From a virus (Duplodnaviria > Caudoviricetes), in the IMG/VR virus record IMGVR_UViG_3300043392_000024, positions 1 to 63,986 of that record: DNA of 63,986 bases; one strand, 5' to 3'. Positions 1 to 63,986 of the stretch are shown one piece after another. Every line of letters starts with the position of its first letter. Position 1 is the first letter of the stretch. A program made the position numbers and the translations under genes. Below the pieces are notes generated by a model. That model was not told the DNA's origin and did not search any database. It saw only the letters and a program-made list of their open reading frames with translations.

Positions 1-127
1 CCCGAAGGGGCTGTTGTTTTAACTCCTAAAGAAATTAAATAGGCAATACCTTTATAACATCTTCTGCTAAAATACCCCTGTGGCATTCAAATTGTCTAGG
101 GGTATTTTTATGTCGAGGGCACCAATC
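1..127. repeat. 127-bp terminal direct repeat (assembly circularisation overlap), copy 1
   Basis: Bases 1-127 are identical to 63860-63986. 127 is a common assembler k-mer length. Confidence 0.95.
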
Positions 128-2071
128 CCAGTCTGACTTATCAAATTTTAATTCAGGATCGTTCCAGCATCCATTGCATACATCTTTGTTAGTTACTCTA
201 ATGCAGTTGCTTACGAATTCATGCCCTTCCTTAGAGAAGTTTGCAATCATAACTGTCTTAACTCCAAGTCCCCAAGCAAGCCAACTTACTCCAGATCCTA
301 ATCCAATAAAGAAGTCGCTATTTTTTATCAAAGACATCGTGTCATTTATGTCTTGGTTTATTATCTGCTCGCAATTATCGAATGGATTTTCTTCTAGCGA
401 TACATTAATCACCTTGCATCCTTTCTCGTGTAGGTAGTTAATCACTCCTTGCCATCCCTCCTTAGTCCAAAATTTGCATCCTGCTGTAGAATTTGTAGCT
501 ATGGTAACAATTTTTTTAGCAAATATGCCAATAGGGGCTTTTGTTGGTTTGTATTTTAGTTTAGGCTTAATCTCTTCAAATTCTAACCCTAAAATATTAG
601 TCGCAGCTTGCTGTAGTGGTATAGTATTAGGCAATGCCGGCTCCTTGTTTGAGTCGTAGAACCAACCGATGTTATATTGTGCTGCGATGTTATGAACAGT
701 TGTTCCAGGCTCTACCATTTCTATCTCAGGAATGTCCAGTATTTTGTTCCAAAAACTTGACAAAATAACTTTGCAATCATGCTTCTTTTGAAACTCTAAA
801 GCATATGGAGCCCAAGCGATTGTATCTCCAAGTGATTTACTATCAATAGAAATCAAAACACGCTTTCCTTTCAAATCAAGCGTACTTTCGTAAACCTTCT
901 CCCCTTTCTCGTATACTTCAAGCGACCATTTCTCGTAGTATTGTCTGTTTAATTTAGCCCAAGAATTGTTTTGAATTGTGTTCTCATAAACAACTTCACC
1001 TGTACCTGTTTTCCATACTAGGTGGAACCAACATTTGGCATGAGATTTTATCTCGATAAAAGGTCCGTTAACATTATGCTCTATAATCTGAACATCTTGA
1101 TCCTCTATTGGATTTTCTAATGTTATCTTGTATAAGTCTGATAGTCTCTTCTTAAACCATTCAGATGTTTGATCTCTTGGTGTAATATAATTAGCCTTGA
1201 TTGTATTTAAGTCTGTATCGATAGGTTGAATATATTGTGCATAACGACCATAATATTGTGGCAAGTTATGAGCAATGATTGGCAAGTTGTATTCAATAGC
1301 CTCACGCAACGCAAGTGGGTTGCATTCAATTGTACTATTGAACATAAAGACATGAGCACTTTTAAGGGAATCATCTACGTCATCTCGCTCACCAGCCACA
1401 ATTACATTCTCTGGCAAATCTTTCATCAAAGGCTCCCAATACTCTTGAAAATTTCCTGCTTGATTACCTATGAATATAAACTTCCAATCAGGGTTCTTTC
1501 TTGCAATCTCAATCCCCTCTGCTTGATTCTTACCTGGTGTCCACAATCCAACATTAACTACATTTTTTGTTTTTATCTTTTTAGATTCTTTAGGATCAAT
1601 CGGGAATTCAATTACATACTTTGCCTTAGTAGGCATATCCTTAAATGTAACCGCTTTGTGGTAAACTGAGCAGAATGCATATGCATCAGGATGGAACTTG
1701 CGTTCTTTGTCAGGATTAAAGAACACATCATGGCAAGTCTCAACAATTCTGTATGTACGAGACGTATTATACAACTCACACATAGTGTCGTAGTCAAATC
1801 TCTCAGCCACATCGTGAAGATGTATAATGTCGGGATTAATAATCGATACGATATCCAATAGTTCCGATTTGGTATCACCAAGAGTATATACTTTGTTACC
1901 AAGTATCTCTTTGATTGCATTGCGATGCACCACAAAATCCGCTGTGTAGAACTGATATTCTACTACGTGGATGTCAAATATTTCGTTTAGTAACTCTACT
2001 TGTTTTAAAAGAAAAGATGGCATACCACCGGTAGATAGGTGTGGTGCTAGGTAGAGAATTTTGGATTTCAT
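35..2071 (-). CDS. Two-domain glycosyltransferase: N-terminal GT4-like (GT-B) domain fused to a C-terminal autotransporter O-heptosyltransferase (TibC/Aah, BAHT-like) domain
   Basis: N-terminal HLSTGGMP, KNQ, and STIECNPLALREA match GT4-type motifs. C-terminal KGKRVLISIDSKSLGDTIAW, FIGLGSGVSWLAW and the four-Cys motif CNGCW..CP..FEC match the TibC/Aah family. Confidence 0.8.
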   Translation of the reverse strand: MKSKILYLAPHLSTGGMPSFLLKQVELLNEIFDIHVVEYQFYTADFVVHRNAIKEILGNKVYTLGDTKSELLDIVSIINPDIIHLHDVAERFDYDTMCELYNTSRTYRIVETCHDVFFNPDKERKFHPDAYAFCSVYHKAVTFKDMPTKAKYVIEFPIDPKESKKIKTKNVVNVGLWTPGKNQAEGIEIARKNPDWKFIFIGNQAGNFQEYWEPLMKDLPENVIVAGERDDVDDSLKSAHVFMFNSTIECNPLALREAIEYNLPIIAHNLPQYYGRYAQYIQPIDTDLNTIKANYITPRDQTSEWFKKRLSDLYKITLENPIEDQDVQIIEHNVNGPFIEIKSHAKCWFHLVWKTGTGEVVYENTIQNNSWAKLNRQYYEKWSLEVYEKGEKVYESTLDLKGKRVLISIDSKSLGDTIAWAPYALEFQKKHDCKVILSSFWNKILDIPEIEMVEPGTTVHNIAAQYNIGWFYDSNKEPALPNTIPLQQAATNILGLEFEEIKPKLKYKPTKAPIGIFAKKIVTIATNSTAGCKFWTKEGWQGVINYLHEKGCKVINVSLEENPFDNCEQIINQDINDTMSLIKNSDFFIGLGSGVSWLAWGLGVKTVMIANFSKEGHEFVSNCIRVTNKDVCNGCWNDPELKFDKSDWDWCPRHKNTPRQFECHRGILAEDVIKVLPI
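69..109 (+). terminator. Probable intrinsic terminator for the + strand fibre operon, embedded antisense in the glycosyltransferase 3' end
   Basis: AAAATACCCCT...AGGGGTATTTTT inverted repeat just downstream of the stop of 63488..63901 across the circular join. Confidence 0.5.
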
Positions 2072-2095
2072 TTTTTAATTAATTAGATTAGCAAA

Positions 2096-2123
2096 CAAAT
2101 ATAAAAGGAAAATGCTAAATTTG
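2096..2123. promoter_or_regulatory. Back-to-back Bacteroidota sigma-A -7 motifs (TAnnTTTG)
   Basis: TATATTTG on - (2096-2103) faces the GT gene. TAAATTTG on + (2116-2123) faces the packaging operon. Confidence 0.7.
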
Positions 2124-2146
2124 CATATTACTTTAATAAAATAACA

Positions 2147-2401
2147 ATGAAAAAATTAGAAGAAGAAGAATTAACTCGCCTTAACGAAGTAACTAAAAGC
2201 CTTCGTGAAGCACGCACAACAATTGCAGATATTGAGCTTTCTTTAAATCGATTAAAGACTCAAAAGCAGTCAGTATTATTTAATGCTGAGAAATTCGCTG
2301 AAGAACTAAACAACATCCAGGGGGAAATGCATCAGAAATATGGTAACGTATTGATCGATATCGTAACTGGGGAAATCAAAGAACAAAATGCTGATTCGTA
2401 A
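2147..2401 (+). CDS. Hypothetical coiled-coil protein
   Basis: 84-aa ORF, first gene after the promoter, heptad-like pattern. Confidence 0.75.
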   Translation: MKKLEEEELTRLNEVTKSLREARTTIADIELSLNRLKTQKQSVLFNAEKFAEELNNIQGEMHQKYGNVLIDIVTGEIKEQNADS

Positions 2402-2606
2402 AATATCTATTGGTCCCGATTATAAGAATGCGATGAACTATACTCATGGGCAAGAAGTCCTTGATAAGTCTTATCGTATTCATTTGATCACACAAAAGGA
2501 CGATGGTGCGGTTAGTATTTTTATTGAGAAGAATACTGAAATTATTCTTTGGAAATGTATTGGTGCAACCACCCCATTTGTCCTCGAGTATAATATCGAG
2601 TTCTAA
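2388..2606 (+). CDS. Hypothetical protein
   Basis: 72-aa ORF overlapping both neighbours in the operon. Confidence 0.75.
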   Translation: MLIRKISIGPDYKNAMNYTHGQEVLDKSYRIHLITQKDDGAVSIFIEKNTEIILWKCIGATTPFVLEYNIEF

Positions 2607-3190
2607 TGAAATCTCCATTTTATTTTATCGTAAAGCCAAAAGATGGTAAGCGATATGATGATGAGCGTAATGGCATCATCTTATCCACGTCTAAGGAAGA
2701 TTACAAGACAGCCACACGTGAGGCTATTGTAATCGAAACGCCTATTGGATACGAAGGTCCTATTCAGGTTGGCGATACTGTCATTGTACATCACAACACA
2801 TTTAAGTATTACTATGATATGCGTGGGCGTGAGAAGTCATCGTGGAATTATTTCCGTGATGATTTGTTTTTCATTGATGATCCGTACGCATACAAGCATG
2901 AGTGTGATACATGGAAAGGAATCGGCCGATACGTATTCATTGAGCCTGTTGAGAACGACCATACAGGCATTACTACAATTGATGCAGAAAAGCCTCTTGT
3001 AGGCAAGATAAAGTATGCGAATGATGAAGTACTAGACCTTGGTCTTAAAGTGGGCGATATGGTCACATTTGAGCCCGAATCGGAGTATCCTTTTTGGATT
3101 GATAATCAGAAGGTTTATCGTATGTACACAAAGAACCTAACCATCATATTAGATGAGCAAGATAACCGAGTTAAAGAAGCGAATAATTGA
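2606..3190 (+). CDS. GroES/Cpn10-like protein with two tandem GroES-like folds
   Basis: IVKP...GIILS...IQVGDTVIV and a second unit VFIEPV...GLKVGDMVTF..EY..WIDNQKVYRM resemble GroES. Confidence 0.6.
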   Translation: MKSPFYFIVKPKDGKRYDDERNGIILSTSKEDYKTATREAIVIETPIGYEGPIQVGDTVIVHHNTFKYYYDMRGREKSSWNYFRDDLFFIDDPYAYKHECDTWKGIGRYVFIEPVENDHTGITTIDAEKPLVGKIKYANDEVLDLGLKVGDMVTFEPESEYPFWIDNQKVYRMYTKNLTIILDEQDNRVKEANN

Positions 3191-3434
3191 TTCAGGCTAC
3201 CGAGCTGTAGAAGAATTAATTAAGGTTGCCGAGGAAAAGATTGTCACTCATGCTGAGGATGATTTAACTGCAGACAAACTAAAGAATGCTGCACAGGCTA
3301 AGAAGCTTGCTATCATGGATGCTTTTGAAATCCTTAAGCGTATTGAAGAGGAGGATAATATCATTCAAGGTGTTGTCAATAACCAAGTGAATACTAACCG
3401 GGGATTTGCGGAGTCTAGAGCAAAAGCAAAATGA
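3153..3434 (+). CDS. Helical protein, possible terminase small subunit
   Basis: 93 aa, immediately upstream of and overlapping the large terminase. The function is a positional inference only. Confidence 0.45.
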   Translation: MSKITELKKRIIDSGYRAVEELIKVAEEKIVTHAEDDLTADKLKNAAQAKKLAIMDAFEILKRIEEEDNIIQGVVNNQVNTNRGFAESRAKAK

Positions 3435-5644
3435 GTTTACACAAAGTCTTAACTGATATCGTTCCACAAAAAATACTTGACAAGAAAAATGCCAAGAAAG
3501 AATGGGAGTATGGATATAATCCAGAGTTTGACATGGTGGTTATTTCTAAAGATGGAACTATTGGTGATATATATGATATTCAAAATCTTAGAGTAGCTTT
3601 ACCTAGCACGCCAAACAAAGTAAATTATAAGGGTGATAAGTGGGAACCGATTGAGTTGCCACGTGAACTATCTCGTATCAAAACAATCTTTGATTGGAAT
3701 AGACGTGATAACACATTTAAAAACCAATGGGTAGACTTTATTGAACAAGAGTTCGATCGAAGAGAATATGGCTATTGGTTTATAAATAATGGCGTAGAGA
3801 CTTATATATCTGGCCACCATTATATGTACCTTACTTGGTCTAAGACTGACGTTGGTCATCCTGACTTTCGTGAATCAAACAGAATATTCTTTTTATTTTG
3901 GGAGGCTTGCAAGGCTGATAGCCGTTGCTTTGGGATGTGCTATCTAAAGAATAGACGTTCCGGATTTTCTTTTATGGCATCATCCGTATCGGTTGATATT
4001 GCTACGTTAGCTAAAGATGCTCGTGTGGGTATGGTATCTAAAACAGGACCCGATGCGAAGAAGATGTTTACCGATAAGGTAGTTCCGATTGCCAACAACT
4101 ATCCGTTCTTCTTTCAGCCTGTGCGTGATGGTATGACCACACCAAAGACTGAACTTGCTTTTCGTGTTCCTGCAGAAAAGATTACACGCAAGAATATGGA
4201 TCAAGAGAAGGATGAGGAGATGGATGGATTGGATACATCGATTGACTGGCGTAACACAGCAGACAACTCATACGATGGTGAGAAGCTTCGTTTCTTAATT
4301 GAGGACGAGGCTGCTAAATTAGAGAAGCCAATGAACATCGAGAATGGTTGGCGTATTCGTAAGACTTGTCTTCGTCTAGGTGCCAGGATCATTGGTAAGT
4401 GTATGATGGGTTCAACTTCGAACGCATTGGATAAGGGTGGTGAAAACTATAAAAAATTATACTATGATTCAGACGTCACGAAAAGAAACAAAAATGGCCA
4501 GACGATATCGGGTCTTTATTCGCTCTTTATACCGATGGAGTATAACTTTGAGGGATACATTGATCAGTACGGTCACGCAGTATTAGAGAAGCCTGACAAG
4601 CCTGTTAAGTCGGCTGAGGGTACTTGGATAATGGAAGGTGTTATTGAGTATTGGAATAATGAGGTTTCCTCATTAAAAGCAAACCCTGATGCACTCAACG
4701 AATTCTATCGTCAGTTCCCAAGAACAGAGTCTCACGCATTCCGTGATGAGACAAAGTCCTCTATCTATAACTTGACTAAAATCTATCAGCAGATTGACTA
4801 CAATGATGGGCTGATCCAGGATCACGTGTTGACAAAAGGTTTCTTTCATTGGAAGAACGGAGAGAAAGATACAGAAGTTGTTTGGACCCCTGATAAGAAC
4901 GGAAGATTCTTGGTGTCATGGATACCTGAAGTAGCATTGCGTAATAATTTTGTAACTAAAAATGGAACACGTTATCCTCTCAACGAACACATTGGGGCTT
5001 TTGGATGTGACCCTTATGATATTTCGGGTGCTACTTTTGGTGGTTCGAATGGCTCTCTTCATGGTCTCACTAAGTTTAATATGGCGAATGCTCCATCAAA
5101 TGCGTTCTTCTTAGAATACATTGCTCGTCCACAGACAGCAGAGATATTTTTTGAAGAGGTGTTGATGGCTTGCGTATTTTATGGAATGCCAATACTTGCT
5201 GAGAATAACAAAGCCCGATTGCTATATCACTTTAAGAATCGTGGCTATCGTGGTTTCTCAATGAACAGACCGGATAAGCACAAGGCAAAGTTGTCGTTTA
5301 CTGAACTTGAGATTGGGGGTATACCATCTTCGAGTGAGGATATGAAACAGGCTCACGCAGCTGGAATCGGTACTTACATCGAGAAGTATGTAGGATACGA
5401 TTTAGAAGGAACATATAGAAATCCAGATGAAATTGGAGATATGCCTTTCACGAGAACTCTACAGGATTGGTCTAAATTCAATGTTAATGATAGAACAAAG
5501 TATGATGCTTCTATTAGTTCGGGATTAGCTATTATGGCTAATCAGAAACATATTTATCTGCCCGAGAAAAAAGAGTCAAAAATTAGCATTAAATTTGCAA
5601 GATACGATAACAGCGGTTCAGCGAGTAGACTGAAAAATATATGA
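3431..5644 (+). CDS. terL: Terminase large subunit
   Basis: Walker A-like KNRRSGFS, Walker B LIEDE, motif III GSTS, nuclease-domain GCDPYD and ENNK. Confidence 0.9.
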   Translation: MSLHKVLTDIVPQKILDKKNAKKEWEYGYNPEFDMVVISKDGTIGDIYDIQNLRVALPSTPNKVNYKGDKWEPIELPRELSRIKTIFDWNRRDNTFKNQWVDFIEQEFDRREYGYWFINNGVETYISGHHYMYLTWSKTDVGHPDFRESNRIFFLFWEACKADSRCFGMCYLKNRRSGFSFMASSVSVDIATLAKDARVGMVSKTGPDAKKMFTDKVVPIANNYPFFFQPVRDGMTTPKTELAFRVPAEKITRKNMDQEKDEEMDGLDTSIDWRNTADNSYDGEKLRFLIEDEAAKLEKPMNIENGWRIRKTCLRLGARIIGKCMMGSTSNALDKGGENYKKLYYDSDVTKRNKNGQTISGLYSLFIPMEYNFEGYIDQYGHAVLEKPDKPVKSAEGTWIMEGVIEYWNNEVSSLKANPDALNEFYRQFPRTESHAFRDETKSSIYNLTKIYQQIDYNDGLIQDHVLTKGFFHWKNGEKDTEVVWTPDKNGRFLVSWIPEVALRNNFVTKNGTRYPLNEHIGAFGCDPYDISGATFGGSNGSLHGLTKFNMANAPSNAFFLEYIARPQTAEIFFEEVLMACVFYGMPILAENNKARLLYHFKNRGYRGFSMNRPDKHKAKLSFTELEIGGIPSSSEDMKQAHAAGIGTYIEKYVGYDLEGTYRNPDEIGDMPFTRTLQDWSKFNVNDRTKYDASISSGLAIMANQKHIYLPEKKESKISIKFARYDNSGSASRLKNI

Positions 5645-8070
5645 ACGACCCTTTAATAATGATTAATCCGACCAACTTCCCAACACAGTTGGCAACGGAT
5701 GCAGAGAAAGCATCTCAAGAGTTTGGATTAAAAGTAGGACAAAGTATCATGTGGGAATGGTTTGCCAAGACAGGTAACAACTGTCGGTACTATTCTCAAT
5801 GGATTGACTTTCACCGTATTAGGCTATATGCTCGTGGAGAGCAACCTATTGCTAAATACAAAGAGCAGTTTCAGGTTGATGGGGATATGTCTCATATTAA
5901 CTTAGACTGGACACCTGTGCCAATCATTCCTAAGTTTGTTGATATCGTTGTTAACGGAATGAATGATCGTCTTTTCGAGGTTAAAGCATATGCACAAGAT
6001 GCTATGTCTATGGAGAAGAGAACTCAGTTTCAGGAGATGGTTGAGGCTGATATGGTTTCAAAGGATTTTTTACTTCAAACTAAACAAGAGTTTGGTATTG
6101 ATGCATTCAATGTGCCACCTCAGGATTTACCTGAAAACGAACAAGAACTCAATCTGTTTATGCAGCTTAAATATAAGCCTGCTATTGAGATTGCAGAAGA
6201 AGAAGCTATTAATACTATTCTAGATGTTAATCACTATAGTGATGTACGAAAAAGATTTGATTATGATATCGCTACTATTGGTATTGGTATGGTCAAGCAT
6301 TCTTTTGTTCCAGGAACAGGAGTCCGAGTAGAATATGTCGATCCTGCTAACATGGTGTATAGTTACACAGAGTCACCTACGTTTGACGATTGCTTCTATT
6401 TCGGAGAAGTTAAGCAAGTGCCTATTACTGAACTTATTAAAATTAAGCCCGATATTACAAATGAAGAGTTGGCGGAAATTCAGCAGCTTGGTACAGCTTG
6501 GTATAATTACTATGGCGTACTTCGTCCTTATCGCAGCGACTTGTTTAATAGAGACGTTGTTACATTATTGTATTTTAACTATAAAACCGACAAGACGTAC
6601 GTCTACAAAAAGAAATACACAGACAACGGAGGATCAAAAGTAATTGAGAAAGACGAAAACTTCAAAGTACCAGAAGGTATGGAGGAGCGTTTTGAGCGTA
6701 TTGAAAAACGTATCGATGTTTGGTACGAAGGTGTAATGGTTATGGGATCAAGTTACTTGCTTAAGTGGGAACTTGCTAAGAACATGGTTAGACCTAAGTC
6801 TGCATCTCAATATGCATTGCCTCAGTATATTGCTGTGGCACCACGTATGTACAAAGGAGTTATTGAGTCATTGACTCGTAGAATGATTCCTTTTGCCGAC
6901 TTGATTCAACTTACCCATTTAAAACTACAACAAGTATTACAGCGTGTTGTGCCTGATGGTGTTTACATTGATGCCGATGGTATTAATGAGGTTGACTTGG
7001 GGACTGGTGCTGCGTACAATCCAGAAGATGCTTTGCGTTTATACTTCCAAACAGGTAGTGTAATTGGTAGAAGCATGACCGTGGATGGCGATCTTAACCA
7101 CGGTAAAATACCTATTCAAGAACTTAACACTAATAGTGGTCAAGGAAAAATTACCGCATTAATTAATGCGTACAATCAGTACCTATCAATGATCAGGGAT
7201 GTTACCGGGTTAAATGAAGCTAGAGATGCATCAACTCCAAACCCTGATGCATTGGTAGGTGTACAAAAACTTGCAGCCCTTAATTCAAATACAGCTACAC
7301 GTCACATCTTAGAAGGAAGCTTATTTATTACTAAGCGTTTGTCTGAAGCTATTTCTTGTCGTGTTGCCGATATCTTAGAATACTCTGACTTCAAAGAAGA
7401 GTTCACTATGCAAATTGGCAAATATGCAGTTGGAGTTCTTGATGAAATCAAAGATTTGTACCTGCACGATTTTGGCGTATTTATTGAAGTGTCACCTGAT
7501 GAAGAGCAACAAGCACAATTAGAAGCTAATATTCAAATGGCCTTACAGAGGGATCAGATTAGTTTGGAAGATGCTATTGATATTAGACAGATGAAGAATC
7601 TTAAGTTGGCTAACGAATTGCTTAAGCTGAAGCGTAAGAAGAAGCAAGAGGATGACATGAAGAATGAGCAGGCTAAGATTCAAATGCAAACTCAAGGTAA
7701 TATTCAGTCTTCTCAAGCATCTGCTCAGGCTGCATTGCAAAAGGTTCAAGCAGAGGCTCAGGCAAAAGCACAACTTGCACAATCGCAAATGGAGTTTGAT
7801 ATTCAGCGTATGCAAGCCGAGGCTCAGATTAAGCAACAATTAATGCAGGTTGAGTTTGAGTACAATATGCAGTTGCGTGGTATGGAGGTTGAGAAGGTTA
7901 AGCAATTAGACATGGATAAAGAGAAGGCTAAGGATAATAGAACAAAACTCCAGGCAACTCAGCAGTCTAAGCTAATTGAGCAACGCCAAAAAGACTTGCC
8001 TGCTATGAACTTTGAGTCTGAGGAAGACTCGTTAGATGGGTTCGATTTGGAGCAGTTTAATCCAAGATAA
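5641..8070 (+). CDS. Portal protein
   Basis: 809 aa directly after TerL, with a long Gln/Ala-rich C-terminal coiled coil typical of podovirus portals. Confidence 0.85.
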   Translation: MNDPLIMINPTNFPTQLATDAEKASQEFGLKVGQSIMWEWFAKTGNNCRYYSQWIDFHRIRLYARGEQPIAKYKEQFQVDGDMSHINLDWTPVPIIPKFVDIVVNGMNDRLFEVKAYAQDAMSMEKRTQFQEMVEADMVSKDFLLQTKQEFGIDAFNVPPQDLPENEQELNLFMQLKYKPAIEIAEEEAINTILDVNHYSDVRKRFDYDIATIGIGMVKHSFVPGTGVRVEYVDPANMVYSYTESPTFDDCFYFGEVKQVPITELIKIKPDITNEELAEIQQLGTAWYNYYGVLRPYRSDLFNRDVVTLLYFNYKTDKTYVYKKKYTDNGGSKVIEKDENFKVPEGMEERFERIEKRIDVWYEGVMVMGSSYLLKWELAKNMVRPKSASQYALPQYIAVAPRMYKGVIESLTRRMIPFADLIQLTHLKLQQVLQRVVPDGVYIDADGINEVDLGTGAAYNPEDALRLYFQTGSVIGRSMTVDGDLNHGKIPIQELNTNSGQGKITALINAYNQYLSMIRDVTGLNEARDASTPNPDALVGVQKLAALNSNTATRHILEGSLFITKRLSEAISCRVADILEYSDFKEEFTMQIGKYAVGVLDEIKDLYLHDFGVFIEVSPDEEQQAQLEANIQMALQRDQISLEDAIDIRQMKNLKLANELLKLKRKKKQEDDMKNEQAKIQMQTQGNIQSSQASAQAALQKVQAEAQAKAQLAQSQMEFDIQRMQAEAQIKQQLMQVEFEYNMQLRGMEVEKVKQLDMDKEKAKDNRTKLQATQQSKLIEQRQKDLPAMNFESEEDSLDGFDLEQFNPR

Positions 8071-8080
8071 AATTTATTAC

Positions 8081-8088
8081 TACTTTTG
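8081..8088 (+). promoter_or_regulatory. TAnnTTTG -7 promoter motif
   Basis: TACTTTTG about 20 nt upstream of the scaffold ATG. Confidence 0.6.
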
Positions 8089-8109
8089 CACAAATTAAAT
8101 TAAATAATA

Positions 8110-9231
8110 ATGGAAAATTTTCAAGTAAAACTGGTAGACTATGAAGAGAAGTCTGTCCAAGAAGTAGAAGAAACTCTACTTAAAGTACACGAGGAAAAAA
8201 CAGGCATTGAGCAATTTGATCAGTCCGAAGAAATTAAGTTAGATCTTTCTGCTGCACCCGACACAGCAGTTGATCAAGGGGAAGAGCAATCAACTCCTCA
8301 GTCATCGTTTGGCGATGAAGACGTTCTTTCATATTTGAAAAGCAAGTACAATAAAGAAGTTAACTCTTTAGATGATTTGTTTACACCTGTTGAGCCTCAA
8401 AAGGAATTGCTTCCTGAGGATGTTGAAGCGTTTTATCGTTTCAAGAAAGAAACAGGTCGTGGACTAGAAGACTTCTATCGTGTTAATCAAGATTTATCAA
8501 ATGAAAAACCAGAGCGTTTATTAGCAACATACATGAAGGAAATGAATCCTGATTTAGACGATGAGGATATTCAGTATGAATTGGGGGAATTATATTCTTA
8601 CGATGAAGAACTTGATGACGAGCGTGACATCAAAAAGAAAAAACTTGCATTTAAAAAAGAACTTACTAAGGCAACAAAGTATTTCGAGGAACAAAAAGAA
8701 AAGTACAGAGCACCACTCGAGTCGATTGGTACATCAGCTGTCTCTTCTGAGGACCAAGAGGCTTTGCGATCTTATAAGGAATATATGAGTACGCTTACTG
8801 CCCAACAGCAGGAGCAATCAAAGAAATCAGAATTCTTTGTGCAAAAGACTAATGAATTATTCTCTAATGAATTTGAAGGTTTCAAGTTCGGTATTGGAGA
8901 TAAGGATGTGTCTTGGAAACCAGCGAATCCTGAGGACTTGAAAAACAAACAAATGGATATCTCCAAGTTCTTCGGCAATTTTGTCGATGATAATGGTTAT
9001 ATCAAGGATGCTAAATCCTATCACAAGACGATAGCTGTAGCCATGAATCCAGATTCATTTGCGAAATTCTTTTATGAACAAGGTAAAGCCGATGCGATTG
9101 ACCAATCTGCTAAACAAAGCAAGAACATCGACATGGGCTCCGTTCGTACAACAGGACAACCAATTGACAAAGGTGGATTTAAGGTAACGGCTTTGGATAG
9201 TGATCATGGAAGTAGACTCCGGATTAAATAA
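8110..9231 (+). CDS. Capsid scaffolding protein (putative)
   Basis: Very acidic helical 373-aa protein between portal and capsid genes. Confidence 0.65.
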   Translation: MENFQVKLVDYEEKSVQEVEETLLKVHEEKTGIEQFDQSEEIKLDLSAAPDTAVDQGEEQSTPQSSFGDEDVLSYLKSKYNKEVNSLDDLFTPVEPQKELLPEDVEAFYRFKKETGRGLEDFYRVNQDLSNEKPERLLATYMKEMNPDLDDEDIQYELGELYSYDEELDDERDIKKKKLAFKKELTKATKYFEEQKEKYRAPLESIGTSAVSSEDQEALRSYKEYMSTLTAQQQEQSKKSEFFVQKTNELFSNEFEGFKFGIGDKDVSWKPANPEDLKNKQMDISKFFGNFVDDNGYIKDAKSYHKTIAVAMNPDSFAKFFYEQGKADAIDQSAKQSKNIDMGSVRTTGQPIDKGGFKVTALDSDHGSRLRIK

Positions 9232-9260
9232 TTTTAAAACCAAAACCAAATTTTTAAACA

Positions 9261-10676
9261 ATGGCTGGATCAGTTCAAGATACCCCGGGTTTTCAATTAC
9301 AACCCTCAGCGGTAAAGGCAACATTGCCTACTAACTACATTACCAACTTCGACTTCATGAACCAGTATCTTCCAGATACTTATGAGAAAGAATTCGAGCG
9401 TTATGGTAATCGCTCTATTGCATCTTTCTTACGTTTAGTAGGAGCAGAGATGCCATCTAACTCTGACTTAATTAAGTGGGCAGAGCAAGGTCGTTTACAC
9501 ACAAAATATGTTAACGTAACAACTACAGCTGTAGCTGGTGCTGATACTGCAACATGGACTGTGAATGATTCAAACGTATCAGTTAACTTCCGTGTTAACC
9601 AAACTGTATTCTTATCTGCGAACTCAGGTTCTGCTTCAGATAAAGCTATCATTACTGCAGTTGACTCTGCTAACGATACATTTACTGTAGCTTACTACGC
9701 AGGTGGTGGACAAACAATTGCTGCATCTACTGTATCAACTGCTTTCGTTTACGGTTCTGAATACACTAAAGGATCTACTGGAATGGTTGGTTCATTAGAA
9801 TCAGAAGACATTTTCTTCGAAAACAAGCCTATTATCATCAAGGACAAGTACACAGTTTCTGGTTCTGATATGGCTCAAATCGGATGGGTTGAAGTAACTT
9901 CTGAGAATGGTGCTACAGGATACTTATGGTACATCAAATCTGAGCACGAGACTCGTTTACGTTTCGAAGATTACTTAGAGATGTCAATGGTTGAAGGTGT
10001 TCCTGCTGAATCAGGTTCAGGTGCTTTGACTTACTTGACAGTTGCTGCTTCTAACGTACAACCTGGTGCTGCTGGTACTGATGGTTTGTTTGAGACAGTT
10101 GCTTCTCGTGGTAACGTTTGGGCTGGTGGTAATCCAACTACTTTGTCTGACTTCGATTCAATCATCCAACGCTTAGACAAGCAAGGAGCTATCCAAGAGA
10201 ACGTAATTTTCTTGAATCGTCAATTCTCATTCGATATCGATGATATGTTGGCATCTCAAAACTCTTACGGTACTAACGGTACTTCTTATGGTTTGTTTAA
10301 CAACGATGAGAACATGGCGTTGAACTTAGGTTTCAAAGGCTTCAAGCGTGGTTATGACTTCTACAAGACTGACTGGAAATACTTGAACGATGCAACTCTT
10401 CGTGGTGGAATCGTAGGTGGAGCTATCAACGGTATCTTGGTACCTGCAGGTTCTACTTCAGTATACGATCAAATCATGGGTAAAAACGCTAAACGTCCGT
10501 TCTTACACGTTCGTTACCGTGCTTCTGAGACTGAAGATCGTCGTTACAAGACTTGGATCACAGGTTCTGCTGGTGGTGCTCAAACTAGCGACCTAGATGC
10601 AATGGAGGTTAACTTCTTATCTGAGCGTGCTTTATGTACACTTGGTGCGAATAACTTCTTCTTGTTCGAAGCTTAG
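9261..10676 (+). CDS. Major capsid protein
   Basis: 471 aa after the scaffold, strongly biased high-expression codons (TTC, GGT, CGT), followed by a strong terminator. Confidence 0.85.
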   Translation: MAGSVQDTPGFQLQPSAVKATLPTNYITNFDFMNQYLPDTYEKEFERYGNRSIASFLRLVGAEMPSNSDLIKWAEQGRLHTKYVNVTTTAVAGADTATWTVNDSNVSVNFRVNQTVFLSANSGSASDKAIITAVDSANDTFTVAYYAGGGQTIAASTVSTAFVYGSEYTKGSTGMVGSLESEDIFFENKPIIIKDKYTVSGSDMAQIGWVEVTSENGATGYLWYIKSEHETRLRFEDYLEMSMVEGVPAESGSGALTYLTVAASNVQPGAAGTDGLFETVASRGNVWAGGNPTTLSDFDSIIQRLDKQGAIQENVIFLNRQFSFDIDDMLASQNSYGTNGTSYGLFNNDENMALNLGFKGFKRGYDFYKTDWKYLNDATLRGGIVGGAINGILVPAGSTSVYDQIMGKNAKRPFLHVRYRASETEDRRYKTWITGSAGGAQTSDLDAMEVNFLSERALCTLGANNFFLFEA

Positions 10677-10685
10677 TAAAATATT

Positions 10686-10718
10686 GGGGAGGAGCAATCC
10701 TCCCCTTATTTCTTTTTT
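10686..10718 (+). terminator. Rho-independent terminator
   Basis: GGGGAGGA-GCAA-TCCTCCCC stem with a GNRA loop and a T-rich tail. Confidence 0.9.
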
Positions 10719-10738
10719 AAAATTTAAATTATAATCAA

Positions 10739-11485
10739 ATGTCAAAATTAGTGCTCGAGGACAAAGTCTATGTCCTAAAAAGAAAAACATTCCCAATGTC
10801 GTTAATGTTGAATTCGAGAAATACAGCTCGTAAGCCATTATTATATTTCGACGAGGAGACAGGACAGAATCGTCCATTGCGTTACGCACGTAATCAGAAA
10901 TCACCATTTGAAGATGAGCAAGATGGCCACGCTATCTTAGAACCAATTATCTTTGAAGATGGTGTACTTACTGTACCAAAAAATAATCAAGTATTACAAA
11001 AATTCTTAGCATATCACCCAGACAATGGCGTTTTATTTCAAGAGTTAGACACTAGAAAAGATGCAACTGAGCAGATCGATTGGATGATGGTTCAATTAGA
11101 GGCACAAAATGTTGCTATGGGATTAGACATCTCTACACGTGAAGCTATCGGTCGCATCGTATTAGGTGCTCGTGTTGATCGTTTGTCAAGCGAAGAGCTG
11201 AAGCGTGATATATTAATGTACGCACGTAACAATCCTGAGGAGTTCTTGCAAATGACTAACGATCCTGAGTTGCGTTTACAAAATATTGCTGCTAAAGCAT
11301 TACAGGATAACTTGTTTGTATTAAAGAACAATAGACGTGATATCTACTTTAATTTACCAGACAACAAAAAGAAACTAATGGGTATTCCTTTTGGAGATGA
11401 CCCAATCAAATTGTTGACTGCTTATCTACAAAGCGATGATGGTATTGAATTATACAAAGTTATCGAGAAGAGATACACCAAGTAA
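10739..11485 (+). CDS. Conserved structural-module protein
   Basis: 248-aa ORF after the capsid gene. Confidence 0.7.
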   Translation: MSKLVLEDKVYVLKRKTFPMSLMLNSRNTARKPLLYFDEETGQNRPLRYARNQKSPFEDEQDGHAILEPIIFEDGVLTVPKNNQVLQKFLAYHPDNGVLFQELDTRKDATEQIDWMMVQLEAQNVAMGLDISTREAIGRIVLGARVDRLSSEELKRDILMYARNNPEEFLQMTNDPELRLQNIAAKALQDNLFVLKNNRRDIYFNLPDNKKKLMGIPFGDDPIKLLTAYLQSDDGIELYKVIEKRYTK

Positions 11486-11491
11486 TAAGAG

Positions 11492-11516
11492 GGAGGACAA
11501 AAGTCCTCCTTTTTTT
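11492..11516 (+). terminator. Rho-independent terminator
   Basis: GGAGGAC-AAAA-GTCCTCC followed by T7. Confidence 0.9.
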
Positions 11517-11517
11517 A

Positions 11518-11525
11518 TATCTTTG
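11518..11525 (+). promoter_or_regulatory. TAnnTTTG -7 promoter motif for the HNH cassette
   Basis: TATCTTTG immediately after the terminator. Confidence 0.65.
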
Positions 11526-11531
11526 TCATGT

Positions 11532-11617
11532 AGTTACCATCTCACAATACGTAACTTAAAAATATAAATGGTCTTATTAATGAAGCCGAGGTGAGATGCG
11601 GTGGATTTAGTAAGACC
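11532..11617 (+). ncRNA. Putative kissing-loop (two-hairpin pseudoknot) 5' leader RNA
   Basis: Hairpin AGTTAC/GTAACT has loop CATCTCAC (11538-45). Hairpin GGTCTTATTAA/TTAGTAAGACC has apical loop GTGAGATG (11591-98). The two loops are exact 8-nt complements. Confidence 0.6.
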
Positions 11618-11627
11618 TATTTTTATT

Positions 11628-12116
11628 ATGGAAATTTGGAAAGATATACCCGGTTACAAAGGATTGTATCAAGTAAGTAATTTAGGTAGCGTAAAAAGAT
11701 TAAATAAAAACAATGAAAAAATCCTAAAGAACAGGATTCGTGATGGATATTTTGCTGTATCGTTATCTAAGAATGGAATAAGAAAAGATGGAAAAATATC
11801 TAGAATGGTAGCCATTGCTTTTGTTGATAATCCTTTTAATTATAATATCGTTAACCATATAGATGGCAACAAGCAAAATAATAATTATGAAAATTTAGAA
11901 TGGGTTTCAAATAGGGAGAATATACACCATTATCATTTAAGTAAAAATGCTACAACAAAACATTCTTGCATATATGATAAAAAATACGGATTTGTAGTCC
12001 AGGTTAGTTTTGAAGGTAAAAGACATTATTTAGGTTATTATAAAAATTTAAATAATGCTATTGAGGCAAGAAATTGTTTTTTAAAATCAAATAATATTGT
12101 TAATAAGTATATATAG
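11628..12116 (+). CDS. NUMOD4-HNH homing endonuclease with AP2-like C-terminus
   Basis: EIWKDIPGYKGLYQVSNLG (NUMOD4), VNHIDGNKQNN..ENLEW (HNH_3), RHYLGYY...AIEAR (AP2-like). AT-rich relative to flanks. Start chosen at the ATG at 11628. Confidence 0.88.
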   Translation: MEIWKDIPGYKGLYQVSNLGSVKRLNKNNEKILKNRIRDGYFAVSLSKNGIRKDGKISRMVAIAFVDNPFNYNIVNHIDGNKQNNNYENLEWVSNRENIHHYHLSKNATTKHSCIYDKKYGFVVQVSFEGKRHYLGYYKNLNNAIEARNCFLKSNNIVNKYI

Positions 12117-12172
12117 TTTTCAATAAAAAAATATGCTTATTTTTGTAGGATAATATATGTAAATTATTTTAT

Positions 12173-12859
12173 ATGATTAATTCTGTCCGAAATACGGTAA
12201 TGTCTATCCTGAATAAGGACAATAATGGATATATAACACCTGAGGAATTTAATTCATTTTGTAAGCAAGCTCAACTTGAAATCTTCAATCAATACTTTGT
12301 GGACTTTAAGAACTCAAAGCTTTTGGATTTCAAGGGTATGGAAACGTCAGGTTATTCTGATGTTACAAAACAAATGGACCAAACTATCGATTATTTCTCT
12401 AAGAATATCGATTTAGTATATGCTGCAGGAAAGTTTTCTATGCCTACAGATTGGTTCTTAATGAACGCTCTGTACTACAATCAAAAGGAGATTGAGCACG
12501 TAGATCAACTTAAGGTTTATAAGCTGTTACAATCAAATCTAACGGCACCTACGGAGTTGTACCCGGCATATGTTATGCAAGGAAATGATATTACAGTATA
12601 CCCATTAACAATTGTTGACAACGTAGAGACGTATTATGTACGGTATCCATACGACCCTAAGTGGACATATACAGTTGTGAACGGTAGCCCTCTATTTAAT
12701 CAGAGTGCATCCGATTATCAAGACTTTGAATTAACATCATCTGACTTTCCAAAGTTAGTTGTAAAGATATGTGAGTACGCAGGAACAAGTATCCGTGAGC
12801 AAGAAGTTGTGGCTGCTGCCAAACAAGAAGAAATGTACATGGATCAAACGGCACAATAA
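12173..12859 (+). CDS. Tail adaptor / tubular structural protein (putative)
   Basis: 228 aa in the tail module, preceded by TATTTTTG (12138-45). Confidence 0.6.
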   Translation: MINSVRNTVMSILNKDNNGYITPEEFNSFCKQAQLEIFNQYFVDFKNSKLLDFKGMETSGYSDVTKQMDQTIDYFSKNIDLVYAAGKFSMPTDWFLMNALYYNQKEIEHVDQLKVYKLLQSNLTAPTELYPAYVMQGNDITVYPLTIVDNVETYYVRYPYDPKWTYTVVNGSPLFNQSASDYQDFELTSSDFPKLVVKICEYAGTSIREQEVVAAAKQEEMYMDQTAQ

Positions 12860-13755
12860 TGACTCAAGAAGAATATTACACCAATGGGGGGACTGCCCCT
12901 ACCGACAAAAACTGGGGTACATACCAAAATGTTACATTAAAGGAGATTGTTAACAACTTCCAATTAATGTACATGGACGATGGCGATTTGTTGAATAATA
13001 TCAATCGCTACAAAATTCTATTTCACGCTAAACGTGGATTGCAAGAATTACAATACGATGGCAATCGTGTGGTTAACGCTTTGCAATTAAATGTTGGAGA
13101 TGACCTTAAGTTTGTGTTGCCTCCTGACTATGTCAATTGGGTTCGTATTTCTTTGTTCTGCGGAGGGGTATTGTATCCGATGCACGAGAACTTGCAGGCT
13201 AACTCAGCTACAGAATATTTACAGGATAGCACATATGCTATAACATTTGATGAAGATGGCAATGCATTAATTGTTACATCTAAGTTAGACGAGTCTCGCC
13301 TAATTGGATTGAACCAATGCTACTGCGAACAGAACGACCAATGGGGTTGGTACTTGGATGGATTGTGGTATTTTAATTACCCAGGAGGTCAGTATTACGG
13401 ATTGAATACTGAGGCCGCTACAGCCAACCCCACGTTTACTATCAATAAAACTGAAGGCGTTATTAACTTCAGCACAGGTGTTCATCGCCAATCGGTGGTA
13501 TTAGAGTATATTTCTGATGGATTGTACGGATTAACAGATGATCAAATCCCTGTGCCTAAATTAGCAGAAGAGTATTTATACTCTTATATTAAGTGGGCTA
13601 TCTTAAACACAAAGGCTAATCAAGCTGAGTATGTTATTAATAGAGCTCGTAAAGAGAAGGTTTCAAATTGGAGAAACGCTAAAATCAGATTAAGTAATTT
13701 ACATCCTGGTCGCTTGTTAATGAACATGAGAGGCCAATCTAAGTGGATAAAATAA
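12859..13755 (+). CDS. Tail structural protein (putative)
   Basis: 298 aa, translationally coupled to both neighbours. Confidence 0.6.
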   Translation: MTQEEYYTNGGTAPTDKNWGTYQNVTLKEIVNNFQLMYMDDGDLLNNINRYKILFHAKRGLQELQYDGNRVVNALQLNVGDDLKFVLPPDYVNWVRISLFCGGVLYPMHENLQANSATEYLQDSTYAITFDEDGNALIVTSKLDESRLIGLNQCYCEQNDQWGWYLDGLWYFNYPGGQYYGLNTEAATANPTFTINKTEGVINFSTGVHRQSVVLEYISDGLYGLTDDQIPVPKLAEEYLYSYIKWAILNTKANQAEYVINRARKEKVSNWRNAKIRLSNLHPGRLLMNMRGQSKWIK

Positions 13756-16700
13756 ATGGCAGAATTACAAAGACACTTCCTACAGGGGATAATGAACAAG
13801 GACTTAGATCCTCATTTTCTACCTGATGGTCAATATCGTGATGCACTAAATATTATTGTTGCTGACTCAGATGGTACGTTTAGTACCGGAGATGGACAGC
13901 ATAATGGCGTTGCTCAGAATTACCTTGGTAATATTCAAATGAGCGATTCATTAGGATTATCTCCTAGTGCATTATGTATTGGAGCGTTGTCTAACCCTGC
14001 TCAAAACACTATCTATTGGATGATAGCATCAGATGAGTTTGATGCCGTTGTTGAGTACAATGAGGAGTTTGATGTAACGTCATTCATATTGAAGGCTACT
14101 AAAAATAGCCCAACGACTCCATCTATCTTAAATTTTAATAAGAACTATAGAATAACAGGAATAAACTACATTAATGGATTATTATTTTGGACAGATAACT
14201 ACAATCCTCCAAGAAAGATAAACATTGAGCGTTGTCGTAATTATGCTGTAGATGGTTTTACCGAGGATGACATTAGTGTTATTGTCAAGCCACCAATCGC
14301 ATCTCCTGCAATATCATTTCCAGATGTTGAAGACACTCTTCCAAATAACTTGGAGAATAAGTTTTTGTACTTCTCATATAGATATAAGTATTTAGATGAT
14401 GAATATAGTTCATTATCTCCATTCTCTCCTGTAGCATTCTTTCCTAAGCCATTTGCTTATGACTATGGTGTATCTGAGAATATATCAATGGTCAACAGCA
14501 AGAGTGCTGTAGATATCGAATACAATACAGGAGGGGCCAATGTAAAAGAGATTCAGTTAGTGTTTATTGACACATTAAGCACAAATGCTTATGTGATTGA
14601 TAATATTAATAAGCAGGATAATAATTTTGCAGATAACACAAATCATACATTTACTTTCCAAAACAATAAAGTATACACGATATTGCCTGCGGATCAAGTA
14701 AATAGATTGTTCGATAACGTGCCATTAAGAGCTCAGGCTCAAGACTTAATTGGCAGTCGATTGATATATGGTAATTATACACAATTCTTTGATCTTGTCG
14801 ATTCGAATGGTGCTAACATAAACCCTGCTTTTTCTTTATCGCTAGAGGGATCAGTAATTACTGACAATCTTCCTCATGCTACATTTAAAAGTAATCGTGA
14901 TTACGAGGTTGGTATTGTTTATTTAGATGACTACGGCCGATCAACTACGGTAATTGTCCCTACATTAAATACTAATACTTTATTTATTCCTGCCGATAGA
15001 GCAAATTATGCGAATGACATAAGAGTTGAAATAGATAAAGATTTTGCTCCTCCGGCATTTGCTACATATTATCGTTTTGTTTTAAAGCAGAATAAGCAGG
15101 AGTATTATAATATATTTCCATTGACTTATTTTTCAGATGGTCAATTTAAGTGGTTCTTGATTAACCAAGCAGATGTTGACAAAATATCTGTTGGGTCATA
15201 TTTATACATTAAGAATGTTGGAAGTAATAATGATATTCAAATAAAAGTATTGGATATTGAATCTAAGGCTTCCAATTTTTTAAATAATGATTCATCTCAA
15301 CCAGCAGGCGTTTATTTTAAAGTTAAAATAAATTCAAGTTTACTTCCCGATGTATTTAATTATCTAGGAGGAGGTATTGCTAGTTCTGGTAATGCTGCAC
15401 TTACTGGCATATTTCAAGTTGCAGAAAAATCAATATTTTACGGATATGGTAATAATGATTTAGAAACATCTAATTTAAATATTTACACAACAACAATTAT
15501 AACTGCTGGGTCTTGGCCACGACCAGATGCAAGATTTTATATAGAAATTGAATCGACTAATTCAGTTGCCGATAAATTCAATTATTACATAATGGCTGGT
15601 GGCAAAGGAAAGCAGTTAGTATCAACTACACCTATAACTATAGTCGCTGGTGCTGACGTATTATTAACTTATACTGGATATTTTAATTCGGCATTAGGTA
15701 CTTCTTTTCAAGCAACAGTTTCCTGTACTATAAAATTTGATGCTGCCATAGGTCACAAAAAATACGATTATTGGGTTGTAAATTGTAGAGCTTTAGCTAA
15801 CTCAACATTAAATGGTCCATTAAATATATTTGGGGCGTATTACCCTTTGTACTCAAGTAGCTGGACTGTATACGGAACCACAGATACATGGAGTGTAAAC
15901 TCTTCATATGATTCAGATCGCCCAATTAATGCAGGTACCATACTTAAGTTTACAACCAAATATAATGGTGGTAGCCCAAATGAATTAACTTTAATTTCTT
16001 CTGCTAATTATAAAAATATAGAAGAATGGTTTATAGAGGACAACGCATATGATAAATTCTCAACAATATTAGACATTAGTGAATTTGATAGTGGTAACGC
16101 AGTCCCTGTGTTATTTAGAAGAGTGTCTTTATTCCCGGATAATACACCAAATCAAACAGCAAATCAGGGTGGAGTTATAAGTGATACTACATTGAACTAT
16201 CCTGTAGCAATGATGCTTTTGGATACACAAACATCAAAAACTACATTTCAAGTTATATTAAATGTTACTCAGTCTGAATCTCCTATATTATTTGAAACCG
16301 TCCCAACTGATACTAACCAAGATATTTATTATGAATTAACTAATACATATCCAATTGTAAATAATAGTCATACGACAAACTTTACAAACCAAGTATTGGG
16401 TGAGTCTTCTGGATTTGCATATTTAAATAGAGATGATAGCTTTTCGTACCCAAACTACGACTTTAATGCATTTGCTTGGAGTAATGGTGTGGAAAGCTTT
16501 AGAATAAGAGATGACTGGAATGCAGCTACAATGCAGTTTAGCCCACGTGCCAATTCTACTATAGAAGGATATGCGGAGCAGACACTTGTTCAAGCTTTGA
16601 CATATAGTGGCGTATACCAACAAACAACAGCAATCAATCGATTGAATGAATTCAACTTATCTCTTGGTAACTTTAAGTACCTGGATCGATTCTTTGGTTC

Positions 16701-19056
16701 AATTCAAAAGTTACACGCACGTGATACAGATTTAGTTGTCTTACAAGAAAATAAGACATCCAAAGTTCTTTATGGTAAGAACCTAATAAGCGACTCTGTA
16801 GGAGGTGGCACAATTGCTTCAATTCCTGAGGTTCTTGGTACTCAAATTGCTTATACAGGTGAATATGGTATTAGTGAAAACCCTGAGAGTTTTACTACTT
16901 GGGGTAATAACATGTATTTTACTGATGCGAGACGTGGTGCTGTAATGCAGTTGTCTGAAGCAGGTTTGTTTGAAATATCTTCAAATGGAATGAAGAACTG
17001 GTTTAAAGCTAATCTAAATCAACCTACTGTAAAGATTGGTATGATGGATCCGTACTTCGAGCATTATGTTTTAAGTATTAATAACGATCGCCCAATTAGT
17101 ACTTGTCAGTTAAGTGTATCATCTGATGACGTTGTTGTTTCGAATATTGCAAATATTAATCAATTTGCTTTTGCTATTGAGTCTAATAGCCAATGGTCTA
17201 TTGTGGTTCCTGATAATGATTGGCTTACAGTTAATACAAGATTTGGCAATGGGAATGGACAGGTGTCTGTAACTACAACAGAAACAGAAGAAGCTAGAAG
17301 TGTAGTTGTTACTGTAGTAGGATGTAATACTGATATTGACGTTATAATTAGACAATCGGCCGCACCTCCTGTATTACCTACTACATGGTATTCGTTAAAA
17401 AAATGTTCTGATAACACTAATCATTTTTCTCAAGGTTATGAGGCACCAACTATTTTCTTCCCTAACGAAAGGGTAACTTCAGGCAGTTCAACATATATCA
17501 TATTGCAAGGTTACTCTGAGGACCCTGGTGGAACTCAGTTACCTATAACAGCAACAGGATTTGATTATTGTCCATCAATACCACCTACACAAGAGTGGTA
17601 CAATTTGATTAATTGTAGTACTAGTGCAACAGCAACTTCTATTGCTTATCCTATTAACACATTCGCAATAAATGCTCGTGTTACATCAGGTGGAGTTACT
17701 TACAGAATAAGTGCTAAAACAACCACAAATCCTGGAGGAACTCAAATTGCTATTACATCAACAGGATTTAGCGGATGTCCTACTGTTCCTACACAAGAAT
17801 GGTATAAACTATACAATTGTTCCACAGGTGATTTTGCATTTTCTGATGCATCGCCTATTGGAGAATTCCTTGTAGGGGATCGTGTCACATCAACAACAAG
17901 TTATACATATACTATTTACCAAGTATTAACTTCGCAGCCAATTGGTACATTGTTAGAATTGGCTGGAACAGGAGAGGTTGGTTGCCCAACTACTTTTACA
18001 TTCTACGCTTTAACAGGATCAGAATCTACTACATCTACAAAGTGGTACAGATTGTATAATTGTTCTACAGGTGCTACCGCATATTCAGTCGGATATCCTG
18101 ATACAATAGCATACAACATAAATGACCGAGTAACATCAGGAGGAGTAAACTATACAATTTCTTACATTTACTCAACTGATCCAGGTGGAACACAAATATC
18201 AATAACAGCAACAGGTATTGTTGGATGTCCGACAGTAGCCCAAGAATGGTATTACTTAACAAATTGCACTACAGGCGGAACAGCATATTCAATAGCGTAT
18301 CCTCCTGGTACATTCCCGGTTGATAGAAGGGTTTCTAATCTTTCAGCCACATATGTAATTACATCTGTATTGCCATCAGATCCAGGTGGAACTCAGTTAA
18401 CACTTTTAGATGAAGGCGTATCAGGTTGTCCTGCGATTTACCCTACAACTTGGTACACATTAAGAAGATGTTCTGATAATGCACAGCGTTGGTCTCAAGG
18501 ATATACCTCACCTACATTCTTTTCTCCTAACGAAAGGGTAACCTCTGGAGGATCAACATATATTGTATTACAGGGGTATTCTGAAGACCCAGGTGGAACT
18601 CAGTTACCTATAACATCAACAGGAGAATTCTATTGTCCATCAATACCGCCTACACAGGAGTGGTATATTGTTGAGAAATGTTCAGATGGTTTATTCTCAA
18701 ATACAATAGCATATAACATAGGCAGTTTCTCTGTGAACGATAGAGTGACTTCTGGTTCAGACACGTATCGTGTTTCGTCTGTATTGTCAAGTAATCCTGG
18801 AGGAACTCAAATATCTATAACAGATACAGGAGAGGTGGGGTGTCCTGCACCTCCTGCTCAGGAGTGGTATAAGTTGTATATTTGTGAAACAGGTCAAATT
18901 AAATATTCTTTACCATATAACTTAGGTACTTTTGTATTAAATGAAAGGGTTTTAACAGAAACTGATTTAATTGCCACAGTATCTGAAGTGTTAACAATAG
19001 AGCCTTCATTCCTTAAATTAGCAATTTCTTATACTGGATTTTTTAATTGCCCATAA
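13756..19056 (+). CDS. Tail nozzle/stabilisation-like protein with C-terminal BACON domain and 8 Cys-containing repeats
   Basis: N-terminal GIMNKDLD..LPDGQYRDALN, LFWTDNYNPPRKIN and YFTDARRGAV resemble podovirus nozzle/muzzle proteins. SNSQWSI..WLTV..GNGNGQVSVT..R is BACON-like. Confidence 0.75.
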   Translation: MAELQRHFLQGIMNKDLDPHFLPDGQYRDALNIIVADSDGTFSTGDGQHNGVAQNYLGNIQMSDSLGLSPSALCIGALSNPAQNTIYWMIASDEFDAVVEYNEEFDVTSFILKATKNSPTTPSILNFNKNYRITGINYINGLLFWTDNYNPPRKINIERCRNYAVDGFTEDDISVIVKPPIASPAISFPDVEDTLPNNLENKFLYFSYRYKYLDDEYSSLSPFSPVAFFPKPFAYDYGVSENISMVNSKSAVDIEYNTGGANVKEIQLVFIDTLSTNAYVIDNINKQDNNFADNTNHTFTFQNNKVYTILPADQVNRLFDNVPLRAQAQDLIGSRLIYGNYTQFFDLVDSNGANINPAFSLSLEGSVITDNLPHATFKSNRDYEVGIVYLDDYGRSTTVIVPTLNTNTLFIPADRANYANDIRVEIDKDFAPPAFATYYRFVLKQNKQEYYNIFPLTYFSDGQFKWFLINQADVDKISVGSYLYIKNVGSNNDIQIKVLDIESKASNFLNNDSSQPAGVYFKVKINSSLLPDVFNYLGGGIASSGNAALTGIFQVAEKSIFYGYGNNDLETSNLNIYTTTIITAGSWPRPDARFYIEIESTNSVADKFNYYIMAGGKGKQLVSTTPITIVAGADVLLTYTGYFNSALGTSFQATVSCTIKFDAAIGHKKYDYWVVNCRALANSTLNGPLNIFGAYYPLYSSSWTVYGTTDTWSVNSSYDSDRPINAGTILKFTTKYNGGSPNELTLISSANYKNIEEWFIEDNAYDKFSTILDISEFDSGNAVPVLFRRVSLFPDNTPNQTANQGGVISDTTLNYPVAMMLLDTQTSKTTFQVILNVTQSESPILFETVPTDTNQDIYYELTNTYPIVNNSHTTNFTNQVLGESSGFAYLNRDDSFSYPNYDFNAFAWSNGVESFRIRDDWNAATMQFSPRANSTIEGYAEQTLVQALTYSGVYQQTTAINRLNEFNLSLGNFKYLDRFFGSIQKLHARDTDLVVLQENKTSKVLYGKNLISDSVGGGTIASIPEVLGTQIAYTGEYGISENPESFTTWGNNMYFTDARRGAVMQLSEAGLFEISSNGMKNWFKANLNQPTVKIGMMDPYFEHYVLSINNDRPISTCQLSVSSDDVVVSNIANINQFAFAIESNSQWSIVVPDNDWLTVNTRFGNGNGQVSVTTTETEEARSVVVTVVGCNTDIDVIIRQSAAPPVLPTTWYSLKKCSDNTNHFSQGYEAPTIFFPNERVTSGSSTYIILQGYSEDPGGTQLPITATGFDYCPSIPPTQEWYNLINCSTSATATSIAYPINTFAINARVTSGGVTYRISAKTTTNPGGTQIAITSTGFSGCPTVPTQEWYKLYNCSTGDFAFSDASPIGEFLVGDRVTSTTSYTYTIYQVLTSQPIGTLLELAGTGEVGCPTTFTFYALTGSESTTSTKWYRLYNCSTGATAYSVGYPDTIAYNINDRVTSGGVNYTISYIYSTDPGGTQISITATGIVGCPTVAQEWYYLTNCTTGGTAYSIAYPPGTFPVDRRVSNLSATYVITSVLPSDPGGTQLTLLDEGVSGCPAIYPTTWYTLRRCSDNAQRWSQGYTSPTFFSPNERVTSGGSTYIVLQGYSEDPGGTQLPITSTGEFYCPSIPPTQEWYIVEKCSDGLFSNTIAYNIGSFSVNDRVTSGSDTYRVSSVLSSNPGGTQISITDTGEVGCPAPPAQEWYKLYICETGQIKYSLPYNLGTFVLNERVLTETDLIATVSEVLTIEPSFLKLAISYTGFFNCP
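17370..19053 (+). repeat. Eight ~68-aa intragenic repeats (WYxLxxC...RVTSG..Y...DPGGTQ..GCP)
   Basis: Visible in the translation. Repeats 1 and 6 are also similar at DNA level (17461-17600 vs 18526-18665). Confidence 0.9.
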
Positions 19057-19070
19057 TAATATAAAATAAT

Positions 19071-21500
19071 ATGTCATTTACATCATTAGAAGATGCTAGA
19101 AATAGAGTTACAAACCCAGAGTTAGACGAAGGGTCTGTAATTCTATACGCAAACAATACTTTATTAGATTCAAGTACAATATTTTACACTAATGTAGAAA
19201 AGACAGCATTAGCTCCTGCTGGCAATTATGTTATACCTTCACCTCAGTTCAAATCATATTATGTTACGCTAGGTAGTGATGGTAAAATTGTAGGTAGTAA
19301 ACAAAACTTATTATTAAGTACTACTGATGTTAGTTGGGTTGATGACTCAATTATGCAGTATATTCAGGGTATTCAAGTGCCAAGTGATTATTATGGTAAC
19401 TTTATTGGAGGAACTTCAATATCTATAACCAATAATCAAATAACGGATGCATATTGGACATCTAGGCCATATACTCATGCTAAAAAGTGGCAGGTTGATT
19501 ATGGTGTTATTTATGACACGGCCATGACAAATATCGATTTGTCTGATATGAAAGGGTATGACCTTAAGCTTACTACAGGTGAATGGTATGGTAATACATG
19601 GCCGAATGGAGATTTTATTCCAGGATTCACAGCGAACAATTTTACCAATCCAATTGTGCATATTGCCGCTGATCCTAATAGAACTGTGTCTGTAGGTGAT
19701 TTGAATTACTACTTTAGACCCGATTATTTTTACCCAAAGGCTACTGTTGAATACGAATCTTCTTTTAGGAGACTACCTGACAACTTGCCTATTTATGATG
19801 AAAATGGAACTGAAAAATTATTCCTAACTACACACAATCCTTTATTTGATGCAATTGTAAAAGATAGCGGAGTGTTTCAATCCGTCTCAAGAACATTTAG
19901 GGATTCTACTCGTGGATTAAAAGGCGAGTCTCTATTAAATCCGTTATATTTAAAAAATTATGTTGATGGTGTTCCTTCAAATCCGGGATACTATATGCGT
20001 AAAGAGGAAAATGGTGCTAGTTCAAACAACATATTGCAAGTAGTTCCATATGCTGATCGACATATATTTAATGGCGACACGTGGATAAGAGGTGCTAGTG
20101 CTTTTGCAAGAGGAATACCTTATACTAGTGTAACACAAAGTAATACTGACGTATCATATGTTTGTGGATTATTATTATCATTAGGTGTCCCTGTAGAAGA
20201 AAGGGATACTTGGACATTTAATGTGGTTGGAGTAGGCACAAGAACATACGCACAAATTAATCCATACACATGGACGACTGTTCCCTACGAAGGGTCATAT
20301 AGTTATGCTGCTCCGGCTACAAGCTTCCTTGGATTCTTTAATCCAAACGGAACTAGTGTGAACCCAAATAATGAATCTCATGCAGCACAAGTTCAATTTG
20401 ATTTCGAGTATGTTGCTACATATGGACGAGATAGCTATGGGGTTGGTGAAATCTATCAAGAAATTTGGGATAATTGTAAGGCATGGTCAATAGCACAAGA
20501 TTGGGCATCTTCAGGAGGAGTGATACCTAAGCTTAGTAATTATGCAGAAGGTTTATATAACTCTAACTACTATGGAGTTCCTGGTGCAGGATGGGATTCT
20601 GTTATGGATAAAACAATATCCGAGGCAAAGGCAACCGTTTTATTTGATGATTATAAGAATTACTATTTAAATGGCACTAAGAATTACAATGCTGTAAATT
20701 ATCACAGATTTTATCAAGCTGCGGTAGTGGCGTATGATTTATTCTTTGTTTCTAATTACATCACATTCAATCAGCCGTATTATTATTTCTACTCTCTTGT
20801 TCATAATTATGACATAACAAAGAAATTAATATCTCAGTTTTTGCCAACGAATGAGGCAAGCCAAAAAAGAGTTATGGGGTATTGCTGGAACTTCCAGGAA
20901 CCAAACTATTCAGACTTTTACTTTGGTAGGACAGGCGTACAAAATGGAGTAATGCAGGGGACTAGACCAACTACAGCCCCATCATTTAATCAGTCATTAG
21001 CAGTATGGTCTATGGCTTATGCAGATGGATTGTATATGTGGGACAATGTTCCAACAACAATTGGTGGAGAATACAATCATGAGAATTATAACGGAGATAG
21101 TTCTCTTATATACTATTGGGGGTATTTAAATACACTCAATAATGGATTGTTTGATTGGTGCCATATTGGTATTTGGCAGGTAATGCAAAATAGAGATATT
21201 GTCGGAGCAAACACATCTTGGGAGAAAACTGAATTGTATTGGAATGGGTCGTGGACATCTGATACAGATGCTAATAGCACAAACATACCTGTAATGCTTG
21301 CTCAAGCTCAAGCACCAATATCAGCATATAAATTATCTGACGATGGTACTCAAGCTTTATTAATCATCACATATCCATATAATAACGGTTATACTAAGTC
21401 TACTCATACGATCAGACTTCCAACTGTGGCTGGTGATCCTGAATACACAGTTGACACATGGGGACAATATACTTCGGTGATTAGAATTAATTTAACATAA
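19071..21500 (+). CDS. Large Tyr/Trp-rich putative virion or receptor-binding protein
   Basis: 809 aa inserted in the tail module. No family recognised with confidence. Confidence 0.55.
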   Translation: MSFTSLEDARNRVTNPELDEGSVILYANNTLLDSSTIFYTNVEKTALAPAGNYVIPSPQFKSYYVTLGSDGKIVGSKQNLLLSTTDVSWVDDSIMQYIQGIQVPSDYYGNFIGGTSISITNNQITDAYWTSRPYTHAKKWQVDYGVIYDTAMTNIDLSDMKGYDLKLTTGEWYGNTWPNGDFIPGFTANNFTNPIVHIAADPNRTVSVGDLNYYFRPDYFYPKATVEYESSFRRLPDNLPIYDENGTEKLFLTTHNPLFDAIVKDSGVFQSVSRTFRDSTRGLKGESLLNPLYLKNYVDGVPSNPGYYMRKEENGASSNNILQVVPYADRHIFNGDTWIRGASAFARGIPYTSVTQSNTDVSYVCGLLLSLGVPVEERDTWTFNVVGVGTRTYAQINPYTWTTVPYEGSYSYAAPATSFLGFFNPNGTSVNPNNESHAAQVQFDFEYVATYGRDSYGVGEIYQEIWDNCKAWSIAQDWASSGGVIPKLSNYAEGLYNSNYYGVPGAGWDSVMDKTISEAKATVLFDDYKNYYLNGTKNYNAVNYHRFYQAAVVAYDLFFVSNYITFNQPYYYFYSLVHNYDITKKLISQFLPTNEASQKRVMGYCWNFQEPNYSDFYFGRTGVQNGVMQGTRPTTAPSFNQSLAVWSMAYADGLYMWDNVPTTIGGEYNHENYNGDSSLIYYWGYLNTLNNGLFDWCHIGIWQVMQNRDIVGANTSWEKTELYWNGSWTSDTDANSTNIPVMLAQAQAPISAYKLSDDGTQALLIITYPYNNGYTKSTHTIRLPTVAGDPEYTVDTWGQYTSVIRINLT

Positions 21501-21522
21501 TTATATGTAAATTTGCAAGCAT

Positions 21523-22248
21523 ATGGCTAATTATACTCTTACATATTCTCCGGCTCAGACTGGGTGGACATCGTTCCACTCATATGTGCCTGACTGGATG
21601 GTTACAATGAATAACTATATGTATAGTTTTTACCAAGGTAATCTGTACAAGCATAATAGCAATCAAGTTCGGAATAATTATTATGGACAGTTGTATCCCT
21701 CAAAGATTACAACCGTTTTTAATAATGAGCCATCTCAGACTAAGCAGTTTAAGACAATTGCGACAAACTCCACAAAGCCGTGGAGCACAGTTGTAACATC
21801 TGACCAAGGAGATGGTTATATTGGTGCTTCAAATTATGCATTAAAAGAAGGCACACACTACGCTTACATTAGACGTAACGAAGATGATAATAATCTATCG
21901 ATGACGTCTGCTCAGGGGATTGGTGTGTTTTCATCATACGTCAATAACGTATTTACATTTCCGTTTAATATTGGATTTATTGTAAGTTCAGGGGATAAGC
22001 TGTATCGTGCAAATGGTAACAATATAGAATTAATTGGTATTATTGTTTCGCACACTTATAATTCAATCACAATTAATCAAATTGGAGCAACCCCACCATC
22101 TGGAAGCTTTTTATTGTACATTAAGAATAGTACAGCAGAGTCTACTCCAACTAGGGGGACCTACCTTGAGGTTGCGTTTGAATTAATTGATCCAGAGTAT
22201 ACCGAAATGTTTATGGTGAGCTCTGAAGTATTTAAATCATATTCTTAA
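21523..22248 (+). CDS. Tail protein resembling the C-terminal segment of nozzle/stabilisation proteins
   Basis: TLTYSP..GWTSFHSYVPDWM..MNNYMYSF..GNLYKHN and FNNEPSQTKQFKTI. Own TAAATTTG motif at 21508-15. Confidence 0.6.
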   Translation: MANYTLTYSPAQTGWTSFHSYVPDWMVTMNNYMYSFYQGNLYKHNSNQVRNNYYGQLYPSKITTVFNNEPSQTKQFKTIATNSTKPWSTVVTSDQGDGYIGASNYALKEGTHYAYIRRNEDDNNLSMTSAQGIGVFSSYVNNVFTFPFNIGFIVSSGDKLYRANGNNIELIGIIVSHTYNSITINQIGATPPSGSFLLYIKNSTAESTPTRGTYLEVAFELIDPEYTEMFMVSSEVFKSYS

Positions 22249-22265
22249 TATAACTATCTTTGCAA

Positions 22266-22673
22266 ATGGAATTTAATATTAGGTTGCTAAACGACAGCGA
22301 CTATGATAACACGCTAGTTAAATGGTGGAGTAATTGGGATTGGACAGCACCAGGAAAAGAGTCTTTGCCATTAGGTGGCACAGGAGGATTTATGGTATCA
22401 AAGGGTGATGTAGATATTTGTGCAGGATTTGCATACTTTACCAACTCTAACATTGCTTGGTGTGAATTTATTATTTCCAATAAAGAGTACAAGGACAAAG
22501 ATCGTAATGATGCTATTGAGTATTTGATAAATTCTTTGTCTAAGTCTTGTGAAAATGCAGGATATAAGGTTATATTTACTAGCGTTTCACATCAAAATTT
22601 GATTAATAAGTACCAAAATTGTGGATTTATAAAAACACAAGAAGGTTCTACAGAGATGATAAAATTTTTATAA
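22266..22673 (+). CDS. GNAT-like protein preceding the ejection genes
   Basis: 135 aa with a GNAT-like pattern (..LINKYQNCGF). TATCTTTG at 22255-62 implies a near-leaderless ATG at 22266. Confidence 0.5.
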   Translation: MEFNIRLLNDSDYDNTLVKWWSNWDWTAPGKESLPLGGTGGFMVSKGDVDICAGFAYFTNSNIAWCEFIISNKEYKDKDRNDAIEYLINSLSKSCENAGYKVIFTSVSHQNLINKYQNCGFIKTQEGSTEMIKFL

Positions 22674-22674
22674 G

Positions 22675-23526
22675 ATGGCAATAGGAACAGCAACAGCAAT
22701 AGGATTAGGTATATCTGCTATAGGGTCTGCTACTCAGATTATACAAGGTGCTAATGCAAAAGCAGAAGCTGATCAAGCCGCTAAAAACGCAGCTAATGAT
22801 TTAGCACGGATTCAGGAGGCTGATAGATTTAAGGCACTACAGGTCCCAACACTTGGACTTGGGTTGGCTCAACAAAACATACAAGCTAGACAAGCACAAG
22901 AATTACAAGGTCTTCAAGATATTGGTGCCGCTGGCGTATTGGGTGGATTAACTAAATTAGAAACACAAGGTCGTGCTCAAGATTTAGAATTAGCTGCACA
23001 AGCAGACCAGATGCAATATCAAAGAGATGCTATGTTGGCACAAAATGCACAACAACTTGAGCAGAATAGAGCACAAAGAGAAGGGGCTTTAGCATCTTCA
23101 AGATTGCAAGGTGCACAAATGTCTTCAGCTCAAAATGCGGCAAATGTACAAGCTGGTATTGCTGGACTAGGTCAATTGGGTGGGCAGTTTGCTTTAGCTG
23201 CTTATAAGAATCAACCTTTATATGATTCGGCTACTCAAACAGGATACAATGCTAATGGCACCGTAACTCCAGACCAAGCAGCAGCTAATGCTCAGAAGGC
23301 GTTTGCACCACAAATTGCTTCCATGAAGCCAAATGTCCCATCCCCTGGTAGTGTTGCACCACAATTGCAAGCTAACAAAATGGCAGGATTGAGAGCAGCA
23401 CAAGGTCAGTATGATACAATGCAGGCAGACAGATTAGATGGCCTTAGAAGAATACAGGGTATGTATGATTCAGAATACAAGTGGGATCCGATCAATAACC
23501 AATGGATTCAAAATGCACCTTATTAA
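22675..23526 (+). CDS. Internal virion / ejection protein
   Basis: Hydrophobic Gly/Ala N-terminus (MAIGTATAIGLGISAIG) and a Gln/Ala-rich body. Confidence 0.65.
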   Translation: MAIGTATAIGLGISAIGSATQIIQGANAKAEADQAAKNAANDLARIQEADRFKALQVPTLGLGLAQQNIQARQAQELQGLQDIGAAGVLGGLTKLETQGRAQDLELAAQADQMQYQRDAMLAQNAQQLEQNRAQREGALASSRLQGAQMSSAQNAANVQAGIAGLGQLGGQFALAAYKNQPLYDSATQTGYNANGTVTPDQAAANAQKAFAPQIASMKPNVPSPGSVAPQLQANKMAGLRAAQGQYDTMQADRLDGLRRIQGMYDSEYKWDPINNQWIQNAPY

Positions 23527-23536
23527 TTAATAACGA

Positions 23537-25114
23537 ATGGCAGAATTTGCAGGATATATAGGTAATCAATATCCCCCAACAGATTGGGGTAAGATTGGTA
23601 GTAGCCTTTTAGAACAATTTGATAGAGAAAATCAAAGAAGAAAAGAGGAGAAGACGAAAATTGATGATGATTATGCTGACTCGTTTGCTAAAATTGGCGA
23701 ATACGAGCAGACTACTGACCAAGATGTCAACGAATTTATATATAAAGGCGTAGACGAAGTTCGTAATGGCATTAAGACTCAATATGATTTACTGAAAAAA
23801 GGTGCTATCACCATGGCTGATTATAAACTGTATAAAAATACAGCTATGTCAGATTGGTCTAACCTGAACAAAGCAGTAAAAGGATTTGGTGCAACTATTG
23901 AAGCAAGCCAAAAACTTATTACAGAAGGCAAAATGTCTGGTCTTGGCCAATACAACTCATTGAACTTTGCTAAGTTAGGTGATTTGAAAACGGCTAAGGT
24001 AATGGTTAATCCACAAACAGGTCGCATCTATAGAACAAATATTGATCCTGCAACTGGAAAGATTGCATCTCCTAACGATGTTTATAGCCCATCGGCTATG
24101 ATTAATCCTGCGAATTTAGTAGATTTAAAAGTTAATTTGGATGACCAAATTGACCCTTTCTTGAAGCGTTTAGAAAAGGTAGGTGTTGCTAAGAACTTAG
24201 GCAATGGTGTTATTGAGGTTGATGAGTCAGCACGGAATAACCCTGCATTTAAATCGGCACTTGAGGCTCAGATAAATGCAGTTACTGCTACTCCTCGATC
24301 AACAACTAGCATCTTAACTGACTATGTTGGAGACTACCAATTCTTTGAGTCTGAGGCTCAGAAAAAAGAGTTGATAGCAAAAGGTACACCTGCGGATAGA
24401 TTGATCCAGGTGCAGCGAAAAAATGGCATTGCTGAGCCAATTTTAACTGAGGATCAAGAGAAAGTGGCGAAAGATTTTGTTCGCAACCAAATTGAGGTTG
24501 GGGTTGGTGGTAAAGAGTCATTGACTAAACCTTTTGCACCTAAAACTCCAAGGTCAAGTGGAGGATCAGGAAGACCAGAGAAACTAACGCAAGGCGAGGA
24601 AGCAATATTAGCTGAAGGCGATACAGTCATGAGTGTGATAGATGATATTAGATTGCGAGGAGCAAACACACAATATACTAAAGATATATTAAATGGGTTA
24701 TTAGATTTAGGGTATGCGTTAGATGAAGGAACTAAGCTTAGGTTAAACTTGAGTGGTGGTCTAGATGCTATTAATAGTAAAGGTCAAAAGGTTGCAAGCC
24801 TAAATGATGACGTTGATTATTGGAGAGTAATATCTGGAAAAAATAGAGCACAGGCTGGTTCTGCTTATAATAGATATAGTCAACTTAGCCAAGGTGCAAT
24901 GGGATATACTAGCACAAGAGGAGGTCAGGAGCCTGCACCTGCACCAAAGGCGGTACCTCAAGCAAAGCCAACTCCTAAACCAGGTGGTGATGTAAAAATA
25001 GTTCCATTGAATATGGTAAAACAAAAGTTGGGTAAAAATGCAACTCCAGAACAAATTGATGCATATATAAAACAACTTGAATCAAGTGGTAAATTTAAAG
25101 TAGAAGGAAAGTAA
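23537..25114 (+). CDS. Internal virion / ejection protein
   Basis: 525 aa, middle gene of a three-gene ejection-type cluster. Confidence 0.6.
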   Translation: MAEFAGYIGNQYPPTDWGKIGSSLLEQFDRENQRRKEEKTKIDDDYADSFAKIGEYEQTTDQDVNEFIYKGVDEVRNGIKTQYDLLKKGAITMADYKLYKNTAMSDWSNLNKAVKGFGATIEASQKLITEGKMSGLGQYNSLNFAKLGDLKTAKVMVNPQTGRIYRTNIDPATGKIASPNDVYSPSAMINPANLVDLKVNLDDQIDPFLKRLEKVGVAKNLGNGVIEVDESARNNPAFKSALEAQINAVTATPRSTTSILTDYVGDYQFFESEAQKKELIAKGTPADRLIQVQRKNGIAEPILTEDQEKVAKDFVRNQIEVGVGGKESLTKPFAPKTPRSSGGSGRPEKLTQGEEAILAEGDTVMSVIDDIRLRGANTQYTKDILNGLLDLGYALDEGTKLRLNLSGGLDAINSKGQKVASLNDDVDYWRVISGKNRAQAGSAYNRYSQLSQGAMGYTSTRGGQEPAPAPKAVPQAKPTPKPGGDVKIVPLNMVKQKLGKNATPEQIDAYIKQLESSGKFKVEGK

Positions 25115-25117
25115 AAT

Positions 25118-28100
25118 ATGGCAAAACAACCTGTTAAACAGAAAGTAGCAACATTAGATGAATTACCTGCTTTTGAAACAGCTACATTAGAAGAACTACC
25201 TGATTTTGGTGCACCTGAGGCTCAAAAAAAAAATCCAAACCCCACTCCTCAGTCGGTAAAAAAGCCTACGGCTTTACCCTCTGCTTCAAAAACTACGAAG
25301 CCTTCTTCGGATTTGCTTGGTCAGGTAGTAAGTGGACCTTCGGCATCATTTGTAGCCGCACCAACTAAAAAGAAAGAAGCACCCAAGCCTGTCACTCAAA
25401 GTGAGGGTACTTTATTGCAACCATCTAAAACTAAAGAAGGGTTAGATGTTGCAGGGAGATTTGACGTCCTAAAAAAAGGATGGAAGAATCTTGATACAGA
25501 TATCTCAACAAATGTTAATCGTCAGCGTGAGTTGCAACAAACTCAATTAAAGGACTTAACATATTCTGCTAACAAATTAGAGCAGGATAAGAATAAATTT
25601 CAGCAAAAAATCTCTCAGTTTGAGGCAGATTATAATGCCGATAAAAGCAATCCTGAGTTAATTAAAAGACAAAAGGAATTACAGCAAGAGCAAGAGAGAC
25701 TTAATTCTCGTTTAGATTCATTTAAGTTTCAAAAAGATGCATTAGATAAAAGTGATGCTGTTGTTTCTCAAACGATTAAGGATAAGAATGCTACAATTAG
25801 CGAACTAGATAACTTTGGAAGACAACTTATAGGAGCAGGAGCAAAAGCTATTTCTGCATTTGATGCAATCCCTATGCTTGCATTTAATGGTTATTTAGAT
25901 TTAACCATGGCTGCAACTGGTAAAAGCGATGAATTTAATAAATTACCTGCGGCAGCAAAACAAGAACTACGCAAACAGCTGATGGCTAATCTGAAAGGAA
26001 CTGGCACTAGCGAGATGTTTGAAAACTCTGAAATGCTTTCTAATTATTGGGATAAATTCTCAAGTAAGGTGTTAGAGGATACTATCGAGCAAGAAGGCGA
26101 TACGTTTGACGATATGGCTAAATTTGTATCTCAGCCATCTGCAGAAAATGCGGGGAACTTATTACGCAGAGGTACTACGGGATTAGCACAAGCAATCCCT
26201 TATATGCTACAATCAATGATGCCTGGTGGATTATTTACCTTAGCTGCTTCATCTGCCGCTGGTAAAAGAATGGACGATGTTAGGGAAGATGGTAATGTTG
26301 GACTTGGATATCTGTTTACTGCTGGTGTTACCGGTGGTGCTGAAGCTATATTTGAAGGTAAAACAAATGAGATTTTAAAGCGTGTTAGTTCTAGAATTAT
26401 TGGCAAACCTAAAGCTGTTAAAGATTTAACAGAAAGTTTGTTTAAAGAGATAGCAAAAGATTTTAACGAAGAAGGTATATCTGAAGGATTAACTACTTTA
26501 TTTCAAGACACTCAAGATAAAATAAATAAAGGAGAGCCTATTGATCTTAGAAAACTTGCTCGTAAAATTGGAGAAAGTTATTTAATGGGAGGTGCCATTG
26601 GTGGTGGACTTACTGGTGGTGGTGCTCTAGTATCTAGTACTTTTAATAAAGCAAAAGAATCTCCAGCAGGTAAAAATTTACTTACTAATGCTTTGATCAC
26701 GGCTGAAGATAAAAAGCGACTTGAGGAGATTAGAGATACAACACAAGATTTAGGGACTCAAAAAGCTGACGATAACGATCCTGTTGTAAATGAAGTTATT
26801 GATAAAAAGTTAGAAGATTTAAACTCAGAGTATGGTCAGATAATGGCTAAATATGACGAGGCTATTAATGGACTTGATGAAAATCAGGCTCGTGATTTAT
26901 TTAACATTGATGATAAAATTGATGAGATAAGAACACGTGCTGAAGCAGTAAAGAACGACCCTAATCTAACGGACGATGCCAAGAAATTATTGTGGCAAGA
27001 ATTAAAGAAAGAGTTTGAACCATTAAAACAACAAAGAGATGCCATTCAAGAGCAAGCAACAGGTAAAGTATCTATTCAGCCAAAAGCCGGAACTAGCCTC
27101 CAAGTGGCGGAAGGAGAACCCCAAGCAGAATCTCAAGTCCCTACCCAAGAAGGTAAAGTCGAAAAAGTAGGTCAAGCTTTAGATGCCGATAATACATTTA
27201 CCATGCGTGGCAATGAGGGTAACCTTTTTGTTGATGACAACGGTCAAGTATTATTTGAGTCAGGAGATGAGATTGTTGAACTTGGGAACATTGCCGACAT
27301 AAGCGAGTCGGATCTTAAGGACTTTGGCTTAGAACCTAAGGAGCCTGTAGCTATTGAGATTGGCGAAGATGGATCGATCCAGGTTGCAGGAAAGAAATAT
27401 GTCAATGTTGCTGAGGCACCAATGGATGCAATCACATTTGACGAAGATGGAAATGTTAAGGCAGTAAGATTAGAAACTGAGAATGGTCAAAGCCGCTACT
27501 TTAGAGGTAAACGTGCTGAGTCTATTGCTTATCAATACACATTACAAAATTTTGAGAATAATGCAACAGACGATCAAATCGACAATGCCATCAACCAGGC
27601 AAGAGAAATTGAAACAACTGAAGGACCAGTTGAGCAAGTTACAACTGAAGGACCAGTTGAGGTTGTTGAGCCTACCGAAGAAGTCGTAGTAGAAGAAGGT
27701 AAACAAAAATCACCACCATCGGCTAAAAAGATTTTAGGTATCAAACCTAAAAAAGTCACAGTAGATGAGATGGCATCCTTAAAGGGCCAATTAAGACTTC
27801 AAGCAAAAGCAGCTAAGACTGCTTATGACTTTGCTGAAGCGGCACGCAAACTTGTTGCAACATACATTAAGAACAATGTTCAAGGTGCACTTTCTCCTGC
27901 TGATCAAAAAGCTATCTTCCGTGCAATGGAGGGTAAACTTGATACGCCTGAGAACAAAAAGAAAATGATCGATAAGATCACAGGAATCTTGCAAGCATCA
28001 GAGGGTAAGATTGCAATCAAGGAGCTTGATGCTTTGGGGCGTATGCTTAAGTCTATGGAGAAAGGTTCCAAGTTAGGGGCCAAGGCTGTTGCTGACCAAA

Positions 28101-31100
28101 TAAAATCCGTTGTCGATACAATTAAAGCAATGGGTGTTAAGAATAGACTTAAACCTGCACAAGTAAGATTGTTGCTTAATGGCATGAAGAAGAATTTGAT
28201 GAACGCAACTGTGCGTGAAAAATTCCTAGAAAGTGCAAGACGAGTTCTTAATAATGCAGCATATGCAGAGCAAGTTGCTAATGCTCAAAAGTTAAGAGGT
28301 AAATTACGTAAGATGCTAAAGACAGGCAAGGAGATTGCTGAAGTTGAGCAGACAGTTCGTAATTTCTTGAAACTTGACCCTAAGATGGTTGAGGATCTTG
28401 ACGAGTACATGGACTATGCAACAGAAGTATTTGATGCTATCAGAAATGTACAGGTTAAAGATGGTAAGGCACAAGGTAAACGTGCTGCTGTATTATCTAA
28501 TCTTAATGCATACGCTGCTGAGCAGAATGCAATTCAAGATGAGATTAATAAAAATATGCTACTTGATGAATACCAATATCTAGTAGATGCCGGATTAATA
28601 TCAGGAGATATGTCATTTGATGAAATCAATGATTACATCAACTCAGTAGAAAATGATCCAAGTTCAGCAGACTCTACAAAGTCAGACATTGTAAGAGAAT
28701 ATGCTAAAGAGGCTTTTTCAGGATTCGCACAGACAGCGAAAGATATGCTTGAGGAAGGTGAGTACGATGAGCAAGATGTTGACTTTAACATGATTAATGA
28801 TTTCATTAACATGGACATCGAATCTCTACCTTTAGAGCAACAATTGCGAGCGGTAGAATCTTTGGAAAACTTTATTGTAAATGGTACCACTAGTAGAATG
28901 GGGGCTGTTTTGCAAACTTATAAAGGGAATACTCTTTCTGCAAAAGATGCTGAAGGAGGAATGAAGGCTCGGCCATTATCTTATGGACTAATTGGTAGAT
29001 TGGCTTATTTGAAGAAAATAAGTAACAAAGGAATAATTGGTAACATATTAGGTGGTATTGCTTCGGTAGGTGATTTATACAATAACTTAGAGGCAATTTA
29101 TATCGCAAAAACAGATTCATTAATTGCTGGCTTATTTAGAAGCACAACAACAGGCATCAGGTTCCTTAAGAATTCTGGATTTGCAGGTGTTGTCCGTGGA
29201 TTTGTTGAAGGCAAGAGAATTGCTAATGAGTTTGCCAAAAAGTATTCAGATAAGTTTGATGGATCGAAGCCTAATGGCATGGACTTCAAATCTGCGTTTA
29301 ATATATTTGAGCGTGGTATTTTTGCTGACTTATCTAGAACAATTCTAAATGGCACTCCTGAGCAGATTAAGAAAGAGTTTGATCGTAAGATGGAGCAATT
29401 GCAACTTACAATTGAAACACTTCGTAAGACAGGAAAGCAGGAGTTGATTGATAAGGCAGATCTTTATGATTCGATTTATCAGAAGATAAAGAATGCTAAA
29501 GATATCAATGATGTCAAGAAGAATATCGATCCAATCAATCAAGCTGCAGTAGGTGAGATGCAGGATATGTGGAGAAAATACTATCCTGAGTTCAAAAGAA
29601 TGGCCGCTGATTATTACAACATCATCTTAGATGAGGATGCGAACTATGTGCCTGATATGTATGAGAAGTTAATGGAAGATGTTTCTGATGACTTGCTAGT
29701 AAAAGGTGCATTCAAGATGGCATTTGATGTTGTAAGTACAGAGAAAGTAGGAACATTAAAAAAGAATAAGAAGAAGAAAGGCTTACCGGTAAATGAGAAA
29801 ACCAAGGAAGTTAATCGAGTTAGAGATTATGACTTTGATTTTAACAACATATCAGCATTGGAGAAAACAATTGTTGATGTAAGAACAACTCCTTTTGTTC
29901 AGCAATTTATGGGTTATACAAACTCTGCATCATTCAGAGAAATATTCCCAGACTTCGATGACAGACAAATGGTATTAAAGCGTTTAAACTTTAATATCAA
30001 TGCATTGCGTGAACGTCAAGACACTTACTCGTCTAGAGAAGCTAAGAAGTTTAATAAGTTTGTTACGGCATTAAGTAAATATGGTACACGTATTGGATTA
30101 GGATCATTAGCATCTGCACCTAAGCAATCTATACCAATGGTAGCCAATACAGCAATAAACCTTATTAACGACTTGGGTAGCTTTGGAATGGGTATATCTG
30201 ATTTCTGGAATGATGATGCAATTAATTTCTTGGAAAATTCAGGATATGGTATCTCATTACGTGGTGCTGAATCTCAGACATCTATTGATTTTGCTGAAAA
30301 ATTAATTGAACGAGCAAATCAAGGTAAGGCAGGAAATATTAGCGAGGCACTATCTAAATTAGGAGATATGTACATTGAGAAGTTCTTAAAGAACCCCGAT
30401 GTTACTGTTGCGAATATGGCTTGGCTTGGTTACTACAGAAGTAAACTAAAGTCAATGGGTGTTGATATGAACACATTTGATTGGAAGAATCATGAACTAA
30501 ATGAAGAGGCTGCTGACTACGCAGAATTTATGGTCCAGGATCAGCAGAACATGAACATCTCTGAATTGGGTGGTAAGTTGTTAGCTTCTAAAGATGCTAC
30601 GACTAAAATTATTCGTCAGTTACTTTTCCCTTTTGCTTCTTATCAGTTCAACTTAAAAGACAAGAACAACAGAAACATCACAATGCTTACTTCTAAGACA
30701 TCAAGTGTTGAGGAGAAAGTAAATGCAACTAAATCTTTGGCAGCTGGTCTTGTTGAGGCATACACATTCCAAACTATTCAATCATTGATTGGAGGATTGT
30801 TATTGACAGCTGCATATTCAGCCATAGGATATGATGAGCCAGAAGAAGAAAAAACAAGTGGATATCTAGATGCTTTAGCAAAGGCAATGCCATTTATGCG
30901 ATCCAAATCTGCAAGTGAGAAGTGGAACGATTCAATATTTACAGGTAAAAGTATTTTTGAATTTGTAGCACCAATCCCTAATCAACTTGAGTATGTTACA
31001 TTGATTGGACTTAATAGCTTGATGGACTATGTTCAGGGTGGTACACCAGATGAGCAAATTAAAGCGAAGAAAGAAGAAGAGAAACAAGAGAAAACTTTGT

Positions 31101-38117: not shown

Positions 38118-38370
38118 CTAAGTATCTGTTTATAGCGTTAGTCAATTGATTGTAGTCTAAGGCGTAAGCCGTTTTGATATCAAAGTATTTTGTTTTCTCA
38201 TTAAACTTTGGGGGCATATCAAAGAATTGGATAGCCAAGTAATGATACGATCCTGCTGACCTGAGAACTAAAATATTCTTTGAGTCTTCAATGTTTATAA
38301 ACGGAAGGTCATTGTCTTTCAAATACTTCCGTATCTTTTCGATAAACGATAGTGTTATTCTAGTTGCCAT
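38110..38370 (-). CDS. Hypothetical protein
   Basis: 86-aa ORF in the operon. Confidence 0.65.
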   Translation of the reverse strand: MATRITLSFIEKIRKYLKDNDLPFINIEDSKNILVLRSAGSYHYLAIQFFDMPPKFNEKTKYFDIKTAYALDYNQLTNAINRYLDA

Positions 38371-38371
38371 C

Positions 38372-38617
38372 TTAATATTCTTTAATTACTTTACAAGTTT
38401 CTTTCTCACTTTGAAATTCAATTAATCGTTCAGCTTGCTCTATTGAATAACAATTCTTGAATTTATGCCACCTTTTTATTAAACCAAAAAATTCCTTTTC
38501 GCAACGCTCTACATGGTATTCATACCTATAAAAAATCTCAGGGATAAAGTCTATTTCATGTTTATGGTTATATTCTAGTTCAGGGAACTTAACTTCTACT
38601 ATTCTATATTTTGCCAT
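38372..38617 (-). CDS. Hypothetical protein
   Basis: 81 aa, starts in a CAACAAGACAATG junction motif. Confidence 0.7.
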   Translation of the reverse strand: MAKYRIVEVKFPELEYNHKHEIDFIPEIFYRYEYHVERCEKEFFGLIKRWHKFKNCYSIEQAERLIEFQSEKETCKVIKEY

Positions 38618-38849
38618 TGTCTTGTTGCATATAAGTTTCTTTGTAATATTGTTCTGGGGTCATCAATTTACCTATAGCCATAGCTACAACAGAATTATGA
38701 AAATCATTTTTTATCTGCTTTTTCTCAACTTCAAGAAGCTCTATGGCTTTTTCTTGGCATAGGACTGCGTGCATTTTGCTTTCGTAGTTTTCACCTAAAG
38801 TATGAATGAACTCAAGCATTTGCATCATTGCTGTTTGTTTATTTTCCAT
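38604..38849 (-). CDS. Small 'KQTA' family accessory protein
   Basis: MENKQTA...EKKQIK...EQYYKETY, similar to 43732..43959 and 46306..46527. Confidence 0.7.
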   Translation of the reverse strand: MENKQTAMMQMLEFIHTLGENYESKMHAVLCQEKAIELLEVEKKQIKNDFHNSVVAMAIGKLMTPEQYYKETYMQQDNGKI

Positions 38850-39174
38850 TGTCTCTTTCTTTTATTTCAGTTTTTGCTGAATGAATTCCGTATGCTACTA
38901 TGTTTTTTAATAATCTCATCTCCATAAATAGTAAGCCGTACTCAATCTGCCTACCTTCTAAAACTGACACTTCTTTAAATACCCATTTATTAGGATTTAT
39001 TACGCCTATATGGTCCTTTATACCCATAGTAACTTCGTACTCTCCATCTCTATATGGCTTAACCGAATATTCAAACTTAATATTCTCGAATTCTTTCTGA
39101 TATTGTAGCGACGATATGATTGATTCAAGATCAGTATTAGCAGGCCGTGTCTTTTCTAGCTTATAATTTTCCAT
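38839..39174 (-). CDS. Hypothetical protein
   Basis: 111 aa, starts in an AAACAACAAGACAATG junction motif. Confidence 0.7.
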   Translation of the reverse strand: MENYKLEKTRPANTDLESIISSLQYQKEFENIKFEYSVKPYRDGEYEVTMGIKDHIGVINPNKWVFKEVSVLEGRQIEYGLLFMEMRLLKNIVAYGIHSAKTEIKERDNGK

Positions 39175-39187
39175 TGTCTTGTTGTTT

Positions 39188-39233
39188 AAGGCTATAACCT
39201 GATTTTTAAATTTAATTTTAAGGGCATAGCCTT
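39188..39233. repeat. 46-bp imperfect inverted-repeat element, copy 1
   Basis: AAGGCTATAACCTGA...TAAGGGCATAGCCTT. Its reverse complement closely matches 46732-46775. Confidence 0.75.
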
Positions 39234-41604
39234 ATAAAAGTTCTAATTGTTCTTTGTATTGAATTAACATCCACTTTCCAGCTGCATCACGACCCTCCTC
39301 AGGGTTATGACCTGTCTTATGCAAAGCATATGTGCGTAGCCACGAGTTGAAGCGTTGCTTGGAAAGCATTCTGAACATCCCATTGTTGTCAATGATAAAC
39401 TTATCGAACGCCTTATCAGGTCTGAACTTCTCATTGAACGGAACCACGGTAGCACCGAACTCAGCGATCCACTCAACGAACTCTGAGTTAGTCTCAGCTC
39501 TGAACTTACGCTCCTTAAGGTTGACAAACTCACAACGGATTAAGCCAGTATGCAAGTAACTCTGAAGCAATTTCATCATGTAGTTATCGAACGCACACCA
39601 ATCATCAGCACCCCAATCATTGAAAAGCAATCGTCCGAACTCATCCTGTGGCGTGAAGTCTTTGGAGTAAAACTGCTTGAACTCCATCTCCCATTTACGT
39701 CTCTCGAAGGAGTTACCCTTACCCTGAATAGCGTAGTTAGTTGTGATGACAACCTTAGGTGACTTATGAAATGGAATCTTTATTGCATCCTTGTTCTTAC
39801 GCTCGATCGTGATACCCTCAGTAATAACCGAGAACAATCGCTCGAAGTCAAAGTTCTTCTTGACATCATCGAACACCAACACCTGGGTGTCAGTAGTTAC
39901 CAACTGATAGGCAAAAGACTTATCGAAGGAGAATGACTTACCATCAATGGTGACCAACTTCTTCATGCGACTAACTCCGTTCATGAACAAGCCCTTACCT
40001 GTACCACCCTCAGGGTTCTCAGATATCACCTCATCGTTAATGATGACAGCCGGGCAATAACCTCCGTTCTTAAATGCGTGCAACAAGAATCCAATTGTTG
40101 ATTCAATCGATGCGATGCGTTTGTCATCGTTGCCACCAATGTTGCGAATGAACTGCTTGTAATCACACTCATCTGAGGGGCAGAAGATGAAGTCACGCTG
40201 AATGACTTGGTCTGCCCAAATGTATCCACCGAGATCCTCATAGTTCAGTAGCGTAGCCGAGTCTTTAGTTACCTTGACCACACCATTGCGATAGTATAGG
40301 TACGCCTCATCCTTGGTGTCCTCAACAAAGTAAATGCTCACCGAGTCAAGCATAGACAAGAAGTCTTCACGGAAGAACCGAGTCTTGTCAGCAAAGTAAT
40401 TGTATACGCTCAGGTCTTGAAAGTTAGTAAGGATATGGTTAAGCACAAAGTCTTTGATGTCATCCTCAGTACACATCTCGATCAAGTTCTGATTGATGCG
40501 AACAAAGATGAAACCTTTGTTGCCCTCAGGAACATACTTGCGATACCCATTCTCTTCCAAGAATCTTTTAAGGTCGTAGTGCACTAATGTAACCACACCC
40601 TTATCGCTCTTAGTCCAGAATATGTTCTTGCTTTCCTCCTCTTCAATCTTTGTTAAGACTGAGTCAATTGTTCCATCCTCAAACCCGGAGGCTTTAAGTT
40701 GAGAACGGACATCCTTTTTTGGCACACCACGATTAAGCTGCACCTTCACCTCGTTGACTCTTTGTGTGTCCTCGAAGTACTTTGTTGCGTGTTGATCCTT
40801 TAACTTGTACGCTGACTCAACAATTGACTTGACCTCTGATTGAGGGAAGTCTTCAGACACAAATCCAGCGAATCTAAACATTGCCTCAGACTTACTTACT
40901 CCGTACTGATTGAACGCAGATGCCAAGATGAAAAGATTGTTGTTCCTTGAGCCACTAACAAAGCCATACTTATTCTCCCACCATTTAGCAAGGCGTGAGA
41001 TAATCTCATCCTCATCATCAATGGGAATGGTAGGTCGCTGATCTTTAGTAACATGATCAATCTCTCCCTCATCTATCTGATTCCAAATATGTGAGTTTAG
41101 ATTAACAAAGATTGTAGGATCGTAAGACTCGTAGCATACACGAGATATATTCTTAGATGTCTTATCAAACTCTTGGCAGTTGTAGTACAACTCAAGGGCA
41201 TTGAAGTATGCCTTATGCTTCTCAGGATTCTCAGGTATCTTAACCAATACCTTAAGTCCATTTCCCGATGGAGAAACAAATACAGAGAATGTATATTGGT
41301 CAGCTGACAATTCCTCCTTCTTAGCCAACATCTCAGCGTGAGAAGGGAAGTTATCGAAGTCCAAACAAATAAGCCCACTATGCTTAAGCAATGAACCATC
41401 ATCACGCTTAGAGAACTTACCGGAGAAACAAATAGCAGGTAAGTCCTGCTTAAGTTTGTTCCGAGTCTCCTTATCTTTTTCCAACCTGATCTTACGAACC
41501 AGGTCTTTCGATTTCCCATCCTTGATGCGAACAAGTATATCAAGCACATCTTTGTGGAAGGGAACCGAAGTCTCTTTTATATTGCGAAAGATTGTAACTT
41601 CCAT
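39232..41604 (-). CDS. Primase-helicase (BT4734/VirE-N-type primase, PriCT-like domain, P-loop helicase, C-terminal winged helix)
   Basis: KQDLPAICFSGKF..HSGLICLDFD..SPSGNGLK, GSRNNNLF, Walker A GGTGKG, Walker B LVFDD, ITTN. Confidence 0.88.
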   Translation of the reverse strand: MEVTIFRNIKETSVPFHKDVLDILVRIKDGKSKDLVRKIRLEKDKETRNKLKQDLPAICFSGKFSKRDDGSLLKHSGLICLDFDNFPSHAEMLAKKEELSADQYTFSVFVSPSGNGLKVLVKIPENPEKHKAYFNALELYYNCQEFDKTSKNISRVCYESYDPTIFVNLNSHIWNQIDEGEIDHVTKDQRPTIPIDDEDEIISRLAKWWENKYGFVSGSRNNNLFILASAFNQYGVSKSEAMFRFAGFVSEDFPQSEVKSIVESAYKLKDQHATKYFEDTQRVNEVKVQLNRGVPKKDVRSQLKASGFEDGTIDSVLTKIEEEESKNIFWTKSDKGVVTLVHYDLKRFLEENGYRKYVPEGNKGFIFVRINQNLIEMCTEDDIKDFVLNHILTNFQDLSVYNYFADKTRFFREDFLSMLDSVSIYFVEDTKDEAYLYYRNGVVKVTKDSATLLNYEDLGGYIWADQVIQRDFIFCPSDECDYKQFIRNIGGNDDKRIASIESTIGFLLHAFKNGGYCPAVIINDEVISENPEGGTGKGLFMNGVSRMKKLVTIDGKSFSFDKSFAYQLVTTDTQVLVFDDVKKNFDFERLFSVITEGITIERKNKDAIKIPFHKSPKVVITTNYAIQGKGNSFERRKWEMEFKQFYSKDFTPQDEFGRLLFNDWGADDWCAFDNYMMKLLQSYLHTGLIRCEFVNLKERKFRAETNSEFVEWIAEFGATVVPFNEKFRPDKAFDKFIIDNNGMFRMLSKQRFNSWLRTYALHKTGHNPEEGRDAAGKWMLIQYKEQLELL

Positions 41605-41834
41605 TGTACTTTTTTAAGATTGATTGTATTATTTATAAAGTTGTACATTTTTGTGCACAAAAAGTGTACAAATTATTTTAAAGTTTGCATAGATAACTAA
41701 TTGATTATTAGTTATTTATATTCTTTAGTGTACAAAATGTACAAAATAAGAGTAATAATTACAAAAAAATAAAAACACACATGGTATTAATTATATATAG
41801 TAAGTAAGTAGCTCCTATTTTGTACATCTTTGTA
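41605..41834. other. Candidate replication origin
   Basis: Non-coding AT-rich region directly upstream of the primase-helicase, with multiple TGTACA repeats, a near-perfect 31-bp palindrome (41641-71) and an IHF-consensus match TAACTAATTGATT (41694-706). Confidence 0.55.
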
Positions 41835-42353
41835 TTAGTCTTCTTTGTTTTCTATGCAGAATAAAATAAATGACTCATGCTTTTCTTTTGTGTCAAGTAA
41901 CTCATTGGTATCATATCTGCGATACATCATTCTTTCTTGATCGTAAACAATGAAGCGGTGAGCTTTCATGTGTTGCTTCTTTGTTATGAATATCAAGTCC
42001 TTATAATGATCCTCATTGTATGACCAATGGTGTTTCTCGAGTCCAGGTTGTGGTGGTTTAATCTTGCCAGACATAGTAGAAGCCCTCTTCTTTTCAGGAT
42101 ATAATAAATGATATCTTAATAAGTTTTTAGGTTTAGCTTTCCCTGTCCCCTCATACAACCTATGGTATTTTTCACGACCTCTCTTCCTTTCCTTTTCAAC
42201 AAACATATTATCTGACGATAATTCAGTATATCGAATCTTAACATCATTCTTAGTGCAATCAATGCACTTATTTAGATGACCATCAAGCATTTGTTTGTGT
42301 TTATAAAAATCTGATAGTTCTTTTTCAATACCACACTTAAAACATTTTTTCAT
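41835..42353 (-). CDS. Zn-finger / HNH-like protein
   Basis: CFKC...CIDC N-terminus and HHWSY..HMKAH. Own TACCTTTG motif on - at 42374-81. Confidence 0.6.
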   Translation of the reverse strand: MKKCFKCGIEKELSDFYKHKQMLDGHLNKCIDCTKNDVKIRYTELSSDNMFVEKERKRGREKYHRLYEGTGKAKPKNLLRYHLLYPEKKRASTMSGKIKPPQPGLEKHHWSYNEDHYKDLIFITKKQHMKAHRFIVYDQERMMYRRYDTNELLDTKEKHESFILFCIENKED

Positions 42354-42408
42354 ATTATTTACTTTTGTTTCTACAAAGGTAACTAAAATAAACTAAAAAA
42401 CTTCCATT

Positions 42409-42726
42409 TTAAAAGGGGAGCTCATCACCCTCCTCAACTACCGGGGCAGCTGCAGGAGGAGGCGTTGGCGTAGATGGTGCTGCCTTTGCAGTAGAGCCAC
42501 CTTCTGATGACCATACTAACTTTCCATTAGCCAAGTAAATTTTAGATGCCTTAGCCTCACGCTCTTCCTGTGTTTGCGACTCGGTAATGGTCAAGATATT
42601 TCCGTATTGATCCGGCTCATCGTTAATAGAGATAGTTACATTTGCGTAAGTACCCTTTTGTCCTTTGACAAATTTGTCTTTAGTGAATTTTGTTACATCA
42701 ATAGATGCTGAGAATAATTGTGCCAT
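42409..42726 (-). CDS. Single-stranded DNA-binding protein (putative)
   Basis: Small beta-rich body, Pro/Ala linker and acidic DELPF tail, within the recombination cluster. Confidence 0.7.
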   Translation of the reverse strand: MAQLFSASIDVTKFTKDKFVKGQKGTYANVTISINDEPDQYGNILTITESQTQEEREAKASKIYLANGKLVWSSEGGSTAKAAPSTPTPPPAAAPVVEEGDELPF

Positions 42727-42738
42727 TTTATTTATTGT

Positions 42739-43011
42739 TTAATTGTTTAACTTTTCTATTTCTTGTTTAACTTTTATGTAATGATCTAGATTGATATTTA
42801 CTCGTGTCATTGAATCTTCATCGTAAGAATATGGGGCTACATTCCAGGATATAAAATCTATTATTTTATCTACTGCTAGAATTGCACATTGTTTAGCTTT
42901 TGCCTTGTCAATTCCTTCGATACCTGTATTTTCAGCAATTCCTAAGTTGTCTTCATACTCAAATAGTGATACCAAATCTTTAGCTTCTTTTATTGGGTTC
43001 ATGTATCTCAT
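42739..43011 (-). CDS. Small 'KEKA..L / KQCA' family accessory protein
   Basis: PIKEAKDLV..AKQCAILAV..VKQEIEKL, similar to 45476..45667 and 45664..45876. Confidence 0.7.
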   Translation of the reverse strand: MRYMNPIKEAKDLVSLFEYEDNLGIAENTGIEGIDKAKAKQCAILAVDKIIDFISWNVAPYSYDEDSMTRVNINLDHYIKVKQEIEKLNN

Positions 43012-43742
43012 AAAGTTTCCGATTTAAAAAACTGAGTGATGTCATCGGTAGCATTTGCTCCGAAGAACTTTTGATAGACCTCGATAGCCTTGTATACTTT
43101 CTCTCGGCCACGATCCATGAACTCATCGCTACATTCAAATAAACCTGTGCGACAGGTATCTTTTTCAACAGCGATGAATACCATAGGCTTACCGAACAAT
43201 TGATTGTATATATATGCTTGACTATCGTAATTATATTTGCGTGCCGAAAAGCGAAAATCATCAAGGTTACCAGTCGTTTTGAGATCAATGAGTAACTCAC
43301 TACCGACTATATCCGACTTGCCTTTCCATTGCACACCACCAATCTCTCCAATAGCAGGCACCTCGTACTCGTTGTCAGCATCACGAATCATATCGTAGAA
43401 GGTGAAGTTACCAAGCAAAGCCTTGACCATTCGATCGATGTCCTCAGCTTCTTTCTGAAGCAATAACATGTCCACACCATGAGATGCGATAGCCTCCTTA
43501 TAAATGTTAGTCGTGCGTGTCGATGCCTCTACTCGTGGGAAGTTAATGATCTTCTCAGGCTCCAGGATCGATGCGTGGAAATAAGACCCAGCAAGCATAG
43601 CCGGAGTCTTATCCTTGTCCTTACCAAACTGCATGGGATTGTATAACAATGCACCGATGTCTGAGTTAGATAAGTAGTTCTTGCCAACACCTGAGTAGTA
43701 CTCGGTGTCGTTGCGTAGGGTTTCTAAAATCTTATTTTCCAT
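43008..43742 (-). CDS. PD-(D/E)xK exonuclease (RecE/exonuclease VIII-like, DUF3799-like)
   Basis: LSNSDI, GSYFHASILEP, KGKSD..IDLKT, YDSQAYIY. Confidence 0.82.
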   Translation of the reverse strand: MENKILETLRNDTEYYSGVGKNYLSNSDIGALLYNPMQFGKDKDKTPAMLAGSYFHASILEPEKIINFPRVEASTRTTNIYKEAIASHGVDMLLLQKEAEDIDRMVKALLGNFTFYDMIRDADNEYEVPAIGEIGGVQWKGKSDIVGSELLIDLKTTGNLDDFRFSARKYNYDSQAYIYNQLFGKPMVFIAVEKDTCRTGLFECSDEFMDRGREKVYKAIEVYQKFFGANATDDITQFFKSETL

Positions 43743-43959
43743 AATTTTCGTTGTAATATTGTTCTGCATCTAATTTGCATTCTATACCCTCAGGGACATT
43801 TGATTGCCAGCATTCTACAAATGCATCTTTTATTTGCTCCTTCTCCATTTGTTTGGCTTGTTCAAATAGCAAATTTTGTTCTTCTGATGTCATATAATCC
43901 CAATAAGTTCTTGTTATTTGGTCATAAAACCATTCTACTGCCGTTTGTTTAGTTTCCAT
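43732..43959 (-). CDS. Small 'KQTA' family accessory protein
   Basis: METKQTAVEW..FEQAKQMEKEQIKDA..AEQYYNENY. Confidence 0.7.
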   Translation of the reverse strand: METKQTAVEWFYDQITRTYWDYMTSEEQNLLFEQAKQMEKEQIKDAFVECWQSNVPEGIECKLDAEQYYNENYGK

Positions 43960-44311
43960 TTTCGTATTGTTCAATTATCATTTTATTTGCAATATTATAT
44001 ACATCAAAGAAGCAATCTAAATCATCTTTAGTTAGTGCAAGTAATCTCGAACCAACACTTCTTAAATCAACGTCAGGTTCTTTGTGATTATAATCTAACA
44101 AAGCAATCACATAACATAATTCTTCACTTTCAAATATTGTAGATTGTATCCTATGGTTATCAGATTGAACAAATCCATCTTCTTCTACATATCCTTTGTT
44201 TAAATAATCATTCTTAAGTCCGTAATATGTATTAGGAAACCATTTTAATATTTCATACCTATCAGTAGTACCACAACTACGACATTGAATACTATTAATC
44301 CTTATGTTCAT
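43949..44311 (-). CDS. Hypothetical protein
   Basis: 120-aa AT-rich ORF. Confidence 0.65.
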   Translation of the reverse strand: MNIRINSIQCRSCGTTDRYEILKWFPNTYYGLKNDYLNKGYVEEDGFVQSDNHRIQSTIFESEELCYVIALLDYNHKEPDVDLRSVGSRLLALTKDDLDCFFDVYNIANKMIIEQYENGN

Positions 44312-44913
44312 TACTTGCGTAGTTTATTGATTGCTTTCTTAGTTGCCTCTGAGATGTCGTACTTAACCGACAACTTTTTGATCACCTCCTCGGTGCTTAG
44401 TCCCATATTGTCAATGACAAAGTTGGACACCTTCTGCCAATTAGCATCGCCTTCTACTAAGGCTACCTTAGATGTAGTCTTAGGCTGTGCCTTAACAGCT
44501 TGCATACTTGAGTCAGACTCCGATGGGAAGTCCTCCTTAGCGTAGATGTTCAACGCCAAGCCATGCAATGCCAACGCCTTCACCGTAGATCGTTGAATAG
44601 TCTTGTTAACCTGCATCGAAGTGATGTTAGCCAAAGGCACAGACTGATTACGCATGTCCATCACAGGTAGGTAGTCAATATGCTCCTGGCCTTGAATCGT
44701 TACACCAACCTTGACCCAAGCAGTTGAGCCATCCGTGAAGTAGTTCATGTGCGTATCACTCTCATAAACTGTGCGAGACATATCAGGAAATAACTTCTTG
44801 CATTCTGCCCAAGCGTGAGCCCAAGATAAGTAGGTTAAGTTACCTCTCTTTTCCGTTTTAGATGAGAGGTTGAGAGCAGACAATTGCTCGAATACTGATT
44901 TTTCTTTTGACAT
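44311..44913 (-). CDS. Sak3/DUF1071 single-strand annealing protein
   Basis: LTYLSWAHAW, YLPVMDMRN, VNKTIQRSTVKALALHGLALNIYAKED. TATCTTTG on - at 44938-45. Confidence 0.85.
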   Translation of the reverse strand: MSKEKSVFEQLSALNLSSKTEKRGNLTYLSWAHAWAECKKLFPDMSRTVYESDTHMNYFTDGSTAWVKVGVTIQGQEHIDYLPVMDMRNQSVPLANITSMQVNKTIQRSTVKALALHGLALNIYAKEDFPSESDSSMQAVKAQPKTTSKVALVEGDANWQKVSNFVIDNMGLSTEEVIKKLSVKYDISEATKKAINKLRK

Positions 44914-44978
44914 AATTGAATTGGATTAAATGTTCGACAAAGATAAAATTAATTTTGATATACACAACAAAGTTCTTT

Positions 44979-45479
44979 TTAGTGTGCAAGAAGTTCTTTT
45001 AATAGTACAACTTTGTATTCAAGTTCAACTAAAGAACCGGCATTTGGTATGATGATATCCGACATACTCCATATGTCAACATCGAAAGATTCTCGAGGTT
45101 CCAATGGTTTCATTGGGTCGAACACACCAATCACCAAATCAAAGATGCCATCATGAGTGCAAGCCTCGAGCTCACGATTGCTACGCATCCCTGTGTAGAT
45201 GTCGTTGTTGTCCATGATGTACTTAGCCAATTGACCTGGATAGTCTTGATTGTACTCACAAATCATATCGAACCACTCAGCTCTGTGGTTCACCCGATCC
45301 TCGAAGCATTCCTCAGGAGTCTTGTACCCATACTTGTCCTTCAATGCATCGTACAGGAATAAGCGTGAGGCAGCTTGCGAACTGCTCTCACTCTTGTATC
45401 CAAAATGCTTATTCATAAATTCTGCGACCGTGTCCTTACCATGACGTGCGTGGCCGATGATACATATTTTCTTTTTCAT
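44979..45479 (-). CDS. Deoxynucleoside monophosphate kinase-like protein
   Basis: N-terminal P-loop IIGHARHGKDT, and GMR...E. Confidence 0.7.
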   Translation of the reverse strand: MKKKICIIGHARHGKDTVAEFMNKHFGYKSESSSQAASRLFLYDALKDKYGYKTPEECFEDRVNHRAEWFDMICEYNQDYPGQLAKYIMDNNDIYTGMRSNRELEACTHDGIFDLVIGVFDPMKPLEPRESFDVDIWSMSDIIIPNAGSLVELEYKVVLLKELLAH

Positions 45480-45667
45480 AGCTTCTCTATTTCTTGTTTA
45501 ACTTCATCTAAATATTTATTGTAACCATCTGTATTCAATGGGTTTTCTCTTGCAAATCCAACCGCAATTAATGCACATTGTTTAGCTTCATAAATTCCTG
45601 TGTAATTTGGTACCATAAATTGGTAATACTTTCCAACTAATTCTTCTGCTTTTTCTTTCTGTGTCAT
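45476..45667 (-). CDS. Small 'KEKA..L / KQCA' family accessory protein
   Basis: MTQKEKAEELV..AKQCALIAV..EVKQEIEKL. Confidence 0.7.
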   Translation of the reverse strand: MTQKEKAEELVGKYYQFMVPNYTGIYEAKQCALIAVGFARENPLNTDGYNKYLDEVKQEIEKL

Positions 45668-45876
45668 ATATTAAATAATTCTTGTTCAACTTGTTCTAAA
45701 TAAGGTTGCGATTCTACATCGCACCACTCAATCATTTTTCTTACTGTACAATGGACGCATAACTTTACTGCATATTTTCTGGAAAATTCATCGTAAATCT
45801 CGTCCATTAATAATGAATTATAATGATCGATTAATTCGTGTGCCATTTCTTTTGGCGTTATATCTTTTGTCCCCAT
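45664..45876 (-). CDS. Small accessory protein, divergent member of the same family
   Basis: TPKEMAHELI..VKLCV..EQVEQEL. Confidence 0.65.
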   Translation of the reverse strand: MGTKDITPKEMAHELIDHYNSLLMDEIYDEFSRKYAVKLCVHCTVRKMIEWCDVESQPYLEQVEQELFNI

Positions 45877-46322
45877 CTGTTGATTCCTTTTTTATTGTAT
45901 TTATAATAATAAACATACAGGTTATAAAACCCATTCTGATTTCTGCGAAGGATTAACTTGTCCTTACACGCATCGCATTGGTAGCTTACCGACTGCGTGT
46001 TCTTAGATCGCATGAAAACTTTGTCAGCATCACACTCATCGTTCTTATGCCCACACTTAGGGCAGTTCAATCGATGCTCAAGGAAGCCTGACCTTACTCG
46101 CTCATCGCCATACTCAGGATCGGTTGGCTTAGCCTTGTAAACCTTAACGAATCCTTTCCGGGTTCTTCTGAATACTAATCTTCTCTCGCATCCAGCACAT
46201 TTGCCGTTCGCTCGCTCTTGCTCATCTTCCGTTCGATCAAAAATATTAATCGCATAGTCGAGGTCAGATTCGTGGCCACAATGTGGGCAGTCAAGCGTGT
46301 TCTTTCTAATAGTGTATCCCAT
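45858..46322 (-). CDS. Tandem zinc-ribbon protein
   Basis: Two repeats of CPxCGH...CxxC..LxxRR...GF. Likely start MGYTIRK at 46322. Confidence 0.7.
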   Translation of the reverse strand: MGYTIRKNTLDCPHCGHESDLDYAINIFDRTEDEQERANGKCAGCERRLVFRRTRKGFVKVYKAKPTDPEYGDERVRSGFLEHRLNCPKCGHKNDECDADKVFMRSKNTQSVSYQCDACKDKLILRRNQNGFYNLYVYYYKYNKKGINRWGQKI

Positions 46323-46527
46323 TGATAATTTCTTTAAATTTTTTGTACAAATATTCTGCGGACTCATTCCAACCTTTCTTGTATTGTTTGGCCATTTGAT
46401 CTTGCTCCATTTCTTTGGCTTGTTTGAAAGATTCTTCATACATATTTCTTAATTGTTCGGAATCAAAACTAACAATACCCAATAGGTGTATGTATAGTCT
46501 ATCTACTGCCGTTTGTTTATTTGCCAT
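46306..46527 (-). CDS. Small 'KQTA' family accessory protein
   Basis: MANKQTAVD..FKQAKEMEQDQM. Confidence 0.7.
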   Translation of the reverse strand: MANKQTAVDRLYIHLLGIVSFDSEQLRNMYEESFKQAKEMEQDQMAKQYKKGWNESAEYLYKKFKEIINGIHY

Positions 46528-46714
46528 TGTCTTGTTGTTTAAACTGAGAGTTCATAAGGTTTCGCATTCTCTTCTTGTAGGCATTCTTCCTCATAGATTT
46601 TTCTTGTTGTTTTGTGAATGGATGACTACTAAAAAAGTTTCCGCACGAGGAGATATATCCTCTAAACTCCTTCATATCTGAGCCATCAGATGATTTACCT
46701 GTGTATAGTGCCAT
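46517..46714 (-). CDS. Hypothetical protein
   Basis: 65 aa, flanked on both sides by the junction motif and ending in KQQDNGK. Confidence 0.65.
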   Translation of the reverse strand: MALYTGKSSDGSDMKEFRGYISSCGNFFSSHPFTKQQEKSMRKNAYKKRMRNLMNSQFKQQDNGK

Positions 46715-46731
46715 TGTCTTGTTGTTTAATA

Positions 46732-46775
46732 AGGTTATACCCTTAAAGTTTTTTAAAAAAATCAGGATATAACCT
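46732..46775. repeat. 44-bp imperfect inverted-repeat element, copy 2, bounded by an 11-bp direct repeat
   Basis: AGGTTATACCCTTA...TCAGGATATAACCT between two TGTTGTTTAAT copies (46720-30 and 46775-85). Confidence 0.75.
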
Positions 46776-46992
46776 GTTGTTTAATGTGATTAATTGTCCA
46801 CTCCACACCAAACTTAAATATTGCATCAAATTCAAATGAATAGCTTGAGTCTTCTATTTTATCGTCTATTTCAAATTCACTTGGTAGTTCGATGGGAGTG
46901 TAATCCCCTAATAAAAAATCTGTAGTTAGCCAAGGAGAAATCCTAGCTTCAATCATTGCGTGCTTTACTTGTTCTTCTGTATATAATTTCAT
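46762..46992 (-). CDS. Hypothetical protein
   Basis: MKLYTEEQV..TPIELPS. Its stop codon is supplied by the IR element. Confidence 0.65.
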   Translation of the reverse strand: MKLYTEEQVKHAMIEARISPWLTTDFLLGDYTPIELPSEFEIDDKIEDSSYSFEFDAIFKFGVEWTINHIKQQVIS

Positions 46993-47393
46993 TTGTCTTG
47001 TTGTTTACAGATTGAAATAAGTTTATCTATACAAGCATTCTCTGCTTCTTCGTAGGTATAATAACCTAGTGGACTTTCATCAACTACCCATTCTTCTTGT
47101 TCATTAATAATTATCTCCCAAGAATATCTATATCCTTCTTTATCAGATGCAGTTATTTTTAGCGGGAATACACTAGTGTGAAGTATATTGTGCTTCTCCC
47201 TAAACCATCTAAATACTTGTTGTTTAAGTGGTGCAAGAGTGTGATATGTAGGATTGAATAATACACCATCATCTGTACTAAACCCAATATATAGTTTACC
47301 AAAATCTTCATCATACCCAGCCATACATTTCTCATCAAAGCCAAGGTACATTAGTGCTACTGCTTGATCAAAGCTTACAAATTCTTCGCTCAT
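46989..47393 (-). CDS. Hypothetical protein
   Basis: 134 aa, APLKQQVFRWFREKH...TYEEAENAC, ending in KQQDK. Confidence 0.7.
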   Translation of the reverse strand: MSEEFVSFDQAVALMYLGFDEKCMAGYDEDFGKLYIGFSTDDGVLFNPTYHTLAPLKQQVFRWFREKHNILHTSVFPLKITASDKEGYRYSWEIIINEQEEWVVDESPLGYYTYEEAENACIDKLISICKQQDK

Positions 47394-47536
47394 TTCTTAT
47401 AAGGTTTATAGTCAGGATACTTTTTATGTATCGCCTTCCGTGTGATTTTAGATTGTTTTGACTTCTTGACATAGCATCCCCTATCGCAAGAACTTAGGCC
47501 AATGGCCAACATTAAAATGATTAAACTATATTTCAT
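47390..47536 (-). CDS. Small lipoprotein (48 aa; not in the ORF track)
   Basis: MKYSLIILMLAIGLSSC lipobox with a basic tail. ATGA overlap with the downstream gene. Confidence 0.6.
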   Translation of the reverse strand: MKYSLIILMLAIGLSSCDRGCYVKKSKQSKITRKAIHKKYPDYKPYKK

Positions 47537-47636
47537 ATCTCGGTCGGTATAAAAACGCAGCGATTATCGCCACAGGTAAAATAAGTAGCACGGCTATCGT
47601 GCCAAACAATGTAAAGGCTATCAAATTAATAGCCAT
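47526..47636 (-). CDS. Small membrane peptide (36 aa; not in the ORF track)
   Basis: MAINLIAFTLFGTIAVLLILPVAIIAAFLYRPRYEI, overlapping both neighbours. Confidence 0.5.
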   Translation of the reverse strand: MAINLIAFTLFGTIAVLLILPVAIIAAFLYRPRYEI

Positions 47637-47850
47637 GTCGCTTAAGCTCTGCTTCATAAGACTTCTTAGTTTTGGTGAAATTAACTATGCCTAACTTGTC
47701 AACATAGGTCGAGTCAAATGACTCATCCCAATTCTGATCCTGCAGGTTCACTCTCACGATTCTTGGTGAGGGTTTTGTCGAGCCTGGCTTCGAGCCAATC
47801 ACGATTAATAATACCCCCAAGCTTATTGTAGTTAGCAACATTTTTCTCAT
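47626..47850 (-). CDS. Small signal-anchor protein
   Basis: MRKMLLTTISLGVLLIVIG hydrophobic N-terminus. Confidence 0.55.
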   Translation of the reverse strand: MRKMLLTTISLGVLLIVIGSKPGSTKPSPRIVRVNLQDQNWDESFDSTYVDKLGIVNFTKTKKSYEAELKRHGY

Positions 47851-48094
47851 TTGATTTAAATTTTTTAATTCCATACAAAACTGATGCGTGATCTATAGGA
47901 TACCCATATCTCTCGCAGTACCTCTGAATCTCGCACACCTTTATACCTGCATCCTTGCACAGGTAATAAAAGTGATGCCGAGCGTTCACCACCGGAAAGG
48001 CTTTCGTATTTCGAAACATATCAAGCTTCTTAATACGATGGCGATATATAATTTTCTTTGCGATCTCATCGATCAACTCTACATTAGTAATCAT
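47723..48094 (-). CDS. DnaA C-terminal-like HTH protein
   Basis: VVNARHHFYYLC...IDHASVLYGIKK resembles the DnaA domain IV signature RDH(S/T)TVxHA. Confidence 0.6.
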   Translation of the reverse strand: MITNVELIDEIAKKIIYRHRIKKLDMFRNTKAFPVVNARHHFYYLCKDAGIKVCEIQRYCERYGYPIDHASVLYGIKKFKSNEKNVANYNKLGGIINRDWLEARLDKTLTKNRESEPAGSELG

Positions 48095-48174
48095 CTACAA
48101 AAAATTAAGATTAAAATAACAAACACTACCCATGTAACAATGGTGAATACACCTCCAGCTTGCTTATCGCTCAT
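48091..48174 (-). CDS. Small membrane peptide (27 aa; not in the ORF track)
   Basis: MSDKQAGGVFTIVTWVVFVILILIFCR, ATGA-coupled at both ends. Confidence 0.55.
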   Translation of the reverse strand: MSDKQAGGVFTIVTWVVFVILILIFCR

Positions 48175-48266
48175 ACCTTATAAATAAAATGTGCCAACCA
48201 AAAAATAACTATACTGAATACAAGCCATAACCCTACGGCTAATAAGATTCTATTTCTTTCTTCCAT
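48171..48266 (-). CDS. Small membrane peptide (31 aa; not in the ORF track)
   Basis: MEERNRILLAVGLWLVFSIVIFWLAHFIYKV. Confidence 0.55.
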   Translation of the reverse strand: MEERNRILLAVGLWLVFSIVIFWLAHFIYKV

Positions 48267-48381
48267 AATAAATTAAGATTAAGATTAAAATATAACACAA
48301 TAAAAACAATAACGCTGGTAGCATCAAGCCTATGTTAGCACAAATAATTGCAGCAAACATAAAAGCAAAGGGCATATACAT
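48250..48381 (-). CDS. Small membrane peptide (43 aa; not in the ORF track)
   Basis: MYMPFAFMFAAIICANIGLMLPALLFLLCYILILILIYYGRKK, TAATG-coupled to the upstream gene. Confidence 0.5.
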   Translation of the reverse strand: MYMPFAFMFAAIICANIGLMLPALLFLLCYILILILIYYGRKK

Positions 48382-48626
48382 TAGTCTATGCATAAGTATT
48401 CATTTATAAGGTCATCAAATTGTTTAAGTAATCTCTCACGGTCGTTATCGTACGATGTGAATAACCAAGTCGCATTCTCGTAAGCCTGCAGTATATACTT
48501 GGTAGTTATCGGGTCACGATCTAATGTTAGTTGCAGATGACTCCAATTGCTCAATGGCAGTATAAGTCTTCCCTTCTTTTTGCCCGAAAGGATTAATTCG
48601 CGAAAAGGTTCGAGGTGCTGTCTCAT
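48381..48626 (-). CDS. Hypothetical protein
   Basis: 81-aa ORF. Confidence 0.6.
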   Translation of the reverse strand: MRQHLEPFRELILSGKKKGRLILPLSNWSHLQLTLDRDPITTKYILQAYENATWLFTSYDNDRERLLKQFDDLINEYLCID

Positions 48627-48924
48627 ATAATTTTTGTCTTGCGATTGATAATTGGAACTCTAAATTGTCATGCCATTGCTTAGGAGCATAGGCTATGTTA
48701 AATTGTACCGATCTAAATTCATTCTCGAATTCACGAAAGTTTAAACGATCCTCGGCATACATACATAGCTTACTATAACTGTAGTTATGTTTGTCTGAGT
48801 ACCATATACTAAAATCTGAGATCGCCTCAAGGATGTACTCCTCTCGGTACTCCTTAATATCGCCTACACGAATAGCATTAAGGATAAAATTACGGCAGTC
48901 GATTAAAAAATCTTGCTTATTCAT
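48514..48924 (-). CDS. Hypothetical protein
   Basis: 136-aa ORF whose 3' part overlaps the next gene. Confidence 0.6.
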   Translation of the reverse strand: MNKQDFLIDCRNFILNAIRVGDIKEYREEYILEAISDFSIWYSDKHNYSYSKLCMYAEDRLNFREFENEFRSVQFNIAYAPKQWHDNLEFQLSIARQKLYETAPRTFSRINPFGQKEGKTYTAIEQLESSATNIRS

Positions 48925-48974
48925 TTGGTAAGGGGGTTAAATTTCGGTTGAAAGTTAGTAGAATTAATTGGCAT

Positions 48975-49655
48975 TTACAACACCTTGCTCCATTGGTTTG
49001 CGATCGCTTTAGCCATTCCCTGAAATGTTTTGCTTCTCAAAGTTCTACGCTCCGCAGGAGTTTTAGCCTGACTTAAAGCCTTGTAATACCACATCGGCTG
49101 TCGCTTTACTTTCCCACTCTTGCCATCAACCCATTCAAAAAATTCTCCCTTATCTACAATGTCAGTAGGAGTGATCAATGGTAGATTTTTAAGCCACAAA
49201 CAAGTAGACTTATTTGCTGAATCACCAAACATCCAAGGCTGAATGATCTGATCGGGTTTACGCCATGCAGTTGATAATGATCCAATAGGATTCTCAATTG
49301 CGATCCGAGGAATATTCGACTCATAAAGTTTTATAACAAACTCAATCGCTGACTGCCGATCACACTCACGATTTGGATATCTTGGGTGAGGTCTACGCTC
49401 ATTACTTGGCAAGTGCTTATCATCGGGATGGTAGTACCATGCAGCCCCACTTGAGGACAAAAATGTGCAAGGTGGGTGAGCGATCATAAGATCCCAGTTC
49501 TGATCAATCACACCAAACACATCGCCTTGTATGTGCCACTCGGGGTGACCTCCCGAGCAAGGCAAGATGTCGCAACTGAATGCCTCATGACCTAAGGCCC
49601 TAAACTCTTTTGTGATCGCTTGACTTTCCTCGCAAGCTATTAATACTTTTGCCAT
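48975..49655 (-). CDS. Compact DNA cytosine-C5 methyltransferase-like protein
   Basis: VLIACEES (motif I variant), DLMIAHPPCT (motif IV PC), IENP (motif VI), RSKTFQGMA. Confidence 0.8.
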   Translation of the reverse strand: MAKVLIACEESQAITKEFRALGHEAFSCDILPCSGGHPEWHIQGDVFGVIDQNWDLMIAHPPCTFLSSSGAAWYYHPDDKHLPSNERRPHPRYPNRECDRQSAIEFVIKLYESNIPRIAIENPIGSLSTAWRKPDQIIQPWMFGDSANKSTCLWLKNLPLITPTDIVDKGEFFEWVDGKSGKVKRQPMWYYKALSQAKTPAERRTLRSKTFQGMAKAIANQWSKVL

Positions 49656-49668
49656 TTTAAATTTCGTT

Positions 49669-50010
49669 TTAATATCCGTAAAAAAATCCTTGTTCATCGC
49701 ATCGCTTAGGCTCTTCATTTCGCCAATCTATTGACCGATCTTCATCAATGTTAGGCCAAATAATATCAGATCTATTTTCAGTAGAGTATGCTAGTTCAAT
49801 ACCCGCACTTCGATCTGATCCAAGGCCGTTCATTTCAGCAAGCAACTCATAAAAGTCTTTGTTATCAAACTTTCCGTAGCCCTCATATAAAGGCTCATGC
49901 CATACGTTCCCTTGATTATCCTTTAGGTATACATTCAAAGCCCCTCGAACTGAATGTACATTTGATACGCTCTTATTGGTATCGTTAGTTATGAATGAAT
50001 GAAATCCCAT
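49669..50010 (-). CDS. Hypothetical early protein
   Basis: MGFHSFITNDT..YEGYGKF..DFYELLAEMN..QGFFY. Confidence 0.75.
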   Translation of the reverse strand: MGFHSFITNDTNKSVSNVHSVRGALNVYLKDNQGNVWHEPLYEGYGKFDNKDFYELLAEMNGLGSDRSAGIELAYSTENRSDIIWPNIDEDRSIDWRNEEPKRCDEQGFFYGY

Positions 50011-50027
50011 TTTAATTTTCGTTTAAG

Positions 50028-50537
50028 TTATTTTGCTAGTAAAGTTTTTAAATGCTTTTTGAATATATACATATCAAACACTTCATTTACATCATTAAAA
50101 TAACATCCATTAAAATACACTTTGAATCCTTTTAATTTTAAATATGATCGCCCTAATATGGTTTCATAATCACTTCGCATTTCATACTTCCAAACTAATG
50201 CATTGCCATCATGATAGCCATTCCCTATACAACTTCCGTTTTGATGTCTTATTTGAAAATAGTTATCATGATCTTTGTACGGCAAAAGTTCAAGTCCAAT
50301 TTCACGAAGCATATCGCCGTACTTCTTATTATCTTCTGCCATTTGCAAGTTCATCGCCTCTCTGATCGCAATATTACTTGCACCTATTTCTCGAATGCGA
50401 ATTTCATCTTTCTCCACCTCATCACACAAATGAGCAAAGATATTATCAGCTGATCCGATTGCATGATCATTAATTTTCGCAAACTCATTTACTAAGTTTG
50501 AAATAATTTCGTTTTGTTTTGGGGTTAAATTTTCCAT
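50028..50537 (-). CDS. Hypothetical early protein
   Basis: 169-aa ORF. Confidence 0.7.
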   Translation of the reverse strand: MENLTPKQNEIISNLVNEFAKINDHAIGSADNIFAHLCDEVEKDEIRIREIGASNIAIREAMNLQMAEDNKKYGDMLREIGLELLPYKDHDNYFQIRHQNGSCIGNGYHDGNALVWKYEMRSDYETILGRSYLKLKGFKVYFNGCYFNDVNEVFDMYIFKKHLKTLLAK

Positions 50538-50538
50538 T

Positions 50539-50736
50539 CTAATTTTCGTTTAAATTTTGTGTCGTAAATATTTCTATAAAATCAGTGTAAAATTCATCGG
50601 CATTAAATACCTCAATGTAGTTACACAATACATCGTTTTTCTCATCATATTGATTATCTGCATTATATCGAATAATCACCTCAGCATTCGGGTTTGGATG
50701 CTGATTTAAAATTTGAATTAAGTCTTTGATCGTCAT
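50539..50736 (-). CDS. Hypothetical early protein
   Basis: MTIKDLIQIL...PNAEV pattern. Confidence 0.7.
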   Translation of the reverse strand: MTIKDLIQILNQHPNPNAEVIIRYNADNQYDEKNDVLCNYIEVFNADEFYTDFIEIFTTQNLNEN

Positions 50737-50737
50737 T

Positions 50738-50947
50738 TTAATTTTGGTTTAAATAGTTTAAAATTGGTTCTACTTTCTTTGTATACTGCTCCACGTAATC
50801 TGCCAGGCTATCGTCAATTTCCGTAAAAATTGAGTTTTCGATCTGCTCCTTTGTATTCCGATCGTATACTTTGATAATGATCACACCGCTTATTGACTTG
50901 ATAATATGCAGGGAATAATCGCCTGCCTTAATTATTTTCTTGCTCAT
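50738..50947 (-). CDS. Hypothetical early protein
   Basis: 69-aa ORF. Confidence 0.65.
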   Translation of the reverse strand: MSKKIIKAGDYSLHIIKSISGVIIIKVYDRNTKEQIENSIFTEIDDSLADYVEQYTKKVEPILNYLNQN

Positions 50948-51083
50948 CTAATTCTGATTTTAAAAAGGTTAAAAAATTGATTAGTAAAATGCCACCGCCT
51001 AAGAATGTCCAAAATCCGTTTGGCTGATCAACCTCAATAAATAAAAATGAGATTGCTATTAAATTTGCTATTGATCGTTTCAT
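50928..51083 (-). CDS. Small two-helix membrane peptide (51 aa; not in the ORF track)
   Basis: MKRSIANLIAISFLFIEVDQPNGFWTFLGGGILLINFLTFLKSELDEQENN, ATGA-coupled to the upstream gene. Confidence 0.5.
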   Translation of the reverse strand: MKRSIANLIAISFLFIEVDQPNGFWTFLGGGILLINFLTFLKSELDEQENN

Positions 51084-51484
51084 ATTAATTTATTTACAAT
51101 TTGATCCCATTCCTTTTTACTGATAGCACCATCAATATTTTTGTAGTATTCCGTGTAGAATTCCATTGTATGCAATTTTTTAAGCAACTGAGTAACCACA
51201 TACAAATACTGATGCTTTTGTGCCTCAAGATCACACTCACTTCTGAGTTCGAAAAAATCGCCATCTGAGTTATACTCATTTCCGTTCTCATCAAAATATT
51301 GAATTTGAACATCTACCAAATTTTCTTCGCCCTCAAATTGAGGTGATGCCCACAACTTAAGATCACCATTTGACCAACAGATCGCACCCGTTTGGATATC
51401 TCTTTCTAAATTGAAGCAATCTATTTTAGTCACTCCAAAATCTACATTTTTGTAATTGATATACTTTTGCATATTAGTCTTCAT
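51080..51484 (-). CDS. Hypothetical early protein (probable paralog of 51765..52319)
   Basis: LKLWASPQFE...DLEAQK. Confidence 0.65.
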   Translation of the reverse strand: MKTNMQKYINYKNVDFGVTKIDCFNLERDIQTGAICWSNGDLKLWASPQFEGEENLVDVQIQYFDENGNEYNSDGDFFELRSECDLEAQKHQYLYVVTQLLKKLHTMEFYTEYYKNIDGAISKKEWDQIVNKLI

Positions 51485-51731
51485 AATAGTTTATAATTCT
51501 TTCAATTTTCTCATTTATAATGCTTGTAACATTGTTAATGTTTGAGTCAATAGCACGCTTCAGAATGGCCTTAAATTGATCGGCTTCTATAACTATCTGC
51601 TCATCGTCTGCACGATCGTCATTCACTTCATCTAGAATATTTTCTACATCGTATACGCTAAACAATAGATCTGTATTGTAGCCTCTTTTTTTAAGCTCTT
51701 GAATTAATTCAAATGTCTCTATCTTTTCCAT
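51474..51731 (-). CDS. Hypothetical early protein
   Basis: 85-aa acidic ORF. Confidence 0.7.
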   Translation of the reverse strand: MEKIETFELIQELKKRGYNTDLLFSVYDVENILDEVNDDRADDEQIVIEADQFKAILKRAIDSNINNVTSIINEKIERIINYYED

Positions 51732-51764
51732 TTTATTTAAATTTTCTTAATTTCCAGTTTTACA

Positions 51765-52319
51765 CTATTTTTTATTTTTTACCTTTTTAAACTCAGCAAT
51801 TAAACATTCCGTTAAATATTCGATCCGCTCAAATGTAGCTTTGTCGTTTTTCATTGTTTCGACAAACTCTTGATTATCGTACATCTGATAAACTAGTTCG
51901 CTTACCTTATGCTGTGCTACAATATCGTTATATGTAGGTATCAGCGTTTCAATATTATCAATGATCTCGTAAACTTGTTTCCGCCAAATTTCTTTTTGTT
52001 TCTCAATGTCTCCAAAATATGGCTTGATATCTACTTCAATCACTTCGCCTAAAATATCGCCAAAACCGCCATTTCCATAAATATCATTTACACTAAAGTA
52101 GATCGTACCCCAATCATTTTCGAAGCATGGCGAACAATACAATTCTAGACCCGTTTTAGGATCAACAAAATATCTTGCATCTGTATGGCGATCGCTACCA
52201 AATTGCCAACCTTTATAGTCACACTCACCTTTGAGTTTATCGTCTGTTAAAAATCCGCTGTTTAAAATATCATTAGATAATTCGCGTAGATCAATATAAA
52301 TTCTATTTAAGTTTTCCAT
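51765..52319 (-). CDS. Hypothetical early protein
   Basis: LELYCSPCFE...DIEKQK. Confidence 0.7.
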   Translation of the reverse strand: MENLNRIYIDLRELSNDILNSGFLTDDKLKGECDYKGWQFGSDRHTDARYFVDPKTGLELYCSPCFENDWGTIYFSVNDIYGNGGFGDILGEVIEVDIKPYFGDIEKQKEIWRKQVYEIIDNIETLIPTYNDIVAQHKVSELVYQMYDNQEFVETMKNDKATFERIEYLTECLIAEFKKVKNKK

Positions 52320-52368
52320 TTTAAATTTGATCCGATATTATTGCCTCGGATCTACGGCTTTAGGTTTA

Positions 52369-52599
52369 TTACTTAATTGCGTTTAAAATATATCCTTTAA
52401 TTTCCTCAGCCTTACTGTCACATAAACGTTGACACAAAAAGCTATCTAAATATTGCGTTTCAAATTCGATATATTTTGGATTTCCAAAATAAAAATTTAT
52501 CTCCTCGTCTCCTGTTTTTATGGTGGTTAATTTGCTACGCTCTTTTATATATACTTTGTAGCTATCTCCTTTTAAGTTTAATTTAAATGTCTTTTTCAT
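52369..52599 (-). CDS. Hypothetical early protein
   Basis: 76-aa ORF. Confidence 0.65.
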   Translation of the reverse strand: MKKTFKLNLKGDSYKVYIKERSKLTTIKTGDEEINFYFGNPKYIEFETQYLDSFLCQRLCDSKAEEIKGYILNAIK

Positions 52600-52630
52600 G
52601 ATCTTTTATTTTTAAAGGTTGATTAATTTA

Positions 52631-53341
52631 TTATCTTACTACAAAGCCCGTTGTATCCGCTTTTGCTTTTGATCCTTTAGCCTTTAGCCCTAATATTTTT
52701 CCGCTCAATTCCAACATAAGATCGTCCGCTTTATCGCCGTCAATTACTTCAGCACCCAAGTAGGTTTTAGGCATCGGCTTTTTATGATCGAATACTACAG
52801 AAACATTAGCACCAATTGATAGGGCTTTTTTTGCATCGGCTTCATTAATTTCAGATCGGCTAAAAGTTAAAATATAATTTGTCCCTTTGTACTTCATTAC
52901 TTTGCCCAAAACTTTAGTGTAATCGTAAAAAATTAAGTTAGGAAAATCCGCTAAAATATCTTTATTCAATCTGTTTTTAATGATCGCAATAAAATCTAGA
53001 TCGGATGTTCCGTTTAATCTTACTTCAATTTTGCCGTTTTTCTTAATTGCTTTTTTGTTCAGCAAAAACAATTCATGGTAAATTTTTTCGCAAAAGGCTG
53101 TTCGATCTGTAATGTACATTTCAGTTCTACGTGATCTAGCTTGATTGATTGTAGCATATACAGACGCAAGCCCTGAATTTACCAAACAGCCGTTTATACA
53201 GCCGTCGGAAGCATTTGTACAAATATTGACCCATTTGCTGTTTTGATTATATGGAAGCATATACAATATATGCGTTTCCAAACTGTTTTTAACTGTTTTA
53301 GCGTTATTTGATCCTTTCGAAATTAATTTTGCAGTTGACAT
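52631..53341 (-). CDS. GP88-like phage protein (Cys-cluster, radical-SAM-like fold suspected)
   Basis: ICTNASDGCINGCL, RLNGTSDL, FYDYTK, LTFSRSE, DGD..D, GLKAKG. Confidence 0.7.
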   Translation of the reverse strand: MSTAKLISKGSNNAKTVKNSLETHILYMLPYNQNSKWVNICTNASDGCINGCLVNSGLASVYATINQARSRRTEMYITDRTAFCEKIYHELFLLNKKAIKKNGKIEVRLNGTSDLDFIAIIKNRLNKDILADFPNLIFYDYTKVLGKVMKYKGTNYILTFSRSEINEADAKKALSIGANVSVVFDHKKPMPKTYLGAEVIDGDKADDLMLELSGKILGLKAKGSKAKADTTGFVVR

Positions 53342-53363
53342 AATAGTAATATTTTAAGGTTGA

Positions 53364-53579
53364 TTAATAATTGAATTCGATTTTATCTAATTTTAAGTTC
53401 CATTCATTTGTAAGGTCTACAATTGTTTGGCTGTGCCATTCATTCAAAGGTGCTAAATTTTTAGCTTTGATCTTTGCGCCTCTTATTGACTTGCATAATA
53501 CTACAGCCGTAAACATAATTTCAAATTCGCCATGGCTGTTTAATTTTTTGAATGTTATTCTAAATTTCTTCATGATCAT
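53364..53579 (-). CDS. Hypothetical early protein
   Basis: 71-aa basic ORF. Confidence 0.6.
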   Translation of the reverse strand: MIMKKFRITFKKLNSHGEFEIMFTAVVLCKSIRGAKIKAKNLAPLNEWHSQTIVDLTNEWNLKLDKIEFNY

Positions 53580-53585
53580 TTATAT

Positions 53586-53753
53586 TTAAAAGTGATAAAT
53601 AGTTTTTTCTAATTCGACTAGATCTAAATTTGAATTAATACGTAAGGCTAAAATAGTCGCCTTTCCATATGCTGAAAAACGGCTATTGGCTTTAACTGTA
53701 ATTTGCTGTTTTGGTGATCCTAAAAAATAAGCGTTAAAAATGTACGTATCCAT
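53586..53753 (-). CDS. Hypothetical early protein (first gene of the - strand arm)
   Basis: Likely start MDTYIF at 53753. Confidence 0.55.
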   Translation of the reverse strand: MDTYIFNAYFLGSPKQQITVKANSRFSAYGKATILALRINSNLDLVELEKTIYHF

Positions 53754-54211
53754 GAGCGTAATATTTAAAAGGTTTTTGTTTGAATGCGATTGCAAGTAAT
53801 AAAGGATTTTTTTATTATGCAAATATTTTTGTTGAATTCATGTAGAATTTTTTTGATCGCAAAGGTTTGGGTTAACCTGGAATTATAGATTTTGTCCTAT
53901 AAAAAATTGCGATTCAAGAAAGCCAGGGCACATTAAGCCGTAAAATTATTCGATAAATACAATAAAAATATGTTGAAAACTTTTTTTCAGATCAATGAAA
54001 TATTTTTAAAAAGGATTGAAAAAGTAGAAAATTTTGGGCTGTGGCAAGCCGTGAAGTCACGGCGATTTATCGCAAATATTTTTGGCTTTTTTGTTTTGCG
54101 ATCGGATCAAAAAAGGTATTGATCGGATCGGATTTTTGTAATGGAAACGGCTGTAGATCTGTTGCAATTGGATCGGCAAAAGTGTAAACTAATTTGATCG
54201 GTTTATTAGTT

Positions 54212-54296
54212 AATTAGACAAACATCTAATTGCAAAATGTAGATAGTTAGTCAAGCATCTAATTAGCAATGTGGCTAATTAGCCGAACGGCTAAAT
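54212..54296. promoter_or_regulatory. Array of four AATTAG-N8-CTAATT palindromic sites
   Basis: Sites at 54212-31, 54245-64, 54261-80 and 54277-96. The last three have a 16-bp period. Confidence 0.7.
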
Positions 54297-54828
54297 AAGA
54301 AAAAGCCAAAAAGTTCCGAGCCTTTAGTCCAATCCGCACCCCCCGGGGTCAAAAAAAGATCGTTTCCCCTGGATCGCCGCCGGTGTAAAATGATGGGGTT
54401 ATCCAAAATCCATTTTTATCTAACATAAATTTCTACCCTATTCATGAACTCAGTGTACAAAGTGATGTACAAGTGTAGAAGTTTGCAAACTTTGATTTTA
54501 AAGTATGTAATCCTAACTTATTGATTATTAATAAGTTATATTTATTTTTATGAATAGTGCTTAAAATGTATAAAATAATAGAGAAAAATAAAAAAAAATA
54601 AAATATATAGAAATAGAAAAATATATATAGAAGTATATAGGCAAAAAAGTTTGCAAGTTTACATAGGTCATTATTTATTGTTACAACAAAAAGTATATCA
54701 ATATGTTACGATTACATACTGTCGAATTGGCTTTTACAAACTGTAAACATTTCCTACACTCGTTCATTAAAAGTTTGCATATATTCATGCTATTAGTTAT
54801 ATTTGTACATAATTTAAATATATTCAAT

Positions 54829-55326
54829 ATGGTAATACCTGAAAAGTTTAACAAATGGAAAACTGGCATAATGTTCAGGCCAGGAACGAAGATTAGAGGC
54901 ATTCATATGTATCGAGACTTTGTTAGCTCTTGCAATGGGAGCTTTAAGCGTTTAAGCAAAAGCATTTTTTATGATTGGCTACGTGCTGACTTTGATGACC
55001 TAAGTGAGGGGACTGATGCTCGTGGGTTGTGGTTCATGTTGGGGGATGCTTTGCCTAAGGATGGCGAGCAGATTAGCAAGCAGCAATTGCGTAGGCTGAC
55101 GTCAAATGAGTTCGTGGATTGGTTCGATGACAAGTATGAGTCATTGCTATATTCAAAGTATCACTTAAGTGAGATTAGGGCATGGTTTCTAAATGCCAAT
55201 TCTGCTAATGAGTTTTTGGTCACACGTCAGCGGTTCAATAAGTGGGTCGATTATGGCGTGAACTATAAGGGTGGTGTCATCGAGAAGAAGCGTGACATGG
55301 ATGGGATTTTTATTGTGATCTCATAG
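54829..55326 (+). CDS. Protein with two copies of a domain resembling the primase-helicase C-terminal winged helix
   Basis: LSKSIFYDWL..EGTDARGLW and LTSNEFVDWF..VTRQRFNKWV compared with primase ETNSEFVEWI..LSKQRFNSWL..EGRDAAGKW. TATATTTG at 54798-805 supports the start at 54829. Confidence 0.65.
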   Translation: MVIPEKFNKWKTGIMFRPGTKIRGIHMYRDFVSSCNGSFKRLSKSIFYDWLRADFDDLSEGTDARGLWFMLGDALPKDGEQISKQQLRRLTSNEFVDWFDDKYESLLYSKYHLSEIRAWFLNANSANEFLVTRQRFNKWVDYGVNYKGGVIEKKRDMDGIFIVIS

Positions 55327-55374
55327 GATGGCACAGAAGTTGTAAGTAAGTTTGTAACAAATTAAATTAATAAG

Positions 55375-56916
55375 ATGATAGTTAAAAATGTAGAGTCTGG
55401 CGAAATTGCTAGACAAAAATTAATTAAAGGTGTTGATACGGTTGCAAATGCTGTAGGATCTACTCTTGGTGCCAGAGGTCGCACAGTTCTGATGGAATCG
55501 GAGAACCATGTTGGTGGCATTATTGTCACAAAAGATGGCGTTTCGGTATCGAAAGGTGTAAATCTTATGGATCCTACCGAGAACCTAGCGGTGATGATCA
55601 TGCGTGAGGCATCAGAGAAGACTGCTAACTCAGCAGGCGATGGGACAACGACAAGTATGGTGCTGGCACAGGCCATCATCCATGAGGCCATGGACCAAAT
55701 TGAGCCGAGCGACAACTTAACGCAAGTATTGCGTGACATCCAAGAGGCGAGCACAGAGGTGCTGACAAAGTTAGATGAGATGTCGGTCGAGATTACTGAT
55801 GACAAGCTTCAGTCTGTTGCTACAATCTCTGCTAATGGGGACACGGACACAGGGTCAATTATCGCTGATGCGTACAGTAAGGTGGGGCTGACAGGTGTGG
55901 TGACAGTAGAGCCATCCAAGGATGCGTTGACATACTCGGAGATTATTAGTGGGATGAAGGTGGACAGAGGGTACACGAGCAAGTATTTTGTGACTGACCA
56001 TAAGAAGCAAGAGTGTGTGCTAGATGACCCATATATTTTGGTGACTGACCAACCTATTAGCCACATTAATGACATCTTCCCAATACTTGAGTATATACTT
56101 GAGGGCAACAAGTCATTATTAATCATTGGCGAGTTGGAGGAGAATGCTCTGAACACGCTGAACGCCAACAAGATTAAGGCTAAGTTAAAGGTGTGCACAA
56201 TTATGCCTCCACAGTTTGGCTACAAGAAGCATCAGTTGATGCAGGACATAGCGACATCGGTTGGGGCTAAGTATTTTAGTGAGCAAACAGGGGACAACTT
56301 GGCGATGGTGAGCATCGATGACCTGGGCCGTGCCAAGAAAGTAATCAGCGGTCGGTTCAACACACTTATCCGTGAGCCGGGTGGCTTGGTGGACGAGCGA
56401 GTGGCTGAGCTGCAAGAGCAATTAAACGTGGAGACGAGTGCGATCGAGAAAGAATTCTTAAAAGAGCGGATCGCTAACTTGGGCGGTGGCGTGGCTGTCA
56501 TTTATGTTGGTGCTCAGTCTGACATTGAGCAGAAGGAGAAGAAGGACAGAGTAGACGATGCGGTGTGTGCTGTGAGAGCTGCATTGGAGGAGGGTATCCT
56601 GCCAGGTGGTGGGGTGGCACTAAAAGATGTTGCTACTTCAACAAATATAAAAAATAAAGGGGCAGATATATTAATGCGTGCTTTGATGGCACCTATGATC
56701 AAGATTATTCAGAATGCAGGTGGGGCAAAAGAAAATTTGGACGTATGCTCTAAAGAAGGCGTTGGGATCAATGTGGTGAACATGGCCACGGCTAACATGA
56801 TGGACATCGGGATCATCGACCCAACGAAGGTGACAAAAGAGGCTGTGAGAAATGCAGTCAGCGTAGCAACTACGTTGCTGTCAACAGATACGGTCATCAC
56901 TAATATTCGGGCATGA
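55375..56916 (+). CDS. groEL: Phage chaperonin GroEL
   Basis: TLGARGRTV, TKDGVSV, AGDGTTT, ERIANLGGGVAV, RVDDA, GGGVAL, GIIDPTKV. TAAGTTTG at 55347-54. Confidence 0.95.
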   Translation: MIVKNVESGEIARQKLIKGVDTVANAVGSTLGARGRTVLMESENHVGGIIVTKDGVSVSKGVNLMDPTENLAVMIMREASEKTANSAGDGTTTSMVLAQAIIHEAMDQIEPSDNLTQVLRDIQEASTEVLTKLDEMSVEITDDKLQSVATISANGDTDTGSIIADAYSKVGLTGVVTVEPSKDALTYSEIISGMKVDRGYTSKYFVTDHKKQECVLDDPYILVTDQPISHINDIFPILEYILEGNKSLLIIGELEENALNTLNANKIKAKLKVCTIMPPQFGYKKHQLMQDIATSVGAKYFSEQTGDNLAMVSIDDLGRAKKVISGRFNTLIREPGGLVDERVAELQEQLNVETSAIEKEFLKERIANLGGGVAVIYVGAQSDIEQKEKKDRVDDAVCAVRAALEEGILPGGGVALKDVATSTNIKNKGADILMRALMAPMIKIIQNAGGAKENLDVCSKEGVGINVVNMATANMMDIGIIDPTKVTKEAVRNAVSVATTLLSTDTVITNIRA

Positions 56917-57119
56917 GAAAGATATTAGCAGAAGACAAGGCGTTGGAGCTAGAAGAGTTCTTTCTGCCTCACCTGAATAGAGATGAAGAACTTAATAAAT
57001 CTCTTGCTTGCTATTTTGGAGCAAAAGTAGCTCATGAGGTGGCAGAGAATTGTCAGATATTTAGCGAAGAGCAAATGTACTGGTTTGATGTAAAAGGAAT
57101 TTTAAAAAGAAAAATGTAA
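56913..57119 (+). CDS. Hypothetical protein between groEL and groES
   Basis: 68 aa, ATGA overlap with groEL. Confidence 0.6.
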   Translation: MRKILAEDKALELEEFFLPHLNRDEELNKSLACYFGAKVAHEVAENCQIFSEEQMYWFDVKGILKRKM

Positions 57120-57123
57120 TACA

Positions 57124-57381
57124 ATGCGAGTAATAGGAAATAATATTTTAATCGTCCCTTTTGAAGAAGAGACAAAATCAAAAGGGGGCTTATTGATGTC
57201 AGCATCTGACACAAAAGAGCTAAGATACAAAAAAGCAACTGTGGTTGCTGTTGGTGATCTTGCCACGAGTGTTAAGCCTGGTAACTTTATCTACTTTGAT
57301 AAGGCAGCAGGGCATAGCATCCGTGTAAATGAGGACATCTACACGGTGATACGCTTGCAGGATGTGGTAGTTGTGCTATAA
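57124..57381 (+). CDS. groES: Co-chaperonin GroES
   Basis: EEETKSKGGLLM mobile loop, ATVVAVG, VKPG, IRLQDV. Confidence 0.9.
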   Translation: MRVIGNNILIVPFEEETKSKGGLLMSASDTKELRYKKATVVAVGDLATSVKPGNFIYFDKAAGHSIRVNEDIYTVIRLQDVVVVL

Positions 57382-57864
57382 TCCAAAATCAGTCTTGGAC
57401 TTCTGATCTTTAAAGTCCTCATTGGCCCGCTTTGCTACTCTATTGAACTGACGTTCGGAGTACTTAGTGGGCCTTTTTATTTCTGTAATAGGCTTCTCTC
57501 CTAAAAGTCGAGCGTAAACATCACGCATAATCGCTCTGCCCTTGGCAGATAGTTCATACATCGGAACAGTTCGGTACGATCCTGGTCTGAATACGTGAAT
57601 CAGACCCATGTCAATCATATCTTTACGCTTTTTTGGAGCAAATCCGAGAATCTGGTTGTACTTTTCGATTGATTTGACGTTAAATATACCTTCCGAGTGT
57701 AAAAAACAGAGCATTTGGAAGTAAGGTGCCGAGAGTCCGTAGTGCCTAAGTACATATTTCTGCACGAGACCTATGTATTTTAGGAAGTCGTGCTGTATTT
57801 CCATCCGTGTAACTGGAGGATATTTCTTTGGTCGGTACACTTTTGGTACCATATATGTTTTCAT
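57376..57864 (-). CDS. MarR-like winged-helix DNA-binding protein (putative)
   Basis: LSAPYFQMLCFL..MIDMGLIHV..YELSAKGR pattern. Confidence 0.55.
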   Translation of the reverse strand: MKTYMVPKVYRPKKYPPVTRMEIQHDFLKYIGLVQKYVLRHYGLSAPYFQMLCFLHSEGIFNVKSIEKYNQILGFAPKKRKDMIDMGLIHVFRPGSYRTVPMYELSAKGRAIMRDVYARLLGEKPITEIKRPTKYSERQFNRVAKRANEDFKDQKSKTDFGL

Positions 57865-57880
57865 TGGATTTTATTTTTAA

Positions 57881-57897
57881 CAAATTTACTATCTTTG
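57881..57897. promoter_or_regulatory. Adjacent divergent TAnnTTTG motifs
   Basis: CAAATTTA (TAAATTTG on -, 57881-88) and TATCTTTG on + (57890-97). Confidence 0.7.
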
Positions 57898-57919
57898 CTT
57901 GATTTTTAATAATAAGAAA

Positions 57920-58252
57920 ATGGCAAAACAAAAAGGCGGTGCACCTAAAGCTAAGATTGGTGACCTTAAGAATGTAGTAAGCGGTTTGAAAGAAAGAACC
58001 GATAAGTTACAAGGTGATTACGTTAGAACAAAAGAGGACATTGCAGCAGGTCGTACAGTTGGACAACTAGGCATTGGCGATATGCAACGATTGCGTTCAC
58101 GTGAGATTCAGCATAACGCAGAAAAGATTAATCGTTATGGTCGTATTATCGACAGCACAACGATTGCTCACGATCGTGCTCGTTTGGCTGAGAAGCAAGC
58201 ACAATATAAGCGTGACTATCCATTGTCTCCAACATTTAAATCTAAGATGTAA
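57920..58252 (+). CDS. Small basic protein
   Basis: MAKQKGGAPKAK... ORF. Confidence 0.65.
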   Translation: MAKQKGGAPKAKIGDLKNVVSGLKERTDKLQGDYVRTKEDIAAGRTVGQLGIGDMQRLRSREIQHNAEKINRYGRIIDSTTIAHDRARLAEKQAQYKRDYPLSPTFKSKM

Positions 58253-58254
58253 TT

Positions 58255-58395
58255 ATGGCAAAGCAAGAAAAAACACCAATGACACGTCCAATGCCTCCTC
58301 AAATGATGGGTATTAGCAAGATTGTCGCAGCATCTAAGATGGTTGACTTAGTAAAGCAAGCAGCTACTCGTAAGATGGGTAAAAAAATGTGCTAA
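58255..58395 (+). CDS. Small basic Met-rich protein (46 aa; not in the ORF track)
   Basis: MAKQEKTPMTRPMPPQMMGISKIVAASKMVDLVKQAATRKMGKKMC fills the gap exactly. Confidence 0.6.
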   Translation: MAKQEKTPMTRPMPPQMMGISKIVAASKMVDLVKQAATRKMGKKMC

Positions 58396-58396
58396 C

Positions 58397-58585
58397 ATGG
58401 AGGGCTTAGGAGATTTAGTTGCTAAAGTAACTGAGGCTACTGGCATCAAGGTAGTTGTTGAAGCAGTCGCACCAAATGGTGGATGCGGCTGTGCACAACG
58501 TCAACAGAAGTTAAACAACCTGTTCCCTTTTGGAACACCTAAGGATCAATACTACCAAGATAAGGTAAATGAAAGCAACCGCTAA
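58397..58585 (+). CDS. Small conserved-type phage protein (GLGD..CGC..RQ..LN)
   Basis: 62-aa ORF. Confidence 0.7.
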   Translation: MEGLGDLVAKVTEATGIKVVVEAVAPNGGCGCAQRQQKLNNLFPFGTPKDQYYQDKVNESNR

Positions 58586-58847
58586 ATTTTATGCGACACA
58601 TCCGGAGGCTCGCAAAAAACGCTTAGAATATCAGGCTGAATATAACAAACGTGCTGATCAACTCAAAAAGCGTATCGAGTTAAACCGTGAGAACCGCAAG
58701 CGTGGCAGTTATGCTGACCATGATGGCAAGGACTTAGCTCACCAAAAAAATGGTAAGTTTATAGAGAAGTTGGCATCGAAGAATCGTGGCGATAAAAATG
58801 ATATGCCCGGGGACAAGCGTGCTCGTGGTACTAAAAAGAAAAAGTAA
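58569..58847 (+). CDS. Small basic protein with degenerate HNH-like motif
   Basis: DGKDLAH..G...SKNRG. Confidence 0.65.
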   Translation: MKATAKFYATHPEARKKRLEYQAEYNKRADQLKKRIELNRENRKRGSYADHDGKDLAHQKNGKFIEKLASKNRGDKNDMPGDKRARGTKKKK

Positions 58848-59152
58848 TGGCTGATATTAAAAAGATGTTGGACCGCTATGGCCTTGAAGGAGTTAATAAG
58901 CCTAAACGCCAAACCTCAGGTGGTAAGTCGCACGTAGTGCTTGCTAAAGATGGAGACAATGTTAAGTTAATCCGTTTTGGTCAAGCAGGTGTAAAGACTA
59001 ATCAGACCGTTGGCCAGCGTGAGGCATTTAAATCTCGTCACGCAAAGAACATTGCAAAGGGTAAGATGTCGGCAGCTTATTGGTCCGATCGTGTCAAATG
59101 GTCTCCAAGCAAGACAGCATCTCCATCTAAAAAATGGGTTAAAGGATCTTAA
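58847..59152 (+). CDS. Small basic conserved-type phage protein
   Basis: NKPKR..KSHVVLAK..KLIRFGQ..FKSRH..SAAYWS..VKW. Confidence 0.75.
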   Translation: MADIKKMLDRYGLEGVNKPKRQTSGGKSHVVLAKDGDNVKLIRFGQAGVKTNQTVGQREAFKSRHAKNIAKGKMSAAYWSDRVKWSPSKTASPSKKWVKGS

Positions 59153-59153
59153 T

Positions 59154-59291
59154 ATGAAAAAACTAAATAAACTTGGAGTAGAAAACTCTTTGTGGAATAA
59201 CATAAGAGCGAGCAAAGGGTCAGGCAAAAAGCCTACGAAGGAGATGCTTAAGCAAGAGAAGAAGATTAAGAAACAAGAGAAAAAAAAGTAA
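59154..59291 (+). CDS. Very Lys-rich small protein (45 aa)
   Basis: MKKLNKLGVENSLWNNIRASKGSGKKPTKEMLKQEKKIKKQEKKK. Confidence 0.6.
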   Translation: MKKLNKLGVENSLWNNIRASKGSGKKPTKEMLKQEKKIKKQEKKK

Positions 59292-59317
59292 TATCTTTGT
59301 AACTATAAATAACAAAT

Positions 59318-59449
59318 ATGAAAAAGGTAACTAAAAAAACAGCGTTTGATATCAAAGAGGCAAGCAACCAAAAGTTGAAGCCAGGAGCTCGCAAGCACTA
59401 TGCTGAGAATGCACAGGCTGCAATGAAGAACCAAAAGAAAAAGAAATAA
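59318..59449 (+). CDS. Small basic protein (43 aa; not in the ORF track)
   Basis: MKKVTKKTAFDIKEASNQKLKPGARKHYAENAQAAMKNQKKKK, after TATCTTTG (59292-99). Confidence 0.6.
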   Translation: MKKVTKKTAFDIKEASNQKLKPGARKHYAENAQAAMKNQKKKK

Positions 59450-59450
59450 G

Positions 59451-59714
59451 ATGGGAGTTTTAAACTACACACAGTCTGGCCGTGCGGCAGCTGTAACACC
59501 ATCAAATACTGATAACATTCCTAGTGTATCAGGCGGTGAGAATACACAAGGCTGTATTCTTTACGTAGGTGGCACAGGAGTTTTAAAGGTATTGACAATT
59601 GGAGGAGACGAAGTTTTCTTTCATGGTGTACCAGCAGGAACAACACTTCAAGTAAGAGTTCTTCGTGTATTTTCCACAGGAACCACTGCTACTAACATCG
59701 TAGCTCTTTGGTAA
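59451..59714 (+). CDS. Head spike-base-like protein (RcGTA Rcc01079-like)
   Basis: AAAVTPS...LYVGGTG.LKV...VPAGT.L.VRV.RV..TGTTATNIVALW. Confidence 0.7.
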   Translation: MGVLNYTQSGRAAAVTPSNTDNIPSVSGGENTQGCILYVGGTGVLKVLTIGGDEVFFHGVPAGTTLQVRVLRVFSTGTTATNIVALW

Positions 59715-59715
59715 A

Positions 59716-59880
59716 ATGACTGACGAGGACTTGAAGATAGCATTTATTAATTCTGTGACATTTATCTTGTCATTCTCGACTCTTGAATCTTGGTTCAAGG
59801 TTATTCTACTTGGTGTGACCATTGGTTACACAATTACAAAGTGGGTGATGTTATTAAAAAACAAGAAAGCTGATGATTAG
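59716..59880 (+). CDS. Putative holin or antiholin (54 aa; not in the ORF track)
   Basis: MTDEDLKIAFINSVTFILSFSTLESWFKVILLGVTIGYTITKWVMLLKNKKADD has two hydrophobic segments and lies before the endolysin. Confidence 0.55.
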   Translation: MTDEDLKIAFINSVTFILSFSTLESWFKVILLGVTIGYTITKWVMLLKNKKADD

Positions 59881-60061
59881 CGACTTCTTTAAGTTCGAAG
59901 GACAGTATTCACACACGAGACTCATTTCACTAATTGGGTCTCTTGTTGTTTTCGGGAGTTTCTTATATAATCCTACCAATACAGGGTTGCAAAATTTGAT
60001 GGCGATCATTATATCTGGATCGCTAATAAATGCTACTGCATCTAAATTTACTAAAAAATGA
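59873..60061 (+). CDS. Putative holin (2 TM)
   Basis: Two hydrophobic helices, basic C-terminus, overlaps the endolysin. Confidence 0.55.
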   Translation: MISDFFKFEGQYSHTRLISLIGSLVVFGSFLYNPTNTGLQNLMAIIISGSLINATASKFTKK

Positions 60062-60504
60062 AATTATCAGAACATCTTGACCTAGTCGAAGTGACTCGGT
60101 CCGAGTATGCTAAAAGAAATGGCATTAATAATATGCCTAACCCACAGTATACAGAAAACTTGATCGAATTGGCTCAAAAGATATTCGAGCCAATTAGACA
60201 GCACTTTAATAAACCCATACACATATCAAGTGGGTTTAGGTCAAAAATTTTAAACGAAAAAATTGGAGGTGCTAAGAATTCTCAGCACACACTCGGTCAA
60301 GCACTTGATATAGATCAGGGTAATCGGAAGGATAATATAGAGATATTTGAGTTTATAAAAAATAACTTACCTTTCGACCAGTTAATAAACGAATATGGTT
60401 ATGATTGGGTTCATGTATCTTATAATCCTGATGGCAGACAGCGTGGTGAAGTGCTTGATGCGATCAAAGAAAAAGGGCAAACGAAATACGTAGCACACAA
60501 ATGA
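60058..60504 (+). CDS. Endolysin, peptidase M15 family
   Basis: SGFRS..LN..IGGA..SQH..GQALD and WVHVS Zn-peptidase motifs. Confidence 0.88.
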   Translation: MKLSEHLDLVEVTRSEYAKRNGINNMPNPQYTENLIELAQKIFEPIRQHFNKPIHISSGFRSKILNEKIGGAKNSQHTLGQALDIDQGNRKDNIEIFEFIKNNLPFDQLINEYGYDWVHVSYNPDGRQRGEVLDAIKEKGQTKYVAHK

Positions 60505-60950
60505 GAAATCTAATATTTTTACTATTAATTTTTGCAGTATCATGCAAGCCGTTACAACCTGTAACGGTTTATCGAGATGTTGTCAAAGTAGACACAGTTC
60601 GTGATTACAAAGTAATTACAAAATTAAACGCTGTTCATGACACGCTAACAATCGACAATCCTTGCGATTCTTCTGGCATTTTAACGAGTTTCTATAGCCG
60701 GATAAGGATACCACAAGGAAAGGTTGTAGTTCGTTCAGTACAGGGCAAGATTCAGGCCACAGTAGACATCGATTCTATCGAGTCCGTGTATCGTGATAAG
60801 TATAAATCTCAACTTGCTACTGATACGTATAAAACTGAGAAAGTTATACGTACAAATGAGATACCTAAGTGGGTAATTTGGTTTATGGCTATTAGTGGTG
60901 TTTTGTCATTTTTATATGTTAGAGAGAAAGTTAGTATTTTTGTAAAATAA
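60501..60950 (+). CDS. Putative unimolecular spanin
   Basis: N-terminal lipobox (FAVSC) plus a C-terminal TM helix, directly after the endolysin. Confidence 0.65.
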   Translation: MRNLIFLLLIFAVSCKPLQPVTVYRDVVKVDTVRDYKVITKLNAVHDTLTIDNPCDSSGILTSFYSRIRIPQGKVVVRSVQGKIQATVDIDSIESVYRDKYKSQLATDTYKTEKVIRTNEIPKWVIWFMAISGVLSFLYVREKVSIFVK

Positions 60951-60968
60951 CTAGCAAACAAAAAGCCG

Positions 60969-63476
60969 ATGGCAAGAATTAGTACATATCCAAGTGACAA
61001 TAATGTTATAGGAGCAGATAAGTGGATTGGTTCCGATGCAAATAATAACAATCAAACCAAGAACTTTACAGCCGATGCAGTAGCAGCTTATTTTAATAAG
61101 GCTAGTGCTATCGATACAGGTCAATTCTCTTGGAATTTCGTTGCCTATTCAAGTACTGTTACTCAGTATGACAAAACATTTTCATTAGTTGGGTATACTA
61201 ATACAAGTATTGGTGTTAACCAGTTAGAAGGTATCTTAAAAGTATCTTTCTTAACTCTTGCAAATACAACTCCAGGCACATTTATTGCAGAGCAATGGCT
61301 AAATAAAATTATCCTTGTTCATATCCCTAATAACCCATCTTCTTACGGATTATATAGAATTACTAATATTTCTTTAGTTGGTGATTTTTATTATTTAACT
61401 ACTGACTTACAAGAGGCATCTACAGGAACTATTTTAGCAAACACTCCTGTTTCTTTTGGTCTTTTCGAAGGTGTATCAGGTACTAACGGAACATCCGGAA
61501 GCTCAGGAACGTCAGGGTCAAGCGGAATTAATGGTACTATGGGTACTTCAGGATCGTCAGGTACTACAGGTACTTCAGGATCGTCAGGCACCACAGGTAC
61601 TTCTGGAAGCTCAGGTACTACAGGTACATCAGGTACTACAGGTACTTCAGGATACTCTGGTGATAAATATCGTGGCACATCTACTACTTCATTTACATTA
61701 GGAAATGCAGGAACCATTACAACCCAAGTAGGGCTATCATATACTCCAGCACAATCTATTATCATTGTTTACAATGCTAATAATTTCCAAGAGTGCGAGG
61801 TTATAAGTTACGACTCTGGTAATGGATTACTAACATTTGCTGCACCAACACGAACTGTTGGTTCGGGTACATATACTTCTTGGACAATTAACTTGGATGG
61901 TGCAAGTGGTGGCGATGGATCTTCAGGTACTTCAGGTACATCAGGGGCAAATGGTACAAGTGGAATAAATGGTACGAGTGGTAGCTCAGGATTTAGCGGA
62001 ACTAGTGGTATAAGTGGAACCTCAGGTACGACAGGTACTTCGGGATCTAGCGGTATTAGTGGTACATCAGGAACAAGTGGGGTAGATGGTACATCCGGTA
62101 CAACAGGAACATCAGGATTTAATGGATCAAGTGGAACTACAGGTACATCAGGTACTAGTGGGTTAACAGGTACATCAGGTACATCAGGACAGAATGGTAT
62201 TTCTGCTGGTCGTACTTACTACTTTAATCAGTCGCAGTCTTCTAGCATTTCTCCATATAAAATTTTAGCAGAACAGCCTTCCGGTGCTATTCAGCAAGTT
62301 GTTACTACTAGCTTGTCTGGTAGTCAATCTGGTGCGTTGGTAAGCAGTTTTATTACTGAGGAGTTAGGGTTTCCTATTATCCCAAGTGGTATACAAAGGT
62401 TTAATCTACATTATTTAAAACCTGCATCTAACGATAACATTGAAGTATATGTTACGATACAACTGGCTGATTCTTCAGGAACGCCTATTGGACCTGTTAT
62501 ATCATCTGGCGTTGACTTAATTGGATGGGTAGATGCTTCGACTCCTGTAGACGTACCTATCGACATTGTGCTTCCAACAACAGGTATTGATCCTACATAT
62601 AGGATGATTGCTAAATTGTATTTAACAAATTTAGACAGCACATCACATAATGTTAGTTTTTACACAGAAGGTACTTCTTATTATTCTTTTGTTCTTACAT
62701 CGGTAGGTGCAGTTGGTGGAACTTCAGGAACCTCAGGTACAAGTGGTGTATCTGGTACATCTGGTGTTAGTGGGACTTCGGGCGTTAGTGGAACAAGTGG
62801 GATTGATGGAACAAGTGGTATAAATGGTGCCAATGGCACTAGTGGTGTCGATGGAACATCTGGAGTAAATGGTACGAGTGGCGTTAATGGTGCAAATGGT
62901 ACCTCAGGAGTAGATGGTACTAGTGGCGTAAGTGGTACGTCAGGAGTTTCAGGTACATCAGGTGTAAATGGAGCGAACGGAACATCAGGTGTAAGTGGTA
63001 CTTCAGGTACTAGCGGAGCAGCTGGAGCAAGTGGTACATCAGGAGTTAGTGGAACAAGTGGTGTGTCAGGTACAAGTGGTACTTCGGGTCCATCGTACAT
63101 CTCACTTTACTCAACTACTGTGACGATTAATAGTGCCGGTGGTTTTGCAGGTAACTACGGAACACTTATCCCAATTAACACGCTTACATATAACGGTGTT
63201 TATATTATCAGAATTAGATACGTATCATCTTATTCTCCATATTACATTAGTACTGTAATTACATATTGCCCTGCTAGTGGTAATGCTTCGGATCAGCAGA
63301 CAGGATTTGAGTTTTATTCATTAACATCTGCTGGTAATGGTACCGACTCTTACATGGGATTCTTAGGTAAGTCGGCAGGAAGTGGTGGTGTAGGTGGTAT
63401 ATATGCTAAATTCCCTTATGGTAACGTTAATGCCGGAGGAGGTACAGCATATGTCGATTGTTATAGAATATATTAA
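60969..63476 (+). CDS. Fibre protein with three collagen-like (Gly-Thr-Ser)n blocks
   Basis: Gly at every third residue in blocks at about 61470-61660, 61910-62200 and 62715-63090, separated by globular domains. TATTTTTG at 60935-42. Confidence 0.75.
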   Translation: MARISTYPSDNNVIGADKWIGSDANNNNQTKNFTADAVAAYFNKASAIDTGQFSWNFVAYSSTVTQYDKTFSLVGYTNTSIGVNQLEGILKVSFLTLANTTPGTFIAEQWLNKIILVHIPNNPSSYGLYRITNISLVGDFYYLTTDLQEASTGTILANTPVSFGLFEGVSGTNGTSGSSGTSGSSGINGTMGTSGSSGTTGTSGSSGTTGTSGSSGTTGTSGTTGTSGYSGDKYRGTSTTSFTLGNAGTITTQVGLSYTPAQSIIIVYNANNFQECEVISYDSGNGLLTFAAPTRTVGSGTYTSWTINLDGASGGDGSSGTSGTSGANGTSGINGTSGSSGFSGTSGISGTSGTTGTSGSSGISGTSGTSGVDGTSGTTGTSGFNGSSGTTGTSGTSGLTGTSGTSGQNGISAGRTYYFNQSQSSSISPYKILAEQPSGAIQQVVTTSLSGSQSGALVSSFITEELGFPIIPSGIQRFNLHYLKPASNDNIEVYVTIQLADSSGTPIGPVISSGVDLIGWVDASTPVDVPIDIVLPTTGIDPTYRMIAKLYLTNLDSTSHNVSFYTEGTSYYSFVLTSVGAVGGTSGTSGTSGVSGTSGVSGTSGVSGTSGIDGTSGINGANGTSGVDGTSGVNGTSGVNGANGTSGVDGTSGVSGTSGVSGTSGVNGANGTSGVSGTSGTSGAAGASGTSGVSGTSGVSGTSGTSGPSYISLYSTTVTINSAGGFAGNYGTLIPINTLTYNGVYIIRIRYVSSYSPYYISTVITYCPASGNASDQQTGFEFYSLTSAGNGTDSYMGFLGKSAGSGGVGGIYAKFPYGNVNAGGGTAYVDCYRIY

Positions 63477-63487
63477 TTTTTAAGAGA

Positions 63488-63986: not shown

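Follow-up and report, generated by a model that had tools for sequence, protein, structure and literature searches.

Small accessory genes of a Caudoviricetes virus open on nearly the same short sequence, and the locus raises the question of whether this sequence is a translation-start signal or a junction that lets gene cassettes be swapped. The window, i.e., the whole stretch of 63,986 nucleotides that was analyzed, contains three exact copies of the 16-letter motif AAACAACAAGACAATG, where none is expected (0 in 100 shuffles). Together with three near copies, they provide the ATG of six small ORFs of 65 to 111 codons that belong to five unrelated gene families (Table 1). All exact and near copies at starts are located on the - strand within 38.6 to 47.0 kb. 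With up to 3 mismatches allowed, the window has nine sites, whereas 1.66 are expected and no shuffle exceeds 5; seven of the nine fall on the - strand, from 38615 to 47006.

A shared start motif had been reported in a first-pass annotation, and it is real. Of the four starts to which that annotation assigned the same motif, those at 39174, 46527, and 46714 have exact copies, but the one at 38617, ATGCAACAAGACAATG, carries 2 mismatches, its last 13 letters being those of the motif. The variants listed at 38849 (AAAGAAAGAGACAATG, 3 mismatches) and 46992 (AAACAACAAGACAAATG, one extra A) were both seen, and the C-terminal tails MQQDNGKI, KQQDNGK, KQQDK, and ERDNGK that the motif was said to give to the preceding proteins are encoded as claimed. 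The tail KQQVIS of ORF 46762-46992 was wrongly ascribed to it: this tail is encoded by AAACAACAGG inside the gene, a sequence that precedes the true copy at 46714 by 47 nt and is kept in the homologue of locus L004. The exact copies at 39174 and 46714 are intergenic, a feature absent from the annotation. Its remark that the motif was not noticed in core genes was borne out, as no core-gene start in the window carries it and the closest are 4 mismatches away.

Table 1 Motif copies, the ORFs that they open, predicted hairpins, and recombination genes in the window
Feature	Coordinates	Strand	Size or match	Remarks
Exact motif copy	39172..39187	-		Intergenic, 57 nt past primase stop
ORF	38839..39174	-	111 aa	Begins at ATG 39174-39172 of exact copy
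Variant AAAGAAAGAGACAATG	38847..38862	-	3 mismatches	Overlaps tail ERDNGK* of ORF 38839-39174
ORF	38604..38849	-	81 aa	N-terminus MENKQTA; ATG from variant AAAGAAAGAGACAATG
Variant ATGCAACAAGACAATG	38615..38630	-	2 mismatches	Overlaps tail MQQDNGKI* of ORF 38604-38849
ORF	38372..38617	-	81 aa	ATG from variant ATGCAACAAGACAATG
Exact motif copy	46525..46540	-		Overlaps tail KQQDNGK* of ORF 46517-46714
ORF	46306..46527	-	73 aa	MANKQTA; ATG from exact copy 46525..46540
Exact motif copy	46712..46727	-		Intergenic, 47 nt past stop of ORF 46762-46992
ORF	46517..46714	-	65 aa	ATG from exact copy 46712..46727
Variant AAACAACAAGACAAATG	46990..47006	-	17 nt, one extra A	Overlaps tail KQQDK* of ORF 46989-47393 (ATGA overlap)
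ORF	46762..46992	-	76 aa	ATG from variant AAACAACAAGACAAATG
Accessory gene	46989..47393	-	134 aa	Conserved family C-terminus ACIDKLIEIAKQQDN contains motif
Predicted hairpin	39187..39234	-	-14.2 kcal/mol, z -2.54	10-bp outer stem (TAAGGCTAT../..ATAGCCTTA), AT-rich loop
Predicted hairpin	46732..46775	-	-14.9 kcal/mol, z -3.42	12-bp stem, 20-nt AT-rich loop
Sak-type (Rad52-like) single-strand annealing protein	44311..44913	-	PF06378, 1.6e-32; phrog_659, 3.1e-53	
PD-(D/E)XK exonuclease (DUF3799; PHROG 'exonuclease VIII')	43008..43769	-	9.6e-21; phrog_412, 2.4e-34	

Hairpins are predicted upstream of both intergenic copies. The first ends on the first letter of the copy at 39172..39187, and the second, which none of 200 shuffles equalled in folding, reaches from the last codons of ORF 46762-46992 to 4 nt before the next copy. 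Their arms are too dissimilar to define a family, and the motif was unpaired in 4 of 4 folds.

Among related loci, the exact motif was present in 9 of the 24 belonging to the closer primase clade versus 0 of 53 distant ones; as 15 clade loci have no exact copy, it is dispensable. Every clade copy has the same orientation as the genes and terminates in an ORF's ATG. Dozens of gene families follow the motif in relatives, with arrays of up to 7 consecutive junctions (L010). A scan of IMG/VR yielded 130 exact sites, of which 103 open an ORF (at least 40 codons or running off the locus), on contigs of 4 to 195 kb. The primase matches only phages of Flavobacterium, Nonlabens, Polaribacter, Cellulophaga, and similar phages. 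The phages with the motif are uncultured freshwater phages of Bacteroidota, with a member of this phylum as the host.

Overlapping upstream ORFs read the motif in a single phase, KQQDN, at 29 of 29 sites. In IMG/VR, this phase prevails over the other by 60:1 where the motif opens an ORF and by 18:6 where it does not. Because the phase never varies among the overlapping upstream ORFs, the copies probably share descent and were handed between unrelated genes; the constant phase points to copying, not convergence. The upstream stop ends 4 to 14 nt past the A of the ATG in 26 of the 29 overlapping sites; four have an ATGA overlap, and in the other 25 the stop ends 8 to 29 nt past that A. Intergenic sites account for 7/36 in the clade and 41/103 among the IMG/VR ORF starts.

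The 134-aa gene family served as an unbiased junction probe, its homologues having been found through internal peptides. In these homologues, the Asp codon of the motif is GAC in 18 cases and GAT in none, whereas Asp ten codons upstream is encoded by GAT in 24 and by GAC in 2. This bias runs against the local codon preference and thus indicates a signal at the nucleotide rather than the protein level. Where Asn replaces the motif Asp, its codon is AAC (5/5). In four loci, AAACAATAAGACA-ATG is kept: the ORF terminates at a stop codon within the motif, whose other letters remain.

The reading that we consider most likely, with moderate confidence, is that the motif is a start-associated leader for Shine-Dalgarno-independent initiation, with copies identical by descent that have been passed between genes at their borders. 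The fallback that the first-pass annotation had named, a translation-start sequence, is better supported than its cassette-swap role. The motif would form an A/C-rich, unstructured leader for the ribosomes of the Bacteroidota host. In packed arrays of small accessory genes, the preceding gene would carry it in its last five codons (K-Q-Q-D-N), and a ribosome terminating 4 to 14 nt past the ATG, or loading afresh, could start the next gene; with no preceding ORF, the motif itself would act as the leader. Passed on between genes by recombination at their borders, the copies would come to mark cassette borders. The observations behind this model are the position, orientation, and constant phase of the motif, its nucleotide-level constraint, its fit to published determinants, and the exchange at it. 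We infer from them that the motif enhances initiation, that neighbouring genes are translated in a coupled manner, and that the genes concerned belong to the early class.

The fit to published determinants concerns adenines. The motif has A at -3, -6, -12, and -13, described as positive determinants in F. johnsoniae by Baez et al. 2019 (PMC6847099), and A is enriched at the same positions in the 91 called starts of this genome (0.67 each at -13 and -12, 0.62 at -6, and 0.56 at -3). The general start context of the genome holds almost no information at -10, -7, -4, and -2, and therefore the exact C, C, G, and C of the motif at these positions are unexplained by known determinants; either a specific binding factor or common descent in recent times could be behind them. 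Ten of the 41 intergenic ORF-start hits in IMG/VR have, within 30 nt upstream, a TAnnTTTG box, the consensus given for the Bacteroidetes -7 promoter box (PMC6847099), and behind these boxes the motif makes up most of a short leader. Inspection by eye of the ~40 to 45 nt upstream of the six window copies revealed no such box. Against the leader reading, homologous genes manage without the motif, which opens the MPDI zinc-type gene in L009, L010, and L021 but is missing from its start in L014 and in the window (38117); the many clade loci with no exact copy also speak against it.

By analogy, the motif is best read as a counterpart of the start-associated sequences (SAS) known from cluster K mycobacteriophages (Pope et al. 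2011, PMC3203893), without a Shine-Dalgarno core. Both are short, asymmetric sequences repeated in one orientation in a non-structural region, located at start codons (mostly ATG) of different gene families, and conserved across related phages, and a translation role is proposed for both as a putative function. An inverted repeat is described upstream of about half of the SAS sites (ESAS); in the window, a hairpin precedes two of the six copies (z -2.5 and -3.4). SAS (5'-GGGATAGGAGCCC) has a Shine-Dalgarno-like AGGAG core 3 to 7 bp from the start (PMC3203893), whereas the motif has no GGAG or purine-rich core, abuts the ATG, comes from a host phylum with ribosomes that disregard Shine-Dalgarno sequences, and in most cases also encodes, in a fixed phase, the tail of the ORF before it. 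With the upstream-adenine ("Kozak-like") determinants of Bacteroidia, the motif shares the four adenines, an A-rich stretch from -14 to -11, low structure, and the absence of a Shine-Dalgarno sequence; however, those determinants are presented as a loose statistical preference (PMC6847099), and the motif is an exact 13- to 16-mer with additional conserved C and G. Termination-reinitiation pairs (Huber et al. 2019, PMC6728339; 2023, PMC10666635) are likewise neighbours on one strand, the stop of the first gene overlapping the start of the second, but the reported overlaps are of 4 or 1 nt (ATGA, TAATG), most motif junctions span 8 to 14 nt, and an upstream ORF is absent at some copies. Against coupling, overlaps of 8 to 11 nt exceed the -4/-1 overlaps for which termination-reinitiation is demonstrated in these reports.

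The first-pass annotation had proposed that the motif is what lets cassettes swap, and a possible but doubtful alternative follows from it: the motif would mainly be a micro-homology linker, whose copies are recombined by the Sak protein and the exonuclease to insert, delete, or exchange cassettes, as an integrase-free analogue of the shuffling mediated by PeSLs (promoter-early stem-loops) in T4-type phages. The two recombination genes are present. The annealing protein, the recombinase candidate of that annotation, had been labeled Sak3; it matches Sak (PF06378, phrog_659 'Sak-like') and no Sak3 family, and the exonuclease is its presumed partner. No integrase or recombinase family was found among the 81 proteins scanned, nor among 25 in another scan. 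Integron-type arrays differ in having an integrase and structured attC/attI sites; here, the motif is unpaired.

Exchange at the motif is apparent in relatives, where it joins many unrelated upstream and downstream genes and is, as proposed, a portable junction with a start codon. Relative to L009, which has one copy at this place, L021 carries an additional 121-nt cassette that runs from ATG to ATG between two copies; the adjoining flank is 97% identical. The family 20 upstream gene is joined exactly at the motif to different downstream genes in L009, L010, L021, and L022, and the 134-aa family meets 37 downstream clusters in 73 loci. Contigs of co-occurring relatives lose their match to the window at motif edges (46729, 46541, 46516/46518, 46989, and 38850), and accessory families occupy different variable regions in different genomes. 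These data, the long arrays, and the one-phase tail of unrelated upstream families all favor a linker.

Gene gain and loss in relatives is thus bounded by the motif in some cases, as the annotation had expected, but swaps without it are equally exact. The primase 3' end is motif-free in 20 of 21 loci and is joined within 0 to 4 nt to 12 gene-family labels, only one of which is reached through the motif. The annotation had regarded indel breakpoints unrelated to the motif as contrary to its proposal, and this outcome is partly seen. Motif junctions make up 1.9 to 5.3% of homology breakpoints at gene starts versus 3.6% of all gene starts, and discordant flank pairs amount to 0.77 to 0.81 at motif junctions versus 0.79 to 0.81 at non-motif accessory junctions. 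Downstream partners of the 134-aa homologues form 19 clusters in 28 loci without the motif versus 18.0 with it (rarefied to 28 loci). Two controls showed no excess exchange at the motif; both are coarse, resting on family clustering and on ungapped flank scores, and could miss a moderate rate advantage. Motif variants move together with the upstream gene, implying that many crossovers occurred at the ATG and not within the motif, and a linker role sits poorly with its use as a plain leader behind promoters. The best reading is that the motif marks exchange points but is not required for exchange, genes being swapped at it, most likely, no more often than at other gene borders.

PeSLs of T4-type phages (Arbiol et al. 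2010, PMC2839356) are also short conserved expression signals between small non-essential genes in variable regions. Close relatives differ by insertions, deletions, and replacements that have PeSLs as their limits, as some differences do with the motif, and for PeSLs both mini-circles and recombination between copies were demonstrated. They are described as promoters plus terminators acting on transcription, with a strong early promoter (PMC2839356), whereas the motif is a start-codon leader with no promoter box beside the window copies. Short shared sequences at mosaic joints, in phages encoding their own recombination proteins, also recall the lambdoid boundary sequences, over which conserved boundaries and illegitimate recombination have been debated (PMC3029335). 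Most joints here have no shared sequence, and hence the motif is not a general cause of mosaicism.

A bolder version of the linker, which we regard as improbable, would make the motif a self-propagating element of many Bacteroidota phage lineages, given the range of contig sizes, that docks and exchanges tiny cassettes by annealing-type recombination, the KQQDN phase being fixed by crossovers within the motif. If true, this would be an integrase-free cassette system doubling as the translation start of each cassette.

It is unlikely that the motif is an mRNA operator through which a phage- or host-encoded RNA-binding regulator or nuclease, in the manner of T4 RegA or RegB, jointly controls accessory genes. 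Such a role would account for C-10, C-7, G-4, and C-2, which the general start context does not require, for a motif that spans the start codon, and for the clustering of copies in accessory arrays. However, no translational repressor family of PHROGs was matched among the 81 proteins (E <= 1e-5), the motif is missing from close relatives that share the core genes, and its presence on contigs of such different sizes and behind host-type promoters makes a phage factor of one lineage unlikely.

Selection on the peptide, with KQQDN as a C-terminal tag, e.g., for degradation or interaction, and the DNA motif only its coding sequence, would explain the constant phase but is very unlikely in view of the intergenic copies, the variant with an internal stop, and the GAC codons. 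That the motif is a by-product of duplicated paralogues, the MxNKQTA family bringing its own 5' region, is scarcely credible: three window genes (38849, 43959, and 46527) are paralogues with related 5' ends and this family often has the motif in relatives, but the copies precede far too many unrelated families.

As a leader, the motif would be a natural sequence reused letter for letter at more than 100 gene starts, bearing on how Bacteroidia ribosomes choose and load start codons, with conserved letters beyond the known adenine rule. The motif may find use as a Bacteroidota expression part, and it is of help in predicting where very small phage genes start. For the debate on boundary sequences versus illegitimate recombination, it offers a shared boundary sequence that is passed around without measurable excess exchange.

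Two look-alikes lie on the + strand of the window. That at 27952 is inside a long ORF, and that at 60956 is ahead of an 835-codon tail-fibre-like gene, behind a TATTTTTG box.

The genome, a complete virus record from IMG/VR, spans 63,986 bp, carries direct terminal repeats and has a G+C content of 37%. It encodes two HNH endonucleases, a GroEL-like chaperonin and two GroES-like proteins, the last three recognized by PHROG matches. Sak, Sak3 and Sak4 are separate recombinase families, and the annealing protein encoded here is of the Sak type. Because the primase matches only phages of Flavobacterium, Nonlabens, Polaribacter, Cellulophaga and the like, at no more than 56% identity, the host is very probably a member of Bacteroidota.

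Genes and gene blocks of the window
Feature	Position	Strand or block	Remark
Structural genes	~2-31.5 kb	+ strand	
Replication, recombination, many small genes	~31.5-54 kb	- strand	block holding motif copies
BT4734/PriCT/DUF5906 primase-helicase	39232-41604	- block	
PD-(D/E)XK exonuclease	43008-43769	- block	
Sak-type annealing protein	44311-44913	- block	
First HNH endonuclease	37406-37963	-	
Second HNH endonuclease	11628-12116		amid structural genes
GroEL-like and two GroES-like proteins	55375-56916, 57124-57381, 2606-3190	+	PHROG matches
Three paralogous small genes	38604-38849, 43732-43959, 46306-46527	-	MxNKQTA family
Four starts preceded by the second motif	50736, 50537, 50010, 49655	-	region 49655-50736

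The 16-letter motif is found in three exact copies in the window, all on the - strand, with 0 expected, and in three near copies. All six end in the start codon (ATG) of an ORF 65-111 codons long, and four of the copies overlap the final codons of the preceding ORF; the intergenic copies, at 39174 and 46714, are each preceded by a predicted hairpin. The peptide tails listed for these overlaps in the first-pass annotation are correct except for KQQVIS, which stems from a partial look-alike within its own gene. The small genes adjoining the motif gave no Pfam match (E <= 0.01) and no PHROG match (E <= 1e-5). The three paralogous small genes, each located in a different variable region, share the N-terminus MxNKQTA and the C-terminus ..YY.E.Y and make up the commonest accessory family of the clade; in public-run contigs they are joined to one another.

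Megablast of the motif region against phage records yielded no match, and relatives came from IMG/VR only. A primase search returned 77 loci, 24 in a closer clade (81-96% primase identity) and 53 more distant; the exact motif is present in 9/24 of the former versus 0/53 of the latter. Within the clade it lies on the gene strand and at an ORF start in every case, with copy numbers per locus ranging from none to seven consecutively (L010). Core genes of the window and its closest relatives are 70-89% identical in nucleotide sequence, and the small-gene stretches between them are nearly all replaced; L006, one of the two closest relatives, wholly lacks the region 38375-39230, including its three motif genes. 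An exact-match scan of IMG/VR gave an estimated ~340 stretches, and 103 of the 130 sites examined (120 loci) are ORF starts. The Bacteroidetes -7 box, TAnnTTTG, occurs at most 30 nt upstream of 10/41 intergenic ORF-start sites, where the motif makes up most of the short leader. An 835-codon tail-fibre-like gene of the window (start region 60926-60971, + strand) is preceded by TATTTTTG, a -7 box pattern, and its leader, AAACAAAAAGCCG-ATG, differs from the motif by 3 mismatches. Bacterial genomes hold ~790 stretches by estimate, which by a rough reckoning is of the order expected by chance. Among 80 of 120 bacterial loci, classed by record titles, the motif stands at plausible gene starts in 17/38 from Bacteroidota versus 5/42 from other bacteria.

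Several features point to a role in translation initiation. Over 91 called starts of this genome, A is enriched at positions -13 and -12 (0.67), -6 (0.62) and -3 (0.56), and the motif carries A at all four. Baez et al. (PMC6847099) describe initiation in F. johnsoniae as promoted by A at these same positions, on ribosomes that work without Shine-Dalgarno pairing. Among homologues of the 134-aa gene, an accessory ORF whose C-terminal tail KQQDK overlaps a motif variant, the Asp codon within the motif is GAC in 18 cases and GAT in 0, whereas the Asp codon situated ten codons further upstream is GAT in 24 and GAC in 2; where the motif codon specifies Asn instead, AAC is used in 5/5. The sequence AAACAATAAGACA-ATG is kept in four loci with a stop codon inside the motif, and the motif was predicted to be unpaired in 4/4 folds. 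The best reading is that of a start-associated sequence found in phages of Bacteroidota, a probable translation leader whose letters also encode the end of the gene before it. Leaders of the (CAA)n type, such as the omega sequence of tobacco mosaic virus, enhance translation in bacteria, and T4 RegA binds start regions.

The overlapping upstream ORFs all read the motif as AAA CAA CAA GAC AA- (29/29 clade sites, with 7 further sites intergenic). Among the IMG/VR sites examined, the ratio of the KQQDN phase to the other phase is 60:1 at ORF starts and 18:6 at non-start sites. As an independent origin in every gene would not preserve a single phase, the constant reading argues for shared descent, and the copies are best read as related sequences passed among accessory genes. 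In the 134-aa family KQQ belongs to the family's own conserved C-terminus (ACIDKLIEIAKQQDN), distant members ending in KNK or KQK; this family may be the origin of the tail.

Genes are exchanged at the motif. Its junctions join one upstream gene to different downstream genes, exactly at the motif: in L009, L010, L021 and L022 four different genes come after a family 20 gene, and three after the 134-aa gene. L021 differs from L009 by one extra 121-nt mini-gene, ATG to ATG, between two motif copies, the upstream flank being 97% identical. Motif variants move together with the upstream gene, which places many of the joints at the edge formed by the ATG. In L010 (13965-14300; identical in L011) a 40-codon mini-gene, separate in L021 and L022, is fused in frame to the MDNIYWRT-family gene that follows it, ~10 nt having been lost just after ...AAACAACAAGACA, so that the ATG is gone.

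Four public runs were searched as contigs only, at 90% likeness; one of them, X1, may be the source sample of the window. In contigs of co-occurring relatives the match to the window ends at motif edges (46729, 46541, 46516/46518, 46989 and 38850) and also at ordinary gene borders (43010, 45667, 42732 and 47687). The X1 joints 46541-46712, 46541-46876 and 46732-47017 have a short side of 21 letters and may derive from other organisms. A high-depth contig of a second run, X2, skips the first HNH gene by joining 37314 to 37975, and a lower-depth contig retains it, apparently a presence/absence polymorphism affecting a free-standing homing-type endonuclease.

The idea that the motif is needed for exchange, or favours it, was not borne out by the controls. 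The 3′ end of the primase gene (stop at 39232, with the corresponding position in 20 related loci) is without the motif in 20/21 loci and meets 12 family labels within 0-4 nt (ATGA, TAATG, TAAnATG), so that genes are replaced very precisely on hardly any shared sequence; counts by family label are approximate because label 0 merges MxNKQTA and MPDI-zinc genes even under stricter clustering. Among junction pairs sharing one flank, the other was discordant in 0.77-0.81 at accessory junctions with the motif versus 0.79-0.81 at those without. Some breakpoints between close relatives do fall at the motif, as between L021 and L009, but motif junctions account for 1.9-5.3% of the homology breakpoints that lie no more than 25 nt from the start of a gene, against a baseline of 3.6% (30/826 gene starts). 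A first measure, counting any BLAST HSP end within 25 nt (11/30 motif junctions versus 501/747), was rejected as biased, since genes at the motif, being both short and rare, seldom produce homology blocks that reach 150 nt. The cleanest control is the 134-aa family, of which 80 homologues were retrieved through internal peptides, the next gene being present in 73: 45 with the motif (at most 2 mismatches) are followed by genes of 23 clusters (18.0 on rarefaction to 28 loci), compared with 19 for the 28 without it. Exchange occurs at all gene borders here, with or without the motif, which marks cassette borders.

A literature search for the motif string gave no match, and a broader word search gave nothing relevant among the matches listed. 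Among described systems, the SAS/ESAS known from cluster K mycobacteriophages (PMC3203893) comes closest, but the present motif lacks its Shine-Dalgarno core. The PeSL cassettes of T4-type phages, as outlined in PMC2839356, best fit the cassette-swapping model of the first-pass annotation.

A second start-linked motif, AAACGAAAATTAAA-ATG, is shared by the window with its two closest relatives alone, L004 and L006, apart from single weak matches; in the form TTAAAC[CG]AAAATTA[AG]AATG it precedes four neighbouring starts of the window.
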